Origin: Basidiobolus meristosporus CBS 931.73
Taxonomy: Eukaryota; Fungi; Basidiobolomycota
Assembly: GCA_002104905.1 (NCBI GenBank)
Contig: MCFE01000516.1
Coordinates: 1 to 63,727 of the forward strand
Direction: 5' to 3'
DNA: 63,727 nucleotides
Under the pieces are notes generated by a model. It saw nothing but the letters and a program-made list of their open reading frames with translations, searched no databases and was not told where the DNA came from. Positions within the stretch are counted from its first letter, which is position 1; the number at the start of each line of letters is the position of its first letter. Shown here in pieces: positions 1 to 63,727 of the stretch. The position numbers were made by a program, and so were the translations under genes.

Positions 1-16
1 TCACTTTCAAACGCAG

Positions 17-406
17 GTGGCACGCGTAGAGACCGCAGAGATTATCAACAAATCGGTTGCTGGTGAAGAACCCGTTGAGAGAATCATGATAGAGAGCTAT
101 AGGTACCCATATCTCAAGTCGGTCATACTGGAGTGTAGTGGCGTTAACCATATTGATTCCACCGGAGTTCAAGCCTTGCTCGACCTGAAGAGTCAACTCG
201 TTGAGTACTCGGGAAATCCCTCTTTTGAGCTTCATTTCGTAGGGCTTCAGCCCAAGGTTTATTCTCGTCTTCAGCACTGTGGCCTTACTTGTCTGCCTGA
301 TGACCGATCTGCAGGCAAACACCGCTTCGTGCACCTCACTGTGCAAGAGGCAGTGCAATGCGCCGAGCAAATACCTCTAGTCGCCGAAAATAACCACAGC
401 GTATGA
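17..406 (+). CDS. Last exon of an SLC26/SulP sulfate (anion) transporter, STAS domain; gene begins upstream of the window
   Basis: STAS motif VILECSGVNHIDSTGVQALLDL and FVHLTVQEAV; CAG acceptor ends at 16. Confidence 0.8.
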   Translation: MARVETAEIINKSVAGEEPVERIMIESYRYPYLKSVILECSGVNHIDSTGVQALLDLKSQLVEYSGNPSFELHFVGLQPKVYSRLQHCGLTCLPDDRSAGKHRFVHLTVQEAVQCAEQIPLVAENNHSV

Positions 407-756
407 AATCATGTATATTCCCCTTACAGTGATCATTACCACAAGATTCCAATGTACAGATTTCTGATGTAATATAGCATGAATGGAAAATGTATGATAT
501 GCAAGGTGGATAGGGTGTTTATTACAAATAGAGCAGTTTCCATCTAAATTTGATACAAATAGCCGAAGTAACCTAAGAAAGTAATGTCCGTGGAAGAAGA
601 TTTTCATGCTTCAAGTGGGAAATGCTCGTGAAAAGAGAAAGAAATTATCGTAAAAAATAGAAAATTGAGAATTCAAATGTCCTTGGTTAAAGGGGTGATT
701 GTCCAGTAAAAATAATACGAAAGAGTGTCCGTGCGTGTGTGAGTTTGTCAGAAAGC

Positions 757-2284
757 TTACCAAGTCATGATATCTTCAGCCTCGCCAAAAAGGCTATTCC
801 CGCATTGTTTAAGCTCAATGTTTCGGGGGCCGTTGCGGTTTGCGTCATTCAGAAATTCGGGGAGATACTCACTTGTGAACTTCAAGATATGCTCGTTTAG
901 CTGTTCAAATTCCAGAAGAAATCCGTCATGCCCATCAGGCGAGTCGACAACGATCATCTGAGAGTTCGGAAGGTATTCGGCAAGTACATATTGTTCATCA
1001 ATGGTGAACAGACCATCAGATTCGATCCCTAAATGCAATTCCATGTTAATACTAAGCCACAGACCTAGCCTTGCAAAAAGGTGTACCAATGACTAAGGCG
1101 GGCTGAGTGATTCCACTAAGGACCTCCGTATAATCCCCTCTTCCTCTGGACACGTCGTGAGTGTCCATCATTTGAGTAATTGAGATGTAACAGTTTGCGT
1201 CGAAGCGCCTCACGAACTTGTCCCCCTGGTAGCGGAGGTAGTTCTGCGCCGAAAATATTTGCGGAGAACTGCCCAATACTCGAGTATTTTTGTTGCCTGC
1301 CTCAGATTGACCTTCCTTCTTACTAACGAAAGTACTGGTGCCAGAGCGACTAGCGCTTACTGGCATGGTTTTGCGGCCAAACCTGGTCTCGAATGAACCT
1401 TTCGACCGATATGTTAAAAGGGCCGACATTCTAGCGGCTGCTAACCCGTGCTTGGGAGTGTTGTCTTGTGTGTAATATCCATTACCTGTGCAAGAAGAAC
1501 TTTGTTAGAACAAGACAACCAAGAGTGTACATATTTTTAAAGCCTACAAAAGTTCGGATCGCTGTAGATCGATTGACGTTGTGCTTCACCCCAACTGATT
1601 CCCCAGGCAGAATGCTTTCCACATGTTGCGATAGGTACTATGTGTCTTACATAGTCTTCACCAAACATTGCCCACTCCATCACTTGCATTCCTCCAAGTG
1701 AACCGCCAATACAGATAGCCACTTGCTTGATGCCAAGTAAAGTTAGGAGCTCTTTGTGGAGTCTGACCGTATCCCGAATGGAGACCTTTGGAAAATTAGG
1801 CCCCCATTTCAAGCCAGTCTTGGGATTATTAGTAACCGGGGAGGCAGTACCATAAGGCGAGCCTAAAACGTTCATGCATATGATAAAGAATGCATCGGTA
1901 TCAAAAGCCAGACCAGGACCAAGCAAAGGGCCCCACCTAATAAATAAGCGATAAGCACAATTGGGCAACAAACGTGAGGCGTTCCATCAACCAACCAGTC
2001 AGCAACATCAGCAGAGCCGGTCAACGCATGGCATATAACCATAACATTGTCTCCGTTGTCGTTTAAAGTGCCCCAAGTCTTGTAACCTACGGGGATGTCA
2101 TTCAACGTAGTGCCGTTTTCTAAAGTGAGCGAGGGAATAAGCGCAATCTTTTGAGCGTTCACCAGCTGCGTAAAGGTGTTTTCGGGCTGAGCTTCAAGGT
2201 GTCCTAGCAAAACCCAGTCTTTAGTCTACATGAGCCCCCAATATAATGGATAGCAAGGCAATAATTACTCAGTGTGGAACTCAT
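757..2284 (-). CDS. MET2: Homoserine O-acetyltransferase (multi-exon)
   Basis: Spliced MSSTLRHLEAQPENTF...YKTWGTLN...VICHALTGSAD, CMNVLGSPYG, nucleophile GGSLGGMQ, RRFDANCY, SPDGHDGFLLE; GT-AG introns join the listed ORF pieces. Confidence 0.93.
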
Positions 2285-2599
2285 ATTTGAAGAAGGAATG
2301 GCGTTGGAAGGACGGGCTTTCCAACGATATATAGGCTGGGCGTGACTCGTAGTTAGTCATCTAGTGCTTGCGTTGTGGAACGTGAGCTGAAGAAATGCCA
2401 ATGTTTACAGCCAATCCCTGAATAGGGTTTAGGTAATATACCAGTCACATTACGAAAAAGATGGATGATACAACCGATTCAACCGGTACAACCGATATAA
2501 CCGAAGCAATAGCCGATTTCTCGAACTAAACCCGAGTGTTTAATATATATTGCTTATCCAGCACATGAAAATGGAGCTCTATCAAATACAACCATCTGT

Positions 2600-4162
2600 C
2601 TATCCAGAGGTGGTATCCATCGACTTTTCCCGATGAAACACAGATTTCGACAACGCCTCTGTCACACCAAGGGAACAATTCAGCGTAGGGTTCACTGGGT
2701 TTATTCCGGGTTCGTTCATAAAGCTCAACCCAGCAATCGCCATATATGCATGAAGTAAATCTAATAGGAATCACGGTGAGAAAGGCAACCGAAATTCGAT
2801 TGCTAGCAACATACGTACCTGGATAAACATCTGGCCATTTCGCGAACCCACCTATTCCTCCTTGAGTAGTCATAAGGAATGCTCGATGTTGCGTGAAATC
2901 GATCAACTCGTAGCCACCCAACATCTTTGAATGGAGTGGAGATCATCAGACCCGAGGAGTACTTTCTATGAAGGATGTAGATCCTACCTTAATTGTTGCC
3001 CCTATCCAGAAGGAATAGCACGAGTCTGCTGGTTTGTTCCTTCTACCTTGGAATCCGGTTTCTTGTCGATTCAGGCACCATTCGAGTAGTTTTTCTTGAT
3101 TGATAACACTGGAATCCAGCTTCTCAAGAAGGTCGAGGACGGCCACCGCACAATAGGTCGAGCCGCCTGATATCCCTTAGTTAGATAAAAAGTGGGTGTT
3201 AAGATGGCGGTGACGGATACTACCATGGGATTCCTGGGAAGGCCCTTGCCCAATTCCATAATCGTATGCCTAAACAAATAGATACGTGAGATTGCTTGGG
3301 GTCCGAGCAATACGCTAATGGATGGCTACCTGACTAGACTTGATGAAGCTTAAAGCTTTTGGAATATCAATACCGGTCCAATCATTCAATATGTAAGAGA
3401 CCACAGAGGCACAGTAGAGAAACCGCATATCTGATTCACGGCTTTCGTAGCAAGGGCAAAAACTGGCTTTTCCTTAGTCCCACAGCATTGGTAAATCACT
3501 GCTGAATCCTGCGTACCTTCCATCTTCGCGTTGAAGGTATGGCATAGACTCTATGATTGCCTTCCGGTTGACTCGGCTCAAATCATCTCCCAAAGCAAGA
3601 AGAAGCAATAGGGCAGTATACGTCATCGCCAGATTTGCTCGATCGTATTTGGCAGCTTCAGTATTTGTCTAGAGAAACTTGGAATGAGGAAAAGGGTTGC
3701 TAGAGCCATGGGAAAAAATTACCGCTGACGGAGCATAAGGGCTTCCAGCGAAAGGCGAACCACGAAAACCACATATTGGTTTATTTTCATCTACAATTTT
3801 TCTCCACTTATCAATACCACCGGCATGGGTAAATAGCCAAGAGGGTGCTTACCCGGTGAGTTAGGATCGGGATGGATTTGTTGAGCATATATCCACTCGA
3901 TATATCCTTTCTTTTGTTCTTCCGAGAGTATATCCAGTTTGCCTAACAAGTCAAGTCCATTGATGCAGAAATATCCTAGTGTCATGCTATTCATATTGAA
4001 GATTCATTTGAGGCTCCTACTACATAATATTGGTGGTGTGTTTTACCGATTGGTGTCTGCAGAAGAGTATTGATACGGCAAAAATTCTAAAGAACGTTTG
4101 AAGAATTTCACATGTTTCTCCAGAGCAAATTCCCTAGGCTTGTCGACATTGTCTGTAGCCAT
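2600..4162 (-). CDS. CDC43: Geranylgeranyltransferase type-I beta subunit (multi-exon)
   Basis: [59 protein letters not shown]; ATG at 4162, stop at 2600 after splicing. Confidence 0.9.
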
Positions 4163-4334
4163 GGTCGTAAAATCAACACAACACCATCAATGCACTGCTA
4201 CCTTGAGATATTAATCATGTCATTCGGTCACATGACCTGATAATCTCAATCAAATTGATAACAGCATCAAGTTGTTTTTACACCATGGTACAACAGTAAA
4301 GTTTGTTGGGACCAAACCAAGCCACAAGATCGCT

Positions 4335-6120
4335 ATGCGGTTTCCAAATCCCCGTGAGGTTCGGAATGACTTGTACCAAAAAGAGCTATCGGCGGAACGC
4401 TCGAAAAAAGACGAGCAGCTACTAACAGTATGCATAAACATTCTTAAAGAAACCGATGCACCAATATCCACGAAGAGCCTGGGGTATATAGTGCGACAAG
4501 ATCCTGAATGGAGAAAGTTAATCCCATCTTCTGGTTTCACAAAGTTTTTGGAGGGGGAAAAAAGAAGGAAGCACATCGAGCTGGTAAGTGAGCACACTGA
4601 GGGAAAATCTACCACTTGGGTCCAATATACTGGCGCCCATATGTTTGGGAACATTGAGTCGCACTGTAGGTGGCGCCCACTTTCAGTAAGCATATCATGG
4701 AAAGTCACTAACTTTTGTCAATAGTAGAGGAACTTACTTTCCGTGACCCTGATACTGTTTCTGAAAGCACAATACTGCAAGATATGAAGGCGTTAGTGAA
4801 GGTAGTTCTTCCATATCGGACTAAACGAGGGTGGTCAACAAATTCTGCAGCTATTTTCATAGAGACTTGCCTGTACTCCAGAAGAAAAAGAAAAATGGGA
4901 AATACTTCGACTTCAACTGGAAAACCTATCTCGTAGAAAGTGGCGGCATTACACGATTGATGCTTATTTATTTGGGTAAATCTAGCTATCAGAAATATTA
5001 AAACGAGTAGCTCTCAACTGGCATCTTATGTTTAGATCAACATCAAACACACTTGGGGCCACCGGCTGTGATATCGACATCTGCTTAAAAGTAATGGAGA
5101 ACGGGGATGCTATCCGGCCTGGGAAGATACAGGAAGTCATCAAAGGAATTCACGCCGAGTTAAAGAAAGGTGAGTGCCATGCTTCCCTTTCCTTGTTACA
5201 CAAGCACTCACTCTTCTCCCCTAGAACGGTTCGAGAGCTGTCAAGCCATACTCCATGCCAGAGTTCCCCATTTAAAGTTCTATGCCCCTGATCTGTAGGT
5301 CGACATTTCCCAATCTAACCTTGAGCTTGTCTAATAGTGGATTATAAGTGGCTGGGGAGATGTCAGTATCAACACTACAGATAGCTTGCAAAAGACCCGA
5401 TTACTCAAAAGCTACTGTGAACTCGATGAGCGTATTCGACCGGTGATATTGGTGATCAAAGAATGGATTCATCAAAGGAAAATCAACCAAGCCTCTCTGG
5501 ATGGAGGAACGCTGAACTCCTTTTGCTATACGTTGATGTTTATTGCATTTATGCAGATCAAATACGGCCTGCCAAGCTTACAGCAGGTGTGCTGCCTTGC
5601 GCACGCCTCAAGACGAAAGGAGCTGCCATATTATCGAGCGCAGTGCAAGATTCCTATGCAAACATGGTTTTTCGATGACATCTCCAGCCTCAAGGAGCTT
5701 TACCAACCTAATGAAGATTCAATAGCAAAAGTCTTACAGGACTTCCTCCATTTCTACGCATACGAGTTGGACTACTTTGACCAGGTGGTGTCCATCCGAG
5801 TAGGTGCATTAATACCGCGGAAGGAGAAAAACTGGTTGCTTGATCGATCGTGCTCCAATCCCCAGGCAATTAAGCTGCTCTGTGTTGAGGATCCATTCGA
5901 TTTATCACGTAATGTGGCCACTTCAGCAAAACCCTGGGTGGTTGAGGGTATTCGATGGGAATTTGAGAGAGCAGCTCGTGAACTTCACGAACGCGGACTC
6001 TCCGGGATGCTAGAGAAGCATGTTCCTCCGTTGGATATCTCGGGGTTTGCCAAGCAATATCCATGGTCATTATACAACAACGAGATCCCTTTAAGAGGAT
6101 CGAGCAAGAGCCACGTTTAA
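4335..6120 (+). CDS. Cid1/TUTase-family non-canonical poly(A/U) polymerase with an extra N-terminal helical domain (multi-exon)
   Basis: Spliced LFGSTSNTLGATGCDIDICL (G-S...DxD), third Asp in GDVSINT, LVIKEW...GGTLNSFCYTLM, PAP-associated CVEDPFDLSRNVA; start ATG inferred. Confidence 0.85.
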
Positions 6121-6203
6121 CAGGAAGACTTTATTCTAAGCTAATAAATACGTGGAATGCCACCGCAAATCGCTGTAGCAGAACGGAATATCCCAAATTG
6201 AGG

Positions 6204-6719
6204 CTAATTAGCTTCCAATTTTCTGAGTCTGTCTCTTGCGATCAGAATCATGTCTGTCAGGCCAGTCTCTAGTTCAGCTTCTTTGGTGCTATTGTTAAGA
6301 CGCTCTTCCAGAACTGGGATAATTTCCGCTCTGGAACGCCCGTTAACAAAAACAACGAACTTGAACCCATATTTGTTCTCGTATTGCTGGTTGAGCTCCC
6401 TCAAACGCTCCAGCACCTTTTCCTCGTTGGTTAGCTCTTTCCCAATGCCTTGCTCCTGTAACGACAGGCTTGATAGGTTTTTTGCTGGTGCTCCAATTCG
6501 GGGATGGGCATTAACCACCTCGATACGCTGCTCAGGTGTTAGTCGGCTCTTGATAACGTCGTCCGCATGGTCAAGCAACTTCTCGTAAGAAGCATATGGA
6601 CGGGCCGAGTATAATAGCTCGACCAGAGGCGGGGCTGGCTCAAAGAGTGCATTGATGGTCTGCGCGAAACTCTCCTTCGATAGCAAATTGAGCTCGGAAA
6701 TGGATGCTAGAGTGGACAT
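6204..6719 (-). CDS. uraD: OHCU decarboxylase (urate/allantoin pathway), single exon
   Basis: NAHPRIGA, SLQEQ, LNQQYENKYGFKFVVFVNGRSR, ARDRL motifs; ATG at 6719. Confidence 0.85.
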   Translation of the reverse strand: MSTLASISELNLLSKESFAQTINALFEPAPPLVELLYSARPYASYEKLLDHADDVIKSRLTPEQRIEVVNAHPRIGAPAKNLSSLSLQEQGIGKELTNEEKVLERLRELNQQYENKYGFKFVVFVNGRSRAEIIPVLEERLNNSTKEAELETGLTDMILIARDRLRKLEAN

Positions 6720-7060
6720 TAGTTTATACAGTGTGAGTAAAGTGAGCATCCAGCTCGCGTGCTCGCTTTATTCCCATTTCATCAGTCAGATCTTGATAAT
6801 CAGCGGATTCTTATCTACTGATCATCCCGAGGTCAGGATCCAAGCCACAGTGATGGATGACTGTGATGTGAGCTTAATCAATCTTTCATAGAATAAGCAC
6901 GCTGAGTATGCATTATCCAAGTGGGAAATGACTCTTGCAAGAGCATGAAATTGTTGATGTTTGTGGTGGAAAAAATCACCAAAATACAAACAAATCTATA
7001 TGTTCCAACCAGATGCCAATTTTATGTTGACCATCCTTGCCAAGTGCAGAAATATATGGT

Positions 7061-8719
7061 ATGCCGCCACGTTCAGTAAAGCTCAGTGCAACCAAATCCA
7101 CAAAGCCACAGCCCAAGAACTCGGCAGCTGAAAAGGAATCCGACTTTTTTGTGGAGCTAAACGTGAAAAATGGCGAAAAGACCCGTGTCGAACCGCCGGC
7201 CAAAATTGGCTCGTTAGCTGGTATGCCTTGATCTATCAACCCAGAAAACCCTCCCTTCCCTTCTATAGTTCAAGACTAATCTTCCATTTTGGAATGCACA
7301 GACGAAGACCAGAAGGTTGAGCTTGCTTACATCATCAGAGCTCATTCCAAAGCTCCTTTAGGCTCGGACGACGATGAAACACAGGTGTGGGCCTGCGAGT
7401 TTGAACCTCCTAGTGTCGACGAGAATGGGCAAAGTAATCCCATTTCATATACACTTTGATCCGACATGTATACTCATTGGCGTACAACAACTAGGTGTAG
7501 CATCCAACATTGTTGCCACTTGCGGCGGAAACACTGTTTGCTTTATTGATTGTCATCAAGGTAAAATCATGACCAAGTACACACATCTGGAGTCTACAGA
7601 AGAGTTCTATACCTTGAGCTGGACCACTTTGGAGGATAATAATTCCCATATTTTGGCCGTGGCCGGAAAGCTGGGCGTGGTGCGACTGATCAACCCATTG
7701 CAAGGAGTGTGCTTTCGATATCTAGTAGGCCATTCGAAGCAGATTAATCAGATTCGCTTCTCAACAAAGAACCCACGCTGGTTATTCAGTGCTTCCTATG
7801 ATGATACAATTCGTTTGTGGGACATCGGGTCGTCAGCAGTGGATTCAGATAACTCTATGTAAGTGTCAACTTCGAAATGAGCGTACTTCACTGGAGTGGC
7901 TTTTTTAACGCCGCTTGTTTTCCTCAGCTGTCTGGCTAAATTCAGCGGGGTAGGCCACCTGAACAGTTTCTGTGTGCATCCCTCTGATCAGTACTTGTTT
8001 GCTGGTTGTGTGGACGGCGGTATCTACAAGTACAACGTATCGGATTTGCTTCACCACAATCCTTCATCTCGTCAAGGAATCGCCCCCGATTCCCTAAATC
8101 AATTCAAACCTTCAGAAGACACACACAATAGCGCTATTGAGTGCATGACCTTTTTGAACCAGGACCTCGTAGGTAGGGATCACAGCCTTTGCGCCTGCAT
8201 TTCACGACAATCAATAACCTATGAACCAACCGTAGTATCGAGAGCAGCTGAAGACGGAAGAATTGTTGTCTGGAACGCTACGAAGTCGGCACGCAAGACG
8301 CTCATTTGCGAACAGATGATAGGCTTCCCGGAGAACTCCGAGGGTGTAATCAAATTTCGCACCGTGCCAGATCTAGGTAAGATGGCACACAGCACTCCCC
8401 GGGGAATCTTACTAACCCTCAGTTAAATCACTGAACTCTGCCAGATGGAACTCCACTATTTATATCCGGAGACCCAGCAGGAAACATCCATATTATAGAA
8501 CTCAGTGATACGGAAGAGCCGTTTGAATGGGTATGTGTGTCGTATATTGTGAAGTGGGTTCTATTGATGGGCTGCTGACTCCTCTGTCCCTAGGTGATCG
8601 GAAACGAGTACCCTCAGTGCAATAGACTAATCCGAGATGTGGCAATCAGTGATAGCTTCAAATACATAGTCAGTGTTGATATCGATAATCGCATCATGAT
8701 CTGGGTCAAGCATAACTAG
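7061..8719 (+). CDS. WD40 protein resembling the WD40 domain of LRWD1/ORCA (EED-related superfamily), with no LRR region
   Basis: Spliced AHSK...ETQVWACEFEP...TSNIVATCGGNTVCFIDC...EEFYTLSWT...LFSASYDDTIRLWDIG; introns 7221-7301 and 7434-7500 restore the frame; stop TAG at 8719. Confidence 0.72.
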
Positions 8720-9010
8720 TGTACACAATTGTGAATAAACTTCAGTCTCCGTTTGGTAATACGACTTTGCAATGGCTGGTATTCAGTGAATGTCGTAGTG
8801 AATGCCCTGGTGAATGTCCCTACTTCTATTTCGATCGCCATCCAACGGTGCATAACTGTGCATTGAGCATCTTTTTAGTCTTATAGGGAAGCATATGGGA
8901 GAGCCAAGCGGGAGGTACATATCAGAACATTAATGGCCAAGAGCACTCCCTGGCAATCAGGAATATAAATTCGAAAGCAACACACTCATCCACTCATATC
9001 TTCCATCACT

Positions 9011-9747
9011 ATGATTTTCTGTACACTTTTCTTGCTTATCTCCTGGGTTTCGTTTGCTTTCGCCGATATCGCCATCACCAATCCGGTGGAGGGGACTGTC
9101 TGGGAACCCGGAAAAGAAATCATCATTGCCTGGTAACCTCCTATCTTCCTCGGTTTGCTCATTGTCGACACACTAACCATTTCCCTAGGACCACCGTCGC
9201 TGGAGCTAACCCTGACCCCGAGAAGATTGATATCACTCTAATGGTTGGCCCAGCCACCACCATGAATGTTGCCCTGATGATCGGCACTGGTGTGGATACC
9301 AAGTCTGGTTCTCTCACGTGGAAGGTGCCTAGCAATCTACCCCCTAGTAGTCAATATGCTATCCGTGCTGGAGACAATAACAATGTTCAGTACAGCCATT
9401 ACTTTGATGTCAAAGAAGGCGGATCGACCGGAAGTGCCTCTGCACAACCATCGAACGCCAAACCCTCTGCTACTGCCGGGTCTTCAAGATCATCCAATGT
9501 GGCCATGTCTACCTCAGGCTCTCTAAGCGCGAAGTCCACCCTTGGCTCGAATTCCTCGACTGCCACCCAGACCTCAGCCTCCAAGAGTCCCACAGTAGTA
9601 TTGGCCACCTCGCTCTCGCAACCTTCAAAAGCTGGTACTGCAGCTACCTCTGCTCCCCCTGGTAGACCGATCTCAATGGCAATGAAAGATGTTCCAGGTT
9701 CAGCAATTATCTCGATCCTTATCATTGGAGCACTGCTCATCCAATAG
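9011..9747 (+). CDS. Secreted Ser/Thr-rich, probably GPI-anchored protein with a Kre9/Knh1-like N-terminal Ig-like domain
   Basis: Signal peptide MIFCTLFLLISWVSFAFA, ITNPVEGTVWEPGKEIIIAW, GSLTWKVPSNLPPSSQYAI...YSHYF, S/T tract, hydrophobic C-terminus; one intron. Confidence 0.8.
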
Positions 9748-9912
9748 ACTATTTGAAGACAACTTATTCGCATACATTAAATGCTTGGCAGATGAACTCG
9801 CAACTACTAATATGCATGGAACACTTGATAAAATAAAGAGTGTTCTTGACATTTAATATGATATATCATGCTGCCCATTCCCACGCAAAATTGTTGAAAT
9901 GATAGATCACCG

Positions 9913-12786
9913 CTAAACATACTCACTTGGATCGTCGTTACTGCCTCGCAGTTTCTCGAACACGTGTGCAAATTGATTCTTCTGAAGTTCACGCATAGAC
10001 TTTATAACCACGAGTTTAGTTTAAGCAAAGAGCGAAAGAGACATTCATCAGGCCACTGTACCTCCAAAATCTTTTGCGTTTTGATCCCAGAATCCGCTCG
10101 TTCTTCACGAGCTTCCTTTTCGGCATCCGCCAGCTGGCTCTTTAATAGTGCCTCCAGCGCCTTTTGATTCTCTTTCCTTAGCCCTTCTCGCTGCTTCATA
10201 TCCATCTGGTGCTCTCTTCGTGCCTCCGCGATGGCGGATTTCTGTAATTTTAGCGTGGTAAGGAAGAGACTGTTCAATGTCTGAGCAGGAGTTGATGTTA
10301 GACATGGTTGATAGGAGGAATGTAGCAGAGTATACCTTGGATTCTTCGCTTTGGATGCGGTTTTCTAGACTCAATGCTTGTTGATCGATATTGTCTTTTT
10401 CCTTACGCAGTCTGGCCAGTCGACTTTTACGGTCGCAAATGGACTGCTTAGCGTAGAGCTTGGTCATCTGGTTGAGTTTAATAATGGCCTATTGAAAGTG
10501 ATTTAGTGCGAAGTAACTATGGGCATAGGGACCGAGCAAACATACAGCTCGGTTTTCCTGCTCTATTCTTTTCTTTGTCTGTTTAAGCAATTCAGCCTCC
10601 CTGGTGCTACGAGTGTTCTGCATAAAGATGATACGGTTATCGTATGCTTGATAATTCAAGGGGAGCCATTGGATAGTTTACCTGGCTCTCGGTACCTCCG
10701 CGGCAAGTGAGCTTACGAAAATATTCTTCGTTGTCGGCTAACGTATCATGCAAGATATCTTGCGGTGGGTGCGCTAAATGATATTAACACTCTTAATGGG
10801 AAGGCCCTCGCTTCTGTTCGGAAAGAAAAATAACCTTGGGATTTCGACTTGCGCAAGATTTCCCGTCGTTTCTCCTTGAGCTTTTTCACATACGCCGAGT
10901 CATCCGGGGTGGGTAAGAGTTGTGCGGGAAGTGGAGCATCACGCTTTGAAAAAAAGGAGGCGATTAGATAACACTTGCAAAACACTTCAATGTATGCCGA
11001 ATACTGACATTTTTGGATTTTGAGACAGAGGGCTTGTTGCATTCCTCGCCATGTTCAGTGAGGAACTCCTCGATATCATCCCGTACTCTTAAGCGCTCGC
11101 CAGGCTTTCTTAGCGGGATCCTCTTCTCCTCTTGGCGACGTCGCCGTATGCTCTCGAGCTGATCTCGTAGGTAGTCCGATCCGAGGGACTCTCGACTACT
11201 CTTGGAAGACTTGCTTGTGCTCTGCTTCTTTGGTGAAGTGGCATATGGCTTTGGCATCAATATCCGATATTGCTCATCGTCATAACTGGTATTCTCTTCA
11301 GAGGTATCATACACTGATCGAGAATCTCGGGGCAGCGAACCATTCGTATGCAAACTTTGAGAAAAAGAACGGTCAATCGATACGTCGGGTTTGACGTCTG
11401 CCTCTGTGGTCGATTGTGCACTGGGGTGTACATTGGAAAATGCTTTGGAGTTGGTTCCATAACCCTCGTCCAAGTCCCCTCTTATTCTTGACGATCGATG
11501 CCCGTCCAGGTGTTCACCACTTGTATCGATAGGCAGTTCGCTCTTTTCACTACCACCGAGATGGTCAGTGGTATCTGCGACTGATTTTGATTGTGCTCGA
11601 GATGAGGTTCGATAGGATTTGCTCGGCTCGTGTTGAGATGCGGAAGAAATATTTTCGTCCTCCGATGTGCTGAGGGATAGGTTGCTGGAGGGCATCTCGA
11701 TCCCTTCTTGTCGTAGATACTCAAGTATCGTTTCCAACTTGGATGTCTCCGAGATTTTCTCCCCATCCCTGGCACGCTCTATCAACCTCTCGATTTCGTC
11801 AAGAATATATGAATCGGTTGACGGCGAGTTGGCAACTGGATTCACCCCGCTTGAAGCTGGCTGATACTGGAAGCTTTCTTCAGTGTTACCATCGCCAGAA
11901 CTCCACCGGTCGGTTCCTGACCGACGCTCACTACCTGATGTATGCCTTGAGAATGACCCGCTCCTTGAGCTCCGCAGGGACGTTGTATCGTCCTCGGAAT
12001 TCTCCGACAAAAAGGAAGAAACCCTCGAGTTACTAAGCCCGGACGAGCGGCTTATGGGAGTACTCGAGACCAGTTGGTGGCTGAAAGAAGGTAAACCGGA
12101 TTGAGAGGAAGACCCGCTAGATTCCATCAAAGCCTTCCACCTCGACTCCAGCAGAGAATCGTCAGGGTTGTCATCGGTTAGCTCGTCGATGTATCTCTTT
12201 AAAATCTCCCGTATCTGAGTGGAGCTCAGGTCAGAGGAAAAAGTTAGGTCGGAAAGGGTGCCGGTGGTCTCCAAGGAGGTGTCCCTATTAGAGCTTTTCT
12301 CCTCCGTGCTGTTCAGCAACTGACTATCAAGCAATTTCACAATCTCCACAAATATTTCCAACAGATCCAGGATGCTGTCCTCATCACCGCTGCATATTAA
12401 CTGTGGCTTCAGGTGGGGTAGCTCTGCCTCCAACACCTCCTTCTCCAAGCGCTTGAGGATTCTCTCCAAATTGAAGATGTGGTCGGCGAAGTCGCTGGCT
12501 TGACGTTTGATTTCCGGAATCCTGATGTCAAATATCGCCTCGTACAGAATTATCCATAGGGTGGGCGTACAATCCGATAGCGTTTTCAGGCGGATCGGTA
12601 TGGAGTATCGCCGTAAGATCCTGTTAGCGGAGGTAAGCGAGGCTAGAAGGAGGTGGAAGGTTAATCCCAACCAAGTGGTGCAGCGGTCCGTGCTTCGTAC
12701 CGTACCGAGGAATATTTACCTGAGATGCGTTGTGGTTTGGGGGTGAACAGATGGTTCTGGCTGGAGAGTCGAACGGGTGTGGTCAT
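9913..12786 (-). CDS. CEP95-like centrosomal protein (DUF5745-type N-terminal domain, long Ser-rich linker, C-terminal coiled coil); 3' end uncertain
   Basis: ANRILRRYSIPIRLKTLSDCTPTLWIILYEAIF...ICSGDEDSILDLLEIF resembles the recalled CEP95 N-terminus; C-terminal exons LFLTTLKLQK...RELQK...NDDP resemble its tail. Confidence 0.68.
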
Positions 12787-13039
12787 AGTGTACACTCTAT
12801 CCCACCTGTGGATAGTACGATACTATACTGCAACTTCTAGCAGTACTTCATTTAGAATTCCATCAATTATTTTGGTGTAATCAAAGGTAAACAAATATCA
12901 ATAGAACAGTAACGATCGGACGGAGATTGACCGGAACCGAATGAATCATTTTATTGGGACTGAGACTACCATGGGGAAACGCGTTGAATATTTACAGACG
13001 AATGGAAGCCATATCATTGATCAGAGAGTTCAGTCGAGT

Positions 13040-14127
13040 TCACATCCTGGAAAGTCTACGCCTTGCATTAACGGGATGGTCTGCATTGAACGTATCACTT
13101 ACCTCAGGCCGATCATTGGGTTCTGGCGACTCAAAGCCATGCTCGGATTGCACATCAACCGACTCATTTTCCACCTCCAACCGATCGTACTCTGGATGAT
13201 TCCCCCAGGATACGCCAGCCACGTTTCGATATCTCCTTCTCCAATATATCACCCCACCAAAGATACCACAAACAACGGCCACCCCACTTATGGCCACCAA
13301 AGTTGCAAGGATAGAGGAGGTGAACGAGTAGGCTAGATCATACGGTGGTTTCGTGCTGTTCTGCGAGTCCTGGGCCGGTACCGGGGCGGTGGAGTTTGAT
13401 GGGCTGCTTGTTTTCACCGTCGACGAGGGCAACGGTGACGAGATAACCGTATCAAACGTGGACGCAGGAACAGAGGAGCTGAGGGTTTCGGTGAGAGTTT
13501 TGGAAGGCTCTAGACCGCTGGAAGTTAACGAGAACGTTTTGGCTTCAGCAGTCGAGGTCGAGATCAATGTTGAGGCTCCGGTTAAAGTTGAATTTGAGGT
13601 TAAGGTTGAGGTTGAGGTTGAGGCAAAGGTTGAGGTCTCTTGATCATGTTGCGGGTAACATTTTCCGGCCCGTTCTTGGAAGAAGGAAGCAGGAAGGTTT
13701 TCTTCGATCACGTTGGAGTCCGTGAACGCCCCGGAGTTCTCGCAAACGTTGATGGCGTGGCTCCTAACGGTCATGCAGATGGGGAGAAAGGTGTCGGTCT
13801 CTGGATCGCACTTCCTGTAAACCGTGTAGCAGGCCGCCTCAAGCAAGGCCTGGAAGCAGTCGGCCCCCGCCCGTTCCACCCCCTCCCTACTTATTTTGTC
13901 CAGCAAAGCTAATATGTTGGTGTTGGTACAGTGGAGCCGAAGAAATTCCCAATTGGAAGGTACTCACTTTTCACTTGGGCATCCGCGGCGGCGACGCTGG
14001 TGAGATTCGTGGGGTACCCGACGTCCATACATTTGGACGATTTCTCCGGTAACACGGTGCAGTTCAAAGCGGTCACCATGTGGTAAGAGGACAGGAAAAT
14101 GGCCAGAAAGAATGCAGGCACCTTCAT
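13040..14127 (-). CDS. Type I membrane protein: signal peptide, Frizzled-like cysteine-rich domain, Ser/Thr stalk, TM helix, acidic cytoplasmic tail
   Basis: MKVPAFFLAIFL signal; C..LP...KC.DVGYPT, CFQALLEAACYTVYRKC...PIC...C...C; TM ILATLVAISGVAVVCGIFGGVIYW followed by RRR; one intron (GTGAGT...TTAG). Confidence 0.68.
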
Positions 14128-14778
14128 TGCTACAGCGTCAGATACCAATACAATTGCAGATGCGGACGATTTCTAGCGAGCGCTGCGCGGTTGCACGGAC
14201 ATGCCATCTATATAGCGTAGGATGGAAATTTTCTGGAAAAGCGAGCGTCATATTTGGCAAGCGTGGGAGTCCAAATCAAGCAACTCGATGGATCTATGTA
14301 TAGGCGAACGCTATGATCGGTAATTGCGATCACAAGGAACAGGGAGCAGGAAGCAGAGCAGCGGATGCATCGCTGTATATGGGCGGGAAAGTTCTGCATG
14401 TGAATGGAGATTTAACAGTAACCAGGAATCAGATCGTTGAACTCCCTATCGATTGTCGATGGTGGATTTGGGAAGCGGGAGACATTGTCTTTCGTGCAAG
14501 GTGTTGCTTTCCATGCCACACCTGGCCAACATCCAGGTCGATGGGCCAGTCGTGAGTGATACATGAACAATTGGGATTGAATCTCGGATAAATATGCCAG
14601 CATTGGCCCTGGTGCACTTGCCAAGGAATTTTCCCATTTAAGCGACCTCGGGCGACACCATCTGCTGAAGAAGCCAGAGGAATCCCTGTTCCCTGAACCA
14701 CCGATTTTGTTCCCCCACTTTAGTGAAAGTGACAGTGGTAACATTAGAAGTAGAAGTAGAAGCAGAAACAAAAGTAGC

Positions 14779-15348
14779 ATGTTCACGGTGATCCCATGTT
14801 TCTCAAAGGTAGGAACCACGGATTTCGAGGACGAGAAGCTGAGGCCCATGTCGACCTATCGTAAAGCCTACCGTCTCATCACCCCCACCGAGCAATCCCC
14901 GCCTGTACTCCCGGACATCCCGGTGACCAGCCCCATTAAACTTGACCTGATTATCCCCCCTTTAGAAGAGATGGGTCCCTACGAGGAAAGTGGTCGCAAC
15001 GTGTCCCTGCGACGACGCTCCTCCATGCGCAAAAAGACCGACCGTTCACACCCTAAGGAGTCTCACCTGAATGTACACCACACCCACCGAAGGTCCGAGT
15101 CCAATCCCGAGGGAAGGACCAAGGTCACCCGGACATGGAACAGTTGGTGCGCATCCAACAGTAGAGAGCTGTTCTTCTTGGATGAAGAGAGGGCCGCGTC
15201 CTTCTATTCGCACAGCGAAGGTGTCCAAGGCCTCTCACCTGGCAGTGATGACAGGTTCATGGCATTCGAGGAATTACTGACCAAACGGGAGGATTGCGGG
15301 GACGAGATAACCATCAAGATCTCCTTGACTCCCTCCCTCCTGAAATGA
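14779..15348 (+). CDS. Hypothetical low-complexity protein with a C-terminal FEELL...TIKISLTP motif
   Basis: Open frame in a gene-sized gap; basic RRRSS motifs; the C-terminal motif recalls many uncharacterised fungal proteins. Confidence 0.55.
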   Translation: MFTVIPCFSKVGTTDFEDEKLRPMSTYRKAYRLITPTEQSPPVLPDIPVTSPIKLDLIIPPLEEMGPYEESGRNVSLRRRSSMRKKTDRSHPKESHLNVHHTHRRSESNPEGRTKVTRTWNSWCASNSRELFFLDEERAASFYSHSEGVQGLSPGSDDRFMAFEELLTKREDCGDEITIKISLTPSLLK

Positions 15349-15837
15349 TTTCTAGTGATAAATTAACTGCCGTATTATATTATGTGTTGAAATAGCTAAT
15401 TAATGTGTACCACGCCACACCACACCACACCACACCCACTGCTTTGATAACTCGGTTCTTGGCCCAGCATTGCCAGGAATCAAGAGACCATGCATCCCAA
15501 TTAAATCTAGTTATCATCTCCTCCCCACGAAACTGATTTGTCAGTGCTCTGTGATCGCAGGGGCGTCTCCCTCGATCGTTGACAATGAGCTCGGTTGTAT
15601 ACTCCAAACAATCCCATTGATCCATCATTGGGAAGAATAGACAATCCCATGCAATCCTCAAACGAATACGAATGTTTCCAAGAGAGAATAGTCCACCAAG
15701 CACGAAGATCAACCCTTTGTATTTAAGGAGGTGGCCACCGAGACCCTTCGACAAGACTATTGCTGTTCTCGTCTTGAGCGGTTCACAGGACTACGTCTTC
15801 CAGCTTTCAACCAATCCCCCTCCCCTCCCCCTTCCCG

Positions 15838-17163
15838 ATGCCTCCCCCAGTAACTAGAATAGACACCGAGGTGGTCAAGCTGGCACCTCTCATATCTACG
15901 GCAAGTGTAACCGCCTTCGAAAAACGCTCCGACAAGAAGCGCTGGTTCACTGTCACGGTGGCCCCCGCCGATTTTGGTCAGGAGGGTGAAGTCCGAAAGT
16001 CGTACTCTATCTACCGTACTCAAGAGCACTTCGTACAGCTATCCACTAGGCTGCACAAGACTTTTGCTAGCCAAGAGGTGGAAATCCCCGAACTACAGCT
16101 GCCCCAGCGAACCTTCTTGCTACTCGCCCCATCTGGGACAAAGGTATGCGCCAGGTTAAACTCCTACGTCAATACTCTGTTTCAGTATCCGGTGTACGTC
16201 GCCGCCTCTTCCATGGTCCTGGAATTCTTCGGCGTGTGGAGAAGCGATGTTGAATACGTGCGCAAGTGTATGGGCTCGCAGTACCCAGACTATTATTGCG
16301 AGGACGACGATGGTTACTACGGAGCCGATTCTGCAGCAGAGCTGAACGAGAAATTGTCTGAGCACACATCGCCTACCAAAAGTCCATTATCCCCTAGGTC
16401 CGTGCAACAATCACCACTAAACAAAAAATCCTCGCTCCGATACTCTGGCCTAATGAACAAGTACAAGCCCCTCGCTAGAAGCGGCACCTTTAACTCCGCA
16501 GATTCTGGATTGGATGATCGCCCGAGCTTGCGTCGATCAAAGAGCGCCATGTTGAGTCAGAAATCGAGTCAAGCCCCTTGGAATCGAGTCAAACGAGACA
16601 TCGTCCCCGTTAAATCGGAGCCGCGTTCTGCCATCGTTGCTCCCTGGAATTTGCATTACATCGAATCCGAAAAGGTCCGCGATCTTCTTCCCTCTCTCCC
16701 GACCCCTGCTTCACCTTACTTGGGACCAGACTCCACAAATGGCTCGCTCCTGAATCTCTCGAGATCCAATACGCTTCGGAGAGCAGGAACCATATCACGT
16801 ATAGACAGTTGCCGCTCTACCGTTCGAACGCTTCGAAAGGCCACTTCAACCAACTCGCTCTCGGCCGCAGCTAGAAGAGAGGCTGAGCCAGTGAGCTTTC
16901 TCAAGGCTAAGGTTGTTCTGGATGAGGATACCATCGTTGTCCTGCGTATTCATCGCAACATTCTCTTCGAGGATTTGCAGTTTCGAATCCTACTTAAGCT
17001 TCGTACCTGCGGCAAGCAATTCGACAACCTCGATAGCAGGTCGTTGGTTTACAGGCTGAGTGACGCCAAGGCGTTCTTGGTGACCGGGGAGAAGGAGTTA
17101 AACAGCGCTTTAGCTCACGGTGTGGACCGGGTCACTTTTTATTTTGTCCAGGTGGATGAATGA
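15838..17163 (+). CDS. PX-domain plus C-terminal PB1-domain scaffold protein, single exon
   Basis: PX: YSIYRTQEHFVQLSTRLHKTF...P.L...LNSYVNTL...VLEFF; PB1-like: LKAKVVLDEDTIVVLRI...FEDL...LVYR...VTGEKELNSAL. Confidence 0.8.
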   Translation: MPPPVTRIDTEVVKLAPLISTASVTAFEKRSDKKRWFTVTVAPADFGQEGEVRKSYSIYRTQEHFVQLSTRLHKTFASQEVEIPELQLPQRTFLLLAPSGTKVCARLNSYVNTLFQYPVYVAASSMVLEFFGVWRSDVEYVRKCMGSQYPDYYCEDDDGYYGADSAAELNEKLSEHTSPTKSPLSPRSVQQSPLNKKSSLRYSGLMNKYKPLARSGTFNSADSGLDDRPSLRRSKSAMLSQKSSQAPWNRVKRDIVPVKSEPRSAIVAPWNLHYIESEKVRDLLPSLPTPASPYLGPDSTNGSLLNLSRSNTLRRAGTISRIDSCRSTVRTLRKATSTNSLSAAARREAEPVSFLKAKVVLDEDTIVVLRIHRNILFEDLQFRILLKLRTCGKQFDNLDSRSLVYRLSDAKAFLVTGEKELNSALAHGVDRVTFYFVQVDE

Positions 17164-17571
17164 CGTTGCAGCAGATGAGAGCGCTACTGAACACTCCTAA
17201 CAAACCTAGTGTTTCAAATCCGTCAAACAATACGTGAGCTTCGCTATAGACTCGAGGGAAAGCGAAAGAAACTTCGATCTTCCCTTTCGTTATGTTATGT
17301 ATAATTAGTGATACATTGGCATTTTATCCTCTTCAACGACGTAGAAATTAAACCCATGGTTTAGTTGGAATCAATTCCTAAACAGATTTAAAATGTTGCT
17401 TATCTCGTCACGAAATTGATTTGATCAATCGGGCATTTGGTGGGTGTAATAATGTACGAAAAAAAAAGAATCGCATTCGGGAGAGTTGGGCTAGAGGGGG
17501 GTATAAGATGATGGGATTTGCTTGTGAACACTCCTTCTCCCGACTATCTTGTTGTGTTAGCAAAGAGTAGA

Positions 17572-18847
17572 ATGGACACTCTTATCTTGCGCGGAACTCT
17601 CGAAGGTTGGTCTCAGTGAATCTTTTTTGTTGTAGTCCATTTGACTTGCTCGCATCCGTTCCAGTTGGATGGATGGATGGGGCAGGATTCCAATGGATAA
17701 TGATCCTTATCACTGTGATTACTGAACGACAGTTGGTTTACTATGACAGGTCACACCGGATGGGTTACTGCCATCGCCACTACTCCTGAAAACCCTGACC
17801 TGGTTTTGTCTTCTTCTCGTGACAAGTCCATCATCATCTGGAACTTGACCCGCGATGAATCCCACTATGGTATCCCCCGTAAGGCCCTCCGCGGACACAA
17901 CCACTTCGTCTCCGACGTCGCTATTTCCTCCGATGGCCAATTCGCTCTCTCTGCTTCTTGGGATAAGACTCTCCGTTTGTGGGACCTTAACACTGGAGTG
18001 ACCACCCGCAGATTTGTCGGTCACGACAAGGATGTCCTCTCCGTCTCCTTCTCCGCCGACAACCGCCAAATTGTCTCCGGCTCCCGTGACAAGAGCATCA
18101 AGTTGTGGAACACTCTTGGTGAATGCAAGTACAACCTTACCGAGAATGGCCACACCGAGTGGGTCTCCTGCGTGAGATTCTCCCCCAACCCTGCCAACCC
18201 CGTCATCGTTTCCGCTGGCTGGGACAAGCTTGTCAAGGTAAATAGCTCCATCCTGATCCACCGGACCCATTCCTTTTGTATGATGTTTGAATATATTTGC
18301 TACTTCAGAGGTGACTCGCACTCACCCATGAGACAAATTTTCACCATATTTCTGACAAAACACCATACCTTGCGTTTCTCTTGCTTGTTGCAGACACTAT
18401 ACTTACCATTGTTTACATTTCTAGGTCTGGGATCTTACCAAGTGCAAGATCCGTACCAACCACATCGGACACACTGGCTACGTCAACACTTTGACCATCT
18501 CTCCCGATGGTTCTCTTTGCGCCACCGGTGGCAAGGACGGTGTTGTTATGCTGTGGGATCTTAACGACGGCAAGCACTTGTACTCTCTTGAGGCTGGTGA
18601 TGAGATCAACGCTTTGATGTTCTCCCCCAACCGTTACTGGCTCTGCGCCGCCACCTCCTCTGGCATCAAGATCTGGGATTTGGAATCCAAGTCCATTGTT
18701 GATGAGCTTCGTCCCGAGTTCGTTGGCGTTGGTCGCAGATCTGCTGATCCCCAGTGTGTCTCCCTTGCTTGGTCCGCTGATGGCAACACCTTGTTCTCTG
18801 GCTACACTGACAACTTGATCCGTGTCTGGCAAGTTATCAGAGCTTAG
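17572..18847 (+). CDS. ASC1: RACK1/Asc1/Cpc2 G-beta-like ribosomal scaffold protein (3 exons)
   Basis: [23 protein letters not shown]...; canonical RACK1 repeats through DNLIRVWQV; introns ~17606-17749 and ~18238-18424. Confidence 0.97.
18274..18360 (+). ncRNA. snR24: C/D box snoRNA U24 (snR24) in RACK1 intron 2
   Basis: Box C ATGATG at 18280, guide ATATTTGCTACT plus D' CAGA, C' ATGAGA, box D CTGA at 18352, terminal stem TTTTGT/ACAAAA; same host gene as yeast SNR24 in ASC1. Confidence 0.9.
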
Positions 18848-19056
18848 ATCATGTTCTGGTCATACAGAGGTCAATTTTATTTTCTCAATAAATCAGCCCG
18901 TCTTTTCCTCCTATTTGCGCGCAAAAATGGTCGGGCTAACTTGGTTGGATGCTTTACTATACATTCGAATGAGATGGAAGAGTGCCTAGACATTTACAAA
19001 GAATTTGGGGATATATATATAGAACAAGTTGGGTGCGCATATAATCAGATTCACGC

Positions 19057-19646
19057 TCAAGCAAGCACCTCGTCGATCTTGTAGAGATAGCCGTTGCCGG
19101 CCATTCTCACACCATCGAGGAATTGTGCCTTGTCGTTCAGTAGCAACTGAGTACCCTCTTTACGGACTTCAATTGGGGATTTATGATTCAGGGTGGGAAG
19201 GAGCTGGACCTCCTTCCAATTCTCCTCGCCCACTCGTCTGGAAATTATGTGTGAGGCCACTATCTCGTGTAGGTCGTCGAAGTGTTCCACGATGAGGTAC
19301 TTTTGAAAAGCCGCATTCACAGGGGCGAGGACTGTCACCTCGTTTTCCGGGTTGAACACTACACTGGCCTGCTCAAAGCATAGACGGTTAAGTCAATAGA
19401 TACTTTTGTGGATAAAATTTCGGAAAACCCACTGACCAGATCTGGAAACCGAAGCAGTGCGTCCGTGAAGATACCTAAGGATTTGTCCGTGGGTATGACA
19501 TCGCCTAGACTGACTTTCCCGTCCTGGACTACCTCGACGTACCCCTTTGTCTCTTGCACCTTCAACAGTTGGTTCTGGCTCAGCGGAAGCCCGTACAAAA
19601 GGAAGGGGAACAGGGATAGAATGAAGTATACACTGAAATAATTCAT
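19057..19646 (-). CDS. Secreted fasciclin (FAS1) domain protein
   Basis: Signal peptide; H1 VTVLAPVNAAF, central ASHII, H2 NGYLYKIDEVL; one intron. Confidence 0.8.
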
Positions 19647-20023
19647 GGTGCCGTTCAGTAGGGGCTCATTTGGTTATTTAACCGGTGCGATCAGGCGCAT
19701 GTGAGCATTGATGTAATCGGAAACTCGGGAATAAATGAAAGATTTCCTCCCACCTGCATAGATTTGATTACGATATGTTGGCAGGAATCGACCAACAATG
19801 GTGTTGCATAGACTGCGCCCATCACTGGTGACAATGTGTGATGACGAATCTCAGATCTTGTTCAGCCACAAAGACGAGTGATTATATTCAAACAAGAGAA
19901 ATATATATATTACATGACTAACAAAAGGCGCCATAAATGGGGCTCTTACAGGATGGATTATGTATAAGATCGATTGCGATGAATTTGTGTATTAAGAGAT
20001 GAATGGCTAATCAAAATGAGTTC

Positions 20024-20078
20024 GGATGGGATGGGATGGGATGGGATGGGATGGGATGGGATGGAATGGGATGGAATG
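20024..20078. repeat. (GGGAT)n pentanucleotide microsatellite just 3' of KIN1
   Basis: About 11 near-perfect GGGAT/GGAAT units read directly. Confidence 0.9.
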
Positions 20079-20101
20079 AATATGCTCGGAATGGAGAGTA
20101 C

Positions 20102-22808
20102 TCACAGCTTGAGACTGCCCAGAACCTTGGTACACACCTCACGATATTCCCAAGGGTGGCCGGTGAGACGTCGGAACTGAAGCCCATGAAGTCCTAGTAG
20201 CCATGGGATCTTCACGATTTGGATTTGGAAGCGGACTGCATTCTCGGGGTTCACGATCTCGTCGAATTCATCTTCGCTGTCGTTTCCGGTGCTGCTGGTA
20301 GGGCTGATTGGTATCTCCTCATTGGAGCTGCTCTCCGAGGTGCCCGGAACAAGAAGGGAGTTGTTGTGGTCGGAAGGCTTGGTTGTTGAACGGTCTGCTT
20401 TTACGCATTCAAAGTAGCCACGTCTCTCTCTCCACACAATTTCCAACTGGTCAAGGACCCGTATGATATCAGCTCGAATGGCCACCGGTTTCTTGGAACT
20501 GGTGGTCGATACGGAGAACAATCCTTTGAGGAACACCGGCTTAGTGTATGAATCCGCTTTACCGGAGTCCTTGCTAGATGAGGAGAGGCTCTTTTGAAGA
20601 GCTTGGGTGGGGGTTCTCGGTTCCGGGGAAGCCTCCTTCTTGAGTGGAGAAGGAGTGCTCGATAGGCGAACGAGAGGAGGTCTTGGCCTAAGTCGAGGGT
20701 TGACCGAGTCGAATTCGGCATCGTTTCTGATGCGGTTGGTTTCTCTCAAGCTTCCGCCACGTGCCACTGCATGGTTAAGCTTTTCCATTTGTTCATTCTT
20801 TTTTCTACGTTCGAGTTTGGCTCCATTTGGAAGATCGTCCGTGGCGTTGGTGCTATTCTTGGGAGTGAAGACCGATTTGCTGCGTCCGATGCCCGAACGT
20901 TGGCGCAGACTAGAGTCTGTCTCAGCCTTGGTCTCCTCATCGGAAGTAGCTTGCTTGGAGCGGCGGCTCTTTCCGGATCTTAACGCCTGGCTGAGTCTTC
21001 GGAAGACTCCCTTTTTCGTCTTCTCCGTCACCTTCTTGATGGAGTTACTCTTTTTCAATGAAAGATCATTCATCGCGTTACTGAGTGCCACATCTTCCGA
21101 GTCCGCGTCATTCCCAGCAATGTGTGCTCGAGCTGCGGCGCGTTCTGCCCGCTCGGTGTGGCTCAATCGATTGAGTTCTGCCTGTTTCTCCTGATCAGTT
21201 GTGGTAGGAGTCAGTGGGCGATCGAATTTGAGCGAGTCTGGTGTGCGACTTAGCGACTCGGTAGATGAGCTGGAGTTCGACTCCCTACCATCCCGCTCCA
21301 TCTTCTCCTTAACCAAGTAATAGATGGAAACCAAAGGGTTCAGGTATGTGTTGAGTCTATCTAGTTGTGCCGCCCTCTGGTAGGACTCGGATGAGATGAC
21401 ACTCTCCAACTGCTTGACTATCTCGGCACCATCTCCAAACTGAAATCCAGACATCTTTTTAATGATTTCGGGGTCGAGAGGAAGCTGGATCGGCACTCGA
21501 TGCGGGACATAATTCTCAGGAGGTCCGTTGTAACCCTTGACCATCCATGGGTGATGTAATACTTCCTGCAGAGTGGCACGATCAGAGGGGTTGGTGACAA
21601 GGATGCGCGACAGGAGATTCTTAGATTCTGATAGGAGTTCGGTTAGTTCAAGAGGGATAAGGACGACGGGTTGATTAAACCTACCATTGCTGAGCCATGG
21701 GGGGTACTCGACATGTCCTCGCTTGATCTTGGCGTGCAAGGCTGGCATGCTTTTGTCATCGAAGGGAACCTTGCCACATAGCAAGACGTACAGAACAATA
21801 CCGAAGCTCCATACATCGACTTCAGGCCCGATGTATGCTCGTGCATGGAGAAGCTCCGGGGCAGCGAAGTACAGGGAGCCACAGAAGGTGGACAGCTGAG
21901 ATTTGGTAGAATACACGTTCGATAAGCCAAAATCAATCAGCTTGATGCATCCGTCCGACGAAATTAAGATATTCTCAATTTTCAGGTCTGGAAAAATGCC
22001 AGATTTGGATTAGAGGCAGAATAATTGGAAGGATTTTCATGCGTCGAATCACAAACCTCTATGGACGATGGAATTACGATGGCAGTAATCTATCAATGAA
22101 GTCTATTAATAAATGGCAACTGCCAAATCGGTGAAGTCTAGATTGTGCACATACCTAAAGCAGAGCAAAGTTGGCGAGCGAATACCCTGGCATGCTTCTC
22201 ACGAAGTCTTCCATGACTAATGATGTAGTCCAGGAGCTGGCCGCCGCTAACGTATTCGAGAAATAGGTAGTAATGGTTCGTGTGTATCGACATGTCCTTC
22301 AGTTTGGCGATGTACGGATGATCGAGGAGTGACATGATTGAGGCTTCTCGGATGACTCTGGTCTCTTTGTTTTCATCGGTCGAGGTGCGATGGCGGTTTG
22401 GGTCCCGTGAAGTTCGCTTGTGGATGATCTTCACTGCTGCCTAAATGGAATTTTAGTCCCCAGTTCATTCCCACTAGATCCGAAATACGCCGTTACCTTT
22501 TCGCCCGTACTCTGGTGAATGCCCAGCTTCACCTTGCCCATGCTACCTGCACCCAGAGTTTTCGTAAGTTGATAATGGCCGACACGGCGTCTTGGCCTAG
22601 GTTGTCTCTCGCTGATAACTGGGAGCTCGGGCTCGGGTAATATATTCGATTCGACAAATGGTCGGTTTGGAAAGAACTTGGGTGCTCCATTGGGGAGACC
22701 CTTCGCGCTAGGGTTTTCAGTGATGATGGAGAGAGGTTTGTTCATGGGTTGGGTGATACCTTTACTGAGGAAAGCAGTGTCTTCGTTGATAATATGCTTG
22801 AAACCCAT
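20102..22808 (-). CDS. KIN1: Kin1/MARK-family Ser/Thr kinase with C-terminal KA1 domain (multi-exon)
   Basis: KTLGAGSMGKVKL, RVIREASIMSLLDHPYI, TFCGSLYFAAPELL, KPVFLKGLFSVSTTS, VRFQIQIVKIPWLLGLHGLQFRRL. Confidence 0.92.
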
Positions 22809-23353
22809 TAATCGGTTTCAACAGTTGCAAGGTGGCACTAGGGACCACAAACGGAAGAGGATTTGGGGGTGATAACTAGTCTAGTCTACACTGTAGAGGG
22901 ATTCAATCGCTCTACTTGAATATACGCACGATAGGGAAGGGGTGGTGAATCAGTAATGCTCCAGGGCTGCGAAGGTTGTGCGAAAATTTCGGAGCACTAA
23001 GCAGGGAAAAGGAAACTTGGGAGTCCCTTGTGGAATTATATAGCAGTCGTGATCAATACGGACCAGATCCAGGATTATCAGGATCTTAATATATGGCCGA
23101 TTCTAAGATTGGCTTGATTCCTTCGACTGTCCCAAGATAAACTTAAAGTAGTAATGGGTATTTTTATACATCGGGACATCCATTTAGCATACAACTCTCG
23201 TGATCCAATGGCAGCGGCGGTAACGAACTAGGGTGTCGTAGCAACAAACCAGCGCCCAGAATCCAAGGACAGGGTCTCTGATTGGCTCAAGAGTCAAGGG
23301 GAGAAACATGTGTTGTCGCCGAGTGTTTCGCATCCCTAGATTAAGGTTTGATT

Positions 23354-23361
23354 TGACGTCA
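23354..23361. promoter_or_regulatory. Palindromic CRE/ATF-type site (TGACGTCA) upstream of KIN1, with a CCAAT box at ~23281
   Basis: Motif match only; function unshown. Confidence 0.3.
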
Positions 23362-24026
23362 CCGCAACATAGAAATGCACACCGCTACTTGTGATCTTCG
23401 TAGGATTTTGGCAATGCAGGTGAGGGGGCCCGCTTAAGACTGATATTGTGGATTAGAGAGACCTGCCGGATGGGAGCAGAATCACTCTCGTAGCGATAAT
23501 GATACGATACACGATCATCCTATACGTCTAATTTCACCCATATGACTAAGGCTGGATTTTCCAATCCGCCAAATCAACATTGTTGACAAGTCCCATGTAA
23601 CGTAGCACCGCAGGATTCCCGATCGAGTCATGGTTCGACAGTAGCATTCAGCATCTATATGAGGACATGGTGATTACCAAGTTCGTTACCTTGGCATCCT
23701 GCTGCCAATCGTGACTGGCATCTCATCTATCTAAAATTAACCACAGTAGCAGGGTGTAAGGGTATTTAACTATTTTTATCACGCGTAAGGGTAGGTGTGG
23801 CTAGTTTCAAACGAATTTGGGTCAATTTGGCAAGAGATTCATGGTTCTGCGTGGGCGGATTTCTGAGCCGCCTAAAAAATATAGATACAGATACATATTT
23901 GGTATACGGGTTGGTGGGGGGGGGGCAGGCGTTGTTGCTCACGAGCATCCACCATGGCTCGCCAGACCCTCGGAAAAATGGGCTTATTCCTTTTATTGTC
24001 AATCCTGATCTTCTTTCCATAGTGGA

Positions 24027-24794
24027 CTACTCAGTGCCAGAGAGTACATGGGAATGCTTACTCTTAACATGGTTCGTCAGGGTATCTGAGCGGTAAAACC
24101 CCTGCGCACAATGGGTGCATGGATACGGGTTTTCCCCGGTGTGTCTGCGGATGTGCCGTTCCATATCATGCTTGAATTTGAATGTGCTCGAGCACAGAAT
24201 ACAAAGAAATTCTCGGAGTTGGGAGTGGGTCTTGCTGTGACTCGCTAAGGCGGAGGGCCTATCGAATGCTTTTCCGCATTCAATACATACCATTCCTTTA
24301 TCTCTCCATCGTTTCTCTCTTTTGATCGCCCTTCTGCCTGGCCCCTCGCTTGTATCTCTCTGCACATATTTAATATACTTTTGGTGGACCATCTGTACGG
24401 GTGGTATGTGGGGATTGGGTAAAGGTTGAGAGTAATGCTCGGAAAGTATCATTCGATAGATAGCAAGTAGCCTAGGGGATCGAATGCCGTATACCAGCAA
24501 ATCCTCCAGGAGCGAGATACTAAGGGTAACATCCTTGTCGTAGAGTTTGCTGATTACCATTAAAAGTGTTGCCTCTACCTGGACCTCATGGATAGCCTCC
24601 CCGTTTACAACAGGAGCCACCGTAGTTTTCTGAGCAGTGGGATACTCCGTAGCCGAATCGTGTGGAGTCCAGATATCAGGACAATTCAAAATAAGCGAGT
24701 TAGAAGTTAAAGAACAATTCCTCATTTGCTGATAGTATGTTTCCCGATGGTGAGATAGTATACCGTTGGGTAGTGGCATGCCCATAGCGCCCAT
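24027..24794 (-). CDS. C2H2 zinc-finger transcription factor (three fingers); 5' end uncertain
   Basis: CIECGKAFDRPSALASHSKTH, CILCSSTFKFKHDMERHIRRHTGENPY, CTHCAQGFYRSDTLTNHVKSKH. Confidence 0.8.
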   Translation of the reverse strand: MGAMGMPLPNGILSHHRETYYQQMRNCSLTSNSLILNCPDIWTPHDSATEYPTAQKTTVAPVVNGEAIHEVQVEATLLMVISKLYDKDVTLSISLLEDLLVYGIRSPRLLAIYRMILSEHYSQPLPNPHIPPVQMVHQKYIKYVQRDTSEGPGRRAIKREKRWRDKGMVCIECGKAFDRPSALASHSKTHSQLREFLCILCSSTFKFKHDMERHIRRHTGENPYPCTHCAQGFYRSDTLTNHVKSKHSHVLSGTE

Positions 24795-27044
24795 GACGCC
24801 CAAAACCGCCCAGGTATTTATAGTCGATGATTTCCAACTGCTCGTACACCAGGTCTATACGGTGGCTAAGTAAAGACTCGTATTCTTTGTAGACTGTGTC
24901 AGAAACGAAGACCAATGGAGAGAATGCGGTTATCACTAGTCTTGAGGTGGCACTACTCTCTACTCTATACGTCATTCTTGATCCATCCAGTAGAGCTGAT
25001 CCGTAGTCGACTAGCATCGACACGCCGTGTAATGATGAAGAAAAACGCACACTATGACTAGTGTATCCAAGACGACATCCATGTAGCATTGATGTATTAA
25101 CACAATCATCCAAACTAGTCATCCCGCCATGGTAGCTTGGCTGTTCACGGACTTAAACATCGTGGTGGCAGAGGGTGATTAAAGCTACCATTAGCAGGAT
25201 TGCCTTCCAATATGGTTCTACATGGAACAATGGGTCTAGTTGAATCACTAAAAGATGCAGCATTTCCAGTAACAACAATTGTCTAGTCGTTTCCCTCGGC
25301 CCAATAACCTACTTTTGGCCAGACATTCTCCGTAGTAGTGTGGCTTCATTGGATTTTCGTTGGCATCAATGGATCCTAGGTTGTATCTATTTAATTCACG
25401 AGCCTGGTGTAGTCTGTCACCTACATCTTTGTTTCTATCATATTTCAACTTCACACACCCCATATCTCCGCTACTCTATAAATCTAGGATAAGGGCTTCA
25501 TGATAATACATCCAACTTCGCAAGACCATTTGCACCTCGAGTTTGTGGCTTTCGTCGAAATGTCGAGACAATGTTCTCTATACCCAACCTGATAGAGTAA
25601 GCTCCTAACTTTGAGGAGGGGAGCTCTGTAAATATTGACCATCAGGTAGAGTTAAACTTGTGACCCCACAATTGATAAGTTGACTGAAACGGGTGGCCCA
25701 GAGCTGCTTGTATACATTATGGAGATGACTCTTTAGTGTGTCTACTGCCATATTCCTCTCAAGTAGGCGATTACGGACAGGTGCGCGATCAAAGTACTCG
25801 AAATGCATTCGTTAGATATTGTTCGAGCCTTCAGCTGTGCTCCATCAATCGTAAATGAAAGGTGCGAAGTGTAAATGAAATCTTGTACTGAACTTAACCT
25901 CTGGACAGTATCTGCACCAGCTGAACATCGATATTGCAGAGTGAATAGGGTAATGGTCCATATCAGGAGAATTCTACGAAATAGAAGCTTGATTTGTATC
26001 CCATGTACGCAATAGAAAATAGTTCAACAATGCCAATAATCGGAACCTGAACGTCAAACAGCAGTCTGATTTCGACACACCATGGAGAAGGTACTACCAA
26101 ACATCAAGCTTAGATGTGCAACACAATCCAGAACCTTAATCGTGGTTTGGTCAACAGTGCAGATTCTTGATTTGTAGATATGAAATCAATGCGTATCTTT
26201 GTTTACACTTGGTGAACCACACAACATTCACATACCCCTGAATCCGTTTATGTTACCAATCAGATATGGAAATGCTGACTAAATGGAGATTCGAAATTAC
26301 GTGTATTCTGACAAAAATTCAGTTACCAAAACACGCGCATTGCTCCGGAAATTCCAAAAACTTTAATACAGCTTAGATCAGTTGTTATGGTAATGCGGTT
26401 GAATACTATACTCAATAAGACCCTTGTCACACCTTCGAATTTCCACGGACCAAGCTGTGGTGATCAGGTGGCTTGCGTGAATGCTGCTCGGCTCCAACTA
26501 ACCAGTTTTCGATTCAAATAGCCGACTTTGGGCCCGTATCAGTGAGGCTTCATTGGATACTAACTTCCATCCTGGTCTCTTAATTCAATCTATGTTTTCG
26601 TTACGTCCCACTTCATGCACGATTCACATGAAAGGGTGAAGGCTTCATATCTGTATCTTGAGCTGGATATCTCCACATTACTTTGTACACCCACCCTAGT
26701 GGAGTAAAGAAACGAGTCTTTTGACAGAGTGGATCAGCTGACCGGGTAGAGTACTGTATAATGCGCTTTGGCGATTGTTTCCTTAATCGAATCTAAACTC
26801 TGGAGAACATACGATTTATATAAAAAAGGAAACGTCAAACAGGAATCAAGGCATTTAGAACACACAATTCGCAACCATTTTTGTGGTTTTGTCAACAGTG
26901 CAGACGTCTGGAGTGATACCAAATACAATTGATATCATCGTAGCGTTTACATCCGTCTCTGAAGCGGAATGTAGACTTGTTAAACGAGGGACAAATATTG
27001 ATGGATACCAAGTGGCTTCAAGTATCTCGAAAAAGTTTTCTTCA

Positions 27045-27976
27045 TTAAACAATCTGCTGTGTCGATAGAGGTGTGAGGGTATTACGCAGTGTAAGTCGCT
27101 CACCAAGAATTGCGTATGATGCAATCATTAGAAGGGTATTGTGAGCAACTGGATCGCCTGTCTCGAAACATTTGGCCGTAACATTGGCCACAGCCTCCTA
27201 TTTCATCCAGCCCAATATTTTACATGACTCCTTGGTGATTTTTTGGCGAAACAGACCATTAATTGGGGAATAGATGTTTCTGGCAGCCGGAGCAAAGAAA
27301 GGATTCTTGGTTGGGAGGTAGAGTTCCTCGGGGATGTATGGTTCGACGGCTTCCCTAAGAATTCACTTTTCTACCAGGCTGCCTGTTTCATTGGGACGGA
27401 GCTTGACTGAGCTTTGGTGATCTGAAAGTTAGTATTAGTGCTGTGAGGCTCTATGGTGGAAGAACTCCACTTACGATGGAAGACCGTTCACATATTCAGT
27501 CAAGAAATGGTCAAGGAACGGAGTCCGAGCCTCAATTGAGCGTGCCATCTCACTACGATCACCCAAGAAGTTACAAAGACCATCGTGCAAAATCGGCATG
27601 TTCTCAGAATACTAATGGCCTAGTTAGAATGTGGCCCAATATACCAAATCCTTTTGAACACTCTACCAGAGCTGCATGTAGTGGGGGCCATTTGCACCAC
27701 TTAAAAAACCAGATGCGAGGGATAGTGGTAGGTCAGGGACCTCAGTGCGCTTTAAAAAGGAGTCTGGCCTTAGTGGACATGGGTTGTTGATCACCTTCCA
27801 AGTTGATGATTGATAAATCTTCTACTTGGCATATACTACGGTGGGCTTGTCTTCCCAAAGGCATCAATTTCATCAAAATAGATCCGGAAGATGTCACTTG
27901 TGATTCATCACCAAACGTTGGATGGGCTAGTTTGTAATCTCGCTGGCTTAGTAAAACTTTTCGAATCACAGCACAT
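27045..27976 (-). pseudogene. AsnB-like amidotransferase pseudogene, copy A (internal deletion, nonsense codons)
   Basis: Exon-2 remnant LSIINLEGDQQP abuts exon-6 sequence (KRTEVPDL..LASG); TGG>TGA at 27363 and TGG>TAG at 27198; last-exon homology ends near 27045. Confidence 0.85.
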
Positions 27977-28527
27977 TGCTCCCAATCATGTTAGAATGGG
28001 ATATAAAAAACCCACTTTACTGAGCTCATTAACATGGATTTGTAATGAAGGGATAACGGTGGCTGGTTAGAAGAAGGATTGGGATGGAATGATGGAAACC
28101 ACAATGTAGTATTCACCAGGAAAGGTCGGTATAATAAACTGTGAGCTCTAGGCCAGAGGTAAGCAAATCCAGAGTAAGTTAAGGTGCTATAGAACTGTCA
28201 GTGCCATGTTTTGAGTAAATACAACTATATGGTATTGTAAATAATTATGTTGCAGACTTGATCCAGGTTAGATATATATCCACATACATGATTCCAGCAG
28301 TGGGAATTACCAATATATATGTTCTATGTGTAGTCACTAGTAAGAGCCTAGGTGTGATTGTCGATTCTGTTACGTTCTCCTTCATTCACTACATATTTAG
28401 TATTGACTTCACAATGCTATCTACCGCTTCTTGCAAACCAAGATCTAAGAGTTTTTGTAACAATTGGAATAATTTTAATGATGAATACTATGCACCGCAG
28501 GATGCACTCCATAACATAAAAACCGTA

Positions 28528-30971
28528 CTACAAAGCTGTATTACAGAAAGTGGTGTAAGTAGGTACCTGGAACTTCTCACCAAGAATCACATATGAAGTA
28601 AGCACCAGAAGGGAGTTGTGGATGACTTGATCACCAGTCTCGAAGTACTGAGACATAATGTCTGCCACACCCTCCCACTTTAACCAGCCTAATGCCTCAC
28701 ATGACTCCTTGGTTAATTTCTGGCGGAAGAGTTCGCTCACTGGCGAATAGTTGTTTCTCGCAGCTGGCGCGAAGAAAGGATGCTTGGTTCGGAGGTAGAG
28801 CTCCTCGGTGATGTATGGCTTGACAGCCTCGCGAAGAATCCACTTTTCTACCAGCTCACCTGTCTTGCTAAGTCGAAACTTGAACTGAGACTGTTGTGAT
28901 TCAGTGGGTTAGTGCTGATGTTGAGAGGCATGATGAGTGGAGTAGTCACACTTACGGTGGAAGACCGTTCACATATTCAGTTAAGAAGTGATCAAGGAAT
29001 GGTGTTCTAGCTTCAATGGAGTGAGCCATCTCGCCACGGTCACCCAGAAAGTTGCAAAGGCCATTGGGCAAAATCGTCTTGTTCTCACAATACTAGTGAC
29101 TTGGTCAGAATACAGACTGGGATACAAAATCATCTTGAGCAACCTACCAGAGCTGAATGTAATGGATGCCAGTTGTGGGCGATTTTCCGTCTTGCTTCAC
29201 CGCTTAAACCGGAAGCAATGGCTAATGAAGGATCAGGAACCCCAGTCCTTTGTAGGGCGGAGTCGGTGTATACCTCCTTGTTCACATATAGGAACTTGCC
29301 TATCAGCTGAGGAGTAACTATCCCATTGAGCATACGTTTGGGTATTGGACTGTCATCTATTTCAACTTTGCCTGCCAATGATCCATAAGCCTTCAACTGC
29401 GCATTTGACTCGTGATAATTTAGAAGATCTGCTCTGTCTTTTTCGGACAAAGTCGGGAATGAGGCAGCAAGATCCGGTTCCAGCAAATAATCTGGTTCAA
29501 AGAATTTGTAACCCGCAAAATGCTCGTCGGATCCTTCTCCGGTGAGCACCACCTAGCCAACATCATATCAGTATCGTAACGGCTACCAAATAATCAACCG
29601 ATGCTGATACCTTGTAACCCGCATCCCGCACAAACTTCGAGAGTAGGAACTTGCTTACACCATTCAGATTAGCAACTGGCATCTCAAAGTGCCAGATAGC
29701 ATCCGAGAAGGCCTCCGCAACCAATTCGTCCGTGATCTCAAGTTTATCAAAGATTGCGTCACAGAATTCGGCTGTTCTTTCGGCGACTGGTCCTTCGTCC
29801 AAATGATTGCCCTCTGGAAATATCCATTCCGTCAGTATTACTGTCTTGACCCCTCTCTTAGCGGCGTGCAGGACTACTTACCTGGGAATGAGATGGTGAA
29901 TGCACGAATCTGAGCACTTGGATCCTTTTCCCGAAGGATCTTGGTGGCAATACCAGCGATGCAAGAACTATCGACCCCTCCACTCAGGTAGATACCAACT
30001 GGTACATCAGATCTCAATCGCTGTCTGACCGCCTCCACCAGGCGAGATCTAACCCCTTCAATCATTTCTTCAATGGATCTTGGGTCTTTCACACGCTTGT
30101 CAGGATAGTCGGCATCCCAGTATCTTTCTACGCGGAAAGTTCCAGACAGAGTAGTTGTAATATAATGACCTGGGGGGATCTTCGATTCACACAGGAATTT
30201 GAGGGATTTACAAGCAAATATCAGTCAATGTTGGAGAAATTACCTTGGATATACCGGCAAATGGTGTTCTCATATCTGTTATTGGCCCGCCTTGGACAAT
30301 GGAATCAATATCCCAGGCCATCTTCAGGCCGAGCGGGGGGAAGGCTTTGATCTCACTCGCAATGTAAAGTCGGCCATCTTTGTTCGCGTAGTACAGTGGC
30401 TTGATACCAAATCGATCTCTTGCGGCCAGGAAAATGCTCCGCTTTGTATCCCATAAACACAAAGCAAACTCCCCACGAAGGTGCTCCAAGAATGAGTATC
30501 CATACTCTTCATATCTGTAAGTAATGGAGTGAGCCCTCTTAGTGACAAGTGGTATGGTAATAATGTGCGGAAGTAACATACAAATGTAAAGCGATCTCGC
30601 TATCACTGGAGGTTTTGAATGTGTGACCAGCAGCAATCAGCTCCTCTCTGATCCGCTCGAAGTCGTAGAACTCTCCATTGACAATGATGTGAATGGTGTT
30701 GGTCTTATTGGAGATGGGCTGTTGGCCACCATCCAAGTCGATGATTGACAAACGGGTGTGGCCCAAGCCTTCAGGTGAAAGTATGAGTGAGCACAGTCGA
30801 TTGAGATGGAAGAATTATACACCTACCAACGCGGTTTGATGGATCAATGTATCTTCCGTTGGAGTCAGGTCCCCTGTGTAGGATGGAATGAAGTGAGGCA
30901 TCCAACTGAGCCTCAGTGATAGGCACCAATTGGCAGCTGTCGCAGTCAACATAAGCTACAATTCCGCACAT
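28528..30971 (-). CDS. AsnB-like glutamine amidotransferase, copy B (8 exons, ~670 aa estimated)
   Basis: [86 protein letters not shown]; seven GT-AG introns restore the frame. Confidence 0.9.
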
Positions 30972-31190
30972 TCTTAGAGATTCAAGAGAAGTGAATATAC
31001 AGCCAAGAGGTCTGGTCTCATTTATAGAGCCCGATCTCATCTGGATTCTAGTGAGGTTATCCTGATTCTTCTAACCGGCTAAATGATTGCCTTTCCGGCC
31101 TCGCATTCTGCTGTCGAAGCAAGAATATAGGGAAAATTTACTATCTCTTTCCCCGAATCCCGGTATTCGCAACGATCTTACCACACATGC

Positions 31191-31210
31191 CGGAGAAATT
31201 GGAAAAGCCG
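31191..31210. promoter_or_regulatory. CGG-N14-CCG inverted motif upstream of copy B
   Basis: CGGAGAAATTGGAAAAGCCG, ~220 bp upstream of the ATG; same spacing in three other copies. Confidence 0.5.
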
Positions 31211-32329
31211 ATTCTGGGGAAACAAGTAACTATTAATACTTCTAGTGTTGGAAGGTCCGATCTGGCATCCCATCACAATGATCAAGATGGCTCATTTAGT
31301 ATACTTGGTAGACTGTGAATGTGTCACCAGCCATGCCCTTGAATCCATTATTATGTACGACCTTCGTAGTCCTCATTTTTCCGCCTCAGTTCCAAATAAT
31401 CCATACCTCGTACCTATAAACCAAACGCAAATCCCATTATCTCAACTACATCATCTTACAATGGAAGAGTATGTAAGTGTCTTTAAATTCGATAGCATCC
31501 TTTGCCGTTGAAATGATCATTTCTCGTCCTCCTTACAGCAACGTGCCAAATCCTTATAGTCCAGAATTACGGGTCTTCAAGATTTCCTGTTCTCATTAGC
31601 CAATCACTCACATAGGTGTTTCCCTATCCATAAAAAATTCCCAGTGACGAGGGAGGTGGCTTTAGGATATAATATGGTGTGGGTTACGCCTCGCGCCACC
31701 TGCTTTCGACCTGCATATTTAGGATAAACCTGCGATACGTACACCCTTGGGAAACTTACTCTGACACTCCAGAGCCAATATGGCAATTTAGGATGACGAT
31801 CAATAACGGGGCCTAAATTAGGAAATTCCAGTGGTGGTTGGTGTTACAGGCAGCGAATGGAATGATGGTGAGGCAAGAATGAGAGATGAGATGTGGGGAA
31901 GACAATGCCGAAGTGGGTTATGTTACCAGGTAGAGATCTTCGGTAATGTATGATTTGACAACCCTCCAAAGAGTACCTTTTCTACAAGCTTTAGACTGGG
32001 TGATAGCCCATATACCTCGGTTTGTATACCATCCCAGCACGTCGACTGTTGGATAGTGAGCAGCCCGAGGAGTCAGACTAGGTACTTCTCTCGATAAAGA
32101 GTTCCCGAGGGTAACGTCCTCATGCTAGATTTGCCATTCTCGTTTTCGGTGTCACCCTCTACATGATTTTCGTAGTCAGTTGCTCTCTACATGGAGGTTC
32201 GATATGGGTGGTCATTCTGCCAAATCTATCCACTTTAGGATACCAACTCGCTTATCCAAAATTTTAATACGGCTTGGACCAGTTGTGATAAGAATGATGT
32301 GGGAATATTTCGTGAGAGTGCCTGTAATT

Positions 32330-34762
32330 TTACACAACCATATTCCCAAAGGGTGAGTAAGGGGGAACCCGAAACTTCTCACCAAGAATCACATATGAAG
32401 TAAGCACCAGAAGGGAGTTGTGGGCAACGAGATCACCAGTCTCGAAGTACTGAGAAATAATGTCTGCCACACCCTCCCACTTTAACCAGCCTAATGCCTC
32501 ACATGACTCCTTGGTTAATTTCTGGCGGAAGAGTTCGCTCACTGGCGAATAGTTGTTTCTCGCAGCTGGCGCGAAGAAAGGATGTTTGGTCCGGAGGTAG
32601 AGCTCCTCGGTGATGTATGGCTTGACAGCCTCGCGAAGAATCCACTTTTCTACCAGCTCACCTGTCTCACTGAGCCCCAACTTGACTGAGCTGTTGTGAT
32701 TCAGTGGGTTAGTGCTGATGTTGAGAGGCATGATGGGTGGAGTAGTCACACTTACGGTGGAAGACCGTTCACATATTCAGTTAAGAAGTGATCAAGGAAT
32801 GGTGTTCTAGCTTCAATGGAGTGGGCCATCTCGCCACGGTCACCCAAAACGTTGCAAAGACCATTAGGTAGGAGGGTTTTGTTCTCACAATACTAGTGAC
32901 TTGGTCAGAATACAGACTGGGATACAAAATCATCTTGAGCAACCTACCAGAGCTGAATGTAATGGATGCCAGTTGTGGGCGATTTTCCGTCTTGCTTCAC
33001 CACTTAAACCGGAAGCGATGGCTAATGATAAATCAGGTGCTCCAGTCCGATGTAGTACATAATCGTTATATACACTCTTATTCACGTATAGAAACTTGCC
33101 GACCATCTGAGGGGTGCTAATTCCATTGAGCATTCGCTTAGTCACAGGGCTGTCGTCTATGTCAATTTTCGCTCCCATTGTTCCAGGAACCACCGATTTT
33201 GAGTGAATTTCATTGTCTAGAAGGGTAACTCTGTCCATTTCGGATAGAGGCTTCAACGAAGTCGTTAAATCTAGTTCGAGCAAATAATCAGAGGCAAAGG
33301 TCTTGTAGCCAGCAAAGTGTTCGTCAGACCCTTCTCCAGTAAGAACAACCTATTGTCTCATCAAATCAACATCATGAAAGCTCTCAAAACGTGATCTTAT
33401 TCTCGTACCTTGTAGCCCGCATCACGCACAAACCTCGAGAGTAGGAACTTGCTAACGCTGTTTACGTTGGGAACTGGCATCTCAAAATGCCAGATGGCAT
33501 CCTCAAAGGCCTCAGCAATCTTCTCGTCAGTGATCTCGAGCTTGTCAAAGATTGTGTCGCAGAACTCGGCTGTTCTTTCGGCAATCGGCCCTTCATCCAA
33601 ATGATTGCCCTCTGGAAATTCTAGTCAGTATCATTATCTCTCTCATCGCTCCCCTATCACCCCATAATACTGTTTACCTGGGAATGAAATGGTGAATGCA
33701 TGAATCCGAGCATTGGGATCCTTCTCTCGGAGAATCTTGGTGGCTATGCCAGCGATGCAAGAGCTGTCTATTCCTCCACTCAGATACACTCCGACTGGGA
33801 CATCGGATCTCAATCGCTGTCTGACTGCCTCTTCCAGGCGCGATCTAACCCCTTCAATCATCTCCTCAATGGATCGGGGGTCCTTCACTCTCTTGTCTGG
33901 GTAGTCAGCGTCCCAGTATTTTTCCATGTGAAAGGATCCAGATAGAGTGATTGTGATATAATGACCTGGCGGAACCTTTGGTGGTCCATCACAAGCTGTG
34001 TCAATAGAATGTAGAGGGGAAGTGTAATGCTGATGTCATACTTTGGAGATTCCAGCAAATTGTGTTCTCATGTCGGTCAATGGCCCACCATGGACAATGG
34101 AGTCAACATCCCAGGACATCTTCAGGCCGAGTGGGGGGAAAGCTTTGATCTCACTCGCAATGTAAAGCCTGTCATCCTTGTTTGCGTAGTAGAGCGGCTT
34201 GATACCGAATCGATCCCTTGCGGCAAGGAAGACGCTTCTCCTGGTGTCCCATAGACAGAAAGCAAATTCCCCGCGAAGGTGTTCTAGAAATGAGTACCCA
34301 TACTCTTCGTACCTGTCAAGATTGAATCCGCTTAATCGAGAGTGGAGTGGTGATAGAGTACTGAGGCAACATACAAATGCAAAGCGATCTCACTATCACT
34401 CGAGGTTTTGAATGTGTGTCCACTGGCAATCAGCTCCTCCCTGATCCGCTCGAAGTCGTAAAACTCTCCATTAACAATGACGTGAATATCGTCGGTCTCG
34501 TTAGATAAGGGCTGCTGACCACCTTCCAAGTCGATGATTGATAAACGGGTGTGACCCAATCCTTCATACAGAGGCATAAGTAAAGATGGGTCATTGAAAT
34601 GCTGTTGATGAACATACCAACACGCTTCAGTGGGTCGATATATCTTCCGTTGGAGTCCGGCCCTCTATGCAATATGGTGCGAAGAGAGGAAGTCAACTGA
34701 GCCTCTGTAACAGGAGCTAATTGGCAACTGTCACAATCAACATAAGCTACAATTCCACACAT
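32330..34762 (-). CDS. AsnB-like glutamine amidotransferase, copy C (8 exons)
   Basis: Same motifs and seven intron positions; traced by hand with no stop or frameshift. Confidence 0.9.
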
Positions 34763-35750
34763 TTATGGATGATTGTAACCTCAGCCTGGAAATCGAGTCA
34801 TTTATAGAAAAAGGAGCCATGTGCCTCCAGTCATCTCCAAAATAGAATCCATTCCGATGCACGATCCCTAAAATCATACTGGCGGGCTTTCAGGCAAGAA
34901 ACCATTGATGATTCATGGTCTGAGCTAAGAACATTGGTTGATCTTACCCTGCTGGTAGGTTTACATTTAGGCTGACTTAGCAATCCATGTGCCGTTTGAT
35001 AGAGAAACCAATGGAATCACATGTATCATGTCCATAAAGCATACCTTCTAATTAGTCAGCTTGTTTTGTTTGATGTAAACGGATGAATATGGCACATGCA
35101 AATCCTCTCCCACTATATGCTTTATAATCCACCAATGATCGTCATAAAAAAATGCGCATGGATGTGTCTATTTTTGATGTATTACTCGTCATCCGAATTA
35201 GTTTCTGTCTGAGAGCCTCACGATTACTTGTAGCTGATTTCTACAGAATATTGGCTTTCGAGCACACCCAAAACCATACCATATAATATCGTGCCTTGAG
35301 GCTCCACACATCCAGAAATAACAAGCATATATCTGTACAATACGATCCACTCCGGAATCGATATTCATTACCAGTCCAGTTTAGAAATGCACGTTCGCCT
35401 GCCAACGAATGGACGTTAGCAATAATTTTAAAGCAGGTTTCCTCCTCGGAGTTACAATACTGTAGCCATTTGTAGTAGGGAGATTTATTCTAGGTCACTA
35501 TCCTCAGAGAAACCGTCGAATATGGCTCTAACCAGTTGGAGAATTTATTGATTGATAATCTCGATTTAATAAATCTTCCTATTTCAGAATGGCAGTACCA
35601 GCTTGGTAAAAAATTCGGTACTTTAACACTTGCACTACCCCCAGATATTCCGAGGTAGCCAAAGCTTAGATCAACTCTAATAGTTACAATGATGGATGGA
35701 AGTTCCCACCGCATGTAGTGATGGGGATGAAGCCTCATGGCCGAATTACT

Positions 35751-38190
35751 CTAAGGAGCGTAGGCGGGAATCTGGAACCTCTCCCCAAGAATCACATAGG
35801 ATGTGAGCACCAGAAGAGTATTATGAATTACTTGATCACCTGTTCCGAAATACTTGTTCAGATTATCGGCAACTGGCTCCCACTTCAACCAGCCTAATGC
35901 CTCACAAGACTCCTTGGTTAATTTCTGGCGGAAGAGTTCGCTCACTGGCGAATAGTTGTTTCTGGCTGGAGGTGCGATAAAAGGATGCTTGGTTCGGAGG
36001 TAGAGTTCCTCGGTGATGTATGGCTTGACAGCTTCCCGGAGAACCCACTTTTCCACTAGCTCGCCTGTTTCATTGGCCCAAAGTTTGGCCGAGCTGTTGC
36101 AATCCGATGTTGAGTATTAGTGCTTTGCAGCTTAATGAACGGAGGGGGCACACTTACGGTGGGAGGCCATTCACATATTCGGTTAAGAAGTGATCAAGGA
36201 ATGGTGTTCTAGCTTCAATGGAGTGAGCCATTTCACCACGATCGCCTAAGAAGTTGCAAAGAACATTAGGTAGGAGAGTTTTGTTCTCAGAATACTAGCG
36301 GCTTGGTTAGAACGCGATCCAGGACATCAAATCGTTTTACATAACCTACCAATGCTGCATGTAGTGGATGCCACTTGTGAGAGATCTTCCGTCTTGCCTC
36401 ACCGCTTAGGCCGGAAGCGATAGTCAATGATAGATCCGGGGGCCCGGCTCGTTTTAGAGCGGAGTCGGCATATACTTCCTTATTTACGTATAGGAACTTG
36501 CATAATGTCTGAGGAGTGTTGATTCCATTGAGCATTCGCTTGGTTACTGGGCTGTCATCAAATTCGATATTTCTTCCTACTGATCCGTGAGTCCTCAACT
36601 GAGAGGGCTGTTCATTACCGTTTAAAAGTTCGAATCTATCACTTTCAGACAGAGTATTGAATGAAGCGGTAAGATCCGGTTCCAGCAAATAATCTGGCTC
36701 AAAAAGCTTGTAACCGGCAAAGTGTTCGTCAGACCCTTCTCCTGTGAGCACCACCTAGTCAACATTATATTAGTATCATACGTGCTTATAAATAGTCAAC
36801 CTATGCTCATACCTTGTAACCCGCATCCCGTACAAACTTCGAGAGCAGAAACTTACTTACACCATTCAGGTTGGGAATTGGCATCTCAAAGTGCCAGATA
36901 GCATCTTCAAAGGCATCCGCAACCAATTCGTCCGTGATCTCAAGTTTATCAAAGATTGCGTCACAGAATTCGGCTGTTCTTTCAGCGACTGGTCCTTCGT
37001 CCAAATGATTGCCCTCTGGAAATATTTATCACGTCATTATTACGGTTCCGCACTCCTCCCCCATCGCCGTGCAATATCGCTTACCTGGGAATGAAATGGT
37101 GAATGCACGAATCCGAGCATTGGGATCTCTCTCGCGGAGGATCTTGATGGCAATACCAGCGATGCAAGAGCTGTCTATTCCTCCACTCAGATACACTCCG
37201 ACTGGGACATCAGATCTCAATCGCTGTCTGACTGCCTCTTCCAGGCGCGATCTAACCCCTTCAATCATCTCCTCAATGGATCGGGGATCCCTCACTCTCT
37301 TGTCTGGGTAGTCAGCATCCCAATACCTTTCCATTTGAAAAGATCCAGACAGGGTAGCTGTAATGTAATGACCCGGAGGAACCTTTCGTTCACAAAGAAA
37401 TTCAATACGATTACAAGCGAATGTCGGTAACTCGAAAGTTATTTAGAGTAACGATGAATGAATTACCTTGGATATACCGGCGAATGGTGTTCTCATATCA
37501 GTTAATGGGCCTCCGTGGACAATGGAGTCAACATCCCAGGTCATCTTCAGGCCGAGCGGGGGGAAGGCTTTGATCTCACTCGCAACATAGAGCCTGCCAT
37601 CCTTGTTTGCGTAGTACAGTGGCTTGATACCAAATCGATCTCTTGCGGCCAGGAAAATGCTCCTTTTTGTATCCCATAGGCACAAAGCAAACTCCCCACG
37701 AAGGTGCTCCAAGAATGAGTATCCGTACTCTTCGTACCTGTAAATGGTAAATTCTCTTGGTTACACTGTGGTGTGGTAATAATATGCGGAAGCAACATAC
37801 AAATGTAAAGCGATCTCGCTATCACTGGAGGTTTTGAATGTGTGGCCGGCAGCAATCAGCTCCTCTCTGATCCGCTCGAAGTCGTAGAACTCTCCATTGA
37901 CAATAATGTGAATGGTGTTGGTCTTATTGGAGATGGGCTGTTGGCCACCATCCAAGTCGATGATTGACAAACGGGTGTGGCCCAAGCCTTCAGGACAAGC
38001 AGTAAGTAAAGACAGTCAATCGGGACTTGCTGGCTGTACACTCACCAACGCGGTTTGATGGATCAATGTATCTTCCGTTGGAGTCAGGCCCCCTGTGCAA
38101 GATGGAGTGAAGCGAAGCATCCAGCTTCGCCTTGGTGATGGGCTCCAATTGGCAACTGTCACAATCCACATAGGCTACAATTCCGCACAT
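35751..38190 (-). CDS. AsnB-like glutamine amidotransferase, copy D (8 exons)
   Basis: Same motifs and intron positions; appears intact. Confidence 0.88.
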
Positions 38191-38404
38191 CTTTGGATGT
38201 AAATAGGATAATTATGAATATAACCTGGAAATGAAGTCTCCTTTATAGGAAGCTTAACTTCGCTTAGACTCTATTGAGTTTACCCTGATTCCTCCAACCG
38301 GCTAAACGTTTGTTAACCTAGCCTCATACTTTATCTTGAAGGCAGCTAGTAGGTAAGAAGTTACTATCTCCATCCCTTGGCTTCGGTATTATCAAGTACC
38401 GCAT

Positions 38405-38424
38405 CGGAGAAAATAGAATAGCCG
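38405..38424. promoter_or_regulatory. CGG-N14-CCG motif upstream of copy D
   Basis: CGGAGAAAATAGAATAGCCG, ~215 bp upstream of the ATG. Confidence 0.5.
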
Positions 38425-39655
38425 AGACCATGACGAATGGGTGCTATCCTGTAATTAACAACACTTTTGACGTTGGGATGTTACTAAAGGCGCTGGGCCC
38501 GATCTGACATCACAGGATTCAGAGATATGATTCATTCAGGTTTCCTCGCCAACTGTGGATGTATCACCTATCACGTCCAATATAGAATCCATTAATACAA
38601 TATACTTGCTAATTTTGTCTTTCCACATGAACAGGTTATTCACTGTATCGATTTGGGAATGTGTCTTTGAGGTTCCTTGATATCGTGTCAAGCATCTTTT
38701 CTGGGCATACTGCATTGATGACAAGTTTGCACATTCCCCAGCTAAGCCACAAGTCTACCTATTGTTGAACCTACAACCGAAAATCCAAACATCGTTGTCT
38801 TACCTATCGTGTCCACAAGGCAAGAGCGTTTATGGGTCTATCCCGTCGAAGCATTCACTTTTGGTCCCTAGTGCATTTGCAGGCGATATTAAAAGTCCAT
38901 CTTCCTATGCGATGCGCTGAGGATAGATAGCCTTTGTGGTGGTCAATTCACACCCTCCGGTCATCATTATGAGTTTTCCTACAGCGGCGAGGTGCAGGAT
39001 TATCATATGAGCTCCCCCAAACATAGCACATTCGTGCACAAAACTTCCCAGCGTCAGAGATCAATGATGGTGCATGTCATTAAACTGGAGTAAATCGTTA
39101 CAACTCCACCAAACAGTGAATACTCTTATGGTAAATTTTCCTGATGATCAGGCGGCGAGGCTGAATTAGGAAATTTTGACGAGATGATGGTGGGACCAAA
39201 ATGATGGGAAATACGGCGGGGACCAGGTCAAAAGTGGTTGGACTGCATCACCAGATACAGTGGTGCATGGCTTTGCAATTACAAGCCCACTGCTTTAGCA
39301 TGCACATTCGATCTGATCGATATCATAGATGCTATAAACACCGCTAAGAGGGTGCATTTTCATGATTTTGCTTGCCATTCGAAGAGTTCTGATTCCTTAA
39401 AGCAGTCGCGTAGTTTCGTTTGCAGCGCAGATTCCTGCATAGTGCTTGTAATATTAAATGTATTTGAGTTTAACCAGGCGAGCCATACCCTCCTAATTGG
39501 TTCTTTTATTTCCGAAACCGGATTTATTCATCAGTTGGGTTGGTCATATATGGACATTCTGGCAAACCGAGTTACTCTTACAAAGAGCTTTTGACGGCTT
39601 AAGCCGATTAAAATAGTAACGATACTATATAAGATACACCATGGGATTCCTTTCA

Positions 39656-41333
39656 TTATATGACAGCAGCTGGGGCTTTTCCGCTGGAAGTGTAGGTGGC
39701 GACCTGGAATCGCTCCCCCAGGATCACATAGGAGGCAAGTACCAATAGGGTATTATGAGCTACCTGATCACCTGTTTCGAAGTACTTGGTCATAATATCC
39801 GCAACTGGCTCCCATTTCAGCCAGCCTAATGCTCCACATGACTCCTTGGTGATCTTTTCCCGGAAAATGCGACTTATCGGGGAATAAGTGTCTCTGGCAG
39901 CAGGAGCGATGAACGGATGCTTGGTCCGGAGGTAGAGTTCCTCGGTGATGTATGGCTTGACTGCCTCCCGAAGAATCCACTTTTCCACCAGCTCACCCTT
40001 CTCACTGGGCTTGAACTTGACCGAGCTGTTGTGATTCAGTGGGTTAGTGTTGATGCTGAGAGGCTGAATGGGAGGAGTCACACTTACGGTGGAAGGTCAT
40101 TCACATATTCAGTCAGGAAATGATCAAGGAATGGTGTTCGAGCCTCAATGGAGTGGGCCATCTCACCACGATCACCTAGAAAGTTGCAGAGACCATTGGG
40201 CAAGACTGTCTTGTTTTCAGAGTACTGGGAATCTATTTAGAATGAGTTCCAGTATACCAAATGATTTTGAACAACGTACCAGAGCGGCATGGAGTGGGTG
40301 CCATTTGTGAGCAATTTTCCTTCTAGCTTCCCCACTCAAACCAGAAGCCAGGGCCAAGGACAGATCAGGAGCCCCTGTCCGGCTTAAGACATGGTCTGGA
40401 TATACCTCCTTGTTGATGAACATGAATTTGCTTATCATTTGAGGGGTGTTGATTCCATTGAGCATTCTCTTGGATACTGGGCTATCCTCAATATCGATTT
40501 TTTCTCCAATGGATGCATACACCTTCAGTTGGGTGCTAGGTTCGTAATTACTTAGAAGATCTAGTCTGTCACTCTCGGACAGAGGCTTGAACGGAGTGGC
40601 AAGGTCCGGCTCCAACAGATAGTCCGGCTCAAAAAACTTGTAGCCAGCAAAGTGCTCATCAGACCCTTCTCCGGTGAGAACTACCTGTTGCCTCAACTAA
40701 TCAGTATTGTGAAGACTGGTAACTACCTGACTCCTTCTTGTACCTTGTAGCCTGCATCACGTACAAGTCTCGAAAGCAGGAACTTGCCAACACCATTCAC
40801 ATTGGGAATGGGCATCTCGAAGTGCCAAATGGCGTCCTCAAAGGATTCTGCAACCTTCTCATCGGTGACTTCAAGTTTGTCAAAGATTGCGTTGCAGAAT
40901 TCAGCTGTTCTCTCGGCAACCGGTCCTTCATCTAAATTGTTGCCCTCTAGAGATAATCTGTGTGTTAGTTCTATTGCCACATCAGCCCCCTTCATCCAGC
41001 AATATTTACCTGGAAATGAGATGGTGAATGCACGAATCCGAGCGTTGGGATCTCTCTCTCGGAGAATACTGGTGGCTATGCCCGCGATGGAAGAACTGTC
41101 GATTCCCCCACTCAAGTACACTCCGACTGGGACGTCAGATCTCAATCGCTGTCTGACTGCCTCCACCAGGCGAGATCGCACCCCTTCAACCATCTCTTCA
41201 ACGGATCTGGCATCTTTTACTGTCTTGTCTGGATAGTCAGCATCCCAGTATTTCTCTATGTGGACGGATCCAGATAGAGTGGCTGTGATGTAATGACCCG
41301 GTGAAAGCTTAGATATGCACAGGAGTTAGAGGG

Positions 41334-41364
<31 letters not shown>

Positions 41365-42140
41365 AAGCGAATGCCAAAAAAAGGAAGCACATCAAGAGTA
41401 GCACTGGAGGAATTACCTTGGCGATACCGGCGAATGGTGTTCTCATGTCAGTCATTGGCCCGCCATGAACAATGGAATCAACATCCCATGCCATCTTCAG
41501 GCCGAGTGGGGGGAAGGCTTTGATCTCACTCGCAATGTAAAGTCGGCCATCCTTGTTTGCGTAGTACAGTGGCTTGATACCAAATCGATCTCTTGCGGCC
41601 AGGAAAATGCTCCGCTTTGTATCCCATAGGCACAAAGCAAACTCCCCACGAAGGTGCTCCAAGAATGAGTATCCGTACTCTTCGTACCTGTAAATGGCGA
41701 ATTCTCTTGGTTACAAAGTGGCGTGGTAATAATATGCGGAAGCAACATACAGATGTAAAGCGATCTCACTATCACTGGAGGTTTTGAATGTGTGACCAGC
41801 AGCAATCAGCTCCTCCCTGATCCGCTCGAAGTCGTAGAACTCTCCATTGACAATGATGTGAATGGTGTTGGTCTTATTGGAGATGGGCTGTTGGCCACCA
41901 TCCAAGTCGATGATTGACAAACGAGTGTGGCCCAAGCCTTCAGGACAAGCAGTAAGTAAAGATAGTCAATCGGGACATGCTGGCTGTACACTCACCAATG
42001 CGGTTTGATGGATCAATGTATCTTCCGTTGGAGTCAGGCCCCCTGTGCAAGATGGAGTGAAGCGAAGCATCCAGCTGAGCCTTGGTGATGGGCTCCAATT
42101 GGCAACTGTCACAATCCACATAGGCTACAATTCCGCACAT
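39656..42140 (-). CDS. AsnB-like glutamine amidotransferase, copy E (8 exons)
   Basis: Same motifs and intron positions; near-identical to copy G. Confidence 0.88.
41333..41368. repeat. (GAAAGT)5 microsatellite in intron 3 of copy E; 3 units in copy G at 46655-46678
   Basis: Read directly; explains the 12-nt length difference between the matching E and G ORFs. Confidence 0.9.
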
Positions 42141-42362
42141 CTTTGGATGTAAATAAGAAAATAATGAATTCTAGCTGGAGGATAGTTTCATTTATAAGAA
42201 ATCTGAGCTCCCCTGGATTTTATTGGCTGTATCCTGATTGTTCTAAATGGCTAAATATTGGCCAATCCAACCTCTTACCCTGAAGCTATGGCATTTGGCA
42301 AGAGGAACATTATCCTCACTACCCCTAGGTATTGGTGTTAAGAAGCAATTTCCCTCGCATAC

Positions 42363-42382
42363 CGGAGGAATGAGTATAGCCG
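42363..42382. promoter_or_regulatory. CGG-N14-CCG motif upstream of copy E
   Basis: CGGAGGAATGAGTATAGCCG, ~223 bp upstream of the ATG. Confidence 0.5.
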
Positions 42383-43509
42383 AAACCTTGGGGTAAGCAA
42401 GCATTATACTGGCATTATTAATACTACGACGCTGGGCGGATTATGACCTCATTACATCGCTGGATTCAAGAAAATGGTCAACGTTAATGTACCGCTTATT
42501 ATTTCCAAATTAGAATTCATTGCTGTAGACCCCCGAAATCACTCTGGTTGGATCCATCTTCCCACCTCTGGTGTAGGCTCATCTCGCGAGGCATCCGACA
42601 GCCTCATTGATGATTCACTGATAGTTTGCCAAGCATATTGGGCGAACTGGGTACTTTAATGGCCGGTTCTCTTCTCAATAATCTAGCAAGACTGCCAATC
42701 CTTGTGCCCACCACGCGTGCGCAAATCCCATTGCTGAAGCCAATTAAATCAAATCTACGAGTCCGCATGACCAGCAGTTTCACTTCATTTAGCTCGAAAA
42801 TACAGAGGCCATGCTCAATTCTGGTTTGTGGTGAGCACCTACGCAAATCCTATGACCATGTCTGCGATTCTTAATGTTGGCGGTTCTGGGGTTACTTCTC
42901 GTTGATTGTATGCAGTTAAAAAGGCTCCACTAATGTGATATGGATAAACCTGATGGACAATTCATACCTTCTGGTATCACCATGAGAGACACAGGAATAT
43001 TCGTTTCTCCTTTACCAATCGTTCCCACATGACCTTCTCAGACACACTTTTATCGCTCATAAAAGACTCCCAGTGGCAGAAACTAGCGATATAGAGCGCA
43101 TCATCTGTACAACCATTAAACATCAATTGGTGTTTAGATTGATGATCAACAAGCGGAGTTGAATGAGAGCTGTGGTGCAGAATTGGGCTGTGCTACAAAC
43201 AGTGTAGGATTGGTAAATCCATGCGCTAGCACTTTGCTTGTTTCACTCGGGGGGGGGGATGCGACTGAGGTCATGCCCTTCGTCGGGTTAAATCTAAGAT
43301 CAATGTAACCAACAGTGCCCATTCATGATCTGCGCTTGCCATTCCAGATTAAGAACCCTTCGCTACTATACGATACTTACTATGCGCAGTAGCCCCACGA
43401 ATCTAGTTTTTGCCAGTATACAACGCAATGGAACCACTACTATGCAGACTCGTTAGAATACATATATGAATGCATTTTCCATACATTTTTGGGTGGAGTT
43501 TGTATCATT

Positions 43510-44054
43510 GGATCTTTCTGCAAGAATCATATAGGATACGAACACTAGAAGGGTGTTGCGGGATTGTGAGCCACTTGCTCACCTGCTTCGAAATGTCTGC
43601 AACTGGCACTCATTTCGGCCAGTTTGATGCCTCACATGACACCTAGGGAATTTTTTTGCGAGAGTTCACTTACGGGTGAATAGTTAATCTAAGTAACGCG
43701 CAAGGTTTTCGGTGTGTGTGGTGATAATCAGCTCATGAGTAATCCACTTGGGGCCGTAAAACTCATCATTGATAATGAAGTGAATTGGGTAGATCTTATT
43801 AGGGGTAGGCTGTTGTCCAACGTCCAAGCTAATGATCATAAGCGAGTGTGACCCAGGCATTTAAGACAAAGTGTAAATGAGGACAGCTATTTGAGTGGCC
43901 ATGATTATACACTCACCAACACGGCTCAAAGGATCAACGTATCTTCAGTTGAAGTCAGGCCCTTGTAAGGTGCAATATAGTTGTTTCACTGAGTCTCGGT
44001 AATAGAAGCTAATTGGTAACTGCCATAGTCAGTATTAACTAAAATTCCACACAT
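43510..44054 (-). pseudogene. AsnB-like amidotransferase pseudogene, copy F (about 1.9 kb internally deleted)
   Basis: Decayed ATGTGTGGAATT start, exon 1, intron 1 and exon 2 remnant joined near 43700 to last-exon NYSPVSEL-like sequence; in-frame TGA at 43986. Confidence 0.82.
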
Positions 44055-44294
44055 ATTTGGATGTGGACGATGAATGTGACTTGAACCTGGGAATTGAATC
44101 ATATATAGAAATAGTGACATGTGCCTCGCGGTGTCTCCAAAATTGAATCCATATGATTATCCCTGGGTCGGATTTATTGAATAGACTCTTATTTCTCTAA
44201 CCCTGCTTAATATTCAATTATATGACCAATAATTAAGAAACGTCACTTCTCTACTCCTGACCCACGGCATTATCAGGCAGCTCCCCACCCGCAC

Positions 44295-44314
44295 CGGAGA
44301 AAAGAGAATAGCCG
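44295..44314. promoter_or_regulatory. CGG-N14-CCG motif upstream of pseudogene F
   Basis: CGGAGAAAAGAGAATAGCCG, ~240 bp upstream of the relic ATG. Confidence 0.45.
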
Positions 44315-44977
44315 AGACCAGAACGGTTATTGCGAAGAGTACCATCCAGCAATTATCAATACCTTTGTTGTTACAATATAATGGATGATCTTCGGCCTGA
44401 TTTAACATGGATGATTCACAGAGAAGTCTCACTGCTAACTCTAAATCGCATTCTGTGTCCCTGGTTAGCTGTGATTGTATTACCCGTCTTGCCACAAGTT
44501 AATCTATCCTTGTGAGTCTCGTCCAGAGCTTTGTTGTTGAGTTCGACCTATCGTTTAAAACCATCTCGTAGAGTCCGTTTTTTAGTGCAGTTGCTGTACA
44601 ATGGGCTGAAGAATCTCCCTAATGATGGAGGGTCGTCTACGTGTCTAGTGCGTATCTGTCTTGTCTACGTGAACCAGAAGTGATGCCTTCTGATGGCTTA
44701 GTGGCTTCAATCTGCCAAGGTATGGTGCCCAGTCACTTCCGGATATTCCAACAGAATGCGTAGATGAAAGCTTTAATACAATGGCTCTACTCTATAATTG
44801 TTTCTTTTTTATGAAACGGCGGTTATTCATAATTTATAGTACGAAATATATGAACAATCTGGAAAACAGAATCACTATGGGATATTCAAAATACTTCCAC
44901 TTCACTAGACATCACAATGAGCCTTTTACAACTTGAATCAGTTGATATGATGACAACACCAGACAATATGTGCCATA

Positions 44978-47450
44978 TTACTTAGCATCAATTGTTACAT
45001 TTCTAATAGGAGTGTATGTGGCGACCCGGAATCGCTCCCCCAGAATCACATAAGAAGTCAGCACCAGAAGAGCATTATGAGCTACCTGATCACCTGTTTC
45101 GAAGTACTTGGTCATAATATCCGCAACTGGCTCCCATTTCAGCCAGCCTAATGCCCCACATGACTCCTTGGTGATCTTTTCCCGGAAAAGGCGACTTATC
45201 GGGGAATAAGTGTCTCTGGCAGCAGGAGCGATGAACGGATGCTTGGTCCGGAGGTAGAGTTCCTCGGTGATGTATGGCTTGACTGCCTCCCGAAGAATCC
45301 ACTTTTCCACCAGCTCACCCTTCTCACTGGGCTTGAACTTGACCGAGCTGTTGTGATTCAGTGGGTTAGTGTTGATGCTGAGAGGCTGAATGGGAGGAGT
45401 CACACTTACGGTGGAAGGTCGTTCACATATTCAGTCAGGAAATGATCAAGAAATGGTGTTCTAGCTTCAATGGAGTGTGCCATCTCACTGCGATCACCTA
45501 GAAAGTTGCAGAGACCATTGGGCAAGACTGTCTTGTTTTCAGAGTACTGGCAATCTATTTAGAATGAGTTCCAGTATACCAAATGATTTTGAACAACGTA
45601 CCAGAGCGGCATGGAGTGGGTGCCATTTGTGAGCAATTTTCCTTCTAGCTTCCCCACTCAAACCAGAAGCCAGGGCCAAGGACAGATCAGGAGCCCCTGT
45701 CCGGCTTAAGACATGGTCTGGATATACCTCCTTGTTGATGAACACGAGTTTACTTAGCGTCCGAGGTGTATTAATTCCATTGAGCATTCTCTTGGATACT
45801 GGACTGCCCTCGATTTCGATTTTTTCACCCATTGATGCATACACCTTCAGTTGGGTGCTAGGTTTGTAATTACTTAGAAGATCTAGTCTGTCACTCTCGG
45901 ACAGAGGCTTGAACGGAGTGGCAAGGTCCGGCTCCAACAGATAGTCCGGCTCAAAAAACTTGTAGCCAGCAAAGTGCTCATCAGACCCTTCTCCGGTGAG
46001 AACTACCTGTTGCCTCAACTAATCAGTACTGTGAAGACTGGTAACTACTCGACTCCTTCTTGTACCTTGTAGCCTGCATCACGTACAAATCTCGAGAGCA
46101 GGAACTTGCCAACACCATTCACATTGGGAATGGGCATCTCGAAGTGCCAAATGGCGTCCTCAAAGGATTCTGCAACCTTCTCATCGGTGACTTCAAGTTT
46201 GTCAAAGATTGCGTTGCAGAATTCAGCTGTTCTCTCAGCTACCGGCCCTTCGTTCGAATTGTTGCCCCCTAGAGATAATCTGTGTGTTAGTTCTATTGCC
46301 ACATCGGCCCCCTTCATCCAGCAATATTTACCTGGAAATGAGATGGTGAAAGCACGAATCCGAGCGTTGGGATCTCTCTCTCGGAGAATACTGGTGGCTA
46401 TGCCCGCGATGGAAGAACTGTCGATTCCCCCACTCAAGTACACTCCGACTGGGACGTCAGATCTCAATCGCTGTCTGACTGCCTCCACCAGGCGAGATCG
46501 CACCCCTTCAACCATCTCTTCAACGGATCTGGCATCTTTTACTGTCTTGTCTGGATAGTCAGCATCCCAGTATTTCTCTATGTGGACGGATCCAGATAGA
46601 GTGGCTGTGATGTAATGACCCGGTGAAAGCTTAGATATGCACAGGAGTTAGAGGGAAAGTGAAAGTGAAAGTGAAAGCGAATGCCAAAAAAAGGAAGCAC
46701 ATCAAGAGTAGCACTGGAGGAATTACCTTGGCGATACCGGCGAATGGTGTTCTCATGTCAGTCATTGGCCCGCCATGAACAATGGAATCAACATCCCAGG
46801 CCATCTTCAGGCCGAGTGGGGGGAAGGCTTTGATCTCACTCGCAACATAGAGCCTGCCATCCTTGTTTGCGTAGTACAGTGGCTTGATACCAAATCGATC
46901 TCTTGCGGCCAGGAAAATGCTCCGCTTTGTATCCCATAGGCACAAAGCAAACTCCCCACGAAGGTGCTCCAAGAATGAGTATCCGTACTCTTCGTACCTG
47001 TAAATGGCGAATTCTCTTGGTTACAAAGTGGCGTGGTAATAATGTGCGTAAGCAACATACAGATGTAAAGCGATCTCACTATCACTGGAGGTTTTGAATG
47101 TGTGACCGGCAGCAATCAGCTCCTCCCTGATCCGCTCGAAGTCGTAGAACTCTCCATTGACAATGATGTGAATGGTGTTGGTCTTATTGGAGATGGGCTG
47201 TTGACCACCATCCAAGTCGATGATTGACAAACGGGTGTGGCCCAAGCCTTCAGGACAAGCAGTAAGTAAAGATAGTCAATCGGGACATGCTGGCTGTACA
47301 CTCACCAACGCGGTTTGATGGATCAATGTATCTTCCGTTGGAGTCAGGCCCCCTGTGCAAGATGGAGTGAAGCGAAGCATCCAGCTTCGCCTTAGTGATG
47401 GGCTCCAATTGGCAACTGTCACAATCCACATAGGCTACAATTCCGCACAT
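44978..47450 (-). CDS. AsnB-like glutamine amidotransferase, copy G (8 exons)
   Basis: Same motifs and intron positions; near-identical to copy E. Confidence 0.88.
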
Positions 47451-49133
47451 CTTTGGATGTAAATAAGAAAATAATGAATTCTAGCTGGAGATGGAGTTTT
47501 ATAGGAAATTGGACCTCGTCTGGTTAATTATATATTAAATGGTAAATATTTGCCAATCCAGCTTATTACTCCGAAGCAATGGCAGTTATTTAGGAGAACA
47601 GTATCCTCACTACCCCAAAGTATTAGCAAGAGAAACTGGTTACGGTCTGATATCATTCCACCGACGGATTTTTGAAAGTGTTTAACAGCGTAGTACTACT
47701 TATCATTTCATTTGAACCCATTGCTGCACACGACTTATGAGATTGTAATCCCGCCGTTCCCACGCGAGGTTCTTCAGGTGATGACGTACTTTCACTTTGG
47801 TTCCATATTTGGAGTAAACCAGTCACGCAAGCAATATTTTATGGATGATCAACAAACGGGGACGCATGGGGAAATTCTTATGAGAACCGGTATCACAACC
47901 AACGAAGAAACTACTGGCGAGTCAAAGATAATGTAGAAGTGGGCTTTGTTGCTAACCATTCATGAGAGTTATTCCACCTCGAGTCATTCGCTAGTTTCAC
48001 TGGCGCCGGAGCTATTGTGGTCATACCAATTGTTGGGTTGAATCAATGGCTAATGCGCCCATTCATAAATTGTGCCGACCATCTCCAATTAGGAAATTCC
48101 TGTAATGCTATCCTCTTGAATCCAGGATTTGCCACTACATCATGTGACAACACCGTAGATCTTAAAGCTGGTTCAAATATGTATGGATGCTTTTTATGGT
48201 ATATTGGCTGGATGCCGAAGTGATCTCTTGTACATTTTAAATCCCACCAATAACCTTCAAATGGCTCACCTTTTTCACTGGGTCAACATCTCTATTGTGA
48301 AGATTGATATATTACGGAGTCACACTTGGATTAAAATGTTTACTTAATAAAGGTGGGAAGTTGCATCCTGATATGCTTTGAAAAAAGCAGCAGTAACTCT
48401 TCAGAGCCCCTTATTGTCAATGTTGGCTTGAAATCCATTTGTAGTATCAATATTATATGGCTTTCATATTACTCTCAGCTATGTATAATCCTATTGCCCT
48501 CATATGATGCTTTGTTGTATACTGACCTGATATGGCTGGGCTCTGTATCTCTGAGGCTAATCTGAATATGTAATAATGTTTTGTAGGCTAATGCTAAAAT
48601 AGTTTATACAGAGATTAGACGCTGGTAGAAGATACAACTTTGACTAGTATTCCTAAATCTTGGCTCACAATATGCTATAGGCAGTGGACCTGCACTGTTG
48701 CGTCATTGATCATGTTGCCAGAAAATAAAATATATTCCAACATTAGTATGCTATAGGTACTTAACTGCTAGTTAATGATGATCCCACTATGGTGCTATCT
48801 GACTCTCAATGCCACTCTGCAGTACCCTGGCAATGGAGGGAAATGGAATACATACAGTGGGTTCCACTTCTATCACCAGGTGTTAGATTTTTCATATCAC
48901 TTGGATTTGTTGACTTCTGTTGCACACTCTCCCTAACTGGAAGTCACTTTCATTTGCAAAAAAATACCCCTCAAATGTATACTTTGGACATCTTCTTAAC
49001 CCAACAGGGTGTTGCAGTGGTGTCTTTAGAGTCTTGTATAACAATGGACTTTGGAGAAATGGAAGGTGAGTACAGTTACTATCACAGCGTACCATAGTTT
49101 GATCAGATTCAATATCTAATATATAGTCTTTCT

Positions 49134-49473
49134 TGTCATAAGAGACTTGGAGATATGGGAATTGTTTGGGAGAACAAGTAGATTATGTGGTTTTCACTTT
49201 ATGAATTATTGTATGTAAAAGTAGTATTTATACTTCTACATGGTCTTAGCATAGCAGCACTTAGAATATGCTTAGGAAGGTCCCTAGAACTTATGTGCAA
49301 AGTTTGGGGCTCTTTGGGCAACTTTGAGAATCTTTGTGTTCCAGGTACCTGATGTGTTAGTGAAAATATTGGGAGTATAAGGAACTTGGGCAGTATTCTC
49401 TATGATCTATAGGTAATGATCTAAGTGACCAAGTTAGGTGAATACCTGGGTGGACCTACAAATTTTTGCAACA
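49134..49473 (-). mobile_element. Solo Ty1/Copia LTR (340 bp) with 5-bp target-site duplication TTTCT
   Basis: Reverse complement of the LTR at 60664-61011; TG...CA ends; TTTCT at 49129-49133 and 49474-49478. Confidence 0.88.
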
Positions 49474-50178
49474 TTTCTGTGATGATCTATACTCAAGTCC
49501 CCTTATAACAGATAATTTGATTCTGCAAGTAGATCCACTCTATGTTAACTTTAGAATTCTGTTAAGACACTATTAAACAACTGCACATTGAGAACTTTAC
49601 ACTTCCCAATGGGATGATGCTAATTTTGTGACAGTATTCTAGAGGTGCCCTGCTTAACAACTTCTCTGGATTGGCTATTATGATAAGTAGCTTAATTGTG
49701 TTTTATCAGCCTTTTGGCAGGCCCCTGCTGGGCTAATGGTCAAAAACTACTTTTACTGTGAAATACTGCCATGCCAATATGCCAATTGATATTACATTAT
49801 TAACCTTCTCTAATACCACTCATGTATTACACTACAGCATCACACCTCATTCTTACTTATGCATCATTGCTATGGGTCCCCATATATCTAGTTACATCAA
49901 GATTTTGATTACCTCCTCCTGAATTATATTAATACACATGTGCACCTACTGCTATTGATATATAATTATTACCCAGAGATTAGAATTTTAGAGTGTGAAG
50001 CTACAATAGCTGTGAAATGTCAGGTTTTGCTGATTGTCTGTACACCTTGCAAGTATGTGATTTTCTGACACTCTTATTTGTAATGTCTTTCAATTGAATG
50101 TTACACAATACTTTTCTATACTTGGCCATAGTATTCCATCTCCCTGATTGATTTTAGTCCCTCTTGTGTATATACTTT

Positions 50179-50522
50179 TGGCTGGAAGAACTTGCAAGCA
50201 CCCTTAGATATTCTCCTAACTTAGTCATTTAGCTTATAAGCCACAAAGCTCAGAGAATCTTGACAAAACTCCTTGTTGGGACTTGCTTGTAGTATCTTTA
50301 TCAACATGTCAGGTATCCAGAACATGAATTTTGTCAAAGTTGTCTAAGCTGCCCAAGCTTTGCAGACATAGTCCTGGGACCTTCTTAACTATACTCTTTG
50401 TGTTTGCTTTGCCAAAATCATGCAAAAGTTCAAATACTACTATATATCCAATAAATCATTAAGTGACAACAATATAATCTACTTTTCTCCCAATCACTTT
50501 CAATATCTCCAGAGCTCTGACA
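50179..50522 (+). mobile_element. Older, diverged solo LTR of the same Copia family
   Basis: Shares CCTAACTTAGTCA, CCTGGGACCTTC, AATAAATCATTAAGTGA, CCCAATCACTTTCAATATCTCC; no clear TSD; 5' end approximate. Confidence 0.75.
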
Positions 50523-51126
50523 TCACAAACAAAACTCCAGGGAACTATCCATGCACACCTCAGAAGTGATGAAGGAAGCCACACACTGACCATTAAGGCA
50601 CTACTCTTTATACCAGAAATAGCCAGGAACCAACTCCCTATGAAAAATAATTTGGTCCTGCAGGTGGATCCAATCCAGATCATCTGTCAAGATCCCGTTC
50701 AGAGACCGTCATAATAGCAGCAGCTTGGAATTAGTGACCCTCCTGACAATCTTACAACAAGATCATGACGGTGTTTTGCAAATTTTTCAGCCAAAAAAAG
50801 GGATAAACTTGATGATTTTTGATCGGTGCTGTGACAATATTAGCATGTTATTGTTGAGGTCTTTCAGCGCTCTATTACTATTTTAAGTGGATCCAGTTGG
50901 CCAGGACTTCCAATTGCCTTATATGGCAAGAACTTGATGGTATTTTGATGGCTCACAGCAGGACTCTGATGGCTTTTTTCACAGCAGTATGATGGCCTGC
51001 TGCTGGTTATGTATAATGCTACCACACCAATTTACCAAATGGTATTTCCCTTTTCTACCTCCCCTTGTGCAATTCATATATTCCACTGTAGAATCACCTT
51101 TCTTTACTTGCTTACCCACTACTACC

Positions 51127-54001
51127 TTAGGTATTCCACATATAGCTCAAATCAAAAAAAACTATGGCCTCCTGCTTACTAACCTCTACAAACACACACA
51201 CCTGCCACAATTGATATACGTCTATCACCTCAACTTTAAGGCTTTTTAGTGTCATACTTGCAAAGTTGCCATATACCTTGTACTGCTGGTAGCATATACA
51301 TCTTGCCAACATATGCTTGGTTGTTGCCACTTCTGCCATGAATACCTCCTGAATATTGGCAAAGAACTTCTTGGTATTTAGCCAATATATTCCTTCTTCC
51401 TGCTGGATTCTAGTCCCTCTTATAGGTGCGATCTGGCTTTTGTTTGTGTGAATTCCATATTGAATGGTGTAGAAGTTGGCTTGTGACCACAAGAAATCCG
51501 GCATATCTTGGTGAAGTTTTCCTGATAAAAATTAGTTGCTTGTTGCACCCAACCCAACTTTGCATTACTTAACTGATTACCCATGCATTGGGGCTGCTTA
51601 GCTTCTTAATGCCATAGGCATAGGTGTCTCCATGTGCACATTTGTCCTCAGTATTTTCCAACTCTTTCTGGCTGTCCTCCATGTGCCAACTCATCACATC
51701 CATGACGGACTTGAAGGTAATATTCTTGATGAGATTGGGATATGATAGTACCTGCAACTTGACTTGTCTTCCTATCTCCCCACACATCCGCTCCATAGGA
51801 AACTCCCAAAAGGTGAAGCAAGGCCTGATATTCTCCACACACCATGCAAGATGGAGTAGAGAATGGATACAGTAGCAGCAGAGATCTACACATTCAGCTT
51901 TATATTTGTAGTATAGCCGCTCAAATCCCATCACAAACTCCTCACACAACAGCTGTAGATACGTCAAGTTGGCATTGGTGATCCGCTTCTGGATAAATAT
52001 TCCTACAATGTCCACATATGACTCCCAATGCTTCCAATGTAATCTTGGTAGGAATGGCTTCAGAACACCACTTGAATAAATACATATCCAGTTCATCCAG
52101 TCTTTGCATTTGTATTGTTGCATATGCGTATGAATATTAATTGGAGCCTGTGAGAAGTACTTAGGGTAGCGGATACTCCGCAATATCTTGCCAATTTTTT
52201 CAAATTTCTCCAGTATCTCAAAGGGCTCATTTAGCTTGAAATGCCCCATGTACAACTTGGTCATCAGTAGAGGGATATTGTTGAAAAGCAAATGCATTGC
52301 TCCCAGTGGAAAGCTTTTGCTCCAACAGATACCCTCTATCTTAAGTATCTCCGGTTTCCAATTGATTCCATATTCTGGCCAATGGCTTATAGCTTGCCAA
52401 CTTTGCTGCAATTGCATGCTTACTTCTGTAAATTCTCTCAGTGGAAAGATGATGTTCTTAGTGCTGGTGTTTGGGTAATAATAATGTTTGTGAGTTATGG
52501 AGTAAATCCCCTGGATCTCACACATTCAACAGCAATACCATCCATTGTGCCTGGAAAAACCTGCTATCTTGCTGATGGCTGGAATATCTCCAATGCAGAT
52601 AATAATATGTGCTTTTACATGATGGTCATTCACCGTTATCCCACTGGAAAGCATACAAAATTCTTTCAGCAATGGATACAGGTAGCTATCCAGGTTGGAC
52701 AGTGATTTAAACCCAGATACCAGCGAGACTACCATCAGATTATTGCTCTGATACCGTAAGATGGGCAGCAGATTCAGATTGATGAGAATCAGTGGCCAGC
52801 AGGATTTGCTGATAGAATACTTGTTTAATGAGAATCCATCAAGTGCTAAAGCAAAGGCATGGTCATACATACCTTCAAAGTAGCCCTTGCTTCTCAGCTG
52901 TTAGGAATGTTTGCCATTGAATAGACTTGTTCCATCATTTGGGCTGATCATAGTGCCCAATAGTGCCATAGCATGCCAGATGGTGCCTGATCATGCCACA
53001 GAGTGCCAGATGGTGCCATACGGTGCCAATTTGGGATCAAAATTGACATGCATATGACCCTAAAATATCAAATTAATAACAAAATATACAGCACTTTCTG
53101 GCACTACGATCAATGGCACAATGGAACAAGTCTAATATATTGGATATGTTTGCGCTTGATTGATACTGAGTGCGGTACTGTATAGCTTTGCAATATTTGT
53201 GGACTGCATCAGCTTCCTCAGACAGGGTATGACCAGAATGTATCCGGAGTGTGAACAATGCTTTCCCTCAATGGTGGTGGATTCCTGACAATTTGGACAC
53301 ATTGCAATGGTAGCATTTTTGGATGTGAATGCCATGCAACTGTTAACACATGCTGGAATCAGGACAGTCTCTGGATCATATGTTGCCAGCTGCATGATGG
53401 TTGTCCACTTGTACCATGTACATGGTAAGTTGCATCCCAGTATGATTTTGGCAAGAAGTAGTAATAAATCCTCAAAGCCCCCATTACTGATATTAGTGGA
53501 AACATGCCACTTCTTTAGCCACAACATCACATCATTCACCAGTAGATGGATTACTGGGCTCACTTGGCTCCATAAAGTATCCTTGGCATTTGTCTCAACA
53601 GGTGTTGTCTCATTGCATATAGGGATTTGACTGGGCTCATACGTGGTACTGTTGTTAGGGGAGATAGGCTCAACATCCATCAGTGAACCTTCTTTGTCAG
53701 AGCTATCACTCTGTGTGCCATATTCAGAAGGCTGAGGTGAGCCTAAAGGCGTCACAAACTCACCTGACTCAGTTTGCGCAAGGTGACAAAGATGGCCAGG
53801 TGCCAATATAGAAGTATCAACTGGCTGGCAAGATAATGTTGGTACAGTAGTGACCAAGGAATGGTCAAATATGACTTGGGTGGCAAAACACTGGCAGTGA
53901 TCCTTGTAATACTTCCTATGCTGTCTGCATGCTTCATGGCTGAGAGGCTTGCCACAATAGCCACATGGTCTTTTTTCTCTTCTCTTATGACGTTGAGTCA
54001 A
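51127..54001 (-). pseudogene. CACTA/Tnp2-family transposase, frameshifted
   Basis: CVNSCMAF...CPNC; LALDGF...CWPLILINLNL; GDIPAISKIAGF; MHLLFNNI; IHSLLHL...WEFPMER; broken into 4-5 ORFs. Confidence 0.85.
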
Positions 54002-54238
54002 AGTAGTCTTGTCTATGGGGCAAACAGTTTGACCTTCAACAACATAACGCTATTATATCACTTTTTGGTCAATACTCATGTGAACTTAAGACAGTCTTGT
54101 ATTTGAGACATTGCACCTACATGAATGTAAGATTCAATGATGACCCACCATAGTAAGCATTATAAATAAAGTTGTGGCACCACATACACACGTATATGCA
54201 ACACTATTTCCCCTTTGGTTTGACTCACTTCCATACAT

Positions 54239-56287
54239 ATGCCGCCAAAAAATAAAGTAAAGTTGTCTGGTTCTCAACCAAACCCCACTGCTGATGGCAA
54301 CAGAAGAACAGTTGGACAACAGCTTGCTTTGACATTCAGTGAAACAAGCGGGGCTACATCCAAAAAAGGCCCTGTGGACAGTGTGCCCATTGAAGGTAAT
54401 AATGCGGACTCCTCAGGCTCTCAGTCAAGTAGGCAATTGAGAACCTCTGCAGAGCCACAAGCTGACCAATATGCTCAGGCAGATGAGAATGTAGCAAACA
54501 CAGTACCCTTTGTTGAAGATCAGCAAGTGGCCATGATAACATCACCACCACCTATATTAGCAAGTATGTTGTCAGCTCATACCAGAGCATTAATGAAGCA
54601 ATTAGGTGCAGTGGCTGATAGGATAGATGCAATGGCCCAGAGAAATCAGGAAGTAGTCCAGAAACAGGATGAGCGGATAATATGTGTAGAGCAATCAATA
54701 TCCCAGGTAGAGAAAGCAGTATCTTTGCTGCAAAGAAGGAACTCAAGTAGCTCAATGTCACAGCCAAGAATTGAGCCATTTCCTGATGTAACAGCAGAGG
54801 AACACCGTACAGTCTTTGAAGCCCAACAACAGTGCCCAAAGATAAAGCCCACAGAAAAACCTATCACAGCATGGGAGGGAGACAATGTGGTGTTTATACC
54901 AAAGCCTAAAAATCAAAAGACACTGAAGATCTGTGAAGCTGTTGAGTGCAATAATGAAGAGTAGGCTAATATACAAGAGGCCATCACCTTAAGGCCGGCA
55001 TACCATGGGACCATCAGGAACTCAAGGCCAAGCAGAATGCACTTGACTTGTTCCATGAGCATTATCCTGGATTCAAACAGGCAAATGGATTTTGTGCCAG
55101 CATTGGTATGCTAAGAAAGTATCTTAAGAATAGCAGAAACTATTAAAGGCAGAAGAACAAGGGTGCCATGGCTAAAAACCAGCGGCTTCCTCAAGAGCCT
55201 GTTACAAGCAGAGCCAAAAGCTCTAGACAAGCATCAAAGAGATGTCAGGCAGCTGGAAGATTGCCAGTTAAGGACAAGCAGGCAGACATGGATGCACCAG
55301 CACAACATTTATCAAGGAAAAAGCATAGTACCACTCAAGAAGCACCCAGTCAAAGTAGCAGTGAAGGACCTGGCAGTGATAAAACCAGCCGCTTTTACAG
55401 GAGCCTGTCACAACTACGGTTGAGAGCTCAAAACAAGCTGAAAAGAAATGTCAGGTTGCCAGAAGAGTGCCAGCAAGGGACAAGCAGGCCAAAACAGATG
55501 CTTCAGAGCAGAATTTATCCAGGAGAAAATGTAGTTCTTTACAAGAAGCACTCAGACAAAGTAGCAGTGAAAGACCTGGCAGTGATAAAGGAAAAGGTAA
55601 AGGGAAAAATGTCTACCCAAGCCTGAGACAGGGAGGCATGCAAAAAAAACTGCAGTTCTTGCCAATTAACGCTGCAAGCCAGGAACAGACTGATCCCATC
55701 ATAGCCAAGAAGAATTACCAACAAGAAAACAGCTGTTTTCACAAGAGTTGGAAGTGCAGCCAGTTGAGATACACTCCAGCAAGGTAGATGAGTTTGCTGA
55801 AAAAGGCAATTTGTCTACCACAGCCTCCACAGCCTCCATTGTTGACAGAGTGGAGATCCCACTGACAGACAAGGCTACAATGTCAAGAGCTTGAGAAACT
55901 ATCACAATGCCTTCAGTGGAGTTTTGAAACATTAATAGGCACACCAAGAGGTTGCAGCACTTCTTCAAGAGCAGTGCTCAAGAAAATGCACTGGAATTTT
56001 GCAAGGATTTATTGCAAAGACTGGCAGATGAGGAGCTAGACCTTGCAGTGCCAGCTGAAGACCAGGACATGTGGGAACCAGTGAATGGACAGTGGCATAA
56101 AGCCGTTGGGTTCCTGCCAAAGTCATGGAACCAGAGTGTTACAGCAGAAATACTTATTGAGTGGTGGATTTTAATGGAGTTACTTGTTGAGTGTGGGGTT
56201 GGGCTTAATGTTAGTGTAGGGTATAGAGACTTGTATAGGTCAATACAATTGGCTATAGAGGTACAACTGAAGTTTCAACAGAAATAA
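54239..56287 (+). pseudogene. Second, divergently oriented ORF of the CACTA element (unknown function, fragmented, with an internal ~207-bp-period duplication)
   Basis: ORFs 54239-54964, 55168-55626 and 55952-56287 lie inside the inverted repeats; duplication 55239-55384 / 55446-55590. Confidence 0.55.
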
Positions 56288-57123
56288 ATCAATTTGTATG
56301 CATGAAAAGTAAGAGAAACGGCTGAGTCAGGAAGTAAGGAGTGTGAAAAAGAGGCAATAGCCAATCAATTCACACAAATGTAGGAGGTGATAGAGTGTCT
56401 GGGATCAGAAAGTGAGCAAATTGGCAGGGAACCAATCAAAAGCCACTTATACATTGTTTTGATGAAAAATTTTGACAAAGTTTTTTGTGAAATCTGGGAT
56501 GCAATTATTTTTCAATGGTCTCTGGACGGAGTCCTGACAAGATCAGTACCTCTCAGTCACAGGACATTAACTTTGTGACTATATTGCTTTTTGTAGCAGA
56601 GCACACAATCTATACAAGCTGACTTGGGCTTAGTCTCATCTGGAAGCCCTAAGAAAAAAATTAAGAAAAGGCCAGCAAAATACCATCATAATATCTGCTG
56701 AGTTCTAAACTTCTCAAAATGACAACTCTCAATATCTCTGTTGTTAGCTGATGGGCGGGCTAGCAAAAAAATTCTCCAGGAGCAGTGTGGGCCAATTAGA
56801 TTCCATACCAAATTTGGTAATTAGCTGCCTATTACTTCCATCAAAGATTGCATTTAATATTTTGAACCAAAAGCACCAGCTGAATACCAGCAAAATACAA
56901 TTAGAATACCAGCAGGATACCAGCCAAAAGCAGATGAATTCCAAGTTTGAGACTTTCATAGGGGAAGCTAATATATGTAACTCAAGTAAGCAGTAATGAT
57001 GTATATTTGGGACACAAGCTAGACAACCATTAATTGCTCTGAGTTAATCAAAACTATGAAAAAATTTGATTGCATACACTCAGATATACATGGCCCATGC
57101 AGTATTTATCCATTAGTGAAATG

Positions 57124-57237
57124 TGTTGTAAGAGTTTGTAACTCCACCTAGATACTCACCTAACTTAGTCACCTAGATTATTACCTGTAAATCTTAGTGA
57201 ATACTAACCAGGCTCCTTCTATGGATTTACTCCAAAT
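57124..57237 (+). mobile_element. 5'-only truncated Copia LTR abutting the next LTR
   Basis: TGTTGTAAGAG...CACCTAACTTAGTCAC matches the first ~115 nt of the family LTR. Confidence 0.7.
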
Positions 57238-59421
57238 TGTTGTAATAATTTGTATTTCCACCTGAATATTCACCTAACTTAGTCACTTAGATCAACACCT
57301 TCAAATCCTAAAGTATACTGACCAAATTTCTTGCTGGGATCTACTTGGAATAGGTTTACCAAGATATCAGGTACTCACAACATGAAAACTCTCAAAGTTG
57401 TCCAAACTGCCCCAAAACTTTGTACACATTTTTGTGAGACCTTCTTAAATCTATTCTAGGTGTTGCAATATCAAGACCATGTAAAAGTCTAAATAATACC
57501 TTACATTCAATAAATCATAAAGTGGAAACTACATAATCTACTTGTTGTCCCAATCACTTTCAATATCTCCAAGTCTCTTACAATGGTAATGAGCCCAAAG
57601 CTGTCACTCTCTGCAATGTCTGCTAATGCTTTTAGTGAAATTTCTCCCTCTGCTGAAAAGTTGGATTGATCTAACTACCAAGTGTGGAAATTGAAAATGA
57701 AGATGCAGCTATAAGAAAGAGACCTATGTGATGCTGTGATTGGACAAGAATGCTCTCCTAAAATTGCAGGAGACTGCATTGGCCTTACTATTGAGATAAA
57801 TTGCATATTCAATACTCCACAGATATCAGCAAGTATTGCCTTGAGGATATTAGAAGACACCTACCAGTCATGTCCAGTGGCTAAGAAAATGTATCTTAAG
57901 CAAAAATTGGTGACTGCAAAGATACTTCCAGGAGAAGAAATGAAGAGTTTTATTAACCAAATTACCTTTTTGGTTGATCAGATGGAAGTTGTAGACATAA
58001 CAACCACTGATGAAGATATGACAGTTACCCTCCTGAGTAGCCTGATATATGAGCTTTAGGGTCTTGTATCAGTTCTATAGTCCAGAACTGAAGATTGGAC
58101 CTCAAATAACATAAATAGAAGGCCCTTGTATGAAGGATTAAAAAGTTCAAGTGCTGGTAATAAGGAAGAAGAAGAAATCTTTAATATGCAATGATAACCA
58201 ACAAGTGAGGTTCTCAAGACCCTGTAAAGGCAACTGCAACCTTTTTTGCAGCTACTGCCATAGGAAAGGACACACATCAGACTGATGCTTCAAAGAGAGA
58301 TACATGGTACAAAAAGCCTGAATATACAGATGCAGCAACATCTGAATATACTCTACTCATATCTGGACTAAATACAACTGCAAACTAGGATTCTCAGATG
58401 GGGTACATTGACTCTGGAGAATCTCAACACCTTACACACAAATAAGAACTTGTTACCCAGTGTCAAGATATTCCAATCAAGAAGGTTTTTATGGGTACAT
58501 TAGAACACTTGATGCAGTCAGGAAATTAACTATCCAATTAAACCTAAGAAGCAGTGAAGGAAGCTACACATTTACTTTTTAAGAAGTACCAGAAATTGCA
58601 AAGATCCTAATATCCCTAAGTAAGGTCACAGCAAAGGGACTCAGTATCAGTCTTGACAGTTCTGCATGTAGGTTAACTGATCAAAATGGGGTTCATGTTA
58701 CTTTGTGCATCAGAGATCAGAAGCTATATAAAAAGAATTATGTTCCATCACATCTGGAAGCCAATGTAAGTAACTTGAATGAAGGAACACCAATCTTTTG
58801 TTGTAATAATTTGCAATTCCACCCAAACATTCACCTAACTTAGTCACATAGATCATTAGCCTCAAATCCTGGAGTATTCTGACCAAATTCCTTGTTGGGA
58901 TTTACTTATAATGTTTTCATCAAAATACCAGGTACTCAAAACATGAAAATTCTGAAAGTTGTCCAAACAACCTCAAACTTTGCACACATGTTCCTGGGAC
59001 CTTCCTAAGCCTATTCTATGTGCTTGTTATCCCAAGACCATGTAAAAGTACTAATACTACTTTTACACTTAATAAATTATTAAGTGATAACCACATTATC
59101 TACTTGTTGTCCCAATCACTTCTATTAACTCCAAGATACTTACAACATGTTATGGCACAGGAGACTTGGACACATCAATTTTGAACATTTGGGCAAATTT
59201 TCCATAGATCAGCTAGTTTCTGGAGTAAAAATTGATCCCCAAGATGATTTGAAGCACTTTGAAGCATGCATGAATGGGAAACAAGCCAGAAAATAGGTCA
59301 ATAGCACTGGGCTAACCAAATAAGAAAAATTTGATCTAATTCTTTCATATCAGTGTGGACTGATGCAATATTTATTTTTAATTGGGATGAAGTATTAGTT
59401 TACTTTTATTGATGGTTATAC
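57238..59421 (+). mobile_element. Degenerate Ty1/Copia element X (LTR, PBS, gag, protease, GAG-pre-integrase, integrase start), interrupted twice by its own family
   Basis: LTR 57238-~57584; GGTAATGAGCCC; gag relic; YIDSGESQH; LWHRRLGHINF at 59150; integrase relic ...TFIDGY cut at 59421. Confidence 0.8.
58799..59147 (+). mobile_element. Copia LTR inserted inside element X
   Basis: TGTTGT...ACAACA full-length LTR directly before LWHRRLGH; no clean TSD. Confidence 0.85.
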
Positions 59422-61011
59422 TGTTGTAAAAGTTGGTAATTCAACTCAAGTATTCACCTAGCTTAGTCAGTTAGATCATTACCTTCAGATCCTAGGGAAT
59501 ACCGATTGAGTTCTTTGTCAGGATTTACTTAGAATATTTTTACCAAACTACTAGGCACTCAGAACATGAAAATTCTCAAAGTTGTCCAAACAGCCCCAAG
59601 CTTTGCACACATGCTCTTGGGACCTTCCTTAGCTTATTCAACATGTTTGTAATGCTAAGACCATGTAAAGGTATAAATACCACTTTTATATTCAATAAAT
59701 TATTAAGTGAGAACCACATAATCTACTTGTTCTCCCAATCCCTTCCAATACCTCCAAGACTTATGCACAGGTTATGAGCCCCAAGCTGTCACTATCTGCA
59801 ATGTCTACTACTGCTATTACTGGTATATTTCCCTCTGCCTTTGACTGCATTTGCCTTAACATCAAAGATAAATTGCAAATTCAATGCTCAAGAGCAAAAA
59901 TGGCAAAGAATGCCTGGAAGACATTGGAGGACACATACCCACAATGTTCAGCTGCCAAGAAATGTATCTTGGAGAAAATTCTTTACTAAAAAGATGCTGC
60001 CAGTAGAAGAAATGAAAGATCTAATTAACAGAAATAAATTACATATATGGAAAGCTCCTAGATAAAGAATTAAGAAAATCAAGCGCTAATAAGAAGGAAG
60101 AAGTAAATGCTTTAATAAGCAATAATAACCAACAAAGAAAGTACCCAAGACCCTTTAAAGGCAACTGCATCCAGTTCTGCAACTACTGCAAAAGGAAAGG
60201 AAACACAGTAGTCCTGTGCTTCAGAGAGAGAGATACTCAGCAAAGGAAGCCTGAATGGAAATGTGGTAACAACTGAAGATAGACTATTCATATCTGCACT
60301 AAATATGACCACAAGCAGGGATTCTCAGATGCAGTATATTGACTCTGGAGCATCTCAACACTTTATACACCAAAAAGAACTTTCTACCTAATTTCAAGAA
60401 ACTCCAATCAAGAAGGTTTTCATGCTGTGACATTGAGCTACTTGAGTTCCATCTTTGCAGCAAAGATACTGCTTTCTCTGCCTGAGTTATTGATTTCTTT
60501 GCACATATTATTGGCTGTGGTGGTGTATAGGTCCAAGGGAGAGATATGTCCAGCACCTCTCAAGTGTTTTGTGTGTGGGGTGCTCACTGGGTGCAATAAT
60601 CTCTGGCAAAAGCTTGCTAGGAATACTTGGGTTCTGTCTCTAATCCAATGTGATGGGGAATAATGTTGTAAAAATTTGTATTTCCACCTAAATATTCACC
60701 TAACTTAGTCACTTAGATCATCACCTTCAAATCCTAGAGAATACTGACCAAATTCCTTGTTGGGATTTACTTAGAATATTTTCACCAAAATACCAGGTAC
60801 CCAGAACATGATGATTCTCAAAGTTGTCCAAACAGCCCCAAACTTTGCACACATGTTCTTGGGACCTTCCTTAACCTATTCTATGTGTTTGTAATGCCAA
60901 GACAGGTAAAAGTATAAGTACTACTTTTACATTCAATAAATCATTAAGTGAAAACCACATAATCTACTTGTTCTCCAAATCACTTCCAATATCTCCAAGA
61001 CTCTTACAACA

Positions 61012-61023
61012 GGTTATGAGCCC
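61012..61023 (+). promoter_or_regulatory. Copia primer-binding site GGTTATGAGCCC (also at 59770)
   Basis: Reverse complement GGGCTCATAACC matches the initiator tRNA-Met anticodon arm, as in Drosophila copia and yeast Ty5. Confidence 0.8.
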
Positions 61024-61771
61024 CAAGCTGTCACTCTCTGCAATGTCTACTACTGCTATTACTGGAATTTTTCCCTCTGCTGAAAAGTTGGATGGATCTA
61101 ACTACCAAGTGTGGAAGGTGAAGATGAAGATGCTGCTACAAGAAAGAGGCCTTTGGGATATTGTCATGGGAGAAGAATGCCCTCCTAAAAACGTGGGAGA
61201 GGAAGCCTTAAAGTACCAGAAGAAAGAACAAAGTGCCTTTACCTGCATTTGCCTTAATGTCAAGGACAAATTGCTAATTCAATGCTCAAGAGGAAAAATG
61301 GCAAAGAATGCCTGGAAGGCATTAGAAGACACCTACCAGTCATGTTCAGCTGCCAAGAAAATGTATCTGAGACAAAAATTCTTTACTATAAAGATGCTGC
61401 CAGCAGAAGAAATAAAAAATCTAATTAACAGAATTACCCTGCTGGAAGATGAGATGGAATCTGTGGGCGTTCCAACTACTGATGAGGATGTGATAGTTAC
61501 CATCCTGAATAGCCTGACAGACAAGTTTCAGGGCCTTGTATCAGCCCTAGAGTCCAGAACTGAAGATTTGACCTTAAATTACGTATATGGAAGGCTCCTA
61601 GATGAAGAATTAAGAAAATCAAGCGCCAATAAGAAGGAAGAAGAAAATGCTTTAATAAGCAATGATAACCAACAAAGGACGTACCTAAGACCCTACAAAG
61701 ACAACAGCAACCTATTTTGCAACTACTGCAAAAGGAAAGGACACACATCAGACCGGTGTGGTGGTGTATAG
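61016..61771 (+). CDS. Copia Gag (UBN2-type) with CCHC knuckle, open but truncated by deletion
   Basis: KLDGSNYQVWKVKMKMLLQERGLWDIV...AKNAWKAL...ILNSL...CNYCKRKGHTSDRC. Confidence 0.85.
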   Translation: MSPKLSLSAMSTTAITGIFPSAEKLDGSNYQVWKVKMKMLLQERGLWDIVMGEECPPKNVGEEALKYQKKEQSAFTCICLNVKDKLLIQCSRGKMAKNAWKALEDTYQSCSAAKKMYLRQKFFTIKMLPAEEIKNLINRITLLEDEMESVGVPTTDEDVIVTILNSLTDKFQGLVSALESRTEDLTLNYVYGRLLDEELRKSSANKKEEENALISNDNQQRTYLRPYKDNSNLFCNYCKRKGHTSDRCGGV

Positions 61772-61915
61772 GTCCAAGGGAGAGATACATCCAACACTTC
61801 TCAAGTGTTTTGTGTGTGGGGTGTTCACTGGGTGTGATAACCTCTGGCAAAAGCTTGCTAGGAATACTTGGGTTCTGTTTCTAATCTAATGTGAAGGGGA
61901 ATAAAGCCACAAGCT

Positions 61916-63727
61916 TGTCAAGGGAAAACTATTGAGCTACAATCCCCAACTTAGTTGGTGTCTTAACAAAAGTATGAGCTGGGTTCAGCGTCCTTTGAAA
62001 TGACAATGTACTAAAGCTTCCAAAGTCAAAACAACTGTAAACTCCACCAGCAGGGACTTGATAAGAATGCAGCTGTGGTCAATAGTTACAAAGACAGAAA
62101 AGTATCTTTGCCTGTACAAGAACAAACTTGGGAAAGAATCAAATATAATAAAAGATACCTACTCTGAGTATTCCTCACAAGTAGTGCCTCCAAGGTCAGT
62201 TGGCTGTCAGCGCGGTTTCCTGGGAGTGTCCTGTGGTCTAGGGTTGGAAGTTCAGGTAGCAGTAGGTAGCAGTGATCACACTAATCAACAAGTTGGTATA
62301 TTGATAAAAGGGATGATGATTTATTGTTGAGGGATAGCCTCCCTTATATACTTTTCTCACTGGCTAAGTGATTACTAATCATGGTGTTCCAGAAGGTTCC
62401 GGAGTTCAATAGAAATCTTAATGACATCAGAATGACCTAAGAATGTTCTAAGTAGGTGCCGGAAGGTTCTAAGAGGCACAGCACATCCAACCAATCAGGA
62501 ATCAGTATTCTGAAACCTGTGTAACATGGGGATACCATATACGGTATGGAGATGGTAGGGATGGTGACACGGGCTGATCATGTGTCACGGGTACTGGCGC
62601 GGGTACTTGCCTGATATAGAAGTACTTATAGCTAGTAATCTTACATAAAGTGAGGGGTAACTTATGCAATAAGGTAAGCAGGTGTGATAGTCAACCGGCT
62701 TATGGGATAGTACTGATTGGGTAAGACAAATGGGATAAAACTAAAATAAGTGTAGTAGAGATATAGGGAAGTAGAAAATAAGGGAATGAGCACATCTGTC
62801 AGTGGGTGTCACTGTCACCCCACTACATCCACCCCCCTCTCAGCTTTGAACTTGGGTCAAAGCAAACTAATCTTGATGTACAAAATTCCTATGCTTGAAT
62901 AACTTAAGTTGATTTCCAGCAACTGGTGCTCTCAACTGGGTGTTGTCAAGCTCAGATATGTAATAACTTCCATTTCCAATCACTTTGGAAATGAGGTAGG
63001 GGCCAGTCCATTTGTTGTCAAACTTCCGACTCCATTGTTTGTCCAAGGTAGAATTGTAGAGTAATACTGGGTCTCCTAGTGATAGTGGTTTTGGTCTTGT
63101 TGGGTGTGATTTGTCAAAGGGCACCTTGTTCTTTAGTTGTATATCCTTAAGTTGTTCAGCAGCTCTGCTGATATTCAAGTCATGGTGATCAAGTTGCTGT
63201 ATGCGAGTTGCAAGGAGGTCTTCAGTCTGCATATTGGATCTCCAATTCAATGAGTTCCAAGTGACTGTGTTTAACTCAACTGGTAGTATGCAGTCATGTC
63301 CATAGAGTAGTTTGAATGGCGATAATCCAGTTGTTCTCTTGGTAGTAATTCTATCTGCCCAGAGTGCAAGATGTAATTGCTGTGGCCACAGTGTTGTGTT
63401 ATTCTCACAGGCCTTGACAAGAGAGTTCACCAATGGTCCATGTCCTCTCTCTATCATTCCATTGGCTTGAGGGTGGTAGGTGGTTGTAAAAGCAATGTGT
63501 ATCTTGTACTTTGAGCACAACTCCTGGATCATTTGGGATGTCATCTCTCCTCTGTCAGCAACAAACTGTCGGATGCAGCCAATCTGCAGATGATGTCTTC
63601 AAGTATAAATCTCCATATGGTATGGCTGTTGTTGTTGGGCAAGGCTTGAGCCTCTGCCCATCCACTAAGGTCATCTCTAGCAACAATCAGGTACTTTTTT
63701 GATCCAGCTGTTGGCATGTGGACAAGG
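61916..63727 (-). mobile_element. 3' end of a Ty3/Gypsy retrotransposon: integrase (to 62867), PPT (~62828-62840), putative 3' LTR 62827-61916; continues beyond the window
   Basis: HMP...KYLIVARDDLSGWAEA, FVADRGE, YHPQANGMIERGH, SPFKLLYG, WTGPY; GAGAGGGGGGTGGA then TGTAG; LTR distal end inferred. Confidence 0.82.

Follow-up and report, generated by a model that had tools for sequence, protein, structure and literature searches.

Layout of the tandem array

The window analysed, 63,727 nucleotides long, comprises an entire scaffold of Basidiobolus meristosporus CBS 931.73, the minus strand of which bears, at positions 27045-47450, seven copies of a predicted AsnB-like amidotransferase gene, five of them full-length (B, C, D, E and G) and two decayed (A and F). 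Self-BLASTN resolved five units of 2.4–2.6 kb (28553-31089, 32357-34771, 35754-38329, 39689-42333 and 45008-47624) together with fragments at 27096-27694 and 43687-44152, all on one strand; DNA identity amounted to 75–81% between old pairs and to 95% between E and G. Models of the five full-length genes were built by protein-to-genome spliced alignment, which placed seven GT-AG introns of 55–109 nt at identical positions in each full-length gene, with the phases 2,1,0,2,0,0,1 common to B, C, D, E and G. The array proteins carry the Pfam domains GATase_7 and Asn_synthase, and a Pfam search of the ORFs between the array genes gave no match, leaving no other recognisable gene inside the array. 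The layout described in an earlier note on this DNA, namely a one-strand array with seven common intron positions and no gene in between, was confirmed, and its outer coordinates agree exactly with those of the spliced-alignment models.

Copy G (44978-47450, minus strand) is intact, has seven introns and encodes 671 aa, identical residue for residue to public protein P0168. Copy E (39656-42140, minus strand), likewise intact with 671 aa and seven introns, matches G at 95% DNA identity over 2645 bp, introns and about 190 bp of upstream sequence included. Copies D (35751-38190, 662 aa) and C (32330-34762, 667 aa), both on the minus strand with seven introns, are intact as well; D equals public protein P0170 residue for residue, and the public model of C (P0179) is without exon 1, where the Met-Cys start is located (34762). 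Copy B (28528-30971, minus strand) is full-length, with seven introns and the complete set of conserved residues, and its frame depends on the splice site of the last exon. A 2-nt insertion, located on the minus strand within the 6-nt stretch 28885-28890, directly follows the conserved intron-7 acceptor, and the frame is kept only via a cryptic acceptor 23 nt further downstream, which is used in the public model (P0174) with a loss of 7 aa. Because the two extra nucleotides shift the frame unless the cryptic acceptor is used, B is not cleanly intact, and the earlier count of five apparently intact genes stands with this caveat on B.

Copy A (27045-27767, minus strand) is a pseudogene comprising a 3' part, which corresponds to aa 464–668 of the G protein and has kept introns 6 and 7. 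Its reading frame is interrupted by two in-frame stops (27365-27363, 27200-27198) and, near 27695, by a frameshift; judging from a weak remnant of aa 32–74 upstream (27757-28086), it is probably also internally deleted. In copy F (43513-44054, minus strand), aa 1–98 (44054-43711) lead straight into a frameshifted remnant of aa 596–654 (43682-43513); a stop (43947-43945) and, near 43994, a frameshift disrupt the first part, and the copy is internally deleted. With these stops, frameshifts and missing parts, both copies proved to be the pseudogenes that they had been taken for. The annotation of the non-decayed copies is already public, four array genes bearing the name "asparagine synthetase", and the decayed copies A and F are absent from it.

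A mis-assembly of one gene, or of its alleles, into tandem copies had been named in the earlier note as a possible artefact and is hardly conceivable. It could appeal to the short-read contigs, which end at conserved parts, with one chimeric path connecting C to B. Against this, the copies differ in their DNA by 19–25% (E and G by 5%) and have introns, intergenic DNA and C-termini of their own, and word depth is raised, about 2–3-fold, only in the parts common to the paralogs. Furthermore, a contig of 1.7 kb from an independent short-read assembly spans 30840-32534, from the 5' end of B across the intergenic region to the 3' end of C. The sequencing runs (X1 and X2) were taken to be genomic DNA, as introns and intergenic sequence are both present in their contigs. 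Since the copies differ by 5–25% and the independent contig bridges B and C, the array was regarded as real.

Enzyme class and structural relatives

All five full-length copies start with Met-Cys-Gly-Ile, which places a candidate nucleophile Cys right after the initiator Met. Residues of E. coli AsnB to which roles have been assigned (PMC5775275, PMC13284220) were located by alignment. R49, N74, G75, E76 and D98 of AsnB align to R54, N79, G80, E81 and D104 of G; these glutamine-binding residues are invariant or nearly so among 68 family members and among the five copies. The PP-loop SGGIDS (267-272), E374, D377 and K584 of G are the counterparts of the AsnB PP-loop, E348, D351 and K449, and are likewise shared across the copies, except that the loop Ile is Val in B. 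Altogether, 103 family columns are invariant or nearly invariant, and every one of them is identical in B, C, D, E and G.

The array proteins passed the broad model TIGR01536 and failed the AsnB equivalog model NF006949, reaching 320.8 bits where the cut-off is 499 and E. coli AsnB scores 1046. The TTIR of AsnB aligns to P348-N349-V350-N351 of G, i.e. the Thr-Thr-x-Arg motif (T322/T323/R325 in Boehlein's numbering), which has been implicated in beta-aspartyl-AMP formation (PMC5775275), is missing. The C-terminal region of AsnB holding Cys523 (PMC5775275) has no counterpart in the array proteins, and between GEGSDE and EARxPFLD the alignment shows about 100 aa inserted into their synthetase domain.

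For structural comparison, an AlphaFold2 model of G (mean pLDDT 94) was searched with Foldseek against Swiss-Prot and the PDB. The best reviewed relatives were two chrysogine-cluster enzymes, B6HLP8 from Penicillium rubens (672 aa; 39% identity, TM 0.93/0.92) and I1S3K8 (chry2) from Fusarium graminearum (671 aa; 37% identity, TM 0.93/0.93), each covering residues 1–665 at an rmsd of 2.4–2.6 Å. Like the array proteins, they combine a class II glutaminase domain bearing Cys2 with a PP-loop synthetase domain; they differ in that they lie in an NRPS cluster and act on an anthraniloyl peptide, whereas the array consists of five tandem copies on a scaffold without NRPS or PKS. The chrysogine enzymes appear in the literature as ChyC/ChyD (PMC6182556) and ftChyD (PMC9622831), the latter amidating the carboxylate of an anthraniloyl peptide, not aspartate, with Gln or NH4+ plus ATP (PMC9622831). 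The entry B6HLP8 is labelled 'Amidase chyE'.

The closest solved structure was the hydroxyamidotransferase TsnB9 from trichostatin biosynthesis (PDB 7ylz; Foldseek E 4e-33, TMq 0.74, TMt 0.85), which was also the top PDB match by sequence for another long-form family member (P0005). TsnB9 resembles the array proteins as a tailoring enzyme with an AsnB fold; however, it is bacterial and shorter, has 22% identity, transfers hydroxylamine instead of ammonia, and none of its partner genes lies beside the array. The bacterial long-form AsnB enzymes are of similar length (614–652 aa) with 23–25% identity, the TM values by query being 0.76–0.79 for B. subtilis AsnB/AsnO and M. tuberculosis AsnB and 0.73 for B. 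subtilis AsnH. Some of these enzymes amidate meso-diaminopimelate of peptidoglycan, not Asp, while the array shows no evident cell-wall context.

The fungal AS-B-type enzyme SoaC (Myrothecium) acts on a small hydrophobic acid, making sorbamide and no Asn; a role in self-protection has been proposed for it, and its gene is clustered with a PKS (PMC13284220). SoaC and the array proteins both have the SGGIDS PP-loop, the E/D/E motif and the catalytic Lys (PMC13284220). This Lys lies about 230 residues past the EGSDE motif in SoaC, about 206 in the array proteins and about 97 in E. coli AsnB, a spacing which suggests that SoaC may carry the same long insertion.

E. coli AsnB (1ct9), yeast ASN1 and ASN2 and human ASNS belong to the same superfamily with the same two-domain chemistry, but the 34% identity between canonical AsnB and the array proteins is restricted to the first 390 aa, the C-termini differ, and the four canonical enzymes reached TM values of only 0.61–0.64 to the G model. 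A grouping of the copies with ASN1/2, raised in the earlier note as a possible outcome, was thus not seen in the fold comparison, and the lead to 'ChyD-type' enzymes given there proved right. By sequence and by the modelled fold, the array genes are classed as AsnB-like and outside canonical AsnB/ASN1, as had been proposed. Because sequence and fold both depart from canonical AsnB, the designation as non-housekeeping amidotransferases is supported.

That the copies are nevertheless true glutamine-dependent asparagine synthetases, multiplied to raise their dosage for storing or assimilating nitrogen, appears very unlikely. Their public names, the passed TIGR01536 model and a predicted glutaminase and adenylation machinery that is complete speak for such enzymes; the failed equivalog model, the missing Thr-Thr-x-Arg motif and Cys523 region and the much closer fold of the chrysogine amidotransferases speak against them. 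Two further points tell in the same direction: SoaC, a putative relative by motif spacing, produces no asparagine, and in fungi the distribution of the long-form family is patchy, with multiple copies.

Divergence of the copies and distribution of the family

Pairwise dN/dS values were calculated for the five copies according to Nei-Gojobori and amounted to 0.10–0.12 for whole genes and 0.03–0.09 for the glutaminase domain. Differences between the copies cluster in a paralog-variable segment in exon 6 (45671-45925, minus strand; aa 396–480 of G). It falls within the insertion peculiar to the synthetase domain of this family; here dS was highest (1.1–1.8) and dN/dS was 0.16–0.29. No positive selection was detected in this segment by the pairwise Nei-Gojobori method, which with five sequences has little power for single sites. 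Its core and most variable part, residues 411–436 of G, was modelled with low pLDDT and varies in length family-wide, and is probably a flexible loop. Most other differences between the copies are conservative (I/V, K/R, S/A), and the promoter regions have diverged.

A gene-conversion tract was delimited at 46900-47495 (G coordinates, minus strand), covering the 5' part with introns 1 and 2, in which D, E and G are 93–98% identical and which B joins at 92–97% over approximately 46900-47270. Further downstream, identity among D, E, G and B is 65–84%. This mosaic of identity, which includes the introns, shows repeated gene conversion. The variable segment was spared, also between E and G. Judged from the sequences, conversion is homogenising large parts of the genes, and the copies are not visibly diversifying.

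The long-form family (about 670 aa) occurs in fungi, oomycetes and bdelloid rotifers. In a family tree which included E. coli AsnB, on a long branch, and left out the yeast and human ASN sequences and the chrysogine enzymes, the five copies were monophyletic (SH-aLRT 100) and sister to Mucoromycota; since they form one clade, the expansion is lineage-specific. Among the best 120 matches in a collection of 5.8 billion proteins, the B. meristosporus members came only from the scaffold of the array, no member from another Basidiobolus species was present, and the next matches after the array copies were from Mucorales with 55–57% identity. Aphanomyces, Halteromyces and Mycena have smaller arrays of this kind. 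Substrate information is confined to family members from Ascomycota; a literature search on An12g07660 returned no papers, and the array goes unmentioned in the Basidiobolus secondary-metabolism paper.

The flanking ORFs encode an alpha/beta hydrolase, a Cid1-type polymerase, an OHCU decarboxylase, WD40 proteins, a PX protein, a KA1 kinase, a C2H2 zinc-finger protein and copia gag repeats. No backbone gene (NRPS, PKS or terpene synthase) and no tailoring gene adjoins the array, and the earlier statement that no NRPS/PKS backbone gene is in the window was borne out over the whole scaffold. Chytrid family members, on the other hand, lie in a conserved cluster with OMT, ADH, MFS and BAHD genes, joined by an NRPS-like gene in Spizellomyces.

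Proposed chemistry and history of the array

The array probably arose when a single accessory family, the ChyD-type long-form branch of the AsnB superfamily, expanded in tandem within this lineage; its copies are conserved and look near-equivalent. By homology, the N-terminal class II (Ntn) glutaminase domain would free ammonia from glutamine through Cys2, and the C-terminal PP-loop domain (SGGIDS 267-272, E374, D377 and K584 in G) would use ATP to adenylate the carboxylate of the substrate, so that attack of ammonia on the acyl-AMP would yield a carboxamide. Aspartate is most likely not the acceptor, which by analogy with the characterised relatives is probably a small carboxylic acid of aryl, acyl or peptidyl type.

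The array probably grew by unequal crossing-over. The duplicates are considered old because dS is at least 1 wherever conversion is absent. Members are lost by internal deletion and decay (A, F and perhaps B), strong purifying selection holds each surviving copy, and recurrent gene conversion partly homogenises the set. The birth-and-death process proposed in the earlier note is real, as seen from the two decayed copies, the young or recently homogenised E/G pair and the compromised copy B. Taken together, the picture is more that of near-equivalent enzymes retained because of dosage or separate regulation than of a panel gaining new specificities; strong purifying selection on paralogs this old (dS of at least 1), whose promoters have diverged, would also suit a functional partitioning.

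The notion of a diversifying system, with paralogs amidating different carboxylates such as metabolites of gut or soil bacteria in detoxification or tailoring, was not upheld and is rather unlikely. Four or five old paralogs have been kept (dS of at least 1 in unconverted parts), their promoters have diverged, and their differences gather in aa 396–480, which escaped conversion even in the E/G pair, adjoin the region with the acceptor-binding residues in AsnB and may have a part in specificity. The family has expanded repeatedly in other lineages, and SoaC sets a precedent for weak-acid amidation as self-protection (PMC13284220). However, dN/dS in the variable segment gives no excess of replacements, the residues conserved in the family are the same in all copies, most of the remaining changes are conservative, residues 411–436 behave like an unconstrained surface loop, and gene conversion homogenises the copies instead of diversifying them. 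A more specific proposal, distinctly doubtful, is that the insertion (aa 396–480) tunes the copies to different free carboxylic acids, by which an early-diverging gut fungus would amidate bacterial or dietary weak-acid antimicrobials with no need of a backbone synthase.

On the favoured reading of near-equivalent accessory enzymes, what the array shows so far is a commonplace enlargement, within one lineage, of an enzyme family already known, and other genomes offer parallels; it is also a clean case of birth-and-death and gene conversion in a fungal tandem array. The public "asparagine synthetase" genes of Basidiobolus would be re-labelled as putative ChyD-type carboxylate amidotransferases, a change that would extend to Mucorales, chytrids, oomycetes and rotifers. 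A substrate, if found, could reveal a cluster-independent amidation or detoxification in early-diverging fungi.

Horizontal transfer from bacteria is not the simplest reading of the origin of these genes and was rejected as such, given the seven spliceosomal introns and the position of the copies as sister to Mucoromycota inside the fungal clade. Basal 'metagenome' sequences in the tree are not clearly bacterial; the contig of one of them also carries a weak Zn-cluster match and a G-alpha gene.

Array anatomy and gene models

By self-comparison of the window, five units of 2.4–2.6 kb were located on a single strand (28553–31089, 32357–34771, 35754–38329, 39689–42333 and 45008–47624), together with two shorter fragments at 27096–27694 and 43687–44152. 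DNA identity was 75–81% for the older pairs and 95% over 2645 bp for E vs. G, which also fall in one 90% cluster. Pfam searches with ORF pieces of G returned GATase_7/GATase_6 and Asn_synthase, and exon 1 of G opens with Met-Cys-Gly. Gene models were built using a purpose-written protein-to-genome spliced aligner, with the relative P0005 as first and the G product as second query. The full-length copies were modelled on the minus strand at 47450..44978 (G, 671 aa), 42140..39656 (E, 671 aa), 38190..35751 (D, 662 aa), 34762..32330 (C, 667 aa) and 30971..28528 (B), each with seven GT-AG introns of 55–109 nt at identical positions (phases 2,1,0,2,0,0,1). The array ends obtained in this way coincide with those of the earlier note (27045–47450), and ORFs between the copies were without Pfam match, in line with its statement that no other recognisable gene lies there.

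The modelled G and D proteins equal the public proteins P0168 and P0170 with no difference; the public model of C (P0179) lacks exon 1 (window 34618–34762), which carries the catalytic Met-Cys start. Intron 4 (63 nt; window 46269–46331 in G and 40947–41009 in E) is stop-free in the frame entering it, so that plain ORF scans read through (156-aa ORF); its retention would insert 21 aa with the frame kept.

An assembly artefact as the source of the array was ruled out, because the copies differ too much from one another and an independent contig spans B–C. This 1.7-kb Logan contig, from a set representing two genomic DNA runs of one sample (possibly the sample of the window assembly itself), links the 5′ end of B to the 3′ end of C. 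Word depth was raised only in sequence common to paralogs. Relative to the scaffold, these short-read contigs also show one extra G nucleotide behind 34015, within intron 3 of C, and a dozen single-base differences (window 34015 and 29258–32842), for which cross-assembly of paralogs, a second haplotype or errors in the assembly could account.

The earlier count of five intact genes and two pseudogenes was confirmed by the models as regards the array, while the reading frame of B depends on a cryptic acceptor. B carries 2 extra nt immediately past the conserved intron-7 acceptor, and its last exon is out of frame if the conserved splice sites are used; in the public model P0174, an acceptor 23 nt downstream skips the insertion and regains the frame at the cost of 7 aa (window 28885–28955). 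F consists of aa 1–98, interrupted by a stop and a frameshift, and runs straight on into a remnant of aa 596–654 that is itself frameshifted; it is a DNA-level duplicate with an internal deletion. A retains aa 464–668 with two stops, one frameshift and introns 6 and 7; judged from a weak remnant of aa 32–74 immediately upstream, it is probably also an internally deleted DNA-level duplicate.

Assignment to the ChyD-type branch

P0168 (G) scored above the broad TIGR01536 model and below the AsnB equivalog NF006949 (321 vs. 499 bits). BLASTP against E. coli AsnB aligned residues 2–386 (34% identity) and a short EARxPFLD block, nothing more. Using residue roles from PMC5775275, the glutamine-site residues R49, N74, G75, E76 and D98, the PP-loop, E348, D351 and K449 (E. 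coli AsnB numbering) were found to be kept in the array proteins, whereas the AsnB motif Thr-Thr-Ile-Arg, whose Thr and Arg residues are implicated in aspartate and ATP binding (PMC5775275), is aligned with Pro-Asn-Val-Asn. Unlike E. coli AsnB, the array protein has ~100 more residues between GEGSDE and EARxPFLD, and the C-terminal region of AsnB is without counterpart.

A confident AlphaFold2 model of G was obtained from 68 homologues (pLDDT 94, pTM 0.94). Of the solved structures, it came closest to TsnB9 (7ylz; TMq 0.74, TMt 0.85), a hydroxyamidotransferase; E. coli AsnB and human ASNS ranked lower. Among reviewed UniProt models, the top two were the chrysogine-cluster proteins B6HLP8 (Penicillium rubens) and I1S3K8 (chry2, Fusarium graminearum), with 671–672 aa, 37–39% identity and TM 0.93 over the full length, compared with 0.76–0.79 for bacterial long-form AsnB proteins and 0.61–0.64 for ASN1, ASN2, AsnB and ASNS. 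On sequence and predicted structure, the array genes are thus classed as accessory ChyD-type amidotransferases, not housekeeping AsnB; the failed NF006949 model and the TM values uphold the earlier description as AsnB-like but non-housekeeping.

The AsnB-type enzymes of the chrysogine cluster are named ChyC and ChyD (PMC6182556). In vitro, ftChyD amidated the anthranilate carboxyl of a peptide with Gln or NH4+ and ATP (PMC9622831), and sorbic acid is amidated by SoaC, a second fungal enzyme of AS-B type, which makes no asparagine (PMC13284220); motif spacing suggests that SoaC may have a long insertion like that of the array proteins. By homology, each array enzyme would most likely catalyse glutamine- and ATP-dependent amidation of a non-aspartate carboxylate, a substrate class that we infer, and several near-equivalent enzymes would most likely catalyse the same amidation.

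Conservation and gene conversion among the copies

Nei–Gojobori estimates, calculated for whole genes and by segment, gave dN/dS of 0.10–0.12 for the older pairs (dS 0.65–1.05) and 0.19 for E/G (dS 0.11). In the glutaminase domain dN/dS was 0.03–0.09, with dS of just 0.09–0.32 among B, D, E and G; for B vs. C, dS was 0.20 in the last third and ~1 elsewhere. The variable segment (aa 396–480 of G) had the top dS (1.1–1.8) and dN/dS of 0.16–0.29. When the genomic sequences, with their introns, were compared in sliding windows, a mosaic of identity matching this segmental dS emerged: identity in the 5′ 600 bp is 93–98% among D, E and G, in exon 4 it is 90–96% between C and D, and in the 3′ 700 bp it is 88–98% between B and C; E and G reach 100% across several hundred bp, patches excepted. 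Together, mosaic identity and segmental dS bear the mark of gene conversion that has acted repeatedly on old duplicates.

Resistance to homogenisation of the segment at 45740–45880 gained partial support from the 19 positions at which E and G differ in 45700–45899, yet even there the replacement-to-silent ratio is low. In the family alignment, 103/103 invariant or nearly invariant columns are unchanged in B, C, D, E and G, and differences between copies outside the variable segment are mostly conservative. Residues 411–436, the most variable stretch, differ in length across the family and form the sole low-confidence part of the G model. Conservation with concerted evolution is what these comparisons show, as opposed to the diversification that the earlier note had proposed, and nothing in them indicates paralogs with different acceptors. 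Its birth-and-death component is borne out by the decayed copies A and F and by the compromised frame of B.

Phylogeny and genomic neighbourhoods

Homologues of ~650–700 aa are widespread. Genomes of Mucorales often contain several, and others occur in Mortierellomycota, chytrids, many Agaricales (with many copies in Mycena), Dothideomycetes, Aspergillus, saprolegnian oomycetes and bdelloid rotifers. In an IQ-TREE phylogeny rooted with E. coli AsnB, which a very long branch separates from the eukaryotic family containing the array, B, C, D, E and G formed a single clade (SH-aLRT 100) with a Mucoromycota clade as sister (support 92). Among the best 120 matches in the protein collection, B. meristosporus members came only from this scaffold, and the next-best matches had 55–57% identity. 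The single clade, its sister and the same-species matches therefore indicate that a fungal gene inherited vertically was expanded specifically in this lineage. The rotifer proteins P0161 and P0269 (Adineta, Rotaria), 55–57% identical to G, group with a clade of Rhizoclosmatium and oomycetes; this looks like horizontal acquisition in rotifers and perhaps in oomycetes.

Local duplication is recurrent in the ChyD-type family. Aphanomyces euteiches has three adjacent copies, two tandem and one inverted, adjoined by an M20 peptidase gene (L003:7873–17536), A. stellatus two neighbouring genes on one 4.5-kb contig (locus tags 003835/003836), Halteromyces two neighbouring copies and Mycena latifolia two copies 4 kb apart. 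In the chytrids Spizellomyces (L002:125–20951) and Geranomyces (L007:5630–19118), the family member is surrounded by a conserved set of O-methyltransferase, zinc alcohol dehydrogenase (ADH), MFS transporter and BAHD acyltransferase genes, a candidate biosynthetic cluster, with an additional A-T-TE NRPS-like gene in the former and a laccase (multicopper oxidase) in the latter. Neighbours in Parasitella, Aspergillus niger and A. pseudoustus gave no such cluster hint. Across these genomes, the family member is sometimes a tailoring enzyme in clusters and often stand-alone. In Spizellomyces, P0272 fuses the amidotransferase and an MFS gene in one 1141-aa model.

On the 63,727-bp scaffold, which the window covers in full, no NRPS or PKS was found among the flanking genes, as had been noted before. 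These are ordinary genes on the left (alpha/beta hydrolase, Cid1-type polymerase, OHCU decarboxylase, WD40 proteins, DUF5745 and PX proteins, KA1 kinase and C2H2 zinc-finger protein) and copia-type gag repeats on the right. The scaffold end adjoining the array is retrotransposon-rich and of lower GC (0.36–0.42), with a cluster at 49139–61904 in which one repeat is present, in either orientation, as six or more partial copies (mutual identity 72–93%), and an ORF at 60968–61771 encoding copia-type gag (Retrotran_gag_2) and DUF4219. On the left, an ORF without introns at 6204–6749 (minus strand) encodes the OHCU decarboxylase domain of urate degradation in full length.
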